Shown piece after piece: positions 1-64,000 of a DNA stretch of 64,000 nucleotides (positions within the stretch are counted from its first letter, which is position 1; each line of letters begins with the position of its first letter). The DNA comes from an uncultured Clostridia bacterium (GTDB lineage Bacteria > Bacillota > Clostridia > TANB77 > CAG-465): positions 4,247 through 68,246 of the forward strand of contig CALXJG010000002.1 in the NCBI GenBank assembly GCA_944388565.1. The letters run 5' to 3'. Below the pieces are notes generated by a model. The model was not told where the DNA came from, searched no databases, and was given only the letters and a program-made list of their open reading frames with translations. Both the position numbers and the translations under genes were made by a program.

Positions 1-21
1 CAATATATAGTGGTGAAGTAA

Positions 22-723
22 ATGAATGATGACTTTTATCAAAGAACTCAGATTATAATAGGTAAAGAAAATATAGAAAAAATTAAAGATATGCATATAG
101 TTATTTGTGGAATTGGTGGTGTGGGTTCTTTTGTTCTTGAAGCTTTAGCTAGAATTGGAGTAGGTAATCTTACAATTATTGATAAAGATGTTGTTGATGC
201 CACAAATATAAATAGACAAATAATTGCATTACAAAGTACTATTGGCAAGTATAAGGTTGATGTTGCAAAAGAACGTATTTTAGACATTAATCCCAAAGCT
301 AAAGTAAAAACAATTTGTATCAATATAACTAGTGATAATATAGATGAAATTATAAGTATTGATGATAATATAGATTATGTTGTTGATTGTGTTGATAACA
401 TTGAGGCTAAAATTGCAATAATATCTAAATGTAATAATAAAAATATAAAATGTATATCATGTATGGGAATGGGGAATAAAATAAATCCTCTTGATATACG
501 AGTTTCTGATATATATAAAACTAATACATGTCCTCTTGCAAGGATAATAAGAAAAAAATTAAAAGAGCTTGGAATAAATAAGCAAAAAGTTATTTTTTCA
601 GTAGAGAAACCTATAAAAAATAATTCAAATAGTAATGCTTTAGGTAGTATTTCTTTTGTTCCTTCTGTTGCTGGTTTAATTATTGCTTCTGAAGTTATAA
701 AAGATACACTAAATTTAAATTAA
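22..723 (+). CDS. tcdA: ThiF/MoeB/HesA-family E1-like enzyme, probably tRNA threonylcarbamoyladenosine dehydratase
   Basis: 233-aa ORF. It has an N-terminal Rossmann motif (ICGIGGVGS) followed by IIDKDVVDATNINRQ, typical of the ThiF/TcdA family. Size fits TcdA/CsdL. Confidence 0.75.
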   Translation: MNDDFYQRTQIIIGKENIEKIKDMHIVICGIGGVGSFVLEALARIGVGNLTIIDKDVVDATNINRQIIALQSTIGKYKVDVAKERILDINPKAKVKTICINITSDNIDEIISIDDNIDYVVDCVDNIEAKIAIISKCNNKNIKCISCMGMGNKINPLDIRVSDIYKTNTCPLARIIRKKLKELGINKQKVIFSVEKPIKNNSNSNALGSISFVPSVAGLIIASEVIKDTLNLN

Positions 724-748
724 ATAAAGTGGCTATAAGTTTTTATAG

Positions 749-1378
749 CTACTTTTTAATTTTAATACCTAATATTTTTAAAAATTCTAAAGCTTGTAAC
801 TGTGTTAAAATTACGCCTTTTAGATCCTTTTCATATATAGTTATTCCATCAATTATACAAGTAGATAAATCTATTTTATTTAGACTTGTATTTGATAAGT
901 TGCAAAGATTCAAATTACATTCATTTAATGCTATATCTTTAAAATGAACATTAGTAATTGAAGAAGAATTTAACATACAATTATAAAATTCACTTTGTGA
1001 TATTGTTGAATAATCTAAGTATATGTTAGATAAATTAGAATCCTTTATATATACATTTTCAAAATAACTACTTTCAAAAATTGTACCTACTAATTTACAA
1101 TTTAAAAAAGATACTCTTTTTAAAGTAGCTTTTGACATATCTATATTGGATAAATCACAATTTTCAAAGATACAATTATTAAGATATATTTTCTCCATTT
1201 TACAATTTTTAAAGCATACATTTTTAAAAAGTGATTGCTTTATTTCTAGTTCTTCAGAGTATATATTTAATATATCTTGATAAGTAACACTTGAATTTTG
1301 TATTATATCTGTATCTTCTAATATGTAGTTTATATTTTCTATACTTTCTAATGAATATGGAATTGCAGCTTTTAACAT
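749..1378 (-). CDS. pentapeptide-repeat protein (Qnr/MfpA-like size)
   Basis: The body of the ORF is tandem A(D/N)LXX-like pentapeptides (NCIFENCDLSNIDMSKATLKRVSFLNCKL...). I moved the start to ATG 1378 (MLKAAIPYS) because GAGGTG lies just upstream at 1383-1388 and a promoter lies at 1395-1423. Confidence 0.8.
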   Translation of the reverse strand: MLKAAIPYSLESIENINYILEDTDIIQNSSVTYQDILNIYSEELEIKQSLFKNVCFKNCKMEKIYLNNCIFENCDLSNIDMSKATLKRVSFLNCKLVGTIFESSYFENVYIKDSNLSNIYLDYSTISQSEFYNCMLNSSSITNVHFKDIALNECNLNLCNLSNTSLNKIDLSTCIIDGITIYEKDLKGVILTQLQALEFLKILGIKIKK

Positions 1379-1394
1379 TTTACACCTCGTTATA

Positions 1395-1423
1395 AGTATA
1401 TATTTGTGTATATTATTTGTCAA
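1395..1423 (-). promoter_or_regulatory. sigma-A-type promoter for the pentapeptide-repeat gene
   Basis: On the minus strand: TTGACA, 17-nt spacer, TATACT. It is followed by GAGGTG and ATG 1378. Confidence 0.5.
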
Positions 1424-1436
1424 GAGATATAAAATT

Positions 1437-1471
1437 AAAAAGGTAGTACTTGTTATAAATACTACCTTTTT
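1437..1471 (-). terminator. intrinsic terminator hairpin (works in both orientations)
   Basis: AAAAGGTAGTA...TACTACCTTTT is a perfect ~11-bp stem flanked by A and T runs. It lies directly after the stop of the 1488-1952 gene. Confidence 0.6.
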
Positions 1472-1487
1472 AATTTTGTTACATTAT

Positions 1488-1952
1488 TTATTTTTCATGA
1501 TTTTTGCATTCCATAACAACTAAACAATTATGTACAGTGTTAAATGTCTCATATCCATATGTTACAAAAGGGTATTTCTCGATACGTTTTGCAGATATTA
1601 ATTTAGAAAAATAATCGAGTCGCTCTTTTGGATATGAATCAATTGATATGTCTCTTACTTTTTGACATCCGCCATCACATTCAAGTGCTGCAGATAGATG
1701 TTTACATGTCTTTGAAAGTGAACTACAAAGGTGAATTTCTGTAATTTCATTATTTGAAAGTCTTGAATTATTTGGAATTTCGCTATAATAGAGTTTATCG
1801 CCTTTTTTTAGAATAAATCCAGGAACATCGGATAACCGATGCTCAATAATTTCATCTTCGGATATTTCTTTTAATGGAAAGTTTTGCTCTATAGTTATCC
1901 CATCCTTCTTTTTAAAAAATATAAGACCATTAGATGTAACATTAAATTTCAT
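1488..1952 (-). CDS. hypothetical Cys-rich protein
   Basis: 154-aa ORF with AAGGAG 8 nt upstream of the ATG. It carries the Cys/His cluster CSSLSKTCKH...ECDGGC...HNC...C. I recognise no family. Confidence 0.6.
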   Translation of the reverse strand: MKFNVTSNGLIFFKKKDGITIEQNFPLKEISEDEIIEHRLSDVPGFILKKGDKLYYSEIPNNSRLSNNEITEIHLCSSLSKTCKHLSAALECDGGCQKVRDISIDSYPKERLDYFSKLISAKRIEKYPFVTYGYETFNTVHNCLVVMECKNHEK

Positions 1953-2101
1953 GATGCATACTCCTTACTTTGAATAAAAATTTTCTTATTCATATGGATT
2001 AAGATTAATAAATTATATCACATTATGTAAACAAAATCAAGTAACATTGTAATAAAATATATTATAATTTTGTAGAAAATGATAGAAATAAAAAGTTAGA
2101 C

Positions 2102-2130
2102 TTGCAAAACATTTTTTGCCGTGTTATAAT
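2102..2130 (+). promoter_or_regulatory. sigma-A-type promoter upstream of sufC-like gene
   Basis: TTGCAA, 17-nt spacer, TATAAT. The spacer contains the imperfect palindrome GCAAAA-cat-TTTTTGC, which could be an operator. Confidence 0.5.
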
Positions 2131-2162
2131 AATAAAGGATATAAAAAAGAAAGGAACTTAAA

Positions 2163-2882
2163 ATGTTAGAATTAAAAAATATATGTTTTAATAGAGATGG
2201 TAAACAAATATTAGATAATATTAGCTTTGCTATTGATGATAATAAATTTATAGTAATTACAGGTCCAAATGGTGGTGGAAAATCTACTCTTGCTAAAATA
2301 ATAATGGGAATTGAAAAGCCAGACTCTGGTTTGGTTTTATTAAATGGAGAAGATATAACTAATCTTAGTATAACAGAAAGAGCAAATAAGGGTATTGGTT
2401 TTGCATTTCAACAACCTGTAAAATTTAAAGGAATAACTGTTTATGATTTAATTAATTTATCACTTGGAAAAAAGGTAAAGTTTTCAGAAGCTTGTAAATA
2501 TCTTTCAGCAGTAGGACTATGTCCAAGAGATTATATGAAAAGAGAGGTAAATGCTTCACTTTCAGGCGGTGAATTAAAAAGAATTGAAATTGCAACAGTT
2601 GTAGCTAGAAAATCAGGGCTTACAATCTTTGATGAACCAGAGGCAGGTATTGATTTATGGAGCTTTAGTAATTTAATAGATGTATTTTCTGATATGAAAG
2701 ATGAGATATCTGGCTCTATAATGATTATTTCACACCAAGAAAGAATATTAAATATTGCTGATAATATTATTTTAATATCAAATGGAAAAATAAAAGAAAG
2801 TGGAACAAGAGATGAAGTTTTACCAAAATTATTAAATAATACTAAAACTTGTAAATTTTTAAAGGAGGATATCAATGGATAA
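2163..2882 (+). CDS. sufC: Fe-S cluster assembly ATPase, SufC-like ABC protein
   Basis: Walker A GPNGGGKST, ABC signature LSGGELKR and Walker B IFDEPEAGID. It has no transmembrane partner and overlaps the following SufB/D-like gene. Confidence 0.8.
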   Translation: MLELKNICFNRDGKQILDNISFAIDDNKFIVITGPNGGGKSTLAKIIMGIEKPDSGLVLLNGEDITNLSITERANKGIGFAFQQPVKFKGITVYDLINLSLGKKVKFSEACKYLSAVGLCPRDYMKREVNASLSGGELKRIEIATVVARKSGLTIFDEPEAGIDLWSFSNLIDVFSDMKDEISGSIMIISHQERILNIADNIILISNGKIKESGTRDEVLPKLLNNTKTCKFLKEDING

Positions 2883-3804
2883 AAAATTAAATAATATAGA
2901 AAAATTTATTCTAAAAAAGATATCTGATATTGATGACTTCCCATCTGGAGCTTTTAATATACGTGAAAATGGAAGTGGAATTAAGAGGCATACTACAGAA
3001 AATGTTAATATTGTATCAAAAACAGATAAGCAAGGAATTGATATAATTGTAAAAGAAGGTACAAAGAATGAAACTATACATATACCAGTTATACTAACTA
3101 AAGGAGGTCTTACAGATATTGTATATAACGACTTTTATATAGGTAAAAATGCTGAAGTAACTATAATTGCTGGTTGTGGTATTCACAATGATTCTTGTGA
3201 AACTTCTGAACATGATGGTATACATAGATTTTTCTTAGAGGAAGGAGCAAAAGTTAAGTATATTGAAAAACATTATGGGCAAGGTGAAGGAACTGGAAAA
3301 AGAATATTAAATCCTCAAACTATAATTGATTTAAAAGATGGTAGCTCACTAGAAATGGAAACTGTACAAATTAAAGGTGTAGATAATTCGATAAGACAAA
3401 CATTTGGAAATCTTGCTAAGGACACTAATCTTGTTATTAATGAAAAAATAATGACACATGGAGCTCAATTTGCAAAAACTGAATTTGATGTTGTTTTAAA
3501 TGGTGAAAATGCAAGTACACATGTAACTTCGAGATCAGTTGCAAAAGATGCATCAAAACAAGAGTTTATTTCTAAAGTTAGTGGTAATACAAAATGTTAT
3601 GGACATGTAGAATGTGACGCCATTATAATGGATAATGCCACTGTAAAAGCTATTCCAGAAATACTTGCTAATAATATAGATGCAAGGCTTATTCATGAAG
3701 CTGCAATAGGAAAAATAGCAGGGGAGCAGATGGTAAAACTTATGACGTTAGGTCTTAGTGAAAAAGAAGCTGAAAATGAAATTATAAATGGATTTTTAAA
3801 ATAA
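2875..3804 (+). CDS. short SufB/SufD-family Fe-S assembly scaffold protein
   Basis: 309 aa. The C-terminal block RLIHEAAIGKIAGEQMVKLMTLGLSEKEAENEIINGFL matches the conserved SufB/SufD C-terminus. Its start overlaps the sufC stop. Confidence 0.75.
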   Translation: MDKKLNNIEKFILKKISDIDDFPSGAFNIRENGSGIKRHTTENVNIVSKTDKQGIDIIVKEGTKNETIHIPVILTKGGLTDIVYNDFYIGKNAEVTIIAGCGIHNDSCETSEHDGIHRFFLEEGAKVKYIEKHYGQGEGTGKRILNPQTIIDLKDGSSLEMETVQIKGVDNSIRQTFGNLAKDTNLVINEKIMTHGAQFAKTEFDVVLNGENASTHVTSRSVAKDASKQEFISKVSGNTKCYGHVECDAIIMDNATVKAIPEILANNIDARLIHEAAIGKIAGEQMVKLMTLGLSEKEAENEIINGFLK

Positions 3805-3810
3805 TAGTAA

Positions 3811-3845
3811 AAATAGCATGGTTAGTTTTCCATGCTATTTCTATT
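3811..3845 (+). terminator. intrinsic terminator after suf genes
   Basis: AAATAGCATGG...CCATGCTATTT 11-bp stem followed by T-rich sequence. Confidence 0.6.
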
Positions 3846-4595
3846 TGGGATTAAACCATAGGCAATGCCTATGGTGCAGGAGAGCCAAAGGCGTGGGTTT
3901 GCAAAAATCCCTAGCTTTCGATATAATAATAAAGGTTACCAGCCATATTAAAATAAAGAAAGGTAGGGATTTTTATGTCAAAAAAATTTGACAATGATAG
4001 TTTATCACATACAAGGTGGAATTGCAAATATCATATAGTATTTGCCCCAAAGTATAGAAGACAAATAATATACGGAAAAATAAAAAATGATATAGGAAAA
4101 ATATTAAGGACGTTATGTGAAAGAAAAGGAGTAGAAATAATAGAAGCAGAAGCATGTTCAGATCATATACATATGCTAGTAAGCATACCACCCAAAATAA
4201 GTATATCAAGTTTTATGGGATATTTAAAAGGAAAAAGTAGTTTAATGATATTTGATAGACATGCAAATTTAAAATATAAATACGGAAATAGAAAATTTTG
4301 GGCAGAAGGATATTATGTGGATACAGTAGGAAAAAATAAGAAAGTAATAGAAGAATATATAAAGAAACAATTACAAGAAGATATAGCAACAGACCAAATA
4401 GTAATGAAAGAATTTGTAGACCCATTTACAGGAGAAAAAAATGAAATAAACAAAAAGAAAAAAGGACCATTTCAATGGTAGCGAGAAAAAGTGGCGCAGC
4501 TGGCAATAATTTCAGTTGAGCTTGAGCTCATTGGCTGGTAACATCCCCTTATAGGGGTAGAGCAAACCACCCGTTATCACGGGTGGTTTATGATT
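3846..4595 (+). mobile_element. IS200/IS605-family (IS200-group, tnpA-only) insertion sequence; ends approximate
   Basis: A Y1 transposase ORF is flanked by subterminal hairpins. On the left is CCATAGG-caatg-CCTATGG (3856-3874). On the right are CCCCT-tat-AGGGG and AAACCACCCG-ttatca-CGGGTGGTTT (4564-4589). An 11-bp inverted pair GGTTACCAGCCA (3934-3945) / TGGCTGGTAAC (4532-4542) is also present. The region is locally GC-richer than its flanks. Confidence 0.65.
3975..4481 (+). CDS. tnpA: IS200/IS605-family Y1 (HUH) transposase TnpA
   Basis: 168 aa. It has the characteristic N-terminus ...HTRWNCKYHIVFAPKYRR, the HUH motif (DHIHMLVSIPP) and GYYVDTVG near the catalytic Tyr region. Confidence 0.9.
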   Translation: MSKKFDNDSLSHTRWNCKYHIVFAPKYRRQIIYGKIKNDIGKILRTLCERKGVEIIEAEACSDHIHMLVSIPPKISISSFMGYLKGKSSLMIFDRHANLKYKYGNRKFWAEGYYVDTVGKNKKVIEEYIKKQLQEDIATDQIVMKEFVDPFTGEKNEINKKKKGPFQW

Positions 4596-4673
4596 AAAAT
4601 TTATATATTTTTCATTAAATATATAGAAAAGTAAATACTCATATGATATAATTTAATTATTAGAGGTATGATT

Positions 4674-5390
4674 ATGGATTTTTTAGAAAAATTAGATGAT
4701 AAAGTTCTAGAAAAAATAAATGAAATAAAAGAAGAAATAAAAAGAGAGCAAAAGGAAATTTATAGTTTGTTATTAGAGATAACTAAAAGTTTTTCTGATA
4801 ATGAAAAAGATAAAAAATATAGAGATTCATTATTTGAACGAGTAGATTTATTAAATATAATAATAAAAGAGAATAACAAGAAAATAAATGACCTTAAAAA
4901 CGGCGAATATAAAGAAAACTTTAATTCTGTTATAAGTGATGTAAAAATAGATGATACTATTTCTGAGGTAGAAGAAATAACAAATGAACTAAAGGAATTA
5001 GAAGAATTAAAAAATGAAGAGAGTACAGAAAATATTGAAGAGATTAACTTAAATTTAGATAATGATATTGATGATTTTATAGAAGAAACAATAGAAATAT
5101 CAGAAGAAATAGTAGAAGAAGATGTGAGACCAGAAGAGCAAAATAATCCTAATGAATCTAAAAAAATTGATTTAAAAAAGGAATTAGAAGATATAGTAAA
5201 GCAAGTAAATGGAACTATAAACTCAGAAGAAGTTGTAGAAAAAGTACCGGTACTATTTAGTACTAGTAGTTATACAAATTCAAATAGTAGAAGGGCTAAT
5301 ACTCAGTTAATTGTTAGAGAAGAAAAAAACTCTTTTTCTGATAGAATAAAAGGAGTGTTAAATAGAATTAAGAAGTTAATTATTAAGTAA
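4674..5390 (+). CDS. hypothetical acidic coiled-coil protein
   Basis: Long Glu/Lys/Asn-rich ORF. I chose ATG 4674 because it is better spaced from AGAGG than ATG 4668. No family recognised. Confidence 0.55.
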   Translation: MDFLEKLDDKVLEKINEIKEEIKREQKEIYSLLLEITKSFSDNEKDKKYRDSLFERVDLLNIIIKENNKKINDLKNGEYKENFNSVISDVKIDDTISEVEEITNELKELEELKNEESTENIEEINLNLDNDIDDFIEETIEISEEIVEEDVRPEEQNNPNESKKIDLKKELEDIVKQVNGTINSEEVVEKVPVLFSTSSYTNSNSRRANTQLIVREEKNSFSDRIKGVLNRIKKLIIK

Positions 5391-5419
5391 AGACAACTAT
5401 TTTAGTTGTCTTTTATTTT
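5390..5419 (+). terminator. intrinsic terminator
   Basis: AAGACAACTA-ttt-TAGTTGTCTT followed by a T-run. Confidence 0.6.
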
Positions 5420-5546
5420 GTTTATTTATAAATTATAAGTTTGTGAAAATAAAATTTATCACTTTTACTTATTGGTACAAGAATGACATGCAAAATAATG
5501 TTGTTTTGGCATACTAGTATATTAAGAAAACAGGAGGAGATATTGT

Positions 5547-6239
5547 ATGTTAAGTATCTTAAGTAATTTATTTTCACATATATTGTTATTATTTGGTTAT
5601 ATTTCAAATAATAATTTATTTCCAGAACCCCTTACTAAGACTGAAGAAGAATATTATATTAGAAAGTATCTAGAAGGTGATAAAGAGGCAAAAAATAAGT
5701 TAATTGAACATAATTTAAGATTAGTTGCACATATAGCCAAAAAATATTCGTCTAATGAACAAGATATGGAGGATTTAATTTCTATAGGTACTATAGGTCT
5801 TATAAAAGCTATAAATAGTTTTAGTAGTGAAAAGAATTTTAAGATTAGTACTTATGCTAGTAGATGTATAGAAAATGAAGTATTAATGCATTTAAGAGCT
5901 ACTAAAAAGATTAAATCTGAAGTATCTATGAATACAATTATTGGAACTGATAAAGACGGAAACGATATGGAACTTTTAGAAACTCTAAATGCTAATACAA
6001 AAGATGCTATTGATACAATATATAATAAAGTGGTAGCAGACCAAGTTATAGATTATATAAATAATAAATTACCAAAAAGAGAGAAATATATAATGGAATT
6101 AAGATATGGATTAAATGGATTAAATCCTAAAACCCAACAACAGATAGCTAATGAACTTGGTATATCTCGTTCTTATGTGTCTAGAATAGAGACAAAAGTA
6201 CAAAATAAATTAAAGAAGCATATAAAATATGAAGAATAA
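5547..6239 (+). CDS. sigK: sporulation sigma factor pro-sigma-K (uninterrupted)
   Basis: It has a hydrophobic pro-sequence and then YISNNNLFPEPLTKTEEE, which matches the B. subtilis pro-SigK processing region YVKNNAFPQPL. It also has LIEHNLRLVAHIAKKY, DLISIGTIGLIKA and a C-terminal GISRSYVSRIE. SD is AGGAGGAG. Confidence 0.85.
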   Translation: MLSILSNLFSHILLLFGYISNNNLFPEPLTKTEEEYYIRKYLEGDKEAKNKLIEHNLRLVAHIAKKYSSNEQDMEDLISIGTIGLIKAINSFSSEKNFKISTYASRCIENEVLMHLRATKKIKSEVSMNTIIGTDKDGNDMELLETLNANTKDAIDTIYNKVVADQVIDYINNKLPKREKYIMELRYGLNGLNPKTQQQIANELGISRSYVSRIETKVQNKLKKHIKYEE

Positions 6240-6529
6240 TATTTTGTTTTAAATATAAAAATGTAAAAAAATAAAAGGAAATAAATCCTTTTAACTATAA
6301 TATAAAAGATAAAGGTAATATAAATGATAAAACCCTTTTCTAAAAGGTGGGCATCCCGTTGTAACCATTAGGATTCTCTATTTAAAGAGCTTTCAACACA
6401 AGTTACAATTCCCGATTCCCGTTCAAAATTCTTGTAGATTTTCATATAAATTATTACCTCTATCTGTATATATTTTATCATTAATTATTATAAAAGTAAA
6501 TACTTATTGTGTTTTTCTTTAAAGCTTTT

Positions 6530-8104
6530 CTATATTTTTTTATATAAAGTATTTCCATTTTTTATTGTTTCTAATATTTTTATATTTCTAATGTCATCTA
6601 CATTTATTTTTAGTGGATTTTTATCAATAATTATTAAATCGGCTAACTTTCCTTCTTTTATACTTCCTTTTTTATCTTCTTCAAAATATTGATAAGCACT
6701 ATTTATTGTTACTGACTTTATGGCATCTATAACTGGAATTCTCTCATCTTTACCAAGTAACTTACCACTTTTAGTTAATCTACATGTTGCAATCCATATT
6801 GTTTCAAACATATTAGGTTCTATTACAGGTGAGTCTTGGTGTAGTGTAAATATTACATTTTCTTTTAATGTACTATTTGTAGGACTTATATTACTTGCTC
6901 TTTCATATCCAAAATTTTTTATATGTATATCACCGTAGTAGAAAACATGGGATACAAAAAAAGATGGAATTATATTATATTTTTTAAGATATTCGATTTG
7001 GTCTATGCCAAGTAATTGTGCATGTATCATAACTGGTCTTAAAGATTTAATATCATTTTTATATTTTTCTATACTATTTATATATTGTTCTGCTGCTTTA
7101 TCTCCATTGCAGTGGGCAAGAAGTTGTAGATTTGAATCTATAGCAGCTTTTACTGAAAGTTCGACATCACTATCTTTCATAGTTCCATATCCAAAATAGT
7201 TTTTATCATCAATATATGGAGTTCTCATCCAAGCGGTTTTTCCTTGAGGAGAACCATCTAAAAATATTTTATATCCTCCAATTTTAAAATGTTTATAATA
7301 TTGTTTTATGCTATTTTTAAATGTATTGAAAAATATTTCTTTATTTTTTACTTCTATGTATGATACTAAATCTATATTTAATATATCATTTGAAATTAGG
7401 TTTTCATATATTGGAATTAAAGAAGAATATGTCATACCATCTTGTGCTGTGGTAATACCATAAGATAAGTATTTGTATTGTGCTTTTTCATATGCTTTTA
7501 ACAATTCCTCTATTTTTGGCATAGGGACTTGCTTTTGGTACTCTAAAAAAGAATTTTCTTCCATGTAACCTGTTAAATCTCCGTTTATTTTTTCTATAAA
7601 ACCTCCATCTTTTGCAATTGTATTATTTGAGATATTTAATTCTTTTAAAGCTTTACTATTAAATACCCCTACGTGACCTGATTTATGTTCTAAAATTACA
7701 GGATTATTTGGTAGAACTTCATCAATAATTTCTTTTTTTGGATGTGCTTTTTCATCTAGATTGTTATGATCATAACCATGAGCTAAAATCCATTTACCAT
7801 CAACTATATTGTTATCTTCTTTATATATTTTTAGTTTTTCTTGAATTTGTTTAAAATTTGAGCAATTTTCTAAATTTACTTTTAAAAAGTTAGTAGCAAC
7901 ACCGGAAAGATGGCTGTGTGCATCTATAAAAGAAGGCATCATAGTATGTCCTTTTAGGTCTATTATCTCTGTCATATTATCTTTATTTTTTAAGATATCT
8001 TCTTTTTTACCAGTAGCTTTTATTATCCCATCTTCTATAAAAATTGCCTCAATATTATTATTCTCTAAGGTAATGAAATCACCATTATAATATATTTTTT
8101 TCAT
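6530..8104 (-). CDS. amidohydrolase-family metal-dependent hydrolase (YtcJ-like)
   Basis: 524 aa. It has the PSFIDAHSHL metal-binding motif near the N-terminus and an LADLIIID-type C-terminal motif typical of the amidohydrolase_3 family. Confidence 0.75.
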   Translation of the reverse strand: MKKIYYNGDFITLENNNIEAIFIEDGIIKATGKKEDILKNKDNMTEIIDLKGHTMMPSFIDAHSHLSGVATNFLKVNLENCSNFKQIQEKLKIYKEDNNIVDGKWILAHGYDHNNLDEKAHPKKEIIDEVLPNNPVILEHKSGHVGVFNSKALKELNISNNTIAKDGGFIEKINGDLTGYMEENSFLEYQKQVPMPKIEELLKAYEKAQYKYLSYGITTAQDGMTYSSLIPIYENLISNDILNIDLVSYIEVKNKEIFFNTFKNSIKQYYKHFKIGGYKIFLDGSPQGKTAWMRTPYIDDKNYFGYGTMKDSDVELSVKAAIDSNLQLLAHCNGDKAAEQYINSIEKYKNDIKSLRPVMIHAQLLGIDQIEYLKKYNIIPSFFVSHVFYYGDIHIKNFGYERASNISPTNSTLKENVIFTLHQDSPVIEPNMFETIWIATCRLTKSGKLLGKDERIPVIDAIKSVTINSAYQYFEEDKKGSIKEGKLADLIIIDKNPLKINVDDIRNIKILETIKNGNTLYKKI

Positions 8105-8168
8105 ATACTAACCACCCATTATAGATAATTATATTATTAACTAACAAATTTTTTTTATACTTTTAGTA

Positions 8169-8714
8169 TTATTTAAAAGATTCGAATCTATCTTTTAATA
8201 CATTATATACTTTATCTATATCACAATCTGCATTTCCTAAATCAATTATTATATGCTTCCCAAAATTTTTTATATTATTATTGATTCTTTCTTTAATAAA
8301 ATCATCACTTATTGAAATTATATCATCGATATTATTTAAATCAATACCAATAAATTTTTTTGTATATATTTCATTTTTTGTATTAAATTCTTTATTAATA
8401 ATATCTATTGATTTTATTTCATCCCATTTTATATTATTAAAAATTGCAAAGTTTGTATTATCTATTATTCCGTCACTTGTTATGCTAAATATTTCTTTAG
8501 GATTTTTTAATTGTAAGACTAATGATATAATATTATATCCAAATACAAAAATAAAAACACCGGCAAAAATTCTTGCTAATATAACGAGAAGTTTAACTGG
8601 TAGTAAATTAGAAAATATTATCATCAAAATTGATATTACTATTAATATAGCATTATATGTTATTAAATAAAGTAGTTTCTTTTTACTTTGCAATATTGTT
8701 ATATTTTCATCCAT
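8169..8714 (-). CDS. hypothetical membrane protein (two N-terminal TM helices plus a soluble C-terminal domain)
   Basis: 181-aa ORF with AGGTGA upstream. The opposite-strand ORF 8281-8670 is low-complexity and was rejected. Confidence 0.6.
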   Translation of the reverse strand: MDENITILQSKKKLLYLITYNAILIVISILMIIFSNLLPVKLLVILARIFAGVFIFVFGYNIISLVLQLKNPKEIFSITSDGIIDNTNFAIFNNIKWDEIKSIDIINKEFNTKNEIYTKKFIGIDLNNIDDIISISDDFIKERINNNIKNFGKHIIIDLGNADCDIDKVYNVLKDRFESFK

Positions 8715-8881
8715 TTAGATTCACCTAAGTATTATTATACCATATATTATACAGAAAAACTATTAATATATTTTAATATTATATAATCTTTTTAGGATGT
8801 TAAAAATATATAATAAGGCAGAAAGTATAGATATATATTTATAATTATGGTATAATGTGATTGATAGTACGGAGTGTTGAT

Positions 8882-17587: not shown

Positions 17588-18841
17588 ATGGAACCATTAG
17601 CATATAGAATGAAGCCAAAAGAATTAAAAGATTTTTTTGGCCAAGAAGATATTGTTGGTGAAGGTAAATTATTAAATCGTTTAATAAAGGCTGATAAATT
17701 GACTTCTGCTATTTTTTGGGGTCCTCCTGGATGTGGAAAGACTTCACTTGCAAGAATAATTGCAAATACCACTAAGAATAAGTTTGTTACTTTAAATGCA
17801 ACAACTGCAGGAGTTGCTGATATTAAGGCTGTGGTTGAAAAGGCACAAAATATTTTTGAAAATCCAACAGGAAAAGTTATATTATTTATTGATGAGATAC
17901 ATAGATTTAACAAATTACAGCAAGATGCTTTACTTCCGCATGTAGAAAAAGGTACAGTAATATTAATTGGTGCTACTACAGAAAATCCTTATTTTTCTGT
18001 TAATAAAGCACTTATATCTCGTTCAACGGTTTTTAAATTTAAAGAACTAGAAGATAAGGATATTGTAAATATATTAAAAAATTGTATAAATGATAAAGAA
18101 AATGGGCTTGGAAATTATAATTTGGAAATAGAAGATGGAGTGTTAGAATTTTTAGCGACTAACTCTAATGGAGATGTTAGATCTGTTCTTAATGCATTAG
18201 AACTTGCTGTACTTACTACAAATATATCAAGTAATGGTAAAATCGAAATAACAAAAGATGTAATAAGAGATTGTATACAACAAAAAAAGAGTATATATGA
18301 TAAGACGGATGATTCTCATTATGATGTTATTTCAGCCTTTATAAAGTCAATGAGAGGTTCTGACCCTGATGCTACACTACATTATCTTGCTAGAATGTTA
18401 GAAGGTGGAGAAGATCCAATGTTTATTGCAAGACGTATTGTAATTCAAGCATCAGAAGATGTAGGACTTGCTAATAATAATGCTTTAGTAGTTGCAGTTT
18501 CTGCTATGCAAGCTGTACATCAAGTTGGTATGCCAGAGGCAAGAATTCCACTTGCGCAAGCTGCACTTACTGTGGCATTAAGCCCTAAATCAAATACATC
18601 TTACCTAGGAATTAATCAGGCAATGGAAGATGTAAGGAATATTGATATTGGACAAGTTCCTATGCATATTAGAAATGCTGCAAAAAGCGGTATGGAAGAG
18701 TTTGGTTATGGTGAAGGGTATAAATATCCACATGATTATGAAAATTCTAAGGTTGAACAACAATATTTACCAGATAAATTACTTGGAAAGAAATATTTTA
18801 ATCCTAAAGAATGGGAAAAGGATTTAGGTGATAACTTATGA
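17588..18841 (+). CDS. rarA: replication-associated recombination protein A (AAA+ ATPase)
   Basis: MRPKxLxDFxGQ-type N-terminus, Walker A GPPGCGKTS, FIDEIHRFNK and the MgsA C-terminal region (HYDVISAFIKSMRGSDPDA). Confidence 0.9.
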   Translation: MEPLAYRMKPKELKDFFGQEDIVGEGKLLNRLIKADKLTSAIFWGPPGCGKTSLARIIANTTKNKFVTLNATTAGVADIKAVVEKAQNIFENPTGKVILFIDEIHRFNKLQQDALLPHVEKGTVILIGATTENPYFSVNKALISRSTVFKFKELEDKDIVNILKNCINDKENGLGNYNLEIEDGVLEFLATNSNGDVRSVLNALELAVLTTNISSNGKIEITKDVIRDCIQQKKSIYDKTDDSHYDVISAFIKSMRGSDPDATLHYLARMLEGGEDPMFIARRIVIQASEDVGLANNNALVVAVSAMQAVHQVGMPEARIPLAQAALTVALSPKSNTSYLGINQAMEDVRNIDIGQVPMHIRNAAKSGMEEFGYGEGYKYPHDYENSKVEQQYLPDKLLGKKYFNPKEWEKDLGDNL

Positions 18842-20196
18842 GAAAAGGTAATAATATAAAAGTAAGTTTAAATACTGGTAATAAAAGAATTCGTAGTGCA
18901 ATAAATAAAGAACTAATAGGAAAAGAAAAAGAAACAAAGGTAAAAGAAAAAGAAGATTCATTATCGGATGGATTAAAAATAGTTAACAAGCATAATAAAA
19001 AAGTAGAGTCTATAAGGGAGAAAAGAATTGGAAAAACACAATTAGAAGTAAGGCAAGAGATTATAGAAGATCAATATGAAAAAGAAAATAAAAGAATCTT
19101 TTTTAAAAGAATGATTTTATTTTTTGTAATCGTATTTATTGTTATTTTAGCATATTTATTTTTTGAATATGGCCCTATTTTTGGTATAAGTATAACTGAT
19201 TCAAATATTGAAAATGTAAAGATAGATATAATTACTGCAGATAGCGATATTTATAAAATGTATAATGAAGAGCTGCTTGTATATTCTAATCAGCAAGTTA
19301 CGACATATAATAAAAATGGAAATATCACATGGACATATAAGTTGGATCAAGTATTTACACCTAATATATACATTTTTGGTAAATATATGGTAATATCTAA
19401 TAATATAAATGGAACATTTTATTTGTTTGAAAATAAAAAAGAAATATTAAATAAAAAAATAGAAGGTACTATTCAACATATATATTTAGATGAATATGGT
19501 AATATGGCAGTTGAGTATTCTACTAGTTTATATAAAAAAGTTATTGGATTGTATGACAAAAGCGGAAAAAATCTACATAATGCATATTTAGAAAGTGATG
19601 CAATAATTGATGTTAAAATAATGGAAAAAGGGAACAAATTATTGGTAGCTCAAGCTAGTTCCACATCATTTAAAATAGGATGCATTTTATCTATTTTTGA
19701 TTTTAAAAATTCTGAAAATCAGTCAACTCAAATCGCTAAATTTGATAATAACTTTATATATAACTTGACTATATCAGGTCAAGATATTATAATATTACTA
19801 GATAATAAATTAGTAAAATTAAATTTAAATACAAACGCTATAACAGAAATAAAGTCATTTAACTCAACTCAATTAATGTATATATCAACTTATGATAATT
19901 ATTATATATCTGTTGATAAAAAGTTGGAAGATGGTAATTTATATTCAATAACTACTTGTGATTATTCTAATAACGTTATAAGTCAAATTGAGGAATCTGA
20001 AGCACCTAAAAGCATGGTGAGTAGCGGCTTATTAACATATTTTGTTTATCAAAACGAAATAAAGGTAATAAATAAATGGGGCGTAGAAGTAAAAAAACAA
20101 TCTTTAGATACTACTCCAAAAGACATCATTGTATTTAATAATGAAAAATCGATAGCTTTAATATATACAAATAAGATATATATAATGAATATATAG
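18838..20196 (+). CDS. hypothetical N-anchored extracytoplasmic protein (possibly DUF5711-like)
   Basis: 452 aa. It has a basic N-terminal region and one TM helix (ILFFVIVFIVILAYLFF), followed by a long beta-rich repetitive region. Its start overlaps the rarA stop (ATGA). Confidence 0.6.
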   Translation: MRKGNNIKVSLNTGNKRIRSAINKELIGKEKETKVKEKEDSLSDGLKIVNKHNKKVESIREKRIGKTQLEVRQEIIEDQYEKENKRIFFKRMILFFVIVFIVILAYLFFEYGPIFGISITDSNIENVKIDIITADSDIYKMYNEELLVYSNQQVTTYNKNGNITWTYKLDQVFTPNIYIFGKYMVISNNINGTFYLFENKKEILNKKIEGTIQHIYLDEYGNMAVEYSTSLYKKVIGLYDKSGKNLHNAYLESDAIIDVKIMEKGNKLLVAQASSTSFKIGCILSIFDFKNSENQSTQIAKFDNNFIYNLTISGQDIIILLDNKLVKLNLNTNAITEIKSFNSTQLMYISTYDNYYISVDKKLEDGNLYSITTCDYSNNVISQIEESEAPKSMVSSGLLTYFVYQNEIKVINKWGVEVKKQSLDTTPKDIIVFNNEKSIALIYTNKIYIMNI

Positions 20197-20207
20197 GGGG
20201 GAAATAT

Positions 20208-20867
20208 ATGATTATAGATATAATTTTAATTGCTTTAATAGCATTGGGGGTGTTCTTTGGTTACAAGAAAGGCCTTGTTGGAATTTTAATTGGAGTAGCA
20301 TCTTTAATTTTATCAATAATACTTGCATTTGTACTTCAAGGGCCTGTTTCAGAATATTTATATTCTACACCAGTTGGAACATCAATTGAAAGTAAAGTTA
20401 CAGAGTTCGTTAATGATACTTTAAGTTCTGAAAATAATGAAAATGTAGATTCTGAAGATAACACAAAAAAAGAAAATGATTTCTTTAGTAAAGTAATACA
20501 AGATGCAACAAACTCAGAAGATACTGTTAAAGAAGCTTCTAAAAACATTACAATGTTTATATTAAAAGGTATTACTTTTATTGGTATATTTATATTGGTT
20601 AGAATTATATGTTATATTTTACAGATGATATTAAATATAGTATTTGATTTGCCAATACTTCATTCTGTTAATAAATTTGGTGGTATGGCTATTAATTTGG
20701 TTGCAACATTATTAAAACTATGGATTTTACTTGCAGCAATACAGTTGATTTCTTCAGTTGTAGCTATTGATTTTATTACTAATTTAATTAATCAAAGTTA
20801 TTTAACAAAATTATTATATGAAAATAATATATTATTAAATATATTACAAACTACTATAAAGCTATAA
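20208..20867 (+). CDS. cvpA: CvpA-family membrane protein
   Basis: The N-terminus IDIILIALIALGVFFGYKKGLV is typical of CvpA. It is polytopic. Confidence 0.6.
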   Translation: MIIDIILIALIALGVFFGYKKGLVGILIGVASLILSIILAFVLQGPVSEYLYSTPVGTSIESKVTEFVNDTLSSENNENVDSEDNTKKENDFFSKVIQDATNSEDTVKEASKNITMFILKGITFIGIFILVRIICYILQMILNIVFDLPILHSVNKFGGMAINLVATLLKLWILLAAIQLISSVVAIDFITNLINQSYLTKLLYENNILLNILQTTIKL

Positions 20868-20888
20868 TAGCTTGAAAGCGAGGAAAAA

Positions 20889-21866
20889 ATGAAAAAAACA
20901 AAGAAGAAAAAGAGCATAGCTAAAATTTTTAGAAGAATTTTTGTAGTACTTAGTATATTAGGTATAGTTTCATGGGGTGCATTATATGCTTTTAATTATA
21001 GCATAGGTGAAGAAGAAGTAGTAAGTGCAGATGGTACTCCTGTTACTTCAAAAGGTAAAAAAACAGAGATAAATGCGTTAGTGTGTGGAGTTAATGAGAA
21101 TCTAACTGATACTATGATATATGTAAAATACAATGTTGAATCTGGTAAAATAGCTATGATGTCTATACCAAGAGATACATATGTTACAAATGAATATTGT
21201 ATTGGACATAAGCTAAATGCAATATATAGAGGTAAAAACATAATTCCTTTAGTTAATCAAATTCAAGATTTAATAGGAGTAAAAATTGACTATTATTTAG
21301 TATTTAGAGCTGATATGTTAATTAGTATGGTTGATGCTATTGGTGGGGTTGAAGTTGATGTAAAAATGAGGATGAAATATGATGATCCTACTCAAAATCT
21401 ACATATAGATATAAAGCCAGGTAAACAAGTACTTGATGGAAAAAATGCAGAAGGTTATGTTAGATTTAGACATAATAATGATATGACTGTTGGATATCCT
21501 ATGGGTGATTTAGATAGAACAGAAGTACAACAAGAGTTTATAAAAGCATTTATAAATACTGTTCTTCAACCAAGTAATCTTCCCAAAATTCCAGAACTAA
21601 TTAATATAGCACAACAAAATACAGAGACAAATGTTACAGTAAGGGAAGCTTTAAAATATGTAAGCGATGCTTCTAAGATAGATACTTCAAATATAGTTTC
21701 TATGACTGCACCAGGTACAGCACAATATATAGATGGATTATCTTACTTCTTATTAGATACAGAAAAGGCAAGAGAGCTAATTGAATCTGATTTTGATTTG
21801 TCAGTTGTTGAAGAAAATACAGGAGACACTGATACAAGTACTACTACTGAGCAAGAAGCAAATTAA
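20889..21866 (+). CDS. LytR-CpsA-Psr (LCP) family cell-envelope phosphotransferase
   Basis: N-terminal anchor, then TDTMIYVKYN...MMSIPRDTYV and other LCP-domain motifs. Confidence 0.8.
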   Translation: MKKTKKKKSIAKIFRRIFVVLSILGIVSWGALYAFNYSIGEEEVVSADGTPVTSKGKKTEINALVCGVNENLTDTMIYVKYNVESGKIAMMSIPRDTYVTNEYCIGHKLNAIYRGKNIIPLVNQIQDLIGVKIDYYLVFRADMLISMVDAIGGVEVDVKMRMKYDDPTQNLHIDIKPGKQVLDGKNAEGYVRFRHNNDMTVGYPMGDLDRTEVQQEFIKAFINTVLQPSNLPKIPELINIAQQNTETNVTVREALKYVSDASKIDTSNIVSMTAPGTAQYIDGLSYFLLDTEKARELIESDFDLSVVEENTGDTDTSTTTEQEAN

Positions 21867-21870
21867 TTAA

Positions 21871-21908
21871 AAATATATGGGTATATATTTTTATATACCC
21901 ATATATTT
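21871..21908. terminator. bidirectional terminator hairpin between convergent genes
   Basis: AAATATATGGGTATATA / TATATACCCATATATTT 17-bp stem. Confidence 0.55.
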
Positions 21909-23169
21909 ATAATATTTTTCATTTCCTCTTTTTTTCTTTTTCTTTTTACGTGTATTAAATAATATAACTAATAACAAAATAATTATAATTGCTATACATG
22001 TAATTAATATATTATCTTTTAAATTAAATTCGTAGTAAACTTCTTTATCTATTATTTTTAAATCATAACTATTTATTAAAGAATTATCTTCATCATTAAT
22101 TTCAGAAAATTTTATATTTAGTTTACCAATATTATCATTTGAAATTTCATTTAAATTTATATCAATATCATATTCTACTTTATATTTAGTTGAAGTAATA
22201 AGTGAATATATATCTTCATCCAGTCCAACTTTATATTTTACTTTATTTATTTTATCTGTTATTGTAAATGTGTAATCATTTTTATTTATTATCAATTCAT
22301 TATTAAAATTATCAAATACATAGTTACTAAGATTTTTTGTATCTAAAAATTTTGCATTTTGTGCTTGTGAACCATTAAATGCACCTATTATTATTGTTTT
22401 ATTATCTTTTTTACAAAAACCAATAAAAGTTCCCCTGGCTTCTTCTGTATAACCTGTTTTACCTCCAATCATATATTCATAATATGATGCAGTATATCTT
22501 TCATCTAACATTCTATTTGTATTTATAAGTTTAGTTTCTTCTGGTGATTTATTTGTAGGTGGGATTATATATTCTTTTGTAGAAATTATTTGTCTAAATA
22601 CTTCATTATTTAGACAATATCTAAATAACTTTGCCATATCATATGTAGTTGAATAATGATTGTCATCATGGAAGCCATGTGGATTAGTAAAATGAGTATT
22701 ATTACATCCAAGTTCTTTTAATTTTTCATTCATTAATACTACAAAATCATCGACATTTCCACTTACTGCTTCAGCAAGAACTATAGCAGCGTCATTGCCT
22801 GAAGGAAGTAATAGCCCATATAATAGTTGCTCAATTGTAAAAATTTCTTCAGCTTTTACTCCCATTACAGAACTTCCGATAGGGTGTTGAATCTACTGCA
22901 TTTTTAGAAACTACAACGGCAGTATTTAGATCCATCTTTTCAATAACAAGTATAGCAGTTAGAATTTTTGTTGTACTAGCTGGATAAACTTTTTGATTAA
23001 TTTCTTTACTGTAAAGTATTTTTCCTGAATCATAATCCATTACTATATCTGATGTACAGAGTAAATTTAAACTTTCAGCACCGTATACATTATTATTTAA
23101 AAAAGAAAATAGTGTAAGAATAACACTGAATATAACTAATTGAAATCTTAGCTTTTTAATAATTATCAC
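21891..23169 (-). pseudogene. serine-type D-Ala-D-Ala carboxypeptidase (PBP5/DacB/DacF-like) disrupted by a 1-nt frameshift
   Basis: The upstream ORF carries the signal peptide and the SxxK motif (ASTTK). The downstream ORF carries SGN (LPSGNDAA) and the C-terminal domain and anchor. The frames join if one base is removed near 22878-22884, giving ...VSKNAVDSTPIGSSVMGVKAEE... The start is approximate. Confidence 0.75.
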
Positions 23170-23230
23170 CTCTAGTTTAAAATATATTATATAATAATTT
23201 AGTCTAAAAGAAAAGAAGGGAGATGAAAAA

Positions 23231-23785
23231 ATGGAAAAAATTAAAAATATAATTTTAAAATATAAAACATATATAATATGTTTAATAATTATCATTTTAT
23301 CTATAATATCAATTATATTTCAAAATATTGATAGAAAGAACTTAGAAGAAGTAAATAAAAAAGAAAACACCGAGAATGGAGAAATTGCTGTATATATAAC
23401 AGGAGCAGTAAAAAATCCAGGAGTGTATTATATCAAAGAAAATTCTAGATTAAGTCATTTACTTGATATATGTGGAGGAATACTAGAAAATGCAGATATA
23501 AATAAGTTAAATCTTGCTCAAAAATTAGTTGATTCTGATAAAATTACTGTACCAACAAAACAAGAAAAAGAAGAAAATGAGGATGAAAATGAAGATGAAA
23601 AAATAAATATTAACACAGCCTCTAAAGAAGAACTAATGACTCTAGATGGAATAGGTGAGAGTACAGCATCTAAAATAATTGAATATAGAAAAACAAGTGA
23701 ATTTATAGAAATAGAAGATATAATGAATGTATCTGGAATAGGCGAGGCTAAGTTTAATAATATAAAAGATAATATCACTGTATAG
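23231..23785 (+). CDS. comEA: competence protein ComEA (SLBB plus helix-hairpin-helix DNA receptor)
   Basis: N-terminal anchor, then VYITGAVKNPGVY (SLBB) and C-terminal tandem HhH (INTASKEELMTLDGIGESTASKIIEYR...VSGIGEAKF). Confidence 0.85.
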   Translation: MEKIKNIILKYKTYIICLIIIILSIISIIFQNIDRKNLEEVNKKENTENGEIAVYITGAVKNPGVYYIKENSRLSHLLDICGGILENADINKLNLAQKLVDSDKITVPTKQEKEENEDENEDEKININTASKEELMTLDGIGESTASKIIEYRKTSEFIEIEDIMNVSGIGEAKFNNIKDNITV

Positions 23786-23831
23786 GGCTTATTTTAAAAT
23801 GGTATGCATAAAATTATTATAGGTGAATTTA

Positions 23832-24467
23832 ATGAGATATTATATATATCTAGATAAGGAGTTCTTAAGGACACTTTTTTCAGTATTTGATGATAATAAT
23901 TTAAATATTGAAGTTGTAGAGTTTTCAATTAGAAAAAGTTTTAGCAAAAATAATGGATTCTTGATTGATCCATGTGTTGAAAATATAAAGCAATGTGAAG
24001 AATTTTGTAGAGAAGGTGATAGAGAAGATCGTGGAGGAATGAAAAAAGACAATATTGGAAAAGAAAAAGTAGGAGCACGTTTTGATCATGGAAATTCATA
24101 TAGCGTTCAAACAGAAAAAAGATATTTAAATATTGAAGATATAACAAATATGAAAAATATTCATTTTTATCATAAGTTACTTGAAGATATATGTACTACA
24201 GGAAAGAAAGGAGATAGAATTATAGAAGAAGTTGGGTATATAAAAATAAATAGAAATAATAGTAGTAGATTAACGTCTAATAATGAAAGTGATGATTTTT
24301 TTATGATAAATGATTGTTTTGTGTGGATTGATAAAACAAAACTTAATGGGAATTTAGAATTACTTTCACAAATGTCTTGTAAGATAAAAGTTATAGGATA
24401 TATGATGAATTGCAAAGAAGAAAATAAAAATAATATAATAAAAGCAATAGCAATATTTATAGAATAA
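23832..24467 (+). CDS. hypothetical protein
   Basis: 211 aa from ATG 23832, which is preceded by AGGTGA. It is same-strand and downstream of comEA, and followed by a terminator. No family is firmly recognised. Confidence 0.55.
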   Translation: MRYYIYLDKEFLRTLFSVFDDNNLNIEVVEFSIRKSFSKNNGFLIDPCVENIKQCEEFCREGDREDRGGMKKDNIGKEKVGARFDHGNSYSVQTEKRYLNIEDITNMKNIHFYHKLLEDICTTGKKGDRIIEEVGYIKINRNNSSRLTSNNESDDFFMINDCFVWIDKTKLNGNLELLSQMSCKIKVIGYMMNCKEENKNNIIKAIAIFIE

Positions 24468-24493
24468 AAAACGAGTATATTCTACTCGTTTTT
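24466..24493. terminator. bidirectional terminator
   Basis: AAAAACGAGTA-tattc-TACTCGTTTTT lies between convergent genes. Confidence 0.6.
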
Positions 24494-25514
24494 ATCCATT
24501 ATTATCTATTATACTTTGTATATCATTAATATTGTTATTAACTGAAACTATAAATTTATCAGCTAAATTAGGATCAAACTGCGTTCCACTGCATCTTTTA
24601 ATTTCTTCTAAAGCGGATTGTATAGAACGTTCATCTTTATATGATCTTCTTGAAACGATTGCATCGAAACTATCACATAAAGAAAGTACTCTAGCTAGAT
24701 ATTCTATATTTTCTCCCTTCAATTTGTCTGGGTAACCATTACCGTCATATCTTTCGTGATGGTGTTTTATAATTGGAACAATATCTTTAAAAATATCTGA
24801 AACTGAAAATATATTTGCTGCTATTACAGGATGAAGTTTTATAGTATCATATTCTTCATCTGTTAATTTTCCTTCTTTTAATAACACACTATCTGGGATA
24901 CCAATTTTTCCAACGTCATGGAAAGAGGCAGCCTTTAGTAAATTATCAGTACTTATATCATCTAGTTCTAAAAACTTTGCAAATAATCTACAGTATGAAG
25001 TAACTCTTTTTGAATGTTCACCTGTATAATTATCTTTTGCTGTAATTGTATTTAGTAATATTTGTGCAAAATCAAACAAATAATGGTCTAGTTTTAAGTT
25101 AATAGATTTAACTTTTCTTAATTGTTCTATATATTTAATTCCTGATTGTATCATTATTATCAATTGATCAAATCTAGAACTTTTTTCAAAATAAGCTTGT
25201 ATATCAAGTGTTTGCATTGTTTCAATAGAAGGAGTTAAATCTTTATGCATTGACATAAGAATTATATATATTTCTTTATCAAATTCTCTAACAAGTTCAA
25301 CAACTCTATCACCGTTTACAGGAGACATTAGATAATTTACAAGAAGTATATCATATTTATTTGCTTTTAACTCTTCTATAGCAGATACTGGTTCGGTAAA
25401 AGTGCTAACTGTATGACCGTAACCTTTTAGAATTTCAGATATGATTTCCATCATATTTACATCTTCGTCAATTATTAATATTTTGGCATTTTTAATAGTT
25501 TCATCGTTGCTCAT
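24492..25514 (-). CDS. response regulator with HD-GYP domain (putative c-di-GMP phosphodiesterase)
   Basis: N-terminal receiver (ILIIDED...DILLVNYLMSP). C-terminal HD-GYP domain with HDVGKIGIP and HHERYDGNGYP motifs. Confidence 0.85.
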   Translation of the reverse strand: MSNDETIKNAKILIIDEDVNMMEIISEILKGYGHTVSTFTEPVSAIEELKANKYDILLVNYLMSPVNGDRVVELVREFDKEIYIILMSMHKDLTPSIETMQTLDIQAYFEKSSRFDQLIIMIQSGIKYIEQLRKVKSINLKLDHYLFDFAQILLNTITAKDNYTGEHSKRVTSYCRLFAKFLELDDISTDNLLKAASFHDVGKIGIPDSVLLKEGKLTDEEYDTIKLHPVIAANIFSVSDIFKDIVPIIKHHHERYDGNGYPDKLKGENIEYLARVLSLCDSFDAIVSRRSYKDERSIQSALEEIKRCSGTQFDPNLADKFIVSVNNNINDIQSIIDNNG

Positions 25515-25623
25515 TATTAATACCTCACTTTAATTAGTATAGCAGATAAGAAAAAAATAATCAATAGAAAAAAATAGCAAATTTCTTAAATACGACAAAA
25601 AAATATATTTAAATTATATATGT

Positions 25624-26514
25624 ATGTCACATTTTGACGAACGATTTTTCTTGACTTTTAATTTATCTAGTGTTATATTGTTGTTACAAGGAGGTGATTA
25701 TATATATGCACTGATATTTATTATTTTTTCTTTACTTATATCATATAATTTAATCTCAATATATTATGTACAAAAGAAATCTAAGAATATTAATTTTAAT
25801 TCAAACAATTTGTTTAAAGAAAGATTTTATTTTCTAAGGAATTACTTATCTAAAATTTTTCAGTATTTATCTAATTCTGGTAACCCGTATGGTCTTACCG
25901 TAAAAAGATATATTATTATAAAATACATTTTATCTGTGATTTTGTTTATCATATCTATTATTAATACATCTAATATATTTATTTCGTTAATTGTTTTACT
26001 AATTCTATATTTTTTACCAAATATTTTAGTTGAATTATCATTAAAAGCAGAAAGCATAAAAATAATAAATGACATATCAAACATCGTTCAAAATATCGTA
26101 CTATCACTATCGGCTAATATGCTATTATATGATTCATTAAAAAATTCCGTAGATAATATAGAAAATAAAAGGTTTAAAAAAGAATATAGTATATTTGTAA
26201 ATAATTATAGAATGTATAATTTTAACATTGTAAAGGCAGTAGATGAGTTTAGTCAAAAATTTTCTTTTTATGAGTTTAATATGTTTTTATCTTTACTTAT
26301 TCAAGGTGAAAAAGAAGGAAATCTTTTAGAGTTGTTAGAAAGCTTTATAGAAAATCTAGATATAACATATTTTAAATACTTAAAATATAAATCAACTCAA
26401 AGGTTAGTGGTAATAATTTTTACTACTTTTATTTCTATAGTAAACAGTTTTTTAATAGTTTTGTATCCAATTGTTATACAAGTTTCACAAAGTTTTACAG
26501 ATATTTTTAAATAA
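25624..26514 (+). CDS. TadB/TadC-like (T2SSF-domain) pilus platform membrane protein; start uncertain, possibly frameshifted
   Basis: Polytopic. The cytoplasmic block between TM helices (...IINDISNIVQNIVLSLSANMLLYDSLKN...EFNMFLSLLIQGEKEGNLLELLESF...) has the T2SSF layout. ATG 25624 lacks an SD. A promoter, an SD and an out-of-frame ATG lie inside the ORF (see findings). Confidence 0.5.
   Translation: MSHFDERFFLTFNLSSVILLLQGGDYIYALIFIIFSLLISYNLISIYYVQKKSKNINFNSNNLFKERFYFLRNYLSKIFQYLSNSGNPYGLTVKRYIIIKYILSVILFIISIINTSNIFISLIVLLILYFLPNILVELSLKAESIKIINDISNIVQNIVLSLSANMLLYDSLKNSVDNIENKRFKKEYSIFVNNYRMYNFNIVKAVDEFSQKFSFYEFNMFLSLLIQGEKEGNLLELLESFIENLDITYFKYLKYKSTQRLVVIIFTTFISIVNSFLIVLYPIVIQVSQSFTDIFK
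25651..25679 (+). promoter_or_regulatory. sigma-A-type promoter for the pilus-like cluster (inside the ORF-track N-terminal extension)
   Basis: TTGACT, 17-nt spacer, TATATT. It is followed by AAGGAGGTGA (25688-25697). Confidence 0.45.
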
Positions 26515-26524
26515 AGGAGGAATT

Positions 26525-26719
26525 ATGCATAGTAAAATTAAAAATGCAGTATTAAAGATAAAAAGTGGTACTGCAATGACAGAATCAATATTACTAATAG
26601 GTATATCACTAGCAATAATAATTATTGTATTTTATCCACAATTAAAGGAATTAGTTAATGACACTTTAAATACAATTTCTATTTGGTTTAAAAGTACATT
26701 AGGAAATATAGGTATGTAA
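26525..26719 (+). CDS. Flp-type (type IVb-like) prepilin
   Basis: 64 aa from ATG 26525, which is preceded by AAAGGAGG. The leader ends ...KIKSG and is followed by TAMTESILLIGISLAIIIIVFY. This gives Gly at -1, Glu at +5 and a hydrophobic helix. Confidence 0.55.
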   Translation: MHSKIKNAVLKIKSGTAMTESILLIGISLAIIIIVFYPQLKELVNDTLNTISIWFKSTLGNIGM

Positions 26720-26720
26720 A

Positions 26721-27398
26721 ATGAATAAAAAATATGTCTTAATAATATTAATAATAGCGATGTTCATTTATTTTATTATTACATATATATTTTTTAATTT
26801 TATTACAAAAGACAATATAGAAAATGTAATTGTTATTAAGGAAGATTTATATCGTGGCCAAAAAATAGAGGAAAAAAATTATATACAAGTTAGTATAAGA
26901 AGTGGAAATATAAATAATGTAGCAAGTGTAGATGATATTAGTAATAAAGTATTAAATTGTGACTTGAAACGAGGACAAATATTACTTAAGGATTATTGTA
27001 TAAATGCTGAAGAATATATTTCTTCTACTAATTTAAAAGAAATAATTTGTTTAAATATAGAAAATTCAGATGATTTTGTTTCATATCAAGTTGCAAAAGA
27101 CAGTATTGTTAATGTATATTATACAGGAAAAACAGAATTTGCAACTAGTATTGCAGAAGAAATAAACGTACCTAATATTAAGAGTAATGATAATACAGGT
27201 TATATATCTTTTAAATTGTTAGAAAATGTAAAAATCATTGATGTATTTGATAAATATGGGAACAAAGTAAATAAGAAAAAAGAAAATATGGACAAGCTTG
27301 ATGTATATTCTATAATGATTGAAGTAGAAAAAGAGATGATAACAAGAATAAATAATTTAAAAAACTATGGTAAATTTAGTTTATCAATTATAAAGTAG
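26721..27398 (+). CDS. CpaB/RcpC-like pilus assembly protein (SAF domain)
   Basis: N-terminal TM helix, then VIVIKEDLYRGQKIEEKNY...VDDISNKVLNCDLKRGQILLKDY, matching the CpaB SAF-domain pattern. Confidence 0.55.
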   Translation: MNKKYVLIILIIAMFIYFIITYIFFNFITKDNIENVIVIKEDLYRGQKIEEKNYIQVSIRSGNINNVASVDDISNKVLNCDLKRGQILLKDYCINAEEYISSTNLKEIICLNIENSDDFVSYQVAKDSIVNVYYTGKTEFATSIAEEINVPNIKSNDNTGYISFKLLENVKIIDVFDKYGNKVNKKKENMDKLDVYSIMIEVEKEMITRINNLKNYGKFSLSIIK

Positions 27399-27408
27399 GA
27401 GGTATAAA

Positions 27409-27768
27409 ATGATTGTAGCAACTTTATATGATGAAAAAAATGAAATGATAAAAGAAAAGGTTGATAAATTAAAAGAATATACTATTACATCTGACTATTT
27501 AAAAGAGTATACTTTTAAATATATTAATAAAATAAATGCTAATAGTAGATATGATATATGCATTATATTATCTAATGAAATTGATCAGATAAATAAGTAT
27601 ATAAGTAAAATTAAAGATTTAAAAAAATGTATTATAGTGACAGGTGTTTTAAGTGCAGATCATGTATTAGCATGTATAAATATAACAGACAATTTAAGCT
27701 ATCTAAATAGTCCACCAAATGTTATTTTAGAAAAGGTAATAAAAGTTTATGAGGAAAGAAACTTTTAA
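27409..27768 (+). CDS. hypothetical protein, possible degenerate receiver-like fold
   Basis: 119 aa with a strong SD (AGGAGGT). It has an alternating beta/alpha pattern (IVATLYD, DICIILSNE, CIIVTG). No acceptor Asp is evident. Confidence 0.4.
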   Translation: MIVATLYDEKNEMIKEKVDKLKEYTITSDYLKEYTFKYINKINANSRYDICIILSNEIDQINKYISKIKDLKKCIIVTGVLSADHVLACINITDNLSYLNSPPNVILEKVIKVYEERNF

Positions 27769-28324
27769 ATACATTATTCTAATTATTTGTTGTTTATGTG
27801 TAATGATTTTTACTTTTATTTTAAAAGAAGGTTTGTATAACATAAAAAAAGAAGATAAAAGTTTTATAAAAAATAAATATATAGATATTGGTGTTGGTAT
27901 AGAGAATATGTATTCTAATAGATATGTTGATATTTCTAAAGAAAAACAGCAAGTAGTAGTAGGTAATAATAAAAATGAAGTTGATAATGGCTATTTTGAT
28001 ATAAAAATTTTAAGTGATGGAAAAATTAACGTATATATAAATAAATTGTTTAAGGATAAATTTAGTAATGAGAATTTAATAGATTATATATATTTAGATG
28101 AATTGATAAATAGTTTAAATAAAATATTTAATATGAACTTAGATGATGAGGCTATTAATAATATAAAAAAACTAGTAGGGGACAAATATATTAAGTTAAG
28201 GGAAACAGAAAATGTTGATAATGTGAATAAAAGCATAAAAGAAGAAATAATAATGGTGCAAAATTATAGTATAAAATTAGATTATATGGATAATATGCTA
28301 ATGTTGGCGATTAATGAGGTGTAA
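27749..28324 (+). CDS. hypothetical N-anchored protein
   Basis: 191 aa with one TM helix (YIILIICCLCVMIFTFIL). It overlaps the previous gene by 20 nt. Confidence 0.5.
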   Translation: MRKETFKYIILIICCLCVMIFTFILKEGLYNIKKEDKSFIKNKYIDIGVGIENMYSNRYVDISKEKQQVVVGNNKNEVDNGYFDIKILSDGKINVYINKLFKDKFSNENLIDYIYLDELINSLNKIFNMNLDDEAINNIKKLVGDKYIKLRETENVDNVNKSIKEEIIMVQNYSIKLDYMDNMLMLAINEV

Positions 28325-29924
28325 TGTGAGAAAGATAGTATTTAAATATATAATTTTTTTATCTTTTTTATTTATATTTAAAAGTAAGTGCCTAGGAGTA
28401 AGTGATAGTTTTAAATTTATAATAGATACTATAGGTATACCGCAGTATAATGTACTTGGTGATGAAATTAATGAAGAAATATATAATGCATATAATTTAT
28501 TTGTATATTCAAATCCACTTGCCATGTATTCTAGAACTGCTACTCAAAGATTTAAAGAAGTAAAAGATAATGGAAAATGGTGTGAAAATGGAGGAAGATA
28601 TTGCGGTTATGGAAAAAGAGGTGAATATAATGTATTAGGTGTTAGTTATAGCGGTTCAATTATAAATAATGTATATTTTCCTGTTGACAATGTTCCAGAA
28701 GTTACTCCAGATTATTGGAATTTTATATTAGTTCCTGGTGCATATGAATCTTGGCAAGATACTAGCAAATATAAATACAATGAGCAACTAGAATATATGA
28801 AAAATACAAAATTGTTATTTGATAAGATTGACTATAAAAATAATATATCTGACTCATATAATTTAGTGGAGTATAATCTATCATCTAATTCTATAGGATT
28901 AAATAAAGCAAAGCTAAATGTCTCTTCTACTTGGAAAACGGGAGGTATTATAACAGTAAGAAGAATAAATAATAAAGGAGAAATTAGAGTTGCAACTATG
29001 GCTACTAAACCTATGGCGGCAAATGCAAATGTTAAGTCAAATTTAAAAGTTGATAATAAACTAACTTTAAAAAGAGGAGAGAAGATTAAAATACCGATTA
29101 CTTTTGGAGCAGAAGCAATAAATTTAAATGAATATGCCAAAGTAGAACATATAAAAAAGATTGTTTCAACAATATATATAGATGATGTAGAAGTATCTAA
29201 AGTTGAAGGGGGGAGAGCTAAAGATATTAAAAAATCTATAATATATAATTTAGAAAATGAAAAGTTCAATAATTCTGGTACCTATAACATTAATATTAGA
29301 GTATCTAGTTATCTATATACAGATTTTTATGTTGATGGCTTAATGCAAGATACTATAGAAAAAAATATTACCATACAAATAGAAAAAGAAGAAATAGTTC
29401 CAGTAGAAAAAATTGATGTAAAAGTACTAGAAAAAGAAAATAATGATTATATAATTAGAGATTTTATAAAAAATAAAGATACTTTAAATAATTCAGTAGG
29501 ATTGATACAAAATTCTAAATATATTGCTATTAATGTAAAGTATGATGATAGATTAGAACAAAAAGAAGAAATTAAGGTATATATTAATGATAAAGAAGTT
29601 AAAATTGAAAAGATAAAAGAAAATCTAAATTGTATAATATATAAAATTAAATTAGATGGATGTAAAAATACATTACTCGGATGGAGTGAAAGTAGAAATA
29701 GAAGTAAAAATTATTTTAATATAGATTTTGGAAAAATAGGAAGTAGAATTAATGAGCCAAATTGTATAAAAATAATAAATATTAGTGATTCTAAAGAGTA
29801 TGAAAATAAAATTTATTTTGATGTAATTGATGATTATAAATTAAATATAAACTATATTTTAAATAATGTTTTAAATAAGGATAGTCTTAATAATAAAATT
29901 AGATTAGATGAATGGATAATATAA
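28314..29924 (+). CDS. large secreted hypothetical protein
   Basis: 536 aa with a signal-peptide-like N-terminus (IIFLSFLFIFKSKCLG). An alternative GTG start at 28326 follows GAGGTG. The uninterrupted ORF in AT-rich DNA argues for real coding. Confidence 0.6.
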   Translation: MRCNVRKIVFKYIIFLSFLFIFKSKCLGVSDSFKFIIDTIGIPQYNVLGDEINEEIYNAYNLFVYSNPLAMYSRTATQRFKEVKDNGKWCENGGRYCGYGKRGEYNVLGVSYSGSIINNVYFPVDNVPEVTPDYWNFILVPGAYESWQDTSKYKYNEQLEYMKNTKLLFDKIDYKNNISDSYNLVEYNLSSNSIGLNKAKLNVSSTWKTGGIITVRRINNKGEIRVATMATKPMAANANVKSNLKVDNKLTLKRGEKIKIPITFGAEAINLNEYAKVEHIKKIVSTIYIDDVEVSKVEGGRAKDIKKSIIYNLENEKFNNSGTYNINIRVSSYLYTDFYVDGLMQDTIEKNITIQIEKEEIVPVEKIDVKVLEKENNDYIIRDFIKNKDTLNNSVGLIQNSKYIAINVKYDDRLEQKEEIKVYINDKEVKIEKIKENLNCIIYKIKLDGCKNTLLGWSESRNRSKNYFNIDFGKIGSRINEPNCIKIINISDSKEYENKIYFDVIDDYKLNINYILNNVLNKDSLNNKIRLDEWII

Positions 29925-29925
29925 T

Positions 29926-30345
29926 ATGTTAATTCTAAAAAAAGGTAATATAGAAGTAACTTTTCTTTCTATGATATTTGTATTTTTAATAATAGTATTA
30001 ATGACAGTATATTTTTTACATATGCAGATAAACTTACAAATTTATCCGATTAAGCAAGACATTTTCTACATCGTACAAAATTCATATTTTTCTATGGATA
30101 TTAATGAATTAGCATTTAATAATTATGTTGTAGATGAAAAAATATTAAAAGAAAAAATACAAAATTTAATAAATATAAATTATGACAATGTAGTAATTGA
30201 ACAACTAGAATTTGATAAAAATATAAAAAAAGTAAAAATAAAGTTAAAAGTATCTGTGTCACCAATAATATTAAAAAATTATATTGGAGATATAAATATA
30301 ATGGTATATGATGAAATTAAGTTAAAGACAATGGATGTGAATTAA
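29926..30345 (+). CDS. TadE-like pseudopilin-type protein
   Basis: 139 aa. A short leader ends in KKGN and is followed by IEVTFLSMIFVFLIIVLMTVYF. Confidence 0.4.
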   Translation: MLILKKGNIEVTFLSMIFVFLIIVLMTVYFLHMQINLQIYPIKQDIFYIVQNSYFSMDINELAFNNYVVDEKILKEKIQNLININYDNVVIEQLEFDKNIKKVKIKLKVSVSPIILKNYIGDINIMVYDEIKLKTMDVN

Positions 30346-30749
30346 TGTATAAAAATAATAAAGGAAATACAATAGTTTCTGCACCACTTATATTATTTTT
30401 TTCAGTAATAGTTATAGTTCTTATTGGTTATTTTTTCATAAATTTAATTATTCCTTTTATTTTATATGAAAAGTTAAATAGCATTTCACAAAAGTATATG
30501 TATATAATAGAAAAATATGGTTATTTAACAGATGAAGAAAATGAAAATTTAATTTTTGATTTGAGTAAATCTGGATTTGATATTAATAATGTAGTAGTTG
30601 AAGCTCCTAAAAGACATACTACATATGGTGAGCTTATACAATTTAGCATAAAATATAAGTTTAAATATATTATACCTGTTTTTTCAACTAATACTAAAGA
30701 GGAAATGATTGAAATTGTAGTTAATAAAGTGAGCTATTGTAAGATATAA
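30345..30749 (+). CDS. TadE/DUF4320-like pseudopilin-type protein
   Basis: 134 aa. The leader MYKNNKGN is followed by TIVSAPLILFFSVIVIVLIGYFF. Its start overlaps the previous stop. Confidence 0.4.
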   Translation: MYKNNKGNTIVSAPLILFFSVIVIVLIGYFFINLIIPFILYEKLNSISQKYMYIIEKYGYLTDEENENLIFDLSKSGFDINNVVVEAPKRHTTYGELIQFSIKYKFKYIIPVFSTNTKEEMIEIVVNKVSYCKI

Positions 30750-30750
30750 A

Positions 30751-30778
30751 AATACAACTCACAAATGTGAGTTGTATT
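30751..30778. terminator. bidirectional terminator between the pilus-like cluster and mecA
   Basis: ATACAACTCACA-aa-TGTGAGTTGTAT 12-bp stem. Confidence 0.55.
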
Positions 30779-31400
30779 AAATTGTTTTTAACTTTTGTAA
30801 AGCATTATTTGCTATTATTAATTTTCCTTTTTCTTTTATATATGTTTCATATAAGTCATAAGAGTAGTAGTTATTGCAATACTCAGATAAGAAAACATAT
30901 GTCTTTAAGAATTTTGGATTTTTAATAGATGATTTACTAAAGATTATGTAGTATAAATCATTTAATTTATATAAACTATTTTTTCCAAAAAATAAATTTT
31001 CTGCTTTAGCTTTTTCACAAATTAAAAGAATATTATCTATATTTTGGAAAGAATATACGTTACTATCAACAGTATATTTTATATTATTTGAAATTTTTTT
31101 CTTGCTATGAACTCCCTTTGATTCAATTAGAGAATATTTTTTTAAATCGGGTAAGTCTTCAACTTTTGTTATAGTTACAATGAATAGATTATTATTATCA
31201 GAACTTGCTTCGATAAAAAGATGTGAATCATCGATTACAAATTCGCTATCAAGGTTAGATTCTTCAAGTAAGTCTATAAATAAGTCTTTAGCAATTGTAG
31301 AATTTTTTTCGATATCGCTTAAAGATATTTTTCTTTTTTCTAATTCTTCAAATGTAAGGGTGATTCTTACTTTATTATCACTTAATTTTTCTACTTTCAT
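30777..31400 (-). CDS. mecA: adaptor protein MecA
   Basis: The N-terminus MKVEKLSDNKVRITLTFEELEKR... is typical of MecA. The 207-aa size and two-domain layout also fit. Confidence 0.8.
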   Translation of the reverse strand: MKVEKLSDNKVRITLTFEELEKRKISLSDIEKNSTIAKDLFIDLLEESNLDSEFVIDDSHLFIEASSDNNNLFIVTITKVEDLPDLKKYSLIESKGVHSKKKISNNIKYTVDSNVYSFQNIDNILLICEKAKAENLFFGKNSLYKLNDLYYIIFSKSSIKNPKFLKTYVFLSEYCNNYYSYDLYETYIKEKGKLIIANNALQKLKTI

Positions 31401-31590
31401 ATAAAAAACCTCCCAACTTGTTATATATAATACCTTATATTAGTATATGTATTATATAATTAATCGGTTACATTGTCAATATCTTTAAAAACTATTAAGT
31501 TAGATATAGTATTAGTATTTCTATTTATAACAATAAATATCAATAAAATCATATTTATATATAAAAATTGATATAAATTAACATAAAATG

Positions 31591-31619
31591 TTGATTATCT
31601 AAAAAAATTGTGATATAAT
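31591..31619 (+). promoter_or_regulatory. sigma-A-type promoter of rpsF-ssb-rpsR
   Basis: TTGATT, 17-nt spacer, TATAAT with an upstream TG (extended -10). Confidence 0.55.
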
Positions 31620-31625
31620 TCTACA

Positions 31626-31687
31626 AGTTAATTTCCTTACCCTATATTTTTATAGGGTCAGATGTCCACGGGGAGGTGAGTGAAGTC
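31626..31687 (+). promoter_or_regulatory. rpsF 5' leader with hairpin (possible S6:S18 autoregulatory leader)
   Basis: An ACCCTATA-ttttt-TATAGGGT hairpin lies immediately upstream of the GGGGAGGTG SD. An S6:S18-binding leader is known upstream of rpsF in Firmicutes. I could not verify a match to that motif. Confidence 0.3.
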
Positions 31688-31972
31688 ATGAATAAATACG
31701 AATCAGTTATAATTCTTTCTGCTAATGCTCCAGAAGAAGCAACAGTTGCTTTTGGTGAAAAAATGAAAGAATTAATATCAGCAAATGGCGAGCTTACAAG
31801 TGTAGAAGAATGGGGTAAAAAGACTTTAGCATATGAAGTTAAAAAACAAACTGAAGGTTACTACATACTATTTACATTTGACGCTAAGCCAGAATTCATC
31901 GCTGAATTTGAAAGAATTTTAAGATTAGATGAAATTGTTTTAAAACACATGGTTATAAGAAAAGATAAATAA
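31688..31972 (+). CDS. rpsF: 30S ribosomal protein S6
   Basis: MNKYESVIIL... and a conserved S6 core, in the rpsF-ssb-rpsR order. ATG 31688 follows GGGGAGGTG. Confidence 0.9.
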   Translation: MNKYESVIILSANAPEEATVAFGEKMKELISANGELTSVEEWGKKTLAYEVKKQTEGYYILFTFDAKPEFIAEFERILRLDEIVLKHMVIRKDK

Positions 31973-32010
31973 TAAATATAGAACAAAAAGTTCTTTGAGG
32001 GGGAAATTTA

Positions 32011-32433
32011 ATGAATAAATTCCAATTTATGGGGAGATTAACAAGAGACCCAGAGACAAGGGTTATACCTAATTCAAATACTCAAGTTACAACTTTTTCT
32101 ATAGCAGTAAATAGAAGATTTGCTGATCAAAACGGTGAAAGAAAAACAGACTTTTTCAATTTAACTGCTTTTGGAAAATTAGCAGAATTCTGTTCTAAAT
32201 ACTATAGAAAAGGACAACAGGTATTAGTCGAGGGAAGAATTCAAAACAGAACATGGGATGATCAAAATGGTCAAAAAAGATATGCTACAGATTTTATAAT
32301 TGAAAATGCATATTTTGCTGATTCTAGAAGAGATAATGATTCTTCTATGAATATGGATAATAATGCTTCTCTTTCATCTACAATTGATGGAGAATTCATT
32401 ACTATTGATGATACAGATGACCTACCATTCTAA
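32011..32433 (+). CDS. ssb: single-stranded DNA-binding protein
   Basis: OB-fold N-terminus ([10 protein letters not shown]) and an acidic C-terminal tip ending DDLPF. Confidence 0.9.
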
Positions 32434-32462
32434 TAATTTTATTGAAGGGAGGATTTATAATA

Positions 32463-32723
32463 ATGGCTGATAACAAAAATTCTAAAAAAGGTAAAAACGA
32501 TAAAGCTTTTAGAAGACCAAGAAAAAAAGTATGTACTTTTTGTGTTGAAAAAATCGACGATATAGATTACAAAGATGTAGAAAAATTAAGAAAATATGTA
32601 AGTGATAAAGGTAAAATATTACCAAGAAGAGTTACTGGTACTTGTGCAAAACATCAAAGAAAAGTAACTGAAGCTATAAAAAGAGCAAGAACAATTGCTT
32701 TATTACCATTTACAGTAAAATAG
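32463..32723 (+). CDS. rpsR: 30S ribosomal protein S18
   Basis: [11 protein letters not shown]...[33 protein letters not shown]. The start is ATG 32463. Confidence 0.9.
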
Positions 32724-32731
32724 TATATTTA

Positions 32732-32766
32732 ATTTGGGATGTGTTTTTTGTATCCCAAATTTTTTG
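32732..32766 (+). terminator. intrinsic terminator after rpsR
   Basis: TTTGGGAT...ATCCCAAA stem followed by TTTTTTG. Confidence 0.65.
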
Positions 32767-33110
32767 TTTGTGGCAGTTCAATTACTGGAAATTGCTATGT
32801 GGATTGTTTCACTTATTGCAAGCTTTTTAGATTTACTACTAAAAAAGCAATATTCCCCAATAGTTTTAGGTGTATTAGTAGTAATAATTGATAGTACAAT
32901 AGCTGCAAATTGTGGAATACAATATTTATTACAACGTGGATAGTTGGGCGATTGATATATATAATTGATTTTTGTAGAAAAATTATTAAAAATAAGGATG
33001 ACTGAGAATTTTTTAGTCATCCCTTTAATATATAATATATAAGTATGTTAAAATCAATTAAACACATCATTTTTTTATAATTATTTATTAAACTGAACTA
33101 TACTTATTTA

Positions 33111-33614
33111 TTATCTGACATCTAGTAATATCTTTGATATTTTCCAACTATTATTACTGTACTCTACTAGATAATTTCTCATATTTGAATTTTGTCTTCC
33201 TACAGAATAGACTACATTAATAATAGCTTTGTTATGTGATAATGAATTTACATCTGTGCTTATTGATATAGATATACCATCTAGGTTATGAGTGGTATCA
33301 TTATTTACAGATAACAATTCATCTTTACTTTTATCATAAATAACTTCATTATATTTTTTTGCGTATTTTAATATTTCTTTTTTTGCATAATCAGACAGTT
33401 CTTTTTTATTTAATGGATCAAGTGTTTTATCTAAATATATAGATAGATATTCATAATTATTTCCTAAATCATTTTTTAATGTTTCATCAATTATTAGATT
33501 GTATAATTTAATAGCTGCACTTTCGTTTCCATTAAGTTTAAACCTATATAGTACAAAAATGCAAAATAATATTGCTATAATAACAAATATAATTATTAAT
33601 ATTTTATTTTTCAT
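33111..33614 (-). CDS. hypothetical N-anchored protein
   Basis: About 167 aa with one TM helix, then a soluble domain. AAGGAG lies upstream. Start is 33614 or 33623. Confidence 0.55.
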   Translation of the reverse strand: MKNKILIIIFVIIAILFCIFVLYRFKLNGNESAAIKLYNLIIDETLKNDLGNNYEYLSIYLDKTLDPLNKKELSDYAKKEILKYAKKYNEVIYDKSKDELLSVNNDTTHNLDGISISISTDVNSLSHNKAIINVVYSVGRQNSNMRNYLVEYSNNSWKISKILLDVR

Positions 33615-33792
33615 AAAAATCATAACTCCTTTTGTATATTAAGAATTATATAATGGTACAAAGAAACTTAAATACATTATATAATTTTTAAATTAAAAAA
33701 TCCAGTCAAAGTTGTTAAATTATACTGTATAAAAATAAAATCACCTTGTAACTTATTGTTTCATACAATATTTTAAGAGGTGATTTTATTTT

Positions 33793-34671
33793 ATGGAGAC
33801 TTTTAAAGTGGGAGATATAGTAGCAAGAAAATCATATAATTATGATGTGCTTTTTAAAGTTACAAAAATAAATAGTAATGGAATAATAGATCTTGCGGGA
33901 CTAACTGTTAGAATAATTGCTGATGCTCCTGAATACGACTTGAAACATATAAGCAAAGAAGAGATGGAAAAAAGGATATTAAATACAGAAAAAAGTAGAA
34001 TGGCAAGAATAAATAGATGTTATATGAATATGAATAAAAAAATAAATGGATACAATAATCTAAGAGAGCAAATATCAGTAGACGATAGTCCAAATATTTT
34101 TAAGAAAGAGTCAATCTTAAAAAAGCCAGGAATTGTTTTACATATAGATGGCGATCCTGAATATACCAATAAATGTAGAGAAAACTATAAAAAAATGGGA
34201 GTCACTGCTTATACGTATAATATTCCTGAACAAGAACAATATAAACAAATATATTCATTATTACAAAAAATTAGACCCAATATTTTAATACTTACAGGGC
34301 ATGATGCTTTTATAAGGAAGAAAAATGATATATATAATATAGATAATTATAAAAATTCAAAATATTATATACAAGGAGTACTAGAAGCAAGACGATATGA
34401 ACATAATTTAGATAATCTTGTAATATTTGCAGGAGCTTGCCAAAGTTATTATGAAGCTATTTTGTCAGCCGGAGCAAATTTTGCAAGTGCACCAAAAAGA
34501 GTTTTAATTGATATGATGGATCCACTTATAGTTGCACAAACAATAGCATATACACCGGTGGATGATTTTGTGCCAATTGCAAATATAATAAGTAATACAA
34601 GAGAGGGAATAAGTGGAATTGGAGGAATACAAACTAGAGGGCAATATAGAACAGGGATGCCAGGACTATAG
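33793..34671 (+). CDS. yabG: sporulation-specific protease YabG
   Basis: An SH3-like N-terminus FKVGDIVARKSYNYDVLFKV, then LTGHDA...GACQS motifs typical of peptidase U57. Confidence 0.8.
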   Translation: METFKVGDIVARKSYNYDVLFKVTKINSNGIIDLAGLTVRIIADAPEYDLKHISKEEMEKRILNTEKSRMARINRCYMNMNKKINGYNNLREQISVDDSPNIFKKESILKKPGIVLHIDGDPEYTNKCRENYKKMGVTAYTYNIPEQEQYKQIYSLLQKIRPNILILTGHDAFIRKKNDIYNIDNYKNSKYYIQGVLEARRYEHNLDNLVIFAGACQSYYEAILSAGANFASAPKRVLIDMMDPLIVAQTIAYTPVDDFVPIANIISNTREGISGIGGIQTRGQYRTGMPGL

Positions 34672-34737
34672 AAATGTAGTCCTTTTTTCTGTAATACATA
34701 CTATTAAAATATAATATATTATATTGAGGTAGTTGTT

Positions 34738-35817
34738 TTGAAAAAGAAAATAAAAGTTATATTTCAAATTTTATTTGTTCTTACTATATTGTTGTTATTT
34801 TTCAGTATGAATTATATAATAGAAAAGCCATATAAACATATATCTGTAAATAGTGAAGAAAGTTCTAATACAGATGATTCTAGTAATGAAGAAAATAAAG
34901 AAAAAAGTTATATAAAATGGGTGGAATTTAATATAACATTTGAAGCATTAGATAAAGCTGCTAAATTAGATATATCATCACATGTAAATAATGAAGAAGT
35001 AAAATTAAACTGGATTGAAATACTAGCATATATTTCAACAAAATATGGAGGAGATTTTAAAAAATATAAAACTAAAGATGTAGATGAATTAGTGGAAAAA
35101 TTGAGAAATGGTGATACTATAGAAAATCTAACTAAAGACATGAAAAATTATTCGTACTTTTATGAAAGTATAGAAGCAGTATTAGGACAATATATAGGCG
35201 ATTATTCTATTGAAGAAGAAAATGAAAATGGTGAAAAATCTTTCGTTCAAAAATATGGAATAAAAGTATTTTCGCCTATTGCAAAAGGTTATAGCTACAA
35301 TCATTATGATGATTTTGGAGCCTCTAGATCATATGGATATAAAAGAATACATCTAGGACATGACATTATGGGGAGCATAGGAACTCCTATAATAGCAGTT
35401 GAATCTGGAATAGTCGAAGTCGCTGGATGGAATCAATATGGAGGTTGGAGAATTGGTATTAGAAGTTTTGATAGAAAAAGATATTATTACTATGCACATT
35501 TAAGAAAAGATCATCCATTTGCAAAAGATTTATATGAAGGTAAGACAGTAGAAGCGGGAGATGTTATAGGTTATCTTGGAATGACTGGGTATAGTGCAAA
35601 GGAAAATGTAAATAATATAGATGTACCACATTTACATTTTGGTATACAATTAATATTTGACGAATCACAAAAAGAAGGAACTAATCAAATATGGATTGAT
35701 TTATATAATATAACAAAATTTTTAAGTAAAAATAAATCTGAAGTTTATTTAAAATACCCAGATACCAAAGATTATGAAAGAAAAATTAATACTATAGATG
35801 GAAACAATTGGGATTAA
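34738..35817 (+). CDS. M23-family metallopeptidase
   Basis: HLGHDIMG...GTPIIAVESG...YAHL...PHLHFGIQ motifs with an N-terminal anchor. TTG start after GAGGT. Confidence 0.8.
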   Translation: MKKKIKVIFQILFVLTILLLFFSMNYIIEKPYKHISVNSEESSNTDDSSNEENKEKSYIKWVEFNITFEALDKAAKLDISSHVNNEEVKLNWIEILAYISTKYGGDFKKYKTKDVDELVEKLRNGDTIENLTKDMKNYSYFYESIEAVLGQYIGDYSIEEENENGEKSFVQKYGIKVFSPIAKGYSYNHYDDFGASRSYGYKRIHLGHDIMGSIGTPIIAVESGIVEVAGWNQYGGWRIGIRSFDRKRYYYYAHLRKDHPFAKDLYEGKTVEAGDVIGYLGMTGYSAKENVNNIDVPHLHFGIQLIFDESQKEGTNQIWIDLYNITKFLSKNKSEVYLKYPDTKDYERKINTIDGNNWD

Positions 35818-35849
35818 AAAAAGAACCGGACTTTTCCGATTCTTTTTAT
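35816..35849. terminator. imperfect bidirectional hairpin between the M23 gene and rpsT
   Basis: AAGAACCGGA-cttt-TCCGATTCTT (one mismatch), flanked by A and T runs. Confidence 0.45.
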
Positions 35850-36100
35850 TTATTTAATAATTTAGCAAGACTAGCTTTTTTTCTGCTAGCTGTATTTCTA
35901 GCTAAAACTCCCTTTGACCATGCTTTATCTACTAAGCTTACAGCTTTTGTATATAATTCATTAACATCTTTACTATTTTCTTTTACAGCGCTTTCAAAAG
36001 CTTTTATAGCTTCTTTGTATGCTTTTTTAGTAGCTCTGTTTTGTGCAGTTTTAGTTTCAATTACTTTAACTCTTTTTTTAGCAGATTTTATATTTGGCAT
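35846..36100 (-). CDS. rpsT: 30S ribosomal protein S20
   Basis: MPNIKSAKKRVKV... is the canonical S20 N-terminus. Confidence 0.9.
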   Translation of the reverse strand: MPNIKSAKKRVKVIETKTAQNRATKKAYKEAIKAFESAVKENSKDVNELYTKAVSLVDKAWSKGVLARNTASRKKASLAKLLNK

Positions 36101-36238
36101 ATTGCACCTCCTTATGGCAAACTAATATTATTACCTGTTCATTTTAACATAAGATTGTAAAAAAAGCAAGTGTTAATCTAAAAAAATACAAAAATCTAGG
36201 TAAACTAATTAAAAAATGATATATATAAACAAAAGAAA

Positions 36239-36265
36239 GTAGCGAAGAATATTATTCTTCGCTAC
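36239..36265 (-). terminator. intrinsic terminator after the ThyX-like gene
   Basis: GTAGCGAAGAAT/ATTCTTCGCTAC 12-bp stem, followed on the minus strand by a T-rich tract. Confidence 0.6.
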
Positions 36266-36270
36266 AAACA

Positions 36271-37560
36271 TTAAATATTTCTTTCAATTTGTTTTGAACC
36301 AAGCATACATTTATTATTGCAAAAACCATTTTTGAATAAGCATCTTGCAGTATGCCCTCCCGTTATTTCAAGGAGTTTATCTGCGTATATGCTATTTTGT
36401 ACGATTTTATTTGCAATTTCAACTTGATGACGCATTGTTTCAAGTTGTGTGCTACCACAGCATCTTTCTTCATACTTCATAATGAAAGTATCAATATTCC
36501 CTGTTTGAACAATTTTTACAATTCTTCCTTGCGGATGAATATCTATAACTTTACTTCCATCATTTAGCCATTCTTTTGAAAGAGCATTATCACTACTAAT
36601 GATTTTAGGTAAAATAAATTTTTTAATATCATTATATAAGAAACAATGCTCACTTCTATGACGCTGTACCTGGGCAAAGCATGCATAACTTGCATAATAA
36701 CTTGTTTGATATACATAACTAAATGTATCTTGTATATCAGCATATGCCGGATCTCCAATAAGAGAAAGTGTTCTTACTTTGTTAAAAGGAATTAATCCTT
36801 CAACTTGATATTCCTTTGCAAGAGATAAAAACTCTTTTAAAGCAGGTAAAGCTTGCTCATCGAAATTTTTTAATTTATAGTCTTCAAACATACAACTCAA
36901 ATAATCACACTGTGATATATATTTTTCAAACATATAAATTAAATAGTTCCATTGCCGAAGAGAAGTTGTGTATGCCATTGTAGTTAAAGGCTCAAATATA
37001 GATACAAAGTATCTGGCATTTTCTTGTGCCAATTTTTCAATAGCAAGCATTGGATTTTTTGCTTTCTCCTTGTATAGGCAAGGATATGTTTCTTTTATAA
37101 CTTTGCTAAGCTTACCTACCCACTTATTATACAGTTCTCCTTGGATATCAGTAAGATTTTCGTACTTTGTATATCTTGCTGATTTTTCAGAAGTTGTATA
37201 ATTTTTCTCATTATTTAAGAACATAGCGAGTATTTTAGGTATATTACTAATTTCAAAAGTTATATGAAAATGGTCAAAAACACTGTGGTGTCCGGATGTA
37301 AGGACTGTTTTTAACCTTCTGAAACTAGTTTCGGCACTTTCATTAAGAATTTTATCAAAGTTTTCTTTCATGTAACAGATTCCGGCAAGTTTAGCTGAGA
37401 GTAAAAGAGCTTTATATATATCAAAACTCTCATTAGAATCATAATGAGTAGAATTGAACAGTATTTTTAGTTCTTCTTCAGTTAACTTCCGAAATTCACC
37501 TAATTTGTCATTAGGATCAAGTTCGGGAACAATAGTATGCGCAACAATTTTTAATTTCAT
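36271..37560 (-). CDS. ThyX-like (Thy1 family, FAD-dependent thymidylate synthase-like) protein with internal duplication
   Basis: 429 aa. The first half reads SGHHSVFDH...SEKSARY, compared with ThyX HGHETPFEH...SGRY, but has NNE where RHR is expected. It also has ENARYF...TTSLRQW. The second half carries QRHRSEH and STQLETMRHQVEIANKI, compared with the ThyX AQxEI block. Confidence 0.6.
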   Translation of the reverse strand: MKLKIVAHTIVPELDPNDKLGEFRKLTEEELKILFNSTHYDSNESFDIYKALLLSAKLAGICYMKENFDKILNESAETSFRRLKTVLTSGHHSVFDHFHITFEISNIPKILAMFLNNEKNYTTSEKSARYTKYENLTDIQGELYNKWVGKLSKVIKETYPCLYKEKAKNPMLAIEKLAQENARYFVSIFEPLTTMAYTTSLRQWNYLIYMFEKYISQCDYLSCMFEDYKLKNFDEQALPALKEFLSLAKEYQVEGLIPFNKVRTLSLIGDPAYADIQDTFSYVYQTSYYASYACFAQVQRHRSEHCFLYNDIKKFILPKIISSDNALSKEWLNDGSKVIDIHPQGRIVKIVQTGNIDTFIMKYEERCCGSTQLETMRHQVEIANKIVQNSIYADKLLEITGGHTARCLFKNGFCNNKCMLGSKQIERNI

Positions 37561-37775
37561 CTTAAATCCTCCTAAAAAATTTTTTAAAAGCTAAGGTCTA
37601 AATTACATGTATTATACATTCAAAGAATAACAATGTCAAGAAATAATAAAAGTTATAGCTATGAAGTTAGTGCTTTATAAAGAGGCATAATTTAAGTACT
37701 TATATGCATTTTTGTTACATTTATGTTACAAAAATAAAAAAATGCTTATTTTTTCTATTTTTTTTGTAAAAAAGC

Positions 37776-37804
37776 TTGCTTTTTACATAAAACTGTTTTA
37801 TAAT
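37776..37804 (+). promoter_or_regulatory. sigma-A-type promoter of the S10 operon
   Basis: TTGCTT, 17-nt spacer, TATAAT. It lies about 220 nt upstream of the rpsJ ATG. Confidence 0.5.
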
Positions 37805-38025
37805 ATAAATGTTGATTTGCGTTGAAGTAAGATGTGGCTACTCTTTGAAGTAGGGAACTCTTATGGAGCATGTCTGATTTTAAATCGGGCGGCAAGTATA
37901 ATACTATGTATTTGCCAAATTTAAGATATGCATTAAATTTGGTTTTTATATGGATTATTTTGAAACACACGGGGTAGTGTAAAACTTGCTTCGCCAACAA
38001 ATTATAGAAAAGGAGTGTTTTACAA

Positions 38026-38343
38026 ATGGCAAAAGTAGAAACAAAAAAAATGAGAATAAGATTAAAGGCTTATGATCATGTTGTGCTAGAGCAAGCAGCA
38101 TCAAAGATAGTTGAAGTAGCTAAGAAAACAGGATCTGAAGTTTCAGGACCAATTCCACTACCAACTAGAAAAGAAATCGTTACAATATTACGTTCTCCAC
38201 ATAAAGATAAAGATTCAAGAGAACAATTTGAAATGAGAACTCATAAAAGAGTTATCGATGTTATTGCACCAAATCAAGCAACTGTTGATGCATTAATGTC
38301 AATAGATATGCCAGCTGGTGTAGAAATAGAAGTAAAATTATAA
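38026..38343 (+). CDS. rpsJ: 30S ribosomal protein S10
   Basis: Conserved sequence ([10 protein letters not shown]...) and first position in the S10 operon. Confidence 0.95.
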
Positions 38344-38465
38344 TTTGAACTTTTAAAATTATTAGTAGCTAACCTAAAAATAGGCAATAGCGTACCCTAT
38401 ACTAAGAATTTGAACTATGAAAATAGTAAAGTTTAAAAACGTTTATTTAAAGGGAGGAAAACAAA

Positions 38466-39092
38466 ATGGTTAAAGAAGTTTACGGAAAAAAAGTCGGTAT
38501 GACACAAATCTTTAATGAAGATGGTAAAGCAATACCAGTTACAGCAATTGAAGTTGAACCTTTAACAGTAGTTGGTAAAAAGACAGCTGAAAAAGAAGGT
38601 TATAACGCGGTAGTTGTTGCTTTCGGTGACATTAGAGAAAAAAATGTAAATAAACCAAGAAAAGGTGTATTTGCAAAAGCAGGTGTTGAAGTTAAAAGAC
38701 ACTTAAGAGAAATAAAAGTTGAAAATCTTGATGAATATGAAATTGGAAGTAAAATTACAGTAGATGCATTTACTACAGAAGATAGAGTAGATGTACAAGG
38801 TATTTCAAAAGGTAAAGGATTCCAAGGAAATATTAAAAGACATGGACAACACAGAGGACCTATGGCTCATGGTTCTATGTACCACAGAAGACCAGGTTCA
38901 ATGGGTGCAACTTCTACTCCAGGTAGAGTATTTAAAGGTAAAAAGTTACCAGGACATATGGGTAATGTAGTTTCATCTATATTAAACTTAGAAGTTGTTA
39001 AAGTAGATACTGACAAAAATGTACTTTTAGTAAAAGGTTCTATACCAGGTGCTAAAAAAGCAATTGTTAGAGTAAAGAAAAGTGTAAAGTAA
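38466..39092 (+). CDS. rplC: 50S ribosomal protein L3
   Basis: GKKVGMTQIF... and operon order. Confidence 0.95.
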   Translation: MVKEVYGKKVGMTQIFNEDGKAIPVTAIEVEPLTVVGKKTAEKEGYNAVVVAFGDIREKNVNKPRKGVFAKAGVEVKRHLREIKVENLDEYEIGSKITVDAFTTEDRVDVQGISKGKGFQGNIKRHGQHRGPMAHGSMYHRRPGSMGATSTPGRVFKGKKLPGHMGNVVSSILNLEVVKVDTDKNVLLVKGSIPGAKKAIVRVKKSVK

Positions 39093-39118
39093 GAAAGAGA
39101 TAGGAAGGAGGAAATAAA

Positions 39119-39739
39119 ATGCTTAAGGTAGACGTTTTAAATATGGAAGGTAAAAAAGTAGGCGATATTGAGTTAAATGAATCTGTATTTGGTGTTGAAG
39201 TAAATGACATAGTTGTACATACAGCTTTAGTTAATTATTTAGCTAATCAAAGACAAGGTACTCAATCTACTAAGACAAGAGCTGAAGTTCGTGGTGGTGG
39301 AAGAAAACCATGGAGACAAAAAGGAACTGGTAGAGCAAGACAAGGAAGCATTAGAGCTCCACAATGGATTAAAGGTGGTATTGCACTTGGACCAAAACCA
39401 AGATCATATAAATATGCAATTCCTAAAAAAATGAGACAACTTGCATTAAAATCAGTTTTAACTTCTAAAGTTCAAGAAGGTAACCTAGTAGTTGTTGATA
39501 AATTAGAATTAAATGAAATCAAAACTAAAAATATGGTTAACGTTTTAAATAATTTAAAAGTTAATAAAGCATTAGTAGTATTAGACAGTAAAAATTTAAA
39601 TGTTCAAGCATCTGCTAGAAATATTGAAAATGTTAAAACAAGTCTAGTAAATACAATAAATGTATATGATTTATTAAAATATGATTCATTAGTTTTAACA
39701 GAAGATGCTATAAAGAAAATAGAGGAGGTGTACGCTTAA
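39119..39739 (+). CDS. rplD: 50S ribosomal protein L4
   Basis: [19 protein letters not shown] motif and operon order. Confidence 0.95.
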
Positions 39740-39740
39740 T

Positions 39741-40103
39741 ATGAAATACGCAGAAGATATAATTATAAAACCTATAATGACAGAAAAATCTTATACTAAT
39801 ATAGCAATGGGAAAATATACTTTTAAAGTTGCAGTTAATGCTACAAAAATAGAAATAAAAAATGCAGTAGAAGAATTATTTGGTGTTAAGGTTTTAAAAG
39901 TAAATACAATGAGATATGACGGAAAAAATAAAAGAGTTGGAGTACACCAAGGCACAACATCAGCTTGGAAAAAAGCAATCGTACAAATTGATACAAACCC
40001 AGCAGATGAAAAATATCTTGCTAAAGGTGGAAAAGAAGTAAAATCTAATAAAAAATATAAAACTGAAATAGAAGAAATCAGTTCAGCATTTGGAACTAAC
40101 TAG
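39741..40103 (+). CDS. rplW: 50S ribosomal protein L23 (with an extended C-terminal region)
   Basis: KPIMTEKS...YTFKV...[10 protein letters not shown] core. At 120 aa it is longer than the usual ~95 aa. Confidence 0.9.
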
Positions 40104-40115
40104 GAGGGAATAAAA

Positions 40116-40949
40116 ATGGGAATAAAATCATTTAGACCTGTTACTCCATCATTAAGAAATACTACAGTTTTAACTAACGAAGAAATTACTAAAAAATCAC
40201 CAGAAAAAAGTTTATTAACAGTAGCTAAGAAAAAAGCTGGTAGAAACAATTCTGGTAAAATAACTGTTAGACATCATGGTGGCGGAAACAGAAGAAAGTA
40301 TAGAATAATTGATTTTAAAAGAAATAAAGTTGATATGGAAGCAACTGTAATTGGTATAGAATATGACCCAAACAGAACTGCAAATATTGCTTTAATCGAA
40401 TATACAGATGGTGAAAGAGCATATATAATTGCTCCACTTGGTCTTACAGATGGTGATAAAGTTATATCAGCTGAAAAAGCAGATATAAAACCAGGTAATT
40501 GTATGGCAATTAGTTCAATACCTGTTGGTACAATGATATATAACATTGAACTACATAAAGGGAAAGGTGCACAACTTGTAAGAAGTGCAGGTATGTCAGC
40601 ACAACTTATGGCAAAAGAAGGAAAATATGCACATGTAAGAATGCCTTCTGGAGAAATGAGACTTATATCTGTAGAATGTAGAGCTTGTATTGGTCAAGTT
40701 GGTAATACTGATCATGAAAACGTTAAATTAGGTAAAGCTGGAAGAACTAGACATATGGGAATTAGACCTACTGTAAGAGGTAGTGTTATGAACCCAGTTG
40801 ATCACCCACATGGTGGTGGTGAAGGTAGAGCTCCAGTTGGTCATGCAGGACCTATGACACCTTGGGGTAAACCAGCACTTGGTTATAAAACAAGAAAAAC
40901 AAATCATAGAACAGATAAATATATTGTTAAAAGAAGAAACAGTAAATAA
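40116..40949 (+). CDS. rplB: 50S ribosomal protein L2
   Basis: [18 protein letters not shown] and [13 protein letters not shown] motifs. Confidence 0.95.
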
Positions 40950-40978
40950 AAATAATAGAGATATTGGAGGTAAAGAAT

Positions 40979-41260
40979 ATGTCAAGATCGCTTAAAAAAG
41001 GACCATATGTTGATGAAAGACTACTTGCAAAAGTAGAAAAATTAAACGCTGAAGATAAAAAAGAAGCATTAAAAACATGGTCAAGAGCTTCTACAATATA
41101 TCCTCAAATGATTGGTCATACAATAGCAGTACACGATGGAAGAAAACATGTACCAGTATATATTACTGAGGAAATGGTAGGACATAAATTAGGAGAATTT
41201 GCTCCAACAAGACTTTTCAGAGGACATGCAGGAGATAAAAAATCAAGTTTAAAAAAATAG
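40979..41260 (+). CDS. rpsS: 30S ribosomal protein S19
   Basis: [12 protein letters not shown]... from ATG 40979, which is preceded by GGAGG. Confidence 0.95.
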
Positions 41261-41289
41261 TTAAAAACTAAAAAAGGAGGAGCCTTAAA

Positions 41290-41631
41290 ATGGATGAGAA
41301 AATAGCAAGAGCAGAACTACGTCATGCAAGAATAAGTGCAAGAAAAGTTAAAATAGTTATTGATCTTATTAGAGGAAAAAAAGTTAAAGAAGCAATAGCT
41401 ATACTTAAGTATACTAATAAAGCTGCAGCACCTATGGTTGAAAAACTTGTTAAATCAGCTATGGCAAATGCAGTAAATAATCATCAAATGGATGAGACTA
41501 AGCTATATATTAGCGAAATATACGCTAATCAAGGACCTACAATGAAAAGAATTATGCCTAGAGCTAAAGGTAGTGCAAATAGAATAAGAAAAAGAACAAG
41601 TCACATAGTTGTAGTTTTAAAAGAAGCTTAA
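41290..41631 (+). CDS. rplV: 50S ribosomal protein L22
   Basis: Conserved core (RISARKVKIVIDLIRGK) and operon order. Confidence 0.95.
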   Translation: MDEKIARAELRHARISARKVKIVIDLIRGKKVKEAIAILKYTNKAAAPMVEKLVKSAMANAVNNHQMDETKLYISEIYANQGPTMKRIMPRAKGSANRIRKRTSHIVVVLKEA

Positions 41632-41655
41632 TTTGAAGAAGGAGGTAATTAGAAA

Positions 41656-42312
41656 ATGGGTCAAAAAGTTAGTCCACACGGACTTAGAGTTGGAATAATA
41701 AAAGATTGGTCATCAACTTGGTATGCAAACAAACAAGACTTTTCAAAAAATCTAGTTGAAGATCATAAAATTCGTACATATCTAAAAGACTCACTTAAAT
41801 CAGCTGGAATTAATGAAATAAAAATAGCAAGAAAAGGAAATAAAGTTCTAGTTGATATATGTACAGCAAAACCAGGAATGATCATTGGTAAAGGTGGAGC
41901 TGCTATAGAAGAATTAAGAGCTAGATTAGGTAAGATGGTAAATAAAGAAGTTTCTTTAAATATTGTTGAAATTAAAGATATAGATATGGCTGCACAACTT
42001 GTAGCTGAAAATATAGCTTTACAATTAGAAAAAAGAATATCTTTTAGAAAAGCAATGAAACAAGCAATGCAAAAAACAATGAAAGCAGGTGCACTTGGAA
42101 TAAAAACTGCTGTATCTGGACGTTTAGGTGGAGCAGAAATTGCAAGAACTGAACATTACAGCGAGGGTACTATACCTCTACAAACTTTAAGAGCTGATAT
42201 CGATTATGGTTTTGCAGAAGCATTAACTACATATGGAATAATTGGTGTTAAAGTTTGGATATACAAAGGTGAAGTACTACCTAGCAAAAAAGAAGTAAAA
42301 GGAGGTAACTAA
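41656..42312 (+). CDS. rpsC: 30S ribosomal protein S3
   Basis: [14 protein letters not shown]... is the canonical N-terminus. Confidence 0.95.
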
Positions 42313-42314
42313 AA

Positions 42315-42749
42315 ATGTTGTCACCAAAAAGAACAAAATTTAGAAAAGTACAAAAAGGTTCAAATAAAGGTAGAGCATCAAGAGGAACTAGAGTTGTAGA
42401 TGGAGAATACGGTTTACAAGCTTTAGAACCAGCTTGGATAACAGCAAACCAAATAGAAGCTGTTAGGGTAACTTTATCTAGATATACAAAAAAAGTTGGT
42501 AAAACTTGGATAAAAATATTTCCAGATAAACCAATAACTAAAAAACCAGCTGAAACTCGTATGGGTTCAGGTAAAGGTAATCCAGAATACTTTGTTGCAG
42601 TAGTAAAACCAGGAAGAATTTTATTTGAAGTAGCTGGTTTAGGAGAAGCAACAAGTAAGGAAGCATTAAAAAAAGCAATGCATAAACTTCCTATAAAATG
42701 TAAAATAGTAAGTAAGGCTGAGCAAGAGATGGAAGAAAAGGGGGAGTAA
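42315..42749 (+). CDS. rplP: 50S ribosomal protein L16
   Basis: [11 protein letters not shown]... and operon order. Confidence 0.95.
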
Positions 42750-42752
42750 TAA

Positions 42753-42953
42753 ATGAAATCTAGTAAAATGAAAGAATATACAAATATGACTGTAGAAGAT
42801 TTACAAAAAGAATTAAAAGAGTTAAAACAAGAACTATTTAAATTAAGATTTCAACATGCCCTTAATGGTCTTGACAACCCTAAAAAAATGTCATTAGTTA
42901 AGAAGAATATAGCAAGAGTTAATACAGCAATAACTATGAAAAAAGGTAATTAG
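42753..42953 (+). CDS. rpmC: 50S ribosomal protein L29
   Basis: [18 protein letters not shown] core and operon order. Confidence 0.9.
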
Positions 42954-42976
42954 TGGTAAAGGAGGAAAAAGGACAC

Positions 42977-43231
42977 ATGGAAAGAAATTTAAGAAAAACT
43001 AAAATTGGTAAAGTGGTAAGTAATAAAATGGACAAAACTATTGTTGTAAGAATCGATACAAAAACTAAAGATCCACTTTATGGTAAAATAGTTAATAAAA
43101 CTTTAAAAGTTAAAGCTCATGATGAAAATAATGAGTGCAATATTGGCGACATGGTAGAAGTAATGGAAACTAGACCACTAAGCAAAGATAAAAGATATAG
43201 ACTAGTAAGAGTTGTGGAAAAAGTTAAATAG
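42977..43231 (+). CDS. rpsQ: 30S ribosomal protein S17
   Basis: [24 protein letters not shown] from ATG 42977, which is preceded by GGAGGA. Confidence 0.95.
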
Positions 43232-43261
43232 TAATAAATAGTTTGAAGGGAGGACTAATCC

Positions 43262-43630
43262 ATGATACAACAACAATCATTGTTAAAAGTTGCTGATAAT
43301 ACAGGAGCTAAAGAGATTATGTGTATTCGTGTTCTAGGCGGAAGCTATAGAAAATGGGGAAACATAGGAGATATTATAGTTGCTTCTGTTAAAAAAGCAG
43401 CACCAGGAGGAGCTGTAAAAAAAGGTGACGTTGTAAAAGCAGTTATTGTAAGAACAAAAAGAGGTCTAAGACGTGATGATGGTTCATATATAAGATTTGA
43501 TGAAAATGCAGCTGTAATAATTAAAGATGATAAAACTCCAAGAGGTACACGTATTTTTGGACCAGTAGCAAGAGAACTAAGAGATAATGACTTTATGAAG
43601 ATTATATCTCTAGCACCAGAAGTTCTTTAA
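43262..43630 (+). CDS. rplN: 50S ribosomal protein L14
   Basis: [17 protein letters not shown] is canonical. Confidence 0.95.
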
Positions 43631-43649
43631 ATTTCGGAGGTGAAAGAAA

Positions 43650-43970
43650 GTGATATCAAAATTAAAATTAAAAAAAGGCGATACAGTAATAGTTAACACT
43701 GGTTCTGAAAAAGGAAAAAAAGGTGAAATTATTAAAGTAGATAGAAAAAATGGTAAAGTACTTGTAAAAGGAATCAATGTTAGAACTATGCATGTTAAAG
43801 CTAAAAAACAAGGACAAGAATCTGGAATTATAAAAAGAGAATGTCCAATAAATGCTTCAAAAGTAAGTTTTTATTGTGATAAATGTGAAAAAGGTGTAAG
43901 ACTTGGAATAAAAGTTTTAGAAGATGGAACAAAACAAAGATTTTGCAAAAAATGTGAAGAAGTAAAGTAA
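43650..43970 (+). CDS. rplX: 50S ribosomal protein L24 (Cys-containing C-terminus)
   Basis: KOW motif [21 protein letters not shown] and operon position. GTG start after GGAGGTG. The C-terminus contains CDKC...CKKC. Confidence 0.9.
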
Positions 43971-43986
43971 AGGAGGGGAAAATCAC

Positions 43987-44526
43987 ATGAACCTTAAAGA
44001 AAGATATAAAACAGAAATTGCTCCTGCATTAAAAGAAAAGTTCGGTTATAAATCAATAATGCAAGCACCAAAGTTAGAGAAAATAGTTATAAATATGGGT
44101 ATTTCTGATATAAAAGAAAATTCTAAAGCTTTAGAAATGTCAATGAGAGATTTAGAGCTTATAGCTGGACAAAGACCAGTAGTCACAAAAGCAAAAAAAT
44201 CTATCGCTGCTTTTAAAGTAAGAGAAGGTATGGATCTTGGTTGTAAAGTAACATTAAGATCAGATAAAATGTATGATTTTGCTACTAAATTATTTAATGT
44301 AGCACTTCCTCGTGTAAGAGATTTTAAGGGATTAAATCCTAACTCTTTTGATGGAAGAGGTAATTATTCAATGGGAGTTAAAGAACAATTAATATTCCCT
44401 GAAATTGAGTATGATAAAATAGATAAAATAAGAGGAATGGACATTATCTTTGTAACAACTGCAAAGACTGATGAAGAAGCAAAAGCATTACTAGAAATGT
44501 TAGGCTTACCATTCGCTACAAAGTAA
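43987..44526 (+). CDS. rplE: 50S ribosomal protein L5
   Basis: LKERYKTEI...NMGI... core and operon order. Confidence 0.95.
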
Positions 44527-44539
44527 GGAGGACTTAAGC

Positions 44540-44725
44540 ATGGCAAAAAAATCTATGATAGCTAAACAACAAAGACAACCTAAGTTTAGCACAAGATATT
44601 ATAACAGATGTAAAATATGTGGAAGACCACATTCTTACATGAGAAAATATGGAATATGCCGTCTATGCTTCAGAAAATTAGCATATCAAGGAGAAATACC
44701 AGGAGTAAAAAAAGCAAGCTGGTAA
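44540..44725 (+). CDS. rpsN: 30S ribosomal protein S14, type Z (zinc-binding, 61 aa)
   Basis: [20 protein letters not shown] gives two CxxC pairs. The short 61-aa form is diagnostic of type Z. Confidence 0.95.
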
Positions 44726-44744
44726 AAAAGGAGGTAAAAAATCA

Positions 44745-45134
44745 ATGAATGATCCAATTTCAGACATGTTAACAAGAATAAGAAACGCTAACGATGCAAG
44801 ACATGACACAGTTGATGTTCCTTATTCAAAAGTTAAAAAAGCAATAGCTGATATATTGGTAGCTGAAGGTTTTGTGGCTTCTGCTGATACATTAGGAGAA
44901 GGAACTCATAAAACAATCAGAATTACTTTAAAATATGAAGGCAAAACAAAAGTATTACAAGGTTTAAAAAGAATTAGTAAACCAGGTCTTAGAATATATG
45001 CAAACGTTGAAGAATTACCTAGAGTATTAAATGGTCTAGGAATTGCTATAATTTCTACTTCAAAAGGTATTATGACAGATAAAGAAGCAAGAAAACAAAA
45101 TGTTGCAGGTGAAGTATTAGCATATATTTGGTAA
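44745..45134 (+). CDS. rpsH: 30S ribosomal protein S8
   Basis: [14 protein letters not shown] is canonical. Confidence 0.95.
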
Positions 45135-45165
45135 TTAATTAAATTAAGAAAAAGGAGGGTATACC

Positions 45166-45702
45166 ATGTCAAGAATAGGTAAAAATCCTATCGCAATACC
45201 ACAAGGTGTTGATGTTAAAATTGAAGACCATACTGTTACAGTAAAAGGACCTAAAGGTACTTTAACAAATACTTTTTTAAAAGACGTAAATATTGAAGTT
45301 AAAGATGGTAAAGTTGTTGTAACTTTAGTAAATGAGAAAGCTGGAAACATACATGGACTAACTAGAACTTTAATTTCAAATATGATAATAGGTGTAACAG
45401 AAGGTTTTGAAAAAGCATTAGAAATAAACGGTATAGGATACAGAGCACAAAAACAAGGTAAAAAATTAGTATTAACTTTAGGTTATTCTCATCCAGTTGA
45501 AGTAGAAGAACCAGAAGGAATTACTATAGATGTTCCAGCACAAAACTCTATAATTGTAAAAGGTATTGATAAACAATTAGTAGGTCAAGTTGCTGCTAAT
45601 ATCAGAGAATATAAATTACCAGAACCATATAAAGGTAAAGGTATTAAATACGTTGGCGAACATATAAGAAGAAAAGAAGGTAAAGCTGGCGGTAAGAAAT
45701 AA
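45166..45702 (+). CDS. rplF: 50S ribosomal protein L6
   Basis: [15 protein letters not shown] is canonical. Confidence 0.95.
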
Positions 45703-45731
45703 ACCTAAAATAAAAGGAGGGAAACTTACAC

Positions 45732-46091
45732 ATGATTAACAAAAAAAGTAAAAAAGAAACTAGAGCTGTTAGACAAAAAAGAGTTAGAGCTACAGTAAAA
45801 GGTACAGCACAAAGACCAAGACTATGTGTATTTAGAAGTATAAATAATATTTATGCACAAATCATTGATGATGATAAGCAAGTAACTTTACTACAAGCTT
45901 CAACTTTAGATAAAGAAGTTAAAACTAAAGCATCTAATATAGAAGCTGCAAAAGAAGTAGGTGCACTTGTTGCTAAACGTGCATTAGAAAAAGATATAAA
46001 AGCTGTAGTTTTTGATAGAAATGGTTATTTATATCATGGAAAAGTTCAAGCTTTAGCAGAAGCTGCAAGAGAAGCAGGACTTGAATTCTAA
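45732..46091 (+). CDS. rplR: 50S ribosomal protein L18
   Basis: [20 protein letters not shown] and [26 protein letters not shown]. Confidence 0.95.
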
Positions 46092-46113
46092 TTAAGAAAG
46101 GAGTAACCCAAAA

Positions 46114-46614
46114 ATGGCTGAAACAAAACAAGAAAAGCAAGAATTAAAAGAAAAAGTTGTTAATGTAAATAGAGTTACTAAAGTTGTTAAAGGTGGTAGA
46201 ACTTTTAGATTTAGTGTACTTGTTGTAGTTGGTGATGAAAAGGGTAAAGTTGGTGTTGGAACAGGAAAATCATCTGAAGTACCTGAAGCTATAAAAAAAG
46301 CAACTGAAGAAGCTAAGAAAAATTTAGTTGAAATTTCACTAGTTAATGGTACAATACCACATGAATTAACAGTAAACTTTGGTTCATCTAAGATTATATT
46401 AAAGCCAGCAGTTGAAGGTACAGGTGTTATCGCTGGTGGAGCAGTAAGACCAGTATTAGAGCTTGCAGGTGTTAAAAATGTAACAGCTAAAACTTTAGGA
46501 TCTCGTAATAGCAGAAATGTAGTTTATGCTACAATGAAAGCTTTAAAATCTATGAGAACACCTGAAGAAGTTGCAAGACTTAGAGGAAAAACTGTCGCAG
46601 AAATATTAAAATAA
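46114..46614 (+). CDS. rpsE: 30S ribosomal protein S5
   Basis: [24 protein letters not shown] is canonical. Confidence 0.95.
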
Positions 46615-46644
46615 TAATTATAGAAGGAAGGAGGAACTTCAGGT

Positions 46645-47085
46645 ATGAAAATACAAGATTTAGGCCCAGCATATGGATCAACAACTTCAAGATTAAGAAA
46701 GGGTAGAGGAACTGGATCAGGACTTGGAAAAACAGCAGGTAAAGGTCATAAAGGACAAAAAGCAAGAACTGGTGGAAGTATAAGAAGAGGATTCGAAGGT
46801 GGACAAACACCATTATATAGAAGAATTCCAAAAAGAGGCTTCACTAATCATTTTGCAACTGAGTATGCAATTGTTAATCTAGCTGATTTAGAGAGATTTG
46901 ATAATGATACTGTTGTGGATGTTAATGTTTTACTTTCTGAAGGAATAATAAAAAAAGAACTAGACGGAGTTAAAGTATTAGGTAATGGTAACTTAACTAA
47001 AAAACTAACAGTGATAGCTACAAAATTTTCTAAATCTGCTGAAGAAAAAATTAAAGCTGCAGGTGGAAAGATAGAGGTGAAGTAA
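46645..47085 (+). CDS. rplO: 50S ribosomal protein L15
   Basis: [24 protein letters not shown] is canonical. It follows rpsE after only 30 nt, so no rpmD lies between them. Confidence 0.95.
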
Positions 47086-47086
47086 T

Positions 47087-48397
47087 ATGCTTCAAACCCT
47101 AAAGAATATTTTTTCTGTAAAAGATATAAGAAAAAAGATTATATTTACAATATTTATAATATTATTATTTAGACTAGGGTCTTTTATTACTGTACCTGGA
47201 ATCGATAAGGTTTTATTTATGGAGCAAGTTGGTGCATCTTCAAATGGAATACTTGGAACAATTAACCTAATATCAGGTGGTGCGTTTGGTAGATTCTCAA
47301 TATTTGCCATGACAATTGGACCATATATTACTGCATCAATTGTTCTTAACCTACTTCAAGTTGTAGTACCTAGTTTAGAAAGATTAGCTAAAGAGGGAGA
47401 AGAAGGTAAGAAAAAACTTTCAAAGTATACAAAATATTTAACAATTGCATTTGCAATAATTGAAGGTTTAGGATTATATTTAACATATAAATCTTATTTA
47501 TTACCAGAACTTACTTTTGGTGCAGGTGCTGTTATGGGATTTATATTATTCATAACTTCACTTGTAGCAGGTACTGCTTTACTTACTTGGTTAGGTGATA
47601 AAATTACAGAATATGGTATTGGTAATGGAATATCAATGATAGTATTTGTTGGTATCATATCACGTATACCATCAGGTGCAACTGCTTTATTTACATTTGC
47701 ACAAGGTGGATTAAAAAACATCTTAATTGTTGTAGCTTTAATAGTTGCAATGATAGTTGTTGTAGCTGCAGTAATATATGTACAACAAGCTGAACGTAGA
47801 ATACCAGTAAACTATGCAAAACGTGTTGTTGGAAGAAAAATGTATGGTGGACAAAACACTCACATTCCAATTAAAGTTGCTATGGCTGGTGTTATGCCAA
47901 TTATATTTGCAATGTCATTTATGATGTTCCCAGGAACAATTATAAATCTTTGCACAAAGGGAAATCCAACAGGATTTTGGGCAGTAGTAAACAATATCTT
48001 CTCTGTTTCAGAGGGAAGTGCATGGTATTATCTACTTTCTTATTCAGTAATATATATGTTACTAATAATAGCATTTACATTTATTTATACAATGTTTATT
48101 GTACAACCAGTTGAAATAGCAAATCAATTAAAGAAAAATGGTGGATTTATACCAGGAATTAGAGCAGGAAAAAATACTTCTGATTATATATCAAAAGTAC
48201 TAAAATATATAACTGCAGTTGGAGCTATATTCTTAGCATTAGTTGCAGTGCTACCAGTATTATTACAAGGATTTATTCCTGTATCAATATCTTTTGGTGG
48301 TACATCAGTACTTATCGTAGTAAGCGTTTCATTAGAAGTATTAAAGAATTTAGAAACTCAAATGGTAAGCAGACATTATACAGGTTTCTTAAATTAG
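47087..48397 (+). CDS. secY: preprotein translocase subunit SecY
   Basis: 436 aa and polytopic, with conserved SecY blocks (ALGIxPYITASI-type TIGPYITASIV and FGGTSVLIVV), at the canonical position after rplO. Confidence 0.95.
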   Translation: MLQTLKNIFSVKDIRKKIIFTIFIILLFRLGSFITVPGIDKVLFMEQVGASSNGILGTINLISGGAFGRFSIFAMTIGPYITASIVLNLLQVVVPSLERLAKEGEEGKKKLSKYTKYLTIAFAIIEGLGLYLTYKSYLLPELTFGAGAVMGFILFITSLVAGTALLTWLGDKITEYGIGNGISMIVFVGIISRIPSGATALFTFAQGGLKNILIVVALIVAMIVVVAAVIYVQQAERRIPVNYAKRVVGRKMYGGQNTHIPIKVAMAGVMPIIFAMSFMMFPGTIINLCTKGNPTGFWAVVNNIFSVSEGSAWYYLLSYSVIYMLLIIAFTFIYTMFIVQPVEIANQLKKNGGFIPGIRAGKNTSDYISKVLKYITAVGAIFLALVAVLPVLLQGFIPVSISFGGTSVLIVVSVSLEVLKNLETQMVSRHYTGFLN

Positions 48398-48415
48398 AAA
48401 AATATAATTTGAAAA

Positions 48416-48447
48416 ACGGGTGGATTTTTATTCATCTGTTTTTTTTG
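48416..48447 (+). terminator. intrinsic terminator after secY
   Basis: ACGGGUGGAU/AUUCAUCUGU is a 10-bp stem (three G-U pairs) followed by T8. Confidence 0.55.
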
Positions 48448-48458
48448 TTCTTATAAAC

Positions 48459-48490
48459 TAAGACTGTCGAAATATATTTCAACAGTCTTA
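48459..48490 (-). terminator. hairpin after the first SASP gene
   Basis: TAAGACTGT...ACAGTCTTA 9-bp stem just downstream of the minus-strand stop at 48511. Confidence 0.5.
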
Positions 48491-48510
48491 ATTTAATTCA
48501 TATAAAATAA

Positions 48511-48714
48511 TTATTGTTTTGGTTGCATTTGGTTAGCAGCTTGTGCTACTAGTCTTTTAGTCATTTCACCACCAATAGAACCAGCTTCTCTAGAAGTTAA
48601 GTCACCGTTGTAACCTTGTTTTAAGTTAACACCTAATTCATTAGCAACTTCCATTTTGAATTGATCTAAAGCAGCTTTAGCTTGCTTATTAGTCATTTTA
48701 CTGTTTGATGCCAT
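48511..48714 (-). CDS. small acid-soluble spore protein, alpha/beta type
   Basis: 67 aa with KMEVANELGV (GPR-cleavage-like site) and LTSREAGSIGGEMTKRLV, both signatures of alpha/beta SASPs. Confidence 0.9.
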   Translation of the reverse strand: MASNSKMTNKQAKAALDQFKMEVANELGVNLKQGYNGDLTSREAGSIGGEMTKRLVAQAANQMQPKQ

Positions 48715-48739
48715 TATATACTCACCTCCGATTTATTAT

Positions 48740-48768
48740 TAATTTGTGTAATTTTTATTGCATTATAC
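48740..48768 (-). promoter_or_regulatory. forespore (sigma-G/F-like) promoter candidate for the first SASP gene
   Basis: On the minus strand: GTATA, 17-nt spacer, CAAATTA. This resembles the sigma-G consensus GHATR-N17-18-CAHWHTA. Confidence 0.4.
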
Positions 48769-48831
48769 ATAAAAGTTAAAATTTTATATAAAAAGATAAA
48801 TTTCTAAGTTTTTTTATATACTAAATAAATT

Positions 48832-48866
48832 AAATGATGAGTATAGAATAATAATACTCATCATTT
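48832..48866 (-). terminator. terminator after the second SASP gene
   Basis: AAATGATGAGTAT / ATACTCATCATTT 13-bp stem. Confidence 0.6.
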
Positions 48867-48882
48867 AAACAATAATTTATAA

Positions 48883-49086
48883 TTATTGTTTAGATTGCAT
48901 TTGGTTAGCAGCTTGTGCTACTAGTCTCTTAACCATTTCACCACCGATAGAACCAGCTTCTCTAGAAGTTAAGTCACCATTATAACCTTGTTTTAAGTTA
49001 ACACCTAATTCATTAGCAACTTCATATTTGAATTTATCTAAAGCTGCTTTAGCTTGTTTGTTACTCATTTTGCTATTTGATGCCAT
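48883..49086 (-). CDS. small acid-soluble spore protein, alpha/beta type (tandem paralogue)
   Basis: 67 aa. It differs from the neighbouring copy at 5 residues (by my alignment). Confidence 0.9.
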   Translation of the reverse strand: MASNSKMSNKQAKAALDKFKYEVANELGVNLKQGYNGDLTSREAGSIGGEMVKRLVAQAANQMQSKQ

Positions 49087-49213
49087 TATATATTCACCTC
49101 CAATATAAAATAGTATAAATAAAATCTTATGATTTTTTATACTATTAATAATTTGTGTATATATTTTATAAAAATACTGGAAAAATTTAGAACAATTTAA
49201 AAAAATTTTTTAA

Positions 49214-49229
49214 TCGACAAAACTCGACT
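49214..49229 (-). promoter_or_regulatory. candidate Spo0A boxes upstream of spo0A
   Basis: The minus strand reads AGTCGAG-ttt-TGTCGAT. These are two TCGAC cores 10 bp apart, and one matches TGTCGAA at 6 of 7 positions. They lie about 90-100 nt upstream of the spo0A start. Confidence 0.35.
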
Positions 49230-49316
49230 AAAAAAAACAAGTAAATGGCTTGATTTTTAAATTAAAATTATATATAATGAAGTTACGCTATTAGTAAACG
49301 AATAGGAGGAATATAG

Positions 49317-50132
49317 GTGAGCAGCAAAGCTAAGGTCGTTATCATAGACGATAATAAAGAATTTGTAAAATTATTAAGCATGTATATTGATACACAAGAT
49401 GATATGGAGGTTGTAGCAACAGCATATGATGGACAAAATGTTGTAGATATTATAAAGGAACAAAATCCTGATGTATTGCTTCTAGACATTATAATGCCTG
49501 AAAAAGATGGACTATCTACTTTAGAAGATTTGATAAAATCAAATGATGTAAAAATGCCAACTACTATTGTCATGTCTGCAATAGGTCAAGAAAAAATTAC
49601 TCAAAAGGCTATTGCTCTTGGCGCTACATATTATGTAGTAAAACCTTTTGACATGGCTACTTTAGTAGAAAGATTGAGAGATTTACTTCAAACTGAAGAA
49701 CAATATATCTCAAATAATGGAACTAAATGTTATACTAAAACTACAATTAATAGTAGTTCGTCTTCATCAACACCAATAGAGGTTAGAGCCACTAATATTA
49801 TTCATGATGTTGGTGTGCCAGCACATATAAAAGGTTATCAGTATATTAGAGAAGCAATATTACTTGCTGTAAAAAATGAGGATGTAATAAATTCAATAAC
49901 AAAAACTTTATATCCTACACTTGCTACAACATTTAATACTACGCCTTCTAGAGTAGAAAGAGCTATAAGACATGCGATCGAAGTGGCTTGGAATAGAGGG
50001 CAAATTGAAATGCATGATAAAATTTTTGGTTACACTGTAAATTCAAATAAAGGAAAACCAACAAATTCGGAATTTATTGCTATGATAGCTGATAGACTTA
50101 GACTAGAAGATAGGGCAACTATTAGAAGCTAA
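49317..50132 (+). CDS. spo0A: sporulation master regulator Spo0A
   Basis: Receiver domain (VIIDDN...[10 protein letters not shown]) plus the diagnostic Spo0A C-terminal DNA-binding domain ([16 protein letters not shown]...[15 protein letters not shown]). GTG start after AGGAGGAA. Confidence 0.9.
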
Positions 50133-50480
50133 GAAATTTTATATTCTTTTTTTAAGTTAGCTATCTTTTACCATTTAAATTAATATTTTTTATCTAAATT
50201 TTATCTAAAATAAATTCCTAGAAAGAAATATTTTAAATAGTAACTATAATTGCTGGTTATAGTTAGTATTTAAGTGTACTTTTTATTATTTACATGAAAT
50301 AATGTAAAGTAATAAAAAATTTAGATTTTAATATTAAAAGTTATTTGGTGCTGCTATAAAATATAATTGTATTAATAATAATTTTATAGAAAAAGATATG
50401 AGGGTTATATAAAATGTGAAATAGTATAAGTATTATACTGATTTTAATATTAATGTATATATAAAGAAAAGAATGTTAAA

Positions 50481-50529
50481 ATAACTTTAAGGGTATTATG
50501 TTAAAATTACTCTTAAAGTTATTTTTTTC
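50481..50529 (+). terminator. intrinsic terminator in the spo0A-downstream intergenic region
   Basis: ATAACTTTAAG...CTTAAAGTTAT 11-bp stem followed by T7. Confidence 0.5.
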
Positions 50530-50558
50530 TTGCATAAAGCATAAGTCTAGATTATAAT
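50530..50558 (+). promoter_or_regulatory. sigma-A-type promoter candidate for the thioredoxin-like/ccdA pair
   Basis: TTGCAT, 17-nt spacer, TATAAT. The implied leader would be very short, hence the modest confidence. Confidence 0.4.
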
Positions 50559-50574
50559 ATAAATGGGGTGTAAC

Positions 50575-51009
50575 ATGAAGTTTATAAAAGAATATAGAGT
50601 AATAATAATTATAGCAATAATGGGAATATCAATATTTACAGTATTTATGATAAAACATATAAATAGAGAGCGTAACTATGTTCCTTTAACTAGTAATGGA
50701 GATGTGGAAGAACAAACATTACCTTTAAAAATGTACGAATTTGTTTCTTCTGTTTGTTCTGCTTGTGACCAAATGGAAGATATATATAAAGAGGCAAAAG
50801 AAAAGTATGGCGATAAGATGAATTTTGAACAAGTAAATGTAGAGCGTAATTATAACTTAAGTAATAAATATAATGTAAATGTAGTACCAACATTTGTAAT
50901 TGTAGATATGGATGGGAATATGAAAAAAAGAATGATTGGCGTTATAGATAAAGAAGAATTTTTTAAAAGTATAGAAAGTGTAATAAATGAGTATGATGGA
51001 AATATTTAA
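50575..51009 (+). CDS. membrane-anchored thioredoxin-like protein (CxxC)
   Basis: N-terminal TM helix, a CSAC active-site motif, and NVNVVPTFVIVD (cis-Pro region). ATG 50575 follows GGGGTG. Confidence 0.75.
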   Translation: MKFIKEYRVIIIIAIMGISIFTVFMIKHINRERNYVPLTSNGDVEEQTLPLKMYEFVSSVCSACDQMEDIYKEAKEKYGDKMNFEQVNVERNYNLSNKYNVNVVPTFVIVDMDGNMKKRMIGVIDKEEFFKSIESVINEYDGNI

Positions 51010-51679
51010 TAACTTTTCTAATATAATAGATACAAATATTTTTCTTAGCATAATAATATCACTTATTGGAGGTTTTGTTTCTTCATTTAGTCCTTGTACT
51101 TTATCAACATTGCCTCTTATAATAGGGTATATTTCTAAAGAAGATGAAAAATGTAAAGGCAAAAATTATTTATATAGTATATTTTTTTCAATAGGTCTTA
51201 CTATAACATTTGTAATAATAGGTGTAGTAACTACATTATTTAATATAAGATTAAAAGTATTTGGAACTTGGTGGTATCTTATACTTGCCATAATACTCGT
51301 ATTTGTTACATTAAGTTTATTAGATGTTTTTAAAACATCCAATAAATCTTGTAAAAGGCCTAAACTAAAAAAGAGTTTCTTAGGAGCTTTTTTACTTGGG
51401 ATACTTGGGGGATTTTTTGACTCACCATGTAGTACACCTATATTAATAGTAATATTAACATTTATATCACAAAGTTCAAATATATTTATAGGAATAGTAC
51501 TTATGCTATGTTATTCGATAGGACATTGTGTTGTTATAGTACTTGCAGGTACGTCATCTGATATAATTCAAAAGTTAAATGATTCACCTAAATATTTAAA
51601 ACTAGGAAAAATATTTAGATACATATTTGCAATATTAGCATTTATTTTAGCGTTATATTTATTTTATTTGGCATTTTAA
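50987..51679 (+). CDS. ccdA: CcdA/DsbD-family thiol-disulfide electron transporter
   Basis: SFSPCTLSTLPLI and FDSPCSTPIL are the two conserved Cys-containing TM motifs of CcdA. It is polytopic. Confidence 0.8.
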   Translation: MSMMEIFNNFSNIIDTNIFLSIIISLIGGFVSSFSPCTLSTLPLIIGYISKEDEKCKGKNYLYSIFFSIGLTITFVIIGVVTTLFNIRLKVFGTWWYLILAIILVFVTLSLLDVFKTSNKSCKRPKLKKSFLGAFLLGILGGFFDSPCSTPILIVILTFISQSSNIFIGIVLMLCYSIGHCVVIVLAGTSSDIIQKLNDSPKYLKLGKIFRYIFAILAFILALYLFYLAF

Positions 51680-51683
51680 CAAT

Positions 51684-51726
51684 AAATACTCTTTTAATGC
51701 TTTTAGTGTTAAAAGAGTATTTTTCT
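51684..51726 (+). terminator. intrinsic terminator after ccdA
   Basis: AAATACTCTTTT...AAAAGAGTATTT 12-bp stem followed by a T-run. Confidence 0.6.
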
Positions 51727-51818
51727 GTGGTATTGTAAAAACCCCCTTTTTGCTTGACAAATGGCTTTAAAAATAGTAAAATATAATAGTATAATAATAT
51801 ATAAAGGATGAAAAATAA

Positions 51819-53792
51819 ATGAAAAAATTTAAAAAGAGTAAATGGTTTGACTTTAGTATATTTTCTGTAAAGATAACTTACTTATCTATTATTACTATAT
51901 TAGCAGTAATTATATTAATAATCAATCCATCATTATTCTATGTTTCTTTAATATTTATATTTATTTCTACAATACTATCAATTTTTGTATGCTTTACAGA
52001 AGTAAAAAATAGAAAATATAGAATACAAGAACTATCTCAAAGTGTAGATATAGTTCTTAAAGATAGTTTAAATGTTATAGATATACCTATGGTAATGCTA
52101 TCTAGTCCAACACAGATTATATGGCAAAATTCTATATCTAAGCATATATTTCCAAAAGAATATATATTAGATACAGCCTTAATGATTGATAAAAATTTAA
52201 AACAATCTGAATGTGCTTCTGTTACTGCTGATATAGGTAATGGTGAGGTCTACTGTGCCATAGGAAACTATATAAAATTCTCTGACTTTAATTGTATGCT
52301 AATATCATATATAAACAAGACAGAAGAGAGTAGATTAAAAAATACACTAGAAAATACTAAAATTGCAGTTGGTATTGTTTTTATCGATAACTACGAAGAA
52401 ACAATGCAAGGATTAGATGAAATTGAGAAATCAGAGATAACATCTAAAATTTTAAAAGTAATACGTGAATGGGTTAATGAAAATAAAGGTGTTGTAAATA
52501 AAATTGATAAAGATAGATTTGTTATATTTGTTGAAAAACAATATGTTGATCAAATGGAAAAAAATACATTTGAAATATTGCAAAAAGTTAGAGAAACTAC
52601 TAATATAACTAAACTACCTGTTACAATTTCTTTGGGATTATCATATAACGAACCAAACATAGATGAAAGATATGCAGCTAGTGCCTCTGCTTTAGACATT
52701 GCTCTTGGTAGAGGTGGAGATCAAGTTGTAGTAAAAAAAGACAAAAAATTCGATTTCTATGGAGGAGCTAATCTTGGACTTGAAAAAACTAATAGAGTTA
52801 GAGCTAGAACTATATCACAAGCTTTAAGAGAAATTATGTTAAAATCTGATAAAATTTATATAATGGGACATAAAAATTCAGATATAGACTGTATAGGTGC
52901 ATCTGTTGGTATATACAAAATGGCTAAAATTCTTGGTAAACAAGCAAATATTATTATAGATATGAAATGTAATAGTAGTACAAAAACTATTATTGAAAAA
53001 TTAAAAACTTCAAAGGAATATGAAGATGTATTTATAACAGGAAATGATACTAAAAAATTAGATTTTTCTAATTCAGTCCTTATAGTTGTAGATACTCATA
53101 AAAAATCTTATTTGGCTTATCCAGATTTACTAGATAGCTTTGAAAAGGTTGTTGTTATTGATCATCATAGACGTGGACCAGAATTTATTGATAATGCACT
53201 TTTAACATATCATGAGATTTATGCCTCATCTACATCAGAGCTTGTTACTGAAATACTTATGTATTTAGATGATATAAATTTAACTCCAACTGAAGCTGAA
53301 AGTCTATATGCTGGTATTGTTATAGATACCAAAAACTTTATATTTAAAACTGGTGTTAGGACATTTGAAGTAGCAGCATATTTGAAAAAATTTGGAATTG
53401 ATTTAACTGAAGTAAAACAAATATTCCAAAATGATTTTGAAACTTATGTTGCAAAGGTTGAAATAGTAAAACATGCAGAAATAATGCATGGACAAATTGC
53501 TATCTCCGTTTGCTCAGAAGAATATGCAGATATGCCTATTATAGCGGCACAGGCTGCAGATGAATTATTATCAATATCTGGAATACTTGCTTCATTTGTA
53601 CTTTGCAAAGTAGATGAAGTGGTTATGATATCTGGTAGATCAATGGGAGATATAAATGTACAGGCGATACTTGAAAAAGTTGGTGGTGGTGGTCATTTAA
53701 CTTTTGCAGGAGCACAAATTGCAGGAGTTTCACTTGAGGAAGCCAAAGAAACTTTAGTAAAAAGTATTAACGATTATTATTTAAAAGATTAA
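51819..53792 (+). CDS. gdpP: cyclic-di-AMP phosphodiesterase GdpP (TM, PAS-like, degenerate GGDEF, DHH/DHHA1)
   Basis: 657 aa with two N-terminal TM helices, a DHH motif (VIDHHRRG) and a DHHA1 GGGH motif (GGGGHLTFAG). It sits in the canonical gdpP-rplI-dnaB order. Confidence 0.85.
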   Translation: MKKFKKSKWFDFSIFSVKITYLSIITILAVIILIINPSLFYVSLIFIFISTILSIFVCFTEVKNRKYRIQELSQSVDIVLKDSLNVIDIPMVMLSSPTQIIWQNSISKHIFPKEYILDTALMIDKNLKQSECASVTADIGNGEVYCAIGNYIKFSDFNCMLISYINKTEESRLKNTLENTKIAVGIVFIDNYEETMQGLDEIEKSEITSKILKVIREWVNENKGVVNKIDKDRFVIFVEKQYVDQMEKNTFEILQKVRETTNITKLPVTISLGLSYNEPNIDERYAASASALDIALGRGGDQVVVKKDKKFDFYGGANLGLEKTNRVRARTISQALREIMLKSDKIYIMGHKNSDIDCIGASVGIYKMAKILGKQANIIIDMKCNSSTKTIIEKLKTSKEYEDVFITGNDTKKLDFSNSVLIVVDTHKKSYLAYPDLLDSFEKVVVIDHHRRGPEFIDNALLTYHEIYASSTSELVTEILMYLDDINLTPTEAESLYAGIVIDTKNFIFKTGVRTFEVAAYLKKFGIDLTEVKQIFQNDFETYVAKVEIVKHAEIMHGQIAISVCSEEYADMPIIAAQAADELLSISGILASFVLCKVDEVVMISGRSMGDINVQAILEKVGGGGHLTFAGAQIAGVSLEEAKETLVKSINDYYLKD

Positions 53793-53811
53793 AAGTTTTA
53801 GGAGGAAAAAA

Positions 53812-54264
53812 ATGAAAGTTGTATTAAACCAAGATGTAAAAGGACTAGGCAAGAAACTTCAAATTGTAGATGTATCTGAAGGATATGCTAGGAATTTTTT
53901 ACTTCCTAGAAAACTTGCTGTAATTGCTGATAATAAAAATATTAATGAGGCAAATACTAAAAATGAAGCTTTGAAGTTTAAGAAAAAAACTGAATTTGAG
54001 GCTGCAGAAAAACAAAAAGAGTTATTAGAAAAATCTTTTATTGAGTTTAAGCATAAAGTTGGTGATGGAGGTAAATTATTTGGTAGTGTTACTGAAAAAG
54101 AAATTGCTGACGAAATTAAAATGAAGTTTAAACTTAATATTGATAAGAAGAAAATAGTAATTAACGTACCAATAAAGCAGTTAGGAAGTTATACTGTAGA
54201 TATAAAATTATATGAAGGAATAGTTGCTAAATTAAAAATAGTAGTAGTCGGAATGAAGGTGTAA
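53812..54264 (+). CDS. rplI: 50S ribosomal protein L9
   Basis: MKVVLNQDVKGLGKK...VSEGYARNFL is canonical. Confidence 0.95.
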   Translation: MKVVLNQDVKGLGKKLQIVDVSEGYARNFLLPRKLAVIADNKNINEANTKNEALKFKKKTEFEAAEKQKELLEKSFIEFKHKVGDGGKLFGSVTEKEIADEIKMKFKLNIDKKKIVINVPIKQLGSYTVDIKLYEGIVAKLKIVVVGMKV

Positions 54265-54267
54265 TTA

Positions 54268-55611
54268 GTGGAAAATGAATTAGTTAGTAAAGTTCAACCA
54301 AATGATACAATTGCAGAACAAGCCGTTCTTGGATCTATGCTTGTTGATAAAGATGCAGTTATAGCTGCTGTAGAGATACTTGTACCAGAAGATTTTTATA
54401 GAGAAGATAATAAAGAAATATATGCTGCTATGATGGAACTTTACGGACTTGGTAAGCATATAGATATGATTACAATCATTGACCAATTAAAATTAAGAGG
54501 AACACTAGAGAAAGTAGGAGATGCTACATATATTGCAACTCTTATTGATAATGTTCCAACTACTTCAAATATAGAAAGCTATGTAAAAATAGTTGAAGAA
54601 AAATCCGTACTTAGAAAATTAATAAAAGTTGCTAATGACATTTTGAAAATGGGGTATGGACAAACTGAGGAAGTAGATACAATTATAGAGCAAACTGAAA
54701 AAAAAGTATTTGACGTTTTGCAAGATAGAAATGCTAGAGGATATTCTAGTTTAAAAGAAGTTTTGGTAACAGCTTTTGATACTATAGAAAGAATGTACCA
54801 AAATAAAAATAAAGTATCAGGAATAGAAAGTGGATTTATAGACCTAGATAAAAAAATATCAGGTCTTAATCCATCATCACTTATAATTCTTGCAGCACGT
54901 CCAGCTATGGGTAAATCTGCTTTTGTACTTAATATTGCTGAGTATGTAGCAATGCATGATAAAGTACCTGTAATGATATTTAGTCTTGAAATGTCAAAAG
55001 AAGAAATAGCTAACAGAATGCTTGCTTCTGAATCAGAAGTTGATAGTATGAAAATAAAAAATGGTAATGACTTAACATCTGAGGATTGGTTAAAATTAGG
55101 TCAAGCAAGTGGTAGACTTTCTGATATCCCATTATATATAGATGATACTCCAGGGCTTACTTCTGCAGAGCTTAGAGCAAAATGTAGAAAAGCTAAACTA
55201 GAGAAAAATATAGGGCTAGTTATAATAGATTATTTGCAACTTATGGAATCAAAAACAAAAAGCCCATCAAGACAGCAAGAAATATCTGAAATAAGTAGAT
55301 CTTTAAAGATATTAGCAAAAGAATTACAAATACCAGTAATAGCACTTTCACAATTAAGTCGTGCTACTGAATCTAGAACAGACCATAAGCCAATGCTTAG
55401 TGATCTTCGTGAATCAGGAGCTATAGAACAGGATGCTGATATTGTTATGTTTATACATAGAGAGGACTATTATAATCCAGAAACAGAAAAGAAAAACATT
55501 GCTGAAATTATTATAGCTAAAAATAGAAGTGGAGAAACTGGTACTGTTGAACTTGCATGGCTTGGACAATATACAAAATTTGCCAATTTATATAGAGGTC
55601 CAGAACAATGA
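54268..55611 (+). CDS. dnaB: replicative DNA helicase (DnaB family)
   Basis: PNDTIAEQAVLGSML N-terminus, Walker A ARPAMGKSAF, and IIDYLQLM and RESGAIEQDADIV motifs. Confidence 0.95.
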   Translation: MENELVSKVQPNDTIAEQAVLGSMLVDKDAVIAAVEILVPEDFYREDNKEIYAAMMELYGLGKHIDMITIIDQLKLRGTLEKVGDATYIATLIDNVPTTSNIESYVKIVEEKSVLRKLIKVANDILKMGYGQTEEVDTIIEQTEKKVFDVLQDRNARGYSSLKEVLVTAFDTIERMYQNKNKVSGIESGFIDLDKKISGLNPSSLIILAARPAMGKSAFVLNIAEYVAMHDKVPVMIFSLEMSKEEIANRMLASESEVDSMKIKNGNDLTSEDWLKLGQASGRLSDIPLYIDDTPGLTSAELRAKCRKAKLEKNIGLVIIDYLQLMESKTKSPSRQQEISEISRSLKILAKELQIPVIALSQLSRATESRTDHKPMLSDLRESGAIEQDADIVMFIHREDYYNPETEKKNIAEIIIAKNRSGETGTVELAWLGQYTKFANLYRGPEQ

Positions 55612-56627
55612 TAGAGAATGATTTATGTAAGTATATTAATAATAAAGTAGAGGAAACTATTATAAAAAATAGTTTAATAAACAATAATGATAAGATAGTA
55701 GTTGCTGTGTCAGGTGGACCAGATTCAATGTGTCTTCTTAATGTATTATGTGATTTAAAAAATACTTTCAAAGAGAAATATAATATATGTTATGAGTTAT
55801 TTGTTGCTCATGTAAATCATATGATTAGAGAAGAATCAGAATATGAGAAAGAATATGTAGAAAACTTTTGTAAATTAAAAAATACTCCTTTTTATTATCT
55901 AAAAAAAGATGTGAAAAAAATTTCAAAAGAATTAAAAATTTCTGAAGAAGCTTGTGGTAGAATGGTAAGATATGATTTCTTTGAAGAAATAAGAGAAAAG
56001 ACAAATTCTACAATTATAGCAACTGCACATAATTTAAACGATGATGTTGAAACTATATTATTAAATATTATTCGTGGAACAGGTCTTAATGGACTTACAG
56101 GAATAGATTATAAGTTTAAGAATATAATAAGACCTCTACTGGATATAAAAAAATCTGAAATAAACAAATATAATGAGATATTAAATATTAATCCTTGTAT
56201 TGATAAAACTAATTTTGAAAATGTATATGTTAGAAATAAGGTAAGAAATATTTTAATACCAGAACTTGAAAGTGAATATAATTCAAATATAGTAAATAAT
56301 TTGGTTAGAATGAAAAAATTAGTAAAAAATGACGAAAACTTTTTGAAAGAATATACAGAAAAAGTTTTAAAAAATTGCCTTATTGACAATAATATAAATA
56401 GTGTAAAATTTAAAATCTCTGTAATAATTAAAGAACACGAAAGTATAAAACTTAGAATTATTAGAGAAATAATAAATTACAAAATTGGAAATTTAGATGG
56501 TATAGAAAATATACATGTTCAAGATATTTTGAGATTACTTGAGAATAATATAAAAGGTAAAAAATATATAATTGGTAATAAGTTTACAGTAGAAATACTA
56601 GGAAAAGATATAGCTATTATATATTAA
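55608..56627 (+). CDS. tilS: tRNA(Ile)-lysidine synthase
   Basis: SGGPDS PP-loop motif, with position upstream of ftsH. Its start overlaps the dnaB stop. Confidence 0.85.
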   Translation: MIENDLCKYINNKVEETIIKNSLINNNDKIVVAVSGGPDSMCLLNVLCDLKNTFKEKYNICYELFVAHVNHMIREESEYEKEYVENFCKLKNTPFYYLKKDVKKISKELKISEEACGRMVRYDFFEEIREKTNSTIIATAHNLNDDVETILLNIIRGTGLNGLTGIDYKFKNIIRPLLDIKKSEINKYNEILNINPCIDKTNFENVYVRNKVRNILIPELESEYNSNIVNNLVRMKKLVKNDENFLKEYTEKVLKNCLIDNNINSVKFKISVIIKEHESIKLRIIREIINYKIGNLDGIENIHVQDILRLLENNIKGKKYIIGNKFTVEILGKDIAIIY

Positions 56628-56643
56628 ATTAAAAGGAGGAGTT

Positions 56644-64000: not shown

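Follow-up and report, generated by a model that had tools for sequence, protein, structure and literature searches.

On balance, the eight genes at 25624-30749 of the window (the whole stretch of DNA analyzed, 64 kb) appear to constitute a functional but incomplete pilus operon of the Tad/Flp type (type IVc), the missing parts of which would be supplied in trans. The Tad/Flp-like identity first proposed for this cluster from its sequence holds for g1, g2, g3, and g8, given the HMM support obtained for these four products; that for g6 comes from the Athe_2463 HMM. The operon is under purifying selection in a very AT-rich lineage of uncultured gut Clostridia.

Organization of the Locus

The eight ORFs share the + strand, abut or overlap their neighbors, and lie between a divergent HD-GYP gene and a convergent mecA, the coordinates, strands, and flanks of the sequence-only reading being borne out. 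The features, with the predicted nature of each product, are as follows:

24492..25514, - strand: REC + HD-GYP response regulator (Pfam Response_reg, HD_5, HD); divergent neighbor
25624..26514, + strand: g1, 296 aa; polytopic T2SSF-family (TadB/TadC-type) platform protein
26525..26719, + strand: g2, 64 aa; Flp-type (class III signal peptide) major prepilin
26721..27398, + strand: g3, 225 aa; N-terminally anchored SAF-domain protein, CpaB/RcpC-like
27409..27768, + strand: g4, 119 aa; small soluble (cytoplasmic) protein, family and fold unrecognized
27749..28324, + strand: g5, 191 aa; N-terminally anchored extracytoplasmic protein of no recognized family
28314..29924, + strand: g6, 536 aa; Sec-secreted surface protein, Athe_2463 domain then Ig-like domains
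29926..30345, + strand: g7, 139 aa; pilin-shaped, candidate minor pilin
30345..30749, + strand: g8, 134 aa; DUF4320-like, pilin-shaped, candidate minor pilin
30751..30778, both strands: terminator-like hairpin, bidirectional and intrinsic, ending both the operon and mecA
30777..31400, - strand: mecA; convergent neighbor and right boundary of the cluster

The hairpin has a stem of 12 bp with T tracts on each strand; two terminator-like sites of this type were found against 0.3 expected. The REC-HD-GYP gene is treated here as a neighbor of the operon.

The Platform Protein, Flp Pilin, and CpaB-Like Protein

The T2SSF/TadB-TadC-like reading of the first ORF was upheld by its orthologs: g1 of the window is itself sub-threshold with Pfam T2SSF (E=0.008), 5 of 15 orthologs match (best 2.3e-7), and many carry the precomputed label PF00482. 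The protein has one T2SSF domain (approximately residues 156-281) and hydrophobic segments flanking it (16-49, 95-141, and 260-288); its dN/dS is 0.125. It is, as judged from its sequence, a divergent T2SSF platform protein. Its neighbor g2 has a strong Shine-Dalgarno site and a predicted cleavage site between KIKSG and TAMTES. It had been described as a 64-aa, Flp-sized prepilin with Gly-1 and Glu+5, and the Flp1_like model indeed recognizes 12 of 14 orthologs, with a best E-value of 4.9e-7 and one of 9e-4 for the window protein; Gly-1, Glu+5, F, P, WF, and G are all invariant in the alignment of the 14 orthologs. The SAF match of g3 exceeds the Pfam cut-off (25.4 bits against 21), in keeping with the proposed CpaB/RcpC-like assignment, while its RcpC match is weak (E=0.026). 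Weak SAF and RcpC matches were likewise precomputed for the sister-lineage ortholog, and the sole match in a profile search of the PDB was the SAF domain of FlgA (E=0.04).

The Remaining Products

The only product of the operon that is neither membrane-bound nor secreted is g4, a conserved protein with one invariant Thr and a dN/dS of 0.145. The label "receiver-like" initially given to it found no support: no match was found in Pfam, NCBIfam, or the PDB, the AlphaFold2 single-sequence model reached a pLDDT of 41, and hhalign found no similarity to a TadZ. A transmembrane segment spans residues 3-30 of g5, which matches no family; in the sister lineage (L021, L022, and L050), its position is occupied by an SLH-domain wall-binding protein.

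The signal peptide noted earlier in the 536-aa g6 was confirmed, and an N-terminal Athe_2463 domain can now be added (NCBIfam Athe_2463_dom, 1.2e-15; 58.5 bits, cut-off 36), after which come Ig-like domains of the beta-sandwich type. Its AlphaFold2 model has a pLDDT of 91.5, and a Foldseek search of the PDB gave generic Ig, adhesion, and S-layer matches only, with TM below 0.25. With 139 representatives in a set of 1.84 billion, its family is a rare one; within the operon g6 is the best-conserved product. A guess from its fold and neighbors is that it is probably a pilus-associated or wall-associated adhesin.

Both g7 and g8 have leaders followed by a hydrophobic helix, the former short, basic, and ending KKG-N, the latter ending NKG-N; the 16-residue leader (KKG/KKGN) is all that they have in common. 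The suggestion that both are TadE/DUF4320-like stood for g8, with Pfam DUF4320 matching 3 of 14 orthologs (best 2.3e-5) and homologs adjoining flp in the canonical Tad loci L036 and L041, and was not confirmed for g7, which has no Pfam HMM match; Gly7 of g7 is invariant in 12 orthologs.

Conservation, Selection, and Origin

At least 11 other species-level genomes, related and likewise uncultured, carry the module with each of its genes and with unchanged flanks, at amino-acid identities of 30-75%, and so the cluster is not a chance assemblage. In all main-clade genomes it adjoins the HD-GYP gene. A sister lineage carries it at a different chromosomal site, between MazE/spore-maturation-type (Gate-domain) genes on one side and a SPOUT methyltransferase on the other, with neither comEA nearby nor an HD-GYP gene beside it. 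Across the eight genes, dN/dS is 0.12-0.34 (at dS of approximately 0.2-0.3).

These data bear on the view that the cluster is a decaying remnant, or an assembly artifact, of a canonical tad operon, as the absence of key genes that canonical relatives have immediately upstream might suggest. All eight ORFs are intact in at least 11 species-level genomes, and the module is intact in the sister lineage, too; many contigs, independent of one another and drawn from different samples, show the same left boundary at the HD-GYP gene; the sister lineage provides a second conserved context; and no HMM-detectable ATPase fragments lie in the flanks. The low dN/dS together with recurrence across genomes argues against both decay and misassembly, and this explanation may be considered effectively refuted. 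The related idea of a canonical operon split to leave its tail survives in an evolutionary sense, as homology to the distal part of such operons. Four distant metagenomic loci (L036, L039, L041, and L043; L036 and L041 from marine sediment) contain homologs of g1, g2, g8, and g3 along with an Athe_2463-type protein, and, directly upstream or adjoining, genes for a ParA-like TadZ, for a T2SSE ATPase, and for another polytopic protein; Athe_2463-type proteins, though, adjoin Tad genes in only approximately 5 of some 13 distant loci with usable flanks. Since tadZ-tadA-tadB lies directly upstream of the homologous genes in those loci, the present operon is interpreted as derived, being the distal half of a Firmicutes Tad operon that has become detached from the proximal half (tadZ, tadA, and the second platform gene).

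The sister lineage also weighs on a role in DNA uptake, in which the Flp filament would act with the product of the neighboring comEA as a competence pilus. Transformation of Micrococcus luteus requires Tad pili (Angelov 2015, as cited in PMC6916266), and in the window, as in every main-clade genome, comEA has the same orientation as the operon and is found 2 kb upstream of it. However, an unrelated 214-aa gene and the opposite-strand HD-GYP gene intervene, nothing in the operon itself is DNA-related, and the sister-lineage module occurs without comEA; this role is considered quite improbable.

Missing Motor Components and Their Supply In Trans

The reported lack of an ATPase, TadZ, and peptidase from the 64 kb was corroborated: the window encodes neither a T2SSE ATPase nor ParA/TadZ nor an A24 peptidase. 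The Pfam scans covered previously unannotated ORFs of at least 110 aa; the rest of 15-37 kb was covered by precomputed Pfam labels carried over from conspecific contigs, and the ribosomal-protein/SecY block at 38-48 kb was judged by position only. Walker A motifs in the window belong to DnaB, FtsH, ClpC, MgsA, and SufC only, and the local T2SSE HMM found no match. The search for a T2SSE ATPase was also negative over 12.5 kb of additional flanking sequence from conspecific contigs and, in approximately 16 related loci, out to 10 kb from the module. Only one platform gene (g1) is in the operon, whereas a pair of platform paralogs is regarded as a hallmark of the type IVc machinery (PMC6916266). 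An operon without ATPase, TadZ, second platform protein, and peptidase must therefore draw these parts from elsewhere in the genome or work in some unknown way.

For the peptidase, supply in trans gained direct support. On a same-species contig, which is 99.3-99.7% identical to the window over the initial 8.8 kb of the latter, there is a gene for a 251-aa Peptidase_A24 in which the two catalytic Asp motifs are present. This gene, which belongs to no pilus operon, lies to the left of the window, 2.7-3.5 kb from its start and approximately 29 kb upstream of the eight genes. That the ATPase is likewise supplied in trans is an assumption, considered the most likely one.

Alternatively, the module may be Tad-derived yet build no ATPase-driven pilus, with g1, g2, and g3 co-opted into an envelope apparatus that anchors, displays, or aids export of g6, and with either no dedicated T2SSE motor or a non-cognate one. 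This reading, regarded as unlikely, would fit the lack, across all genomes of both lineages, of ATPase, TadZ, and second platform genes in the vicinity of the module, the strong conservation of g6, and the invariable presence of a wall-associated protein ahead of the Athe_2463 one (g5 in the window; in the sister lineage, the SLH protein; in L036, a Cu_amine_oxidN1 protein). Against it, type IV filament genes are commonly dispersed, a prepilin peptidase gene exists in the genome, and the invariant Gly-1 and Glu+5 of g2 are the signature of a processed, polymerizing pilin. A T2SSE ATPase, moreover, is required by all characterized type IV filament machines (PMC6916266, PMC6668835).

In the favored model of an incomplete but functional pilus operon, g2 would be the major Flp pilin and g7 and g8 two pilin-shaped minor subunits, all three G-motif proteins being cut by the orphan A24 peptidase. 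Polymerization of g2 would take place on a platform that includes the TadB/TadC-type subunit g1, powered by a T2SSE-family ATPase whose gene would lie at some other site in the genome; candidates are a TadA/CpaF belonging to a further tad locus and an enzyme of the PilB/ComGA type. The CpaB-like g3 would be membrane-anchored, and g4 (cytoplasmic), g5 (anchored), and g6 (secreted) may form a lineage-specific envelope set.

Comparison with Known Systems

With the Tad/Flp (type IVc) systems of monoderms, such as tad2003 of Bifidobacterium breve and the tad loci of M. luteus, the present locus has in common a very small major pilin of the Flp type, whose signal peptide is of class III, as well as two other pilin-like proteins, a platform protein of the T2SSF family, and the lack of a secretin. 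It differs in having no TadA/CpaF ATPase, TadZ, or TadG and one platform paralog only, and in its CpaB-like gene, Athe_2463-domain surface protein, g4, and g5, which those systems lack. As here, the Tad prepilin peptidase of B. breve is encoded at a separate locus (Pelicic 2019, PMC6916266).

The canonical loci L036, L039, L041, and L043 unite homologs of g1, g2 (Flp1_like), g8 (DUF4320-like), and g3 (CpaB-like) with an Athe_2463-type surface protein, but differ in the upstream TadZ (ParA-like, AAA_31), T2SSE ATPase, and second platform protein, in gene order, in the giant size that the Athe_2463 protein can attain (L036, 2579 aa), and, in L043, in an additional A24 peptidase of TadV size. The ComG pseudopilus of Firmicutes is also a monoderm type IV filament system, with its prepilin peptidase, ComC, encoded separately. 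On what is established for ComG and on the Pfam scans, it resembles the present locus in that separation and in the comEA near the operon; the present locus, in contrast, lacks ComGA, has a CpaB-like gene, a platform protein with one T2SSF domain instead of two, and a pilin that is Flp-sized (approximately 49 residues when mature) and not ComGC-like.

The N-terminal domain of g6 matches, above cut-off, the model named for Athe_2463 of Caldicellulosiruptor bescii (NCBIfam NF047340), an extracellular, signal-peptide-bearing protein of unknown function reported from the xylan- and xylose-induced secretome, for which no link to pili was stated (PMC5865380). The similarity is limited to approximately 175 residues, and g6, for its part, is encoded within a pilus-type operon.

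A conserved Tad pilus cluster has been described in TANB77, an uncultured order of the gut (Kim et al., 2024, PMC11680825). Like the present module, it is Tad-type, restricted to a clade of uncultured gut Clostridia with reduced genomes, and rich in unrecognizable pilin-like genes; unlike the module, it is complete, with CpaB, TadZ, CpaE, a 640-aa TadA, and a fused TadC-TadB, and its seven pilin-like proteins are of other sizes (PMC11680825). Should the present lineage fall within TANB77, that cluster would be an obvious candidate donor of the ATPase.

Organization of the Locus and Its Chromosomal Setting

The window is chromosomal DNA of ~25% G+C that carries the housekeeping genes of the rpsF-ssb-rpsR operon together with dnaB, ftsH, clpC, and spo0A; by its position and ORF sizes, the block at 38-48 kb looks like a large ribosomal-protein operon ending in SecY. 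Inspection of the ORFs at 25624-30749 upheld an earlier, sequence-only reading of this region as eight co-directional genes that abut or overlap. These genes, named g1 to g8, and the features that border them are:

109 bp upstream of the module, divergent: REC+HD-GYP gene
g1, + strand, 296 aa: divergent T2SSF platform protein
g2, + strand, 64 aa: Flp-type prepilin
g3, + strand, 225 aa: N-anchored SAF/CpaB-like protein
g4, + strand, 119 aa: soluble protein, assigned to a family by none of the searches
g5, + strand, 191 aa: N-terminally anchored protein with no family match
g6, + strand, 536 aa: secreted Athe_2463-domain protein with a Sec signal peptide
g7, + strand, 139 aa: pilin-shaped protein, conserved in its leader only
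g8, + strand, 134 aa: DUF4320-like, pilin-shaped protein
30751-30778, between g8 and mecA: bidirectional terminator-like hairpin
3' side of the module, convergent: mecA

Searching the whole window (1-64000) against Rfam at the gathering threshold returned zero families, and hence the operon has no upstream riboswitch by this measure. This Rfam-negative window nevertheless seems to hold ribosomal-protein operons and neighborhoods of the tRNA-synthetase type; in so AT-rich a lineage, leaders and riboswitches may have diverged beyond what Rfam can recognize.

Other genes of the surroundings were recorded in passing. Directly 3' of comEA lies an ORF of 214 aa (23823-24467, +) with no Pfam match; nearly all related genomes have it at this position, with identities of 32-71%. 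A D-Ala-D-Ala carboxypeptidase gene (Peptidase_S11; 21891-23295, -) is present as two overlapping ORFs of 324 and 148 aa; it is split in some conspecific contigs also and intact, at 423 aa, in L006, and the split reflects either a polymorphic frameshift or a sequencing error in a homopolymer. Sporulation is represented by Spo0A (49317-50132, +), YabG (Peptidase_U57; 33793-34671, +), and SpoIID (431-1807 of L024, a conspecific contig overlapping the start of the window), and with these genes present the host, for all its very low G+C, has the look of an organism that forms endospores.

The Platform Protein, Prepilin, and CpaB-like Protein

The protein encoded by g1 is polytopic, with a single cytoplasmic block matching Pfam T2SSF and hydrophobic segments to either side of that domain, a topology like that of TadB and TadC. 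The match of the window protein itself is sub-threshold (16.5 bits against a cut-off of 25.2, E = 0.008), 5 of 15 aligned family members are matched by PF00482 (best 2.3e-7), and precomputed PF00482 assignments are recorded for many g1 orthologues in the database; g1 was accordingly identified as the T2SSF-family platform protein of a Tad/Flp (type IVc) system. In L009 and L020, the two loci of the deepest clade branch, g1 has a longer N-terminus (335-338 aa; L009:10001-11008) and a pairwise dN/dS of 0.88 vs about 0.18-0.25 for the neighboring genes; its annotated N-terminus may be partly non-coding there, or g1 may be relaxed in this branch. An apparent g1 fusion in ENA, the 308-aa protein P0008, joins an unrelated N-terminal half to a C-terminal g1 half of 100% identity and was set aside, being most likely the product of a chimeric metagenome assembly.

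The true start of g2 is the ATG at 26525, preceded by a strong ribosome-binding site. Invariant positions among 14 orthologues are Gly-1, which precedes the predicted cleavage site, Glu+5, F, P, WF, and the C-terminal G, and Pfam Flp1_like matches 12 of the 14 (best 4.9e-7), the window protein falling below the Pfam cut-off (19.1 bits vs 33.5). With its class III signal peptide, Gly-1, Glu+5, and hydrophobic helix, g2 has the attributes of an Flp-type prepilin. The third gene product, g3, matches SAF above cut-off and RcpC weakly, and its sister-lineage orthologue gives weak matches to SAF and RcpC; given a value of only E = 0.17 against TIGR03177 (pilus_cpaB), g3 is regarded as a CpaB-like protein with a CpaB/RcpC-type SAF domain and not as an equivalog. 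Recognition of the cluster as Tad-like from the sequence alone was thus corroborated by its pilin, platform, and CpaB-like protein. Profiles of g1, g3, g4, and g6 had no significant match among PDB sequences, and neither g1 nor g6 had a tblastn match in a set of 72,556 plasmids.

Pilin-shaped and Accessory Proteins

Both g7 and g8 begin with a short basic leader ending in K-K-G-N that is followed by a hydrophobic helix. Every g7 orthologue and 13 of 14 g8 orthologues have the leader Gly, and the leader is the sole part common to the two families. An initial description of both as TadE/DUF4320-like held for DUF4320 in g8 (3 of 14 orthologues, best 2.3e-5) and failed for TadE, which matched neither protein; g7 is without any Pfam match. 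The two proteins are candidate minor pilins of the TadE/TadF type. A literature search on DUF4320 found no papers.

The label "receiver-like" initially given to g4 found no support: none of 13 orthologues matches Response_reg, searches of Pfam, NCBIfam, and PDB were all negative (the PDB profile search yielded only VraR, at E of about 1), and a single-sequence AlphaFold2 model had a pLDDT of 41, was unusable, and was kept out of fold searching. That g4 might be a remnant of TadZ was considered and is not supported, as hhalign found no similarity between the g4 family and the TadZ-like protein of the canonical Tad locus L036.

The Surface Protein g6

Membership of g6 in the Athe_2463 domain family (NCBIfam NF047340), named after an extracellular protein of Caldicellulosiruptor bescii, was established by a match of 58.5 bits (curated cut-off, 36) in which residues 52-227 of g6 align with positions 1-174 of a model 177 positions long. 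A confident AlphaFold2 model of g6 (pLDDT 91.5) places an alpha/beta domain at the N-terminus and a string of Ig-like beta-sandwiches after it. Foldseek of this model against PDB returned only generic Ig-like, adhesion, and S-layer matches with TM below 0.25, and hence the N-terminal domain is without a PDB assignment. An exhaustive profile search recovered only 139 representatives among 1.84 billion proteins.

Distant Athe_2463-type proteins are surface proteins of 500-2600 aa. A metagenome scan with their N-terminal domain as query returned 25 loci, in five of which Tad genes were recognized by family HMMs; the gene content of one of these, L036, suggests that Athe_2463-domain proteins are recurrent partners of Tad loci. 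A little-known extracellular family is in this way tied to Tad-type loci, which provides a testable idea for its role.

Conservation and a Second Genomic Context

Contigs from many different samples carry a g1 protein identical to that of the window, each time with the same neighbors, and orthologous modules are found in at least 11 species-representative genomes, all of them uncultured MAGs classified as 'Clostridia', 'Bacillota', or 'Clostridiaceae', as well as on metagenome contigs. In the main clade, the relatives with the module at the window's site, the order is comEA, the 214-aa gene, HD-GYP (-), g1 to g8, mecA (-), and rpsF, and the module proteins share 30-75% amino-acid identity with those of the window. 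In L009 and L020, a 152-aa g4-like gene replaces g4 and g5, and a 73-aa gene replaces g7. In L014 vs L015, the pair with unsaturated dS (0.12-0.29), all eight genes have dN/dS values of 0.12-0.34, and the module is under purifying selection. Decay had been entertained for a cluster so short of parts, as had an assembly artefact; against intact modules in at least 11 genomes, repeated neighbors, and these dN/dS values, both are now very improbable and were rejected.

Comparison of synteny in relatives, which had been recommended at the outset, showed the same boundaries to recur and also placed the module at a second site. By way of mid-distance relatives, a sister lineage with 28% G+C (L021, L022, and L050) was reached, in which the module has MazE/spore-maturation-type (Gate-domain) genes on one side and a SPOUT methyltransferase gene on the other. 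The order there is g1 (276-305 aa), Flp (67-68 aa), the CpaB-like protein (230-245 aa), sometimes a 99-aa gene, an SLH-domain protein (419-423 aa) in the place of g5, g6 (554-557 aa), g7, and g8. Comparing the two contexts, the core of the module consists of g1, g2, g3, g6, g7, and g8 together with a variable wall-associated protein.

The proximity of comEA in the main clade had raised the notion of a part in DNA uptake. In the sister lineage, comEA and the HD-GYP gene are absent from the surroundings of the module, and no ATPase lies within 10 kb; these two neighbors therefore stand outside the conserved unit. Synteny lends no support to the proposed link, and a role in competence is considered distinctly improbable.

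The Missing Motor and a Peptidase in trans

Four components define a type IV filament machine, namely pilin, platform, ATPase, and peptidase, and Tad loci are normally compact. Pfam scans covered the unannotated ORFs of 110 aa or more in the window outside the 38-48 kb block, and precomputed annotations from conspecific contigs complemented them over 15-37 kb. Within that scope, the window has no T2SSE ATPase, ParA/TadZ, or A24 peptidase and, with a Walker A scan added, no protein of the ParA, AAA_31, or CbiA families; the only Walker A ORFs are SufC, MgsA, DnaB, FtsH, and ClpC. A local T2SSE HMM, for which five T2SSE ATPases from the loci found here served as seed, matched nothing in the window or in any clade locus, and the absence of ATPase, TadZ, and peptidase genes reported from the sequence-only reading of the 64 kb was, within the coverage just given, confirmed. 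A T2SSE ATPase was likewise missing from 12.5 kb of conspecific flanks (10 kb left, 2.5 kb right) and, in about 16 related loci, from the 10 kb around the module. The sequence examined (window, flanks, and related loci) thus contains neither a TadA/CpaF ATPase nor TadZ/CpaE (or TadG, as in some monoderms), and in place of the TadB and TadC pair it has a single T2SSF gene, in the operon, the window, and all related loci alike; two paralogous platform proteins are regarded as specific to type IVc systems (PMC6916266).

A prepilin peptidase was found only in trans. With ThiF, the first protein of the window, as look-up, the conspecific contig L024 was identified, which is 99.3-99.7% identical in nucleotide sequence to window positions 1-8792 apart from an IS200/IS605-type Y1 transposase insertion at 3841-4593 (ORF 3975-4481, +); being missing from an otherwise near-identical contig, this insertion is a strain-level polymorphism. 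An orphan Peptidase_A24 gene of 251 aa lies at L024:6509-7264, 2.7-3.5 kb left of the window start and ~29 kb upstream of g1, and so the suggestion that the locus is served in trans gained direct support, for the peptidase, at the level of the gene. In the A24 protein the two catalytic Asp motifs, IPDE and GFGDVK, are present, whereas a Cys-rich N-terminal domain of the methyltransferase type is absent, and it is a plausible processing enzyme for the invariant Gly of g2, g7, and g8. Its gene has a HAD/PGP-phosphatase gene on one side and a gene of the metallo-beta-lactamase fold on the other and is not part of a pilus operon, indicating that this genome disperses its type IV filament genes. 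The peptidase of Bifidobacterium breve is likewise encoded separately (PMC6916266).

The absent motor most probably reflects dispersed genes, and it is reasonably likely that a T2SSE ATPase encoded elsewhere energizes the module. The lack of any such gene near the module in window and relatives alike would fit another explanation, that the clade genomes have no cognate TadA, TadZ, or TadB and that a Tad-derived machine operates independently of a dedicated motor; this is judged unlikely. Such a machine might be driven by a borrowed, non-cognate ATPase (ComGA or PilB, for example), or it might be a static scaffold in the envelope from which the Athe_2463-type surface protein is displayed or released.

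Proposed Function and Significance

With a T2SSE ATPase in trans as the favored source of energy, a working model may be drawn up. The A24 enzyme would cleave g2, g7, and g8, following which g2 would polymerize on a platform containing g1, with g7 and g8 serving as priming or tip subunits. The g3 and g5 proteins would link the machine to the envelope, g6 would function as a pilus-associated or wall-associated adhesin, and the ATPase encoded elsewhere would drive the process.

Were the ATPase simply encoded elsewhere, the outcome would be of use for annotation and would caution that loci of this kind should not be called incomplete, and no more. If the clade genomes were instead to be without a cognate ATPase, the finding would be highly interesting, and the module would be the first conserved system derived from type IV filaments without an ATPase of its own. 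The questions touched upon are the modularity of these machines, the sufficiency of one platform paralogue, and which ATPase serves a detached platform. The host is an uncultured gut Clostridia bacterium, a setting in which surface filaments are of current interest; the pilin of another uncultured clade has been reported to affect the response to immunotherapy (PMC11680825).

Comparison with Canonical Tad and Other Systems

The operon is not a ComG pseudopilus, since neither it nor the window encodes ComGA, a two-domain ComGB, or ComGC-type pilins. It differs also from the pilus cluster described for TANB77, which is a complete Tad cluster (PMC11680825). Among distant canonical loci, L039 and L043 each have two Tad loci with T2SSE ATPases, and L043 has in addition an A24 peptidase of TadV size. 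A third such locus is a Tad operon with surface genes on a marine-sediment contig of 28% G+C (L036:2462-17530). It encodes, in order, a ParA-like AAA_31 protein (448 aa), a T2SSE ATPase (436 aa), a polytopic protein of 302 aa, a g1-like protein (263 aa), Flp (73 aa), a g8-like, DUF4320-like protein (127 aa), a 172-aa protein, a CpaB-like, g3-like protein (231 aa), a Cu_amine_oxidN1 protein, and a giant Athe_2463-type surface protein of 2579 aa.

From this order, the window's operon corresponds by homology to the distal portion of the canonical Tad operon of Firmicutes. Two platform genes are found in each of L036, L039, and L043, in contrast to the one in the window's operon, and the missing tadZ, tadA, and second platform gene represent a derived state common to two lineages. 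The locus is therefore classed not as a complete Tad system but as a Tad-type module, one that acts like the half of a type IVc system that supplies pilin and platform; this half has been inherited alone across deep divergence, at two genomic sites and under purifying selection.

Follow-up and report, generated by a model that had tools for sequence, protein, structure and literature searches.

A probable thymidylate synthase of the flavin-dependent type, with two unequal ThyX domains fused in one chain, in an uncultured gut Clostridia bacterium

The open reading frame at 36271..37560 (minus strand) of the 64,000-nucleotide stretch of DNA analysed here (the window) encodes a 429-aa protein that, as judged by profile and residue alignment, is a strongly diverged, internally duplicated ThyX with its catalytic motifs split between the two halves. 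It is the only recognisable thymidylate synthase candidate in the genome. On the grounds of ThyX homology in each half, the pattern of retained residues, conservation within the family, genomic distribution and synteny, we propose that this fused two-domain ThyX-like protein, here termed W-type, is probably a functional flavin-dependent thymidylate synthase assembled from two unequal ThyX domains. ThyX has been studied as a target for antibiotics and is a textbook example of one enzyme replacing another that is not homologous to it.

Results

Gene and transcription unit

The W-type gene occupies a slot bordered downstream by rpsT (ribosomal protein S20; 35846..36100, minus strand) and upstream by an S10-Clostridia ribosomal leader (37814..37895, plus strand; 34.1 bits against a gathering score of 35.1) that precedes rpsJ (38026..). 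Consensus scanning on the minus strand identified a sigma-70-type promoter match (TTGACA-17-TATAAT, 12/12) at 37611..37639, a putative ribosome-binding site (AGGAGG) at 37568..37573, 7 nt upstream of the ATG, and an intrinsic-terminator-like hairpin at 36239..36265 with a 12-bp stem, a 3-nt loop and a T-rich tail, 6 nt past the stop codon. These consensus matches agree with the description, in an initial annotation made from the sequence, of a single-gene unit with its own terminator. An Rfam search gave no riboswitch or other regulatory RNA upstream of the reading frame, and returned only the S10 leader of the adjoining operon and sub-threshold matches to unrelated families.

Both halves of the protein are homologous to ThyX

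Pfam Thy1 (PF02511) matched residues 54-205 (57.1 bits, E 2.7e-15, cut-off 24.8, profile positions 12-159 of 191), while the NCBIfam ThyX equivalog TIGR02170 scored 41.5 bits, below its cut-off of 87.9. The C-terminal half of the window protein alone matched Thy1 at E 0.022, under the Pfam threshold. Among 23 diverse C-terminal halves from the family, nine matched Thy1 at E<=0.01 (best 8.6e-6) with no competing family, and the second half of a 58%-identical homologue scored 26.4 bits, above the cut-off. When the family was compared by hhalign with an alignment of 39 tandem (Thy1-Thy1) proteins, both halves aligned (Prob 98.5%, E 3.4e-15, 330 columns). This larger alignment was needed because comparison with one single tandem protein aligned domain 1 alone. 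A direct profile comparison of the N-terminal with the C-terminal half gave no signal (Prob 0.2%), and thus the duplication was visible only via the canonical tandem family. The two ThyX modules that the initial annotation had recognised by eye were both recovered by hhalign, and Thy1 profiles placed the first at residues 54-205 and detected the second in C-terminal halves of the family.

Solved ThyX structures were barely reached by sequence alone: the C-half profile had no match among PDB sequences, and a phmmer search of the PDB with the whole protein gave a best E of 0.36. The AlphaFold (AF2) model (pLDDT 89.7, pTM 0.88) formed a single compact two-domain body, and the best 50 Foldseek matches listed from the PDB were all ThyX (prob 0.92-1.0). 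TM-scores were modest (0.3 by query length, 0.5 by target length) because a one-domain target was laid on a two-domain query.

Catalytic motifs are divided between the two domains

Residues were mapped onto Thermotoga maritima ThyX (Tm) numbering through alignments to PDB 2af6 and 1kq4. Domain 1 (residues 1-215; 36916..37560, minus strand), delimited by the Pfam match, this mapping and conservation, is a ThyX domain without RHR. It keeps H91 and H97 (Tm H53/H59) at the two ends of the His motif HHSVFDH (residues 91-97), as well as S93, K109, E125-S127-R129-Y130 (Tm E86/S88/R90/Y91), E180/R183 (Tm E144/R147) and R202 (Tm R165). The S-x-R-Y substrate loop, SEKSARY (residues 124-130; 37171..37191, minus strand), occurs in this domain only. 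Alignment, conservation and translation placed NNEK (residues 116-119; 37204..37215, minus strand) where the flavin/dUMP motif RHR would be expected; among 142 representatives N116 is conserved and positions 117-119 vary (N/S, E/L/Q/T/V and K/G/R/H/Q, respectively). Residues 12-45 form a lineage-specific insert that was modelled with low confidence.

Domain 2 (residues 216-395; 36376..36915, minus strand), assigned from hhalign to Thy1-Thy1 proteins, Pfam matches of C-terminal halves and conservation, is a degenerate ThyX domain in which the only residues retained are Q297 (Tm Q75), R300-H301-R302, and R366, Q372 and E374 (Tm R174, Q180, E182). The sole RHR motif of the protein lies within QVQRHR (residues 297-302; 36655..36672, minus strand), and S-x-R-Y is missing. 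The equivalent of the Arg174 helix, ERCCGSTQLE (residues 365-374; 36439..36468, minus strand), was located by hhalign, PDB alignment and conservation, and bears C368. Thus the contiguous ThyX signature RHRxxSxxxxSxR(Y) is in neither domain and exists only in trans. Translation placed every motif where the initial annotation had put it, including the His motif, SEKSARY and NNE of its first module and the RHR of its second, which lacks the motifs of the first.

All Tm residues that contact substrate or flavin (H53, Q75, R78-H79-R80, E86, S88, R90, Y91, R147, R165 and R174) have equivalents across the two domains, namely H91, Q297, R300-H301-R302, E125, S127, R129, Y130, R183, R202 and R366. Conservation was assessed in the 142 representatives, which are 32-43% identical to the window protein; 10 of these 12 residues were kept in 136-141 of them, with Q297 in 130 and R202 in 117. 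Individual counts were 141 for S127 and R129; 140 for H91, K109, E180, R183 and R366; and 139, 136 and 138 for R300, H301 and R302. The family comprises 417 clusters at 50% identity (E<=1e-30), and NCBI already names its members 'FAD-dependent thymidylate synthase'.

A conserved four-cysteine site

The C-terminal Cys cluster pointed out in the initial annotation is present and near-invariant across the family. It consists of a triad, C407-x6-C414-x3-C418 (36307..36342, minus strand; residues 407-418 translate as CLFKNGFCNNKC), that together with C368, which lies two positions beyond the dUMP-binding Arg, forms a predicted four-Cys site modelled at pLDDT 90-95. All four cysteines are invariant in A1 and A2 and are aligned in 129/142 representatives, most exceptions having a Cys nearby; C368 is conserved in 141, and C414 and C418 in 140 each.

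Thymidylate metabolism in the genome and its relatives

The host genome is small (1.38 Mb, 98% complete) and belongs to host-associated gut Clostridia. The initial annotation had suggested looking for thyA, a canonical thyX and folA, and in this genome we found neither ThyA (PF00303) nor DHFR, and no Thy1 other than W-type. Both Fhs and FolD are encoded; in-frame stops suspected in the Fhs gene fell outside its reading frame, and Fhs is intact. SHMT and dUTPase were not found in the genome, nor was a dTMP kinase, using Pfam Tmk and tblastn with the relatives' Tmk and their 191-aa kinase; the surrounding pathway is therefore only partly accounted for. The genome does encode a thymidine kinase, so that salvage could in principle suffice.

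Among 41 relatives' genomes, 14 carry W-type, none of these 14 has ThyA, and W-type almost never shares a genome with other ThyX types. Where W-type is missing, the relative's genome has ThyA, a canonical tandem ThyX, a single ThyX or a member of the X3 family. In relatives, the thymidylate kinase gene (tmk) directly follows the W-type gene.

Comparison with known thymidylate synthases

Single-domain ThyX, represented by T. maritima TM0449 (PDB 1o26) and Mycobacterium tuberculosis ThyX (PDB 2af6/3gwc), shares with W-type the fold found by Foldseek, the His motif, RHR, S-x-R-Y, E..R and Arg174-helix residues, a presumed FAD/methylene-folate chemistry, and the genomic signature of no ThyA and no DHFR. 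In contrast to these enzymes (~220-260 aa), W-type has two domains per chain (~400-430 aa), neither with the full motif set, would have half as many active sites per domain, and bears a four-Cys site of which all four residues are missing from the relatives' single-domain ThyX.

The closer counterpart is the Thy1-Thy1 ThyX (~455-500 aa) of five genomes of the order and of many Clostridia and Desulfobacterota, which has the same two-domain layout with profile homology across both domains. A domain-duplicated ThyX was noted for Chloroflexi and 'has not been characterized' (PMC3224940, 2009). That remark was all that our literature search returned on tandem, fused or duplicated ThyX or on iron-sulfur ThyX; as far as we searched, there is no biochemistry of the W-type family or of any duplicated ThyX, and papers on Clostridioides difficile thyX held no domain information. 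The motif split is the same as in W-type: domain 1 has E-F/H-R for RHR and keeps S-R-R-Y and EDAR, and domain 2 keeps RHR and LRxCxRAQWE. The Cys layout is also alike, with one Cys two residues past the Arg174 equivalent and three at the C-terminus, although the spacing differs (C-x6-C-x3-C in W-type vs C-x5-C-x6-C). Canonical tandem ThyX can hold the same slot, next to rpsT and yabG. Both of its domains are strong Pfam/TIGR matches (228 bits; TIGR02170 188 bits, with canonical tandem relatives passing at 188 and 131 bits), whereas W-type is 50-90 residues shorter and its domain 2 is barely detectable. In a quick, unrooted maximum-likelihood tree, W-type and canonical tandem proteins were reciprocally separate, with 100% support each and a branch of ~7 substitutions/site. 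ThyA, of which the presumed product is that of W-type, is unrelated to W-type in fold and mechanism, and requires DHFR; it too takes the slot in relatives, lying ~0.9 kb from rpsT in one of them.

Discussion

A proposed composite-site enzyme

In canonical ThyX, a homotetramer, three subunits build each active site (PMC6514825, section 3.1). In T. maritima numbering, RHR and Arg174 (M. tuberculosis Arg199) come from one subunit, Arg165 and the His-motif Ser/Thr from another, and the S-x-R-Y loop from the third. Set against these roles, W-type domain 2 retains the first only (Q297, R300-H301-R302, R366), and domain 1 the second and third only (H91/S93 and R202; K109, E125, S127, R129 and Y130), plus E180 and R183. 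From this pattern we infer how the protein assembles, how many of its sites are live, which cofactors it uses and what it catalyses. Two polypeptides would form a pseudo-tetramer, (D1-D2)2, in which the D2 of either chain joins both D1 domains to make a complete composite site, two in all; the remaining two sites would be dead, with their former RHR positions drifting. Using FAD and methylene-tetrahydrofolate, the enzyme would methylate dUMP to dTMP; Fhs and FolD would supply the folate because SHMT is absent, and DHFR would not be needed.

Weighing other functions and origins

The initial annotation had offered either a pseudo-dimeric thymidylate synthase or an enzyme of Thy1 fold whose nucleotide chemistry differs. 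The former is favoured by ThyX homology in both halves, motif losses that are exactly complementary, and the gene's standing as sole candidate in its genome, never found with ThyA and situated beside tmk in relatives. The latter, for example (hydroxy)methylation of UMP, dCMP or dUTP by a protein that is no thymidylate synthase, gained no positive support, and we regard it as quite unlikely. ThyX homologues with other substrates do exist, such as PolB, the UMP C5-methylase of polyoxin biosynthesis, and the score below the TIGR02170 cut-off, the distance of ~7 substitutions per site from the canonical tandem family, the extra Cys4 site and a genome without recognisable dTMP kinase and dUTPase would all fit such a divergence. 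However, every dUMP-contacting ThyX residue is kept in one or other domain, the location is a housekeeping one rather than a biosynthetic cluster, and another chemistry would leave the genome without its only thymidylate synthase candidate and sit poorly with the near-exclusive distribution of W-type and the adjoining tmk in relatives. It is more improbable still that the protein is a decaying or non-catalytic ThyX remnant in an organism living on thymidine salvage: the thymidine kinase, the small host-associated genome and the loss of one RHR motif would suit a remnant, but the reading frame is intact with consensus promoter and ribosome-binding site, ~30 catalytic-type residues are near-invariant in representatives as distant as 32-43% identity, the family spans hundreds of clusters, and the motif losses are complementary, not random. 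A functional thymidylate synthase of fused domains thus remains our preferred reading.

The gene had also been described as GC-richer than its neighbours and as horizontally acquired. Its total GC (0.303) is ordinary, at the 86th percentile of 795 genome reading frames and below adjoining rpsJ and rplC (0.32-0.33), so that only part of the first description held: GC3 is atypical (0.200, at the 97th percentile; genome mean 0.130), as is codon use (synonymous-codon likelihood at the 2nd percentile). W-type genes encoding proteins of 62%, 58%, 55%, 51% and 38% identity lie in the same rpsT/S10 slot of other genomes, and in further species of the genus the slot holds ThyA, canonical tandem ThyX or X3. 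Because relatives hold the same family or other thymidylate synthase genes there, the slot is the lineage's conserved thymidylate position and not a foreign island, and the argument for acquisition from the slot itself was mostly unsupported. The unusual GC3 and codon use, together with the deeply diverged alleles and non-homologous thymidylate synthase types found at the slot within one genus, nevertheless favour some exchange and point to repeated replacement over evolutionary time. A recent arrival, as a foreign island of one gene between rpsT and the S10 operon, would account for the same composition, for a gene with its own promoter and terminator, for the patchy occurrence in the genus (6/24 genomes) and for two deep subclades of the family within that genus. 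Yet it appears unlikely, given the occupancy of the slot by the same family down to 38% identity and by other thymidylate synthases elsewhere, the ordinary total GC, and the lack of flanking mobile-element genes or repeats within the window; the data are better explained by alleles that replaced one another repeatedly, and long ago, at one fixed slot.

Implications

The four-Cys site, with C368 beside the dUMP/flavin-binding helix, is predicted to be a metal site that holds structural Zn or an Fe-S cluster. We tentatively raise the possibility, itself rather doubtful, that the cysteines hold a [4Fe-4S] or similar cluster beside the flavin/dUMP pocket, and that the fused ThyX of anaerobes are iron-sulfur flavoproteins with ferredoxin or flavodoxin, not NAD(P)H, as electron source. 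If true, this would be a redox class of thymidylate synthase not recognised before, with two active sites per pseudo-tetramer, and Fe-S binding near the flavin pocket would change the reductant question for the ThyX of anaerobes.

The W-type family has many members among gut and anaerobic Clostridia and is annotated only via a weak domain match. It offers a natural experiment in which a shared-site homotetramer became a fused pseudo-dimer with complementary motif loss, and it is relevant to the number of sites that ThyX requires and to the division of roles among its subunits. Its genomic context may matter more than the family itself. Within one genus, five interchangeable thymidylate genes occur in the slot between rpsT and the S10 operon, and one of the five belongs to a ThyX-fold family that lacks annotation and numbers at least 8000 homologues. 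Present in genomes otherwise without thymidylate synthase, this family would explain the 'no thymidylate synthase' gap across many genomes of gut Clostridia.

A fused protein with two ThyX modules

The ORF at 36271..37560(-) encodes a 429-aa protein of a family referred to here as W-type, i.e. fused two-domain ThyX-like proteins whose halves, D1 and D2, span residues 1–215 and 216–395. Translation placed every motif quoted in the initial annotation exactly where it had been reported. The gene is located, as had been described, between rpsT (35846..36100(-)) and the S10 operon, where an S10-Clostridia ribosomal-protein leader (RF03136, 37814..37895(+); 34.1 bits, just below the gathering score of 35.1) precedes rpsJ and is oriented divergently from the thyX-like promoter. 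Consensus matching alone identified this promoter (a perfect TTGACA-17-TATAAT, 37639..37611(-)), an AGGAGG 7 bases 5' of the ATG, and the gene's previously noted terminator, a terminator-like hairpin with a 12-bp stem and T-rich tail (36265..36239(-)). No riboswitch was found 5' of the gene.

The Pfam Thy1 model detected a single domain at residues 54–205 (57.1 bits), inside D1; the C-half by itself reached only E = 0.022. The score against the ThyX equivalog TIGR02170 was 41.5 bits, short of its cut-off of 87.9, and the N-half and C-half profiles of the family did not match each other. As this direct comparison was negative, the second half was tied to ThyX through tandem relatives. In five genomes of the same order, 465–483-aa proteins match Thy1 strongly in both halves (canonical tandem ThyX), and an alignment of 39 tandem proteins matched the alignment of 116 W-type family sequences with a probability of 98.5% (E = 3.4e-15, 330 columns), with W-type Q..RHR opposite the second-domain RHR and ERxC..Q.E opposite LRTCxRAQWE. 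Thy1 was matched at E ≤ 0.01 by 9 of 23 diverse W-type C-halves, with no competing family, and the second half of one 58%-identical homologue exceeded the Pfam cut-off. An AlphaFold model built from the W-type alignment was compact (pLDDT 89.7, pTM 0.88), and Foldseek's best 50 listed PDB matches were all ThyX structures. The profile alignment, C-half matches and ThyX-only structural matches bear out the proposal of two ThyX modules in one protein, and argue against a single Thy1 domain joined to an unrelated remainder.

Catalytic residues are divided between the halves

Residues were mapped through printed alignments to M. tuberculosis (Mtb) and T. maritima (Tm) ThyX (T. maritima chain number = native number + 12). 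D1 kept H91/S93/H97 (Tm H53/T55/H59), E125/S127/R129/Y130 (Tm E86/S88/R90/Y91), E180/R183 (Tm E144/R147) and R202 (Tm R165), with K109 as the equivalent of Mtb R87 and N117-E118-K119 in the place of Tm R78-H79-R80. D2 kept Q297 (Tm Q75), the RHR motif (R300-H301-R302) and R366/Q372/E374 (Tm R174/Q180/E182), and had none of the residues retained by D1. Apart from Q297 (130) and R202 (117), the retained substrate- and flavin-contacting residues were each kept in 136–141 of 142 representatives, which are only 32–43% identical to the query; positions 117–119 varied freely. Canonical tandem ThyX showed the same split between domains.

In the canonical ThyX homotetramer, three subunits build each active site (PMC6514825, section 3.1): subunit A supplies RHR and Arg199, subunit B Ser71 and Arg190, and subunit C Arg87, Ser105, Arg107 and Tyr108 (Mtb numbering; PMC6514825). 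Set against this site, the residue pattern suggests that in W-type proteins D2 alone takes the A role and D1 alone the B and C roles. We infer that pairing of two fused chains would yield two complete sites (D2 + D1 + D1') alongside two dead ones, which is internally consistent with tetramer symmetry and is supported by the residue conservation, the variability of positions 117–119 and the shared split in the tandem family.

W-type proteins also carry four cysteines, C368, two residues past the Arg174 equivalent, and C407-x6-C414-x3-C418 in the C-terminal tail (pLDDT 90–95). These were invariant in both W-type alignments and all aligned in 129/142 representatives, most exceptions having Cys one or two residues off. 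Canonical tandem ThyX has a counterpart pattern (C...C-x5-C-x6-C), whereas single-domain ThyX of the relatives has none of the four. The natural reading is a predicted metal site, Zn or Fe-S; an Fe-S cluster is a live possibility because there are no CxxC pairs, the site lies beside the flavin/dUMP helix and the hosts are anaerobic. Separately, an N-terminal insert (PELDPNDKLGEFRKLTEEELKILFNSTHYDS..., window 37426-37527, residues 12–45) is lineage-specific, being common only to the closest subclade (P0003, P0004, P0013, P0017, P0023, P0024), and was modelled with low confidence (pLDDT <50 at residues 34–43).

Thymidylate metabolism of the host genome

The 1.38-Mb genome (98% complete) lacked ThyA, DHFR and any Thy1 match besides the W-type gene, answering the question of whether thyA, a canonical thyX or folA was also encoded; these absences are the usual ThyX signature. 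Thymidine kinase, FolD, an intact Fhs and a FolC-like gene were present; SHMT and dUTPase were not found. Searches with Pfam Tmk, relatives' Tmk and relatives' 191-aa P-loop kinase detected no dTMP kinase, and Tmk was missing in 16/41 relatives as well. This gap on the way from dTMP to dTDP does not weigh against the ThyX reading in particular, since a thymidine kinase route needs dTMP kinase too.

Thymidylate synthase types in relatives

Across 41 genomes searched for thymidylate synthase (TS) types, W-type proteins occurred in 14, none of which had ThyA. Eleven had ThyA, to which G023 adds a weak partial match; canonical tandem ThyX was found in 5, and single-domain ThyX as the main type in one (G006); one genome (G017) had no TS type and only G020 had several together. 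In a quick ML tree, the W-type and tandem families formed two groups with 100% support each, joined by a very long branch, and both W-type subclades occurred in the window's genus.

A 217-aa protein, X3 (P0244/P0245), was the sole type in 10 genomes of the window's genus, which had neither ThyA (G023: weak partial match only) nor a Thy1 match; 30–42%-identical homologues were also present in G020 and G034, both with ThyA. X3 lies outside the window (L032:2088-2795(-) in G003; L044:2995-3663(+); L060:3001-3651(+)). It had no Pfam or NCBIfam assignment, reached Thy1 at E = 0.07 only, and its profile had no significant similarity to ThyX. It matched phrog_6721 ('unknown function') and had at least 8000 homologues, the named ones all hypothetical. 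The best 50 listed PDB matches of its AlphaFold model (pLDDT 80.8) were all ThyX (E = 3e-5, TM 0.45–0.54 over full length). X3 has W-D/E-F/Y-D-T-Y-K in place of RHR and NSTSxMH instead of S-x-R-Y. It sits in the rpsJ/rpsT interval, and either Tmk or a 191-aa P-loop kinase together with a FolC-like ligase comes after it. We regard X3 as a strong candidate for an additional thymidylate-synthase analogue. The 191-aa kinase (MANSKLIVVEGPQGAGKTT..., L044:3665-4240(+)), directly 3' of X3 at this locus and adjoining ThyA and rpsT in G002, matched Tmk no more than faintly (E = 0.007) and is probably a divergent dTMP kinase missed by standard models.

A fixed slot with differing occupants

Relatives shared the order S10 operon, TS gene, (tmk), rpsT. 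This slot held W-type proteins sharing 62%, 58%, 55%, 51% and 38% identity with that of the window; it held canonical tandem ThyX in G020 (adjoining rpsT and yabG), ThyA in G002, and X3 in many genomes. The slot (window 35846-38343; L004, L005, L011, L014, L021, L023, L031, L033, L044) is a fixed thymidylate interval, with five alternative genes across species of one genus (W-type subclades 1 and 2, canonical tandem ThyX, ThyA, X3), frequently with a dTMP-kinase gene alongside. This variety is non-orthologous displacement in situ.

The gene had been described as GC-richer than its neighbours and horizontally acquired. Its total GC was ordinary (0.303, 86th percentile among 795 ORFs) and lower than in the adjoining ribosomal genes; its GC3 (0.200 vs a mean of 0.130, 97th percentile) and synonymous-codon likelihood (2nd percentile) were atypical. 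No mobile-element genes flank it in the window, and a recent foreign island does not fit the slot synteny and composition, leaving recent acquisition unsupported. Taken with slot conservation and the TS types of relatives, these figures fit a fixed housekeeping slot whose occupant was replaced several times within the genus.

The proposal of a pseudo-dimeric thymidylate synthase is well supported by the two ThyX halves, the split conserved motifs and the gene's standing as sole TS candidate in its genome, and we consider it likely that the W-type protein is such an enzyme. Members of both the W-type and tandem families are labelled 'FAD-dependent thymidylate synthase' at NCBI. Domain-duplicated ThyX was reported in 2009 from Chloroflexi and 'a few other species' and 'has not been characterized' (PMC3224940); in the literature covered, which excluded most subscription journals, neither biochemical nor structural studies of fused ThyX turned up, nor any mention of its cysteines.
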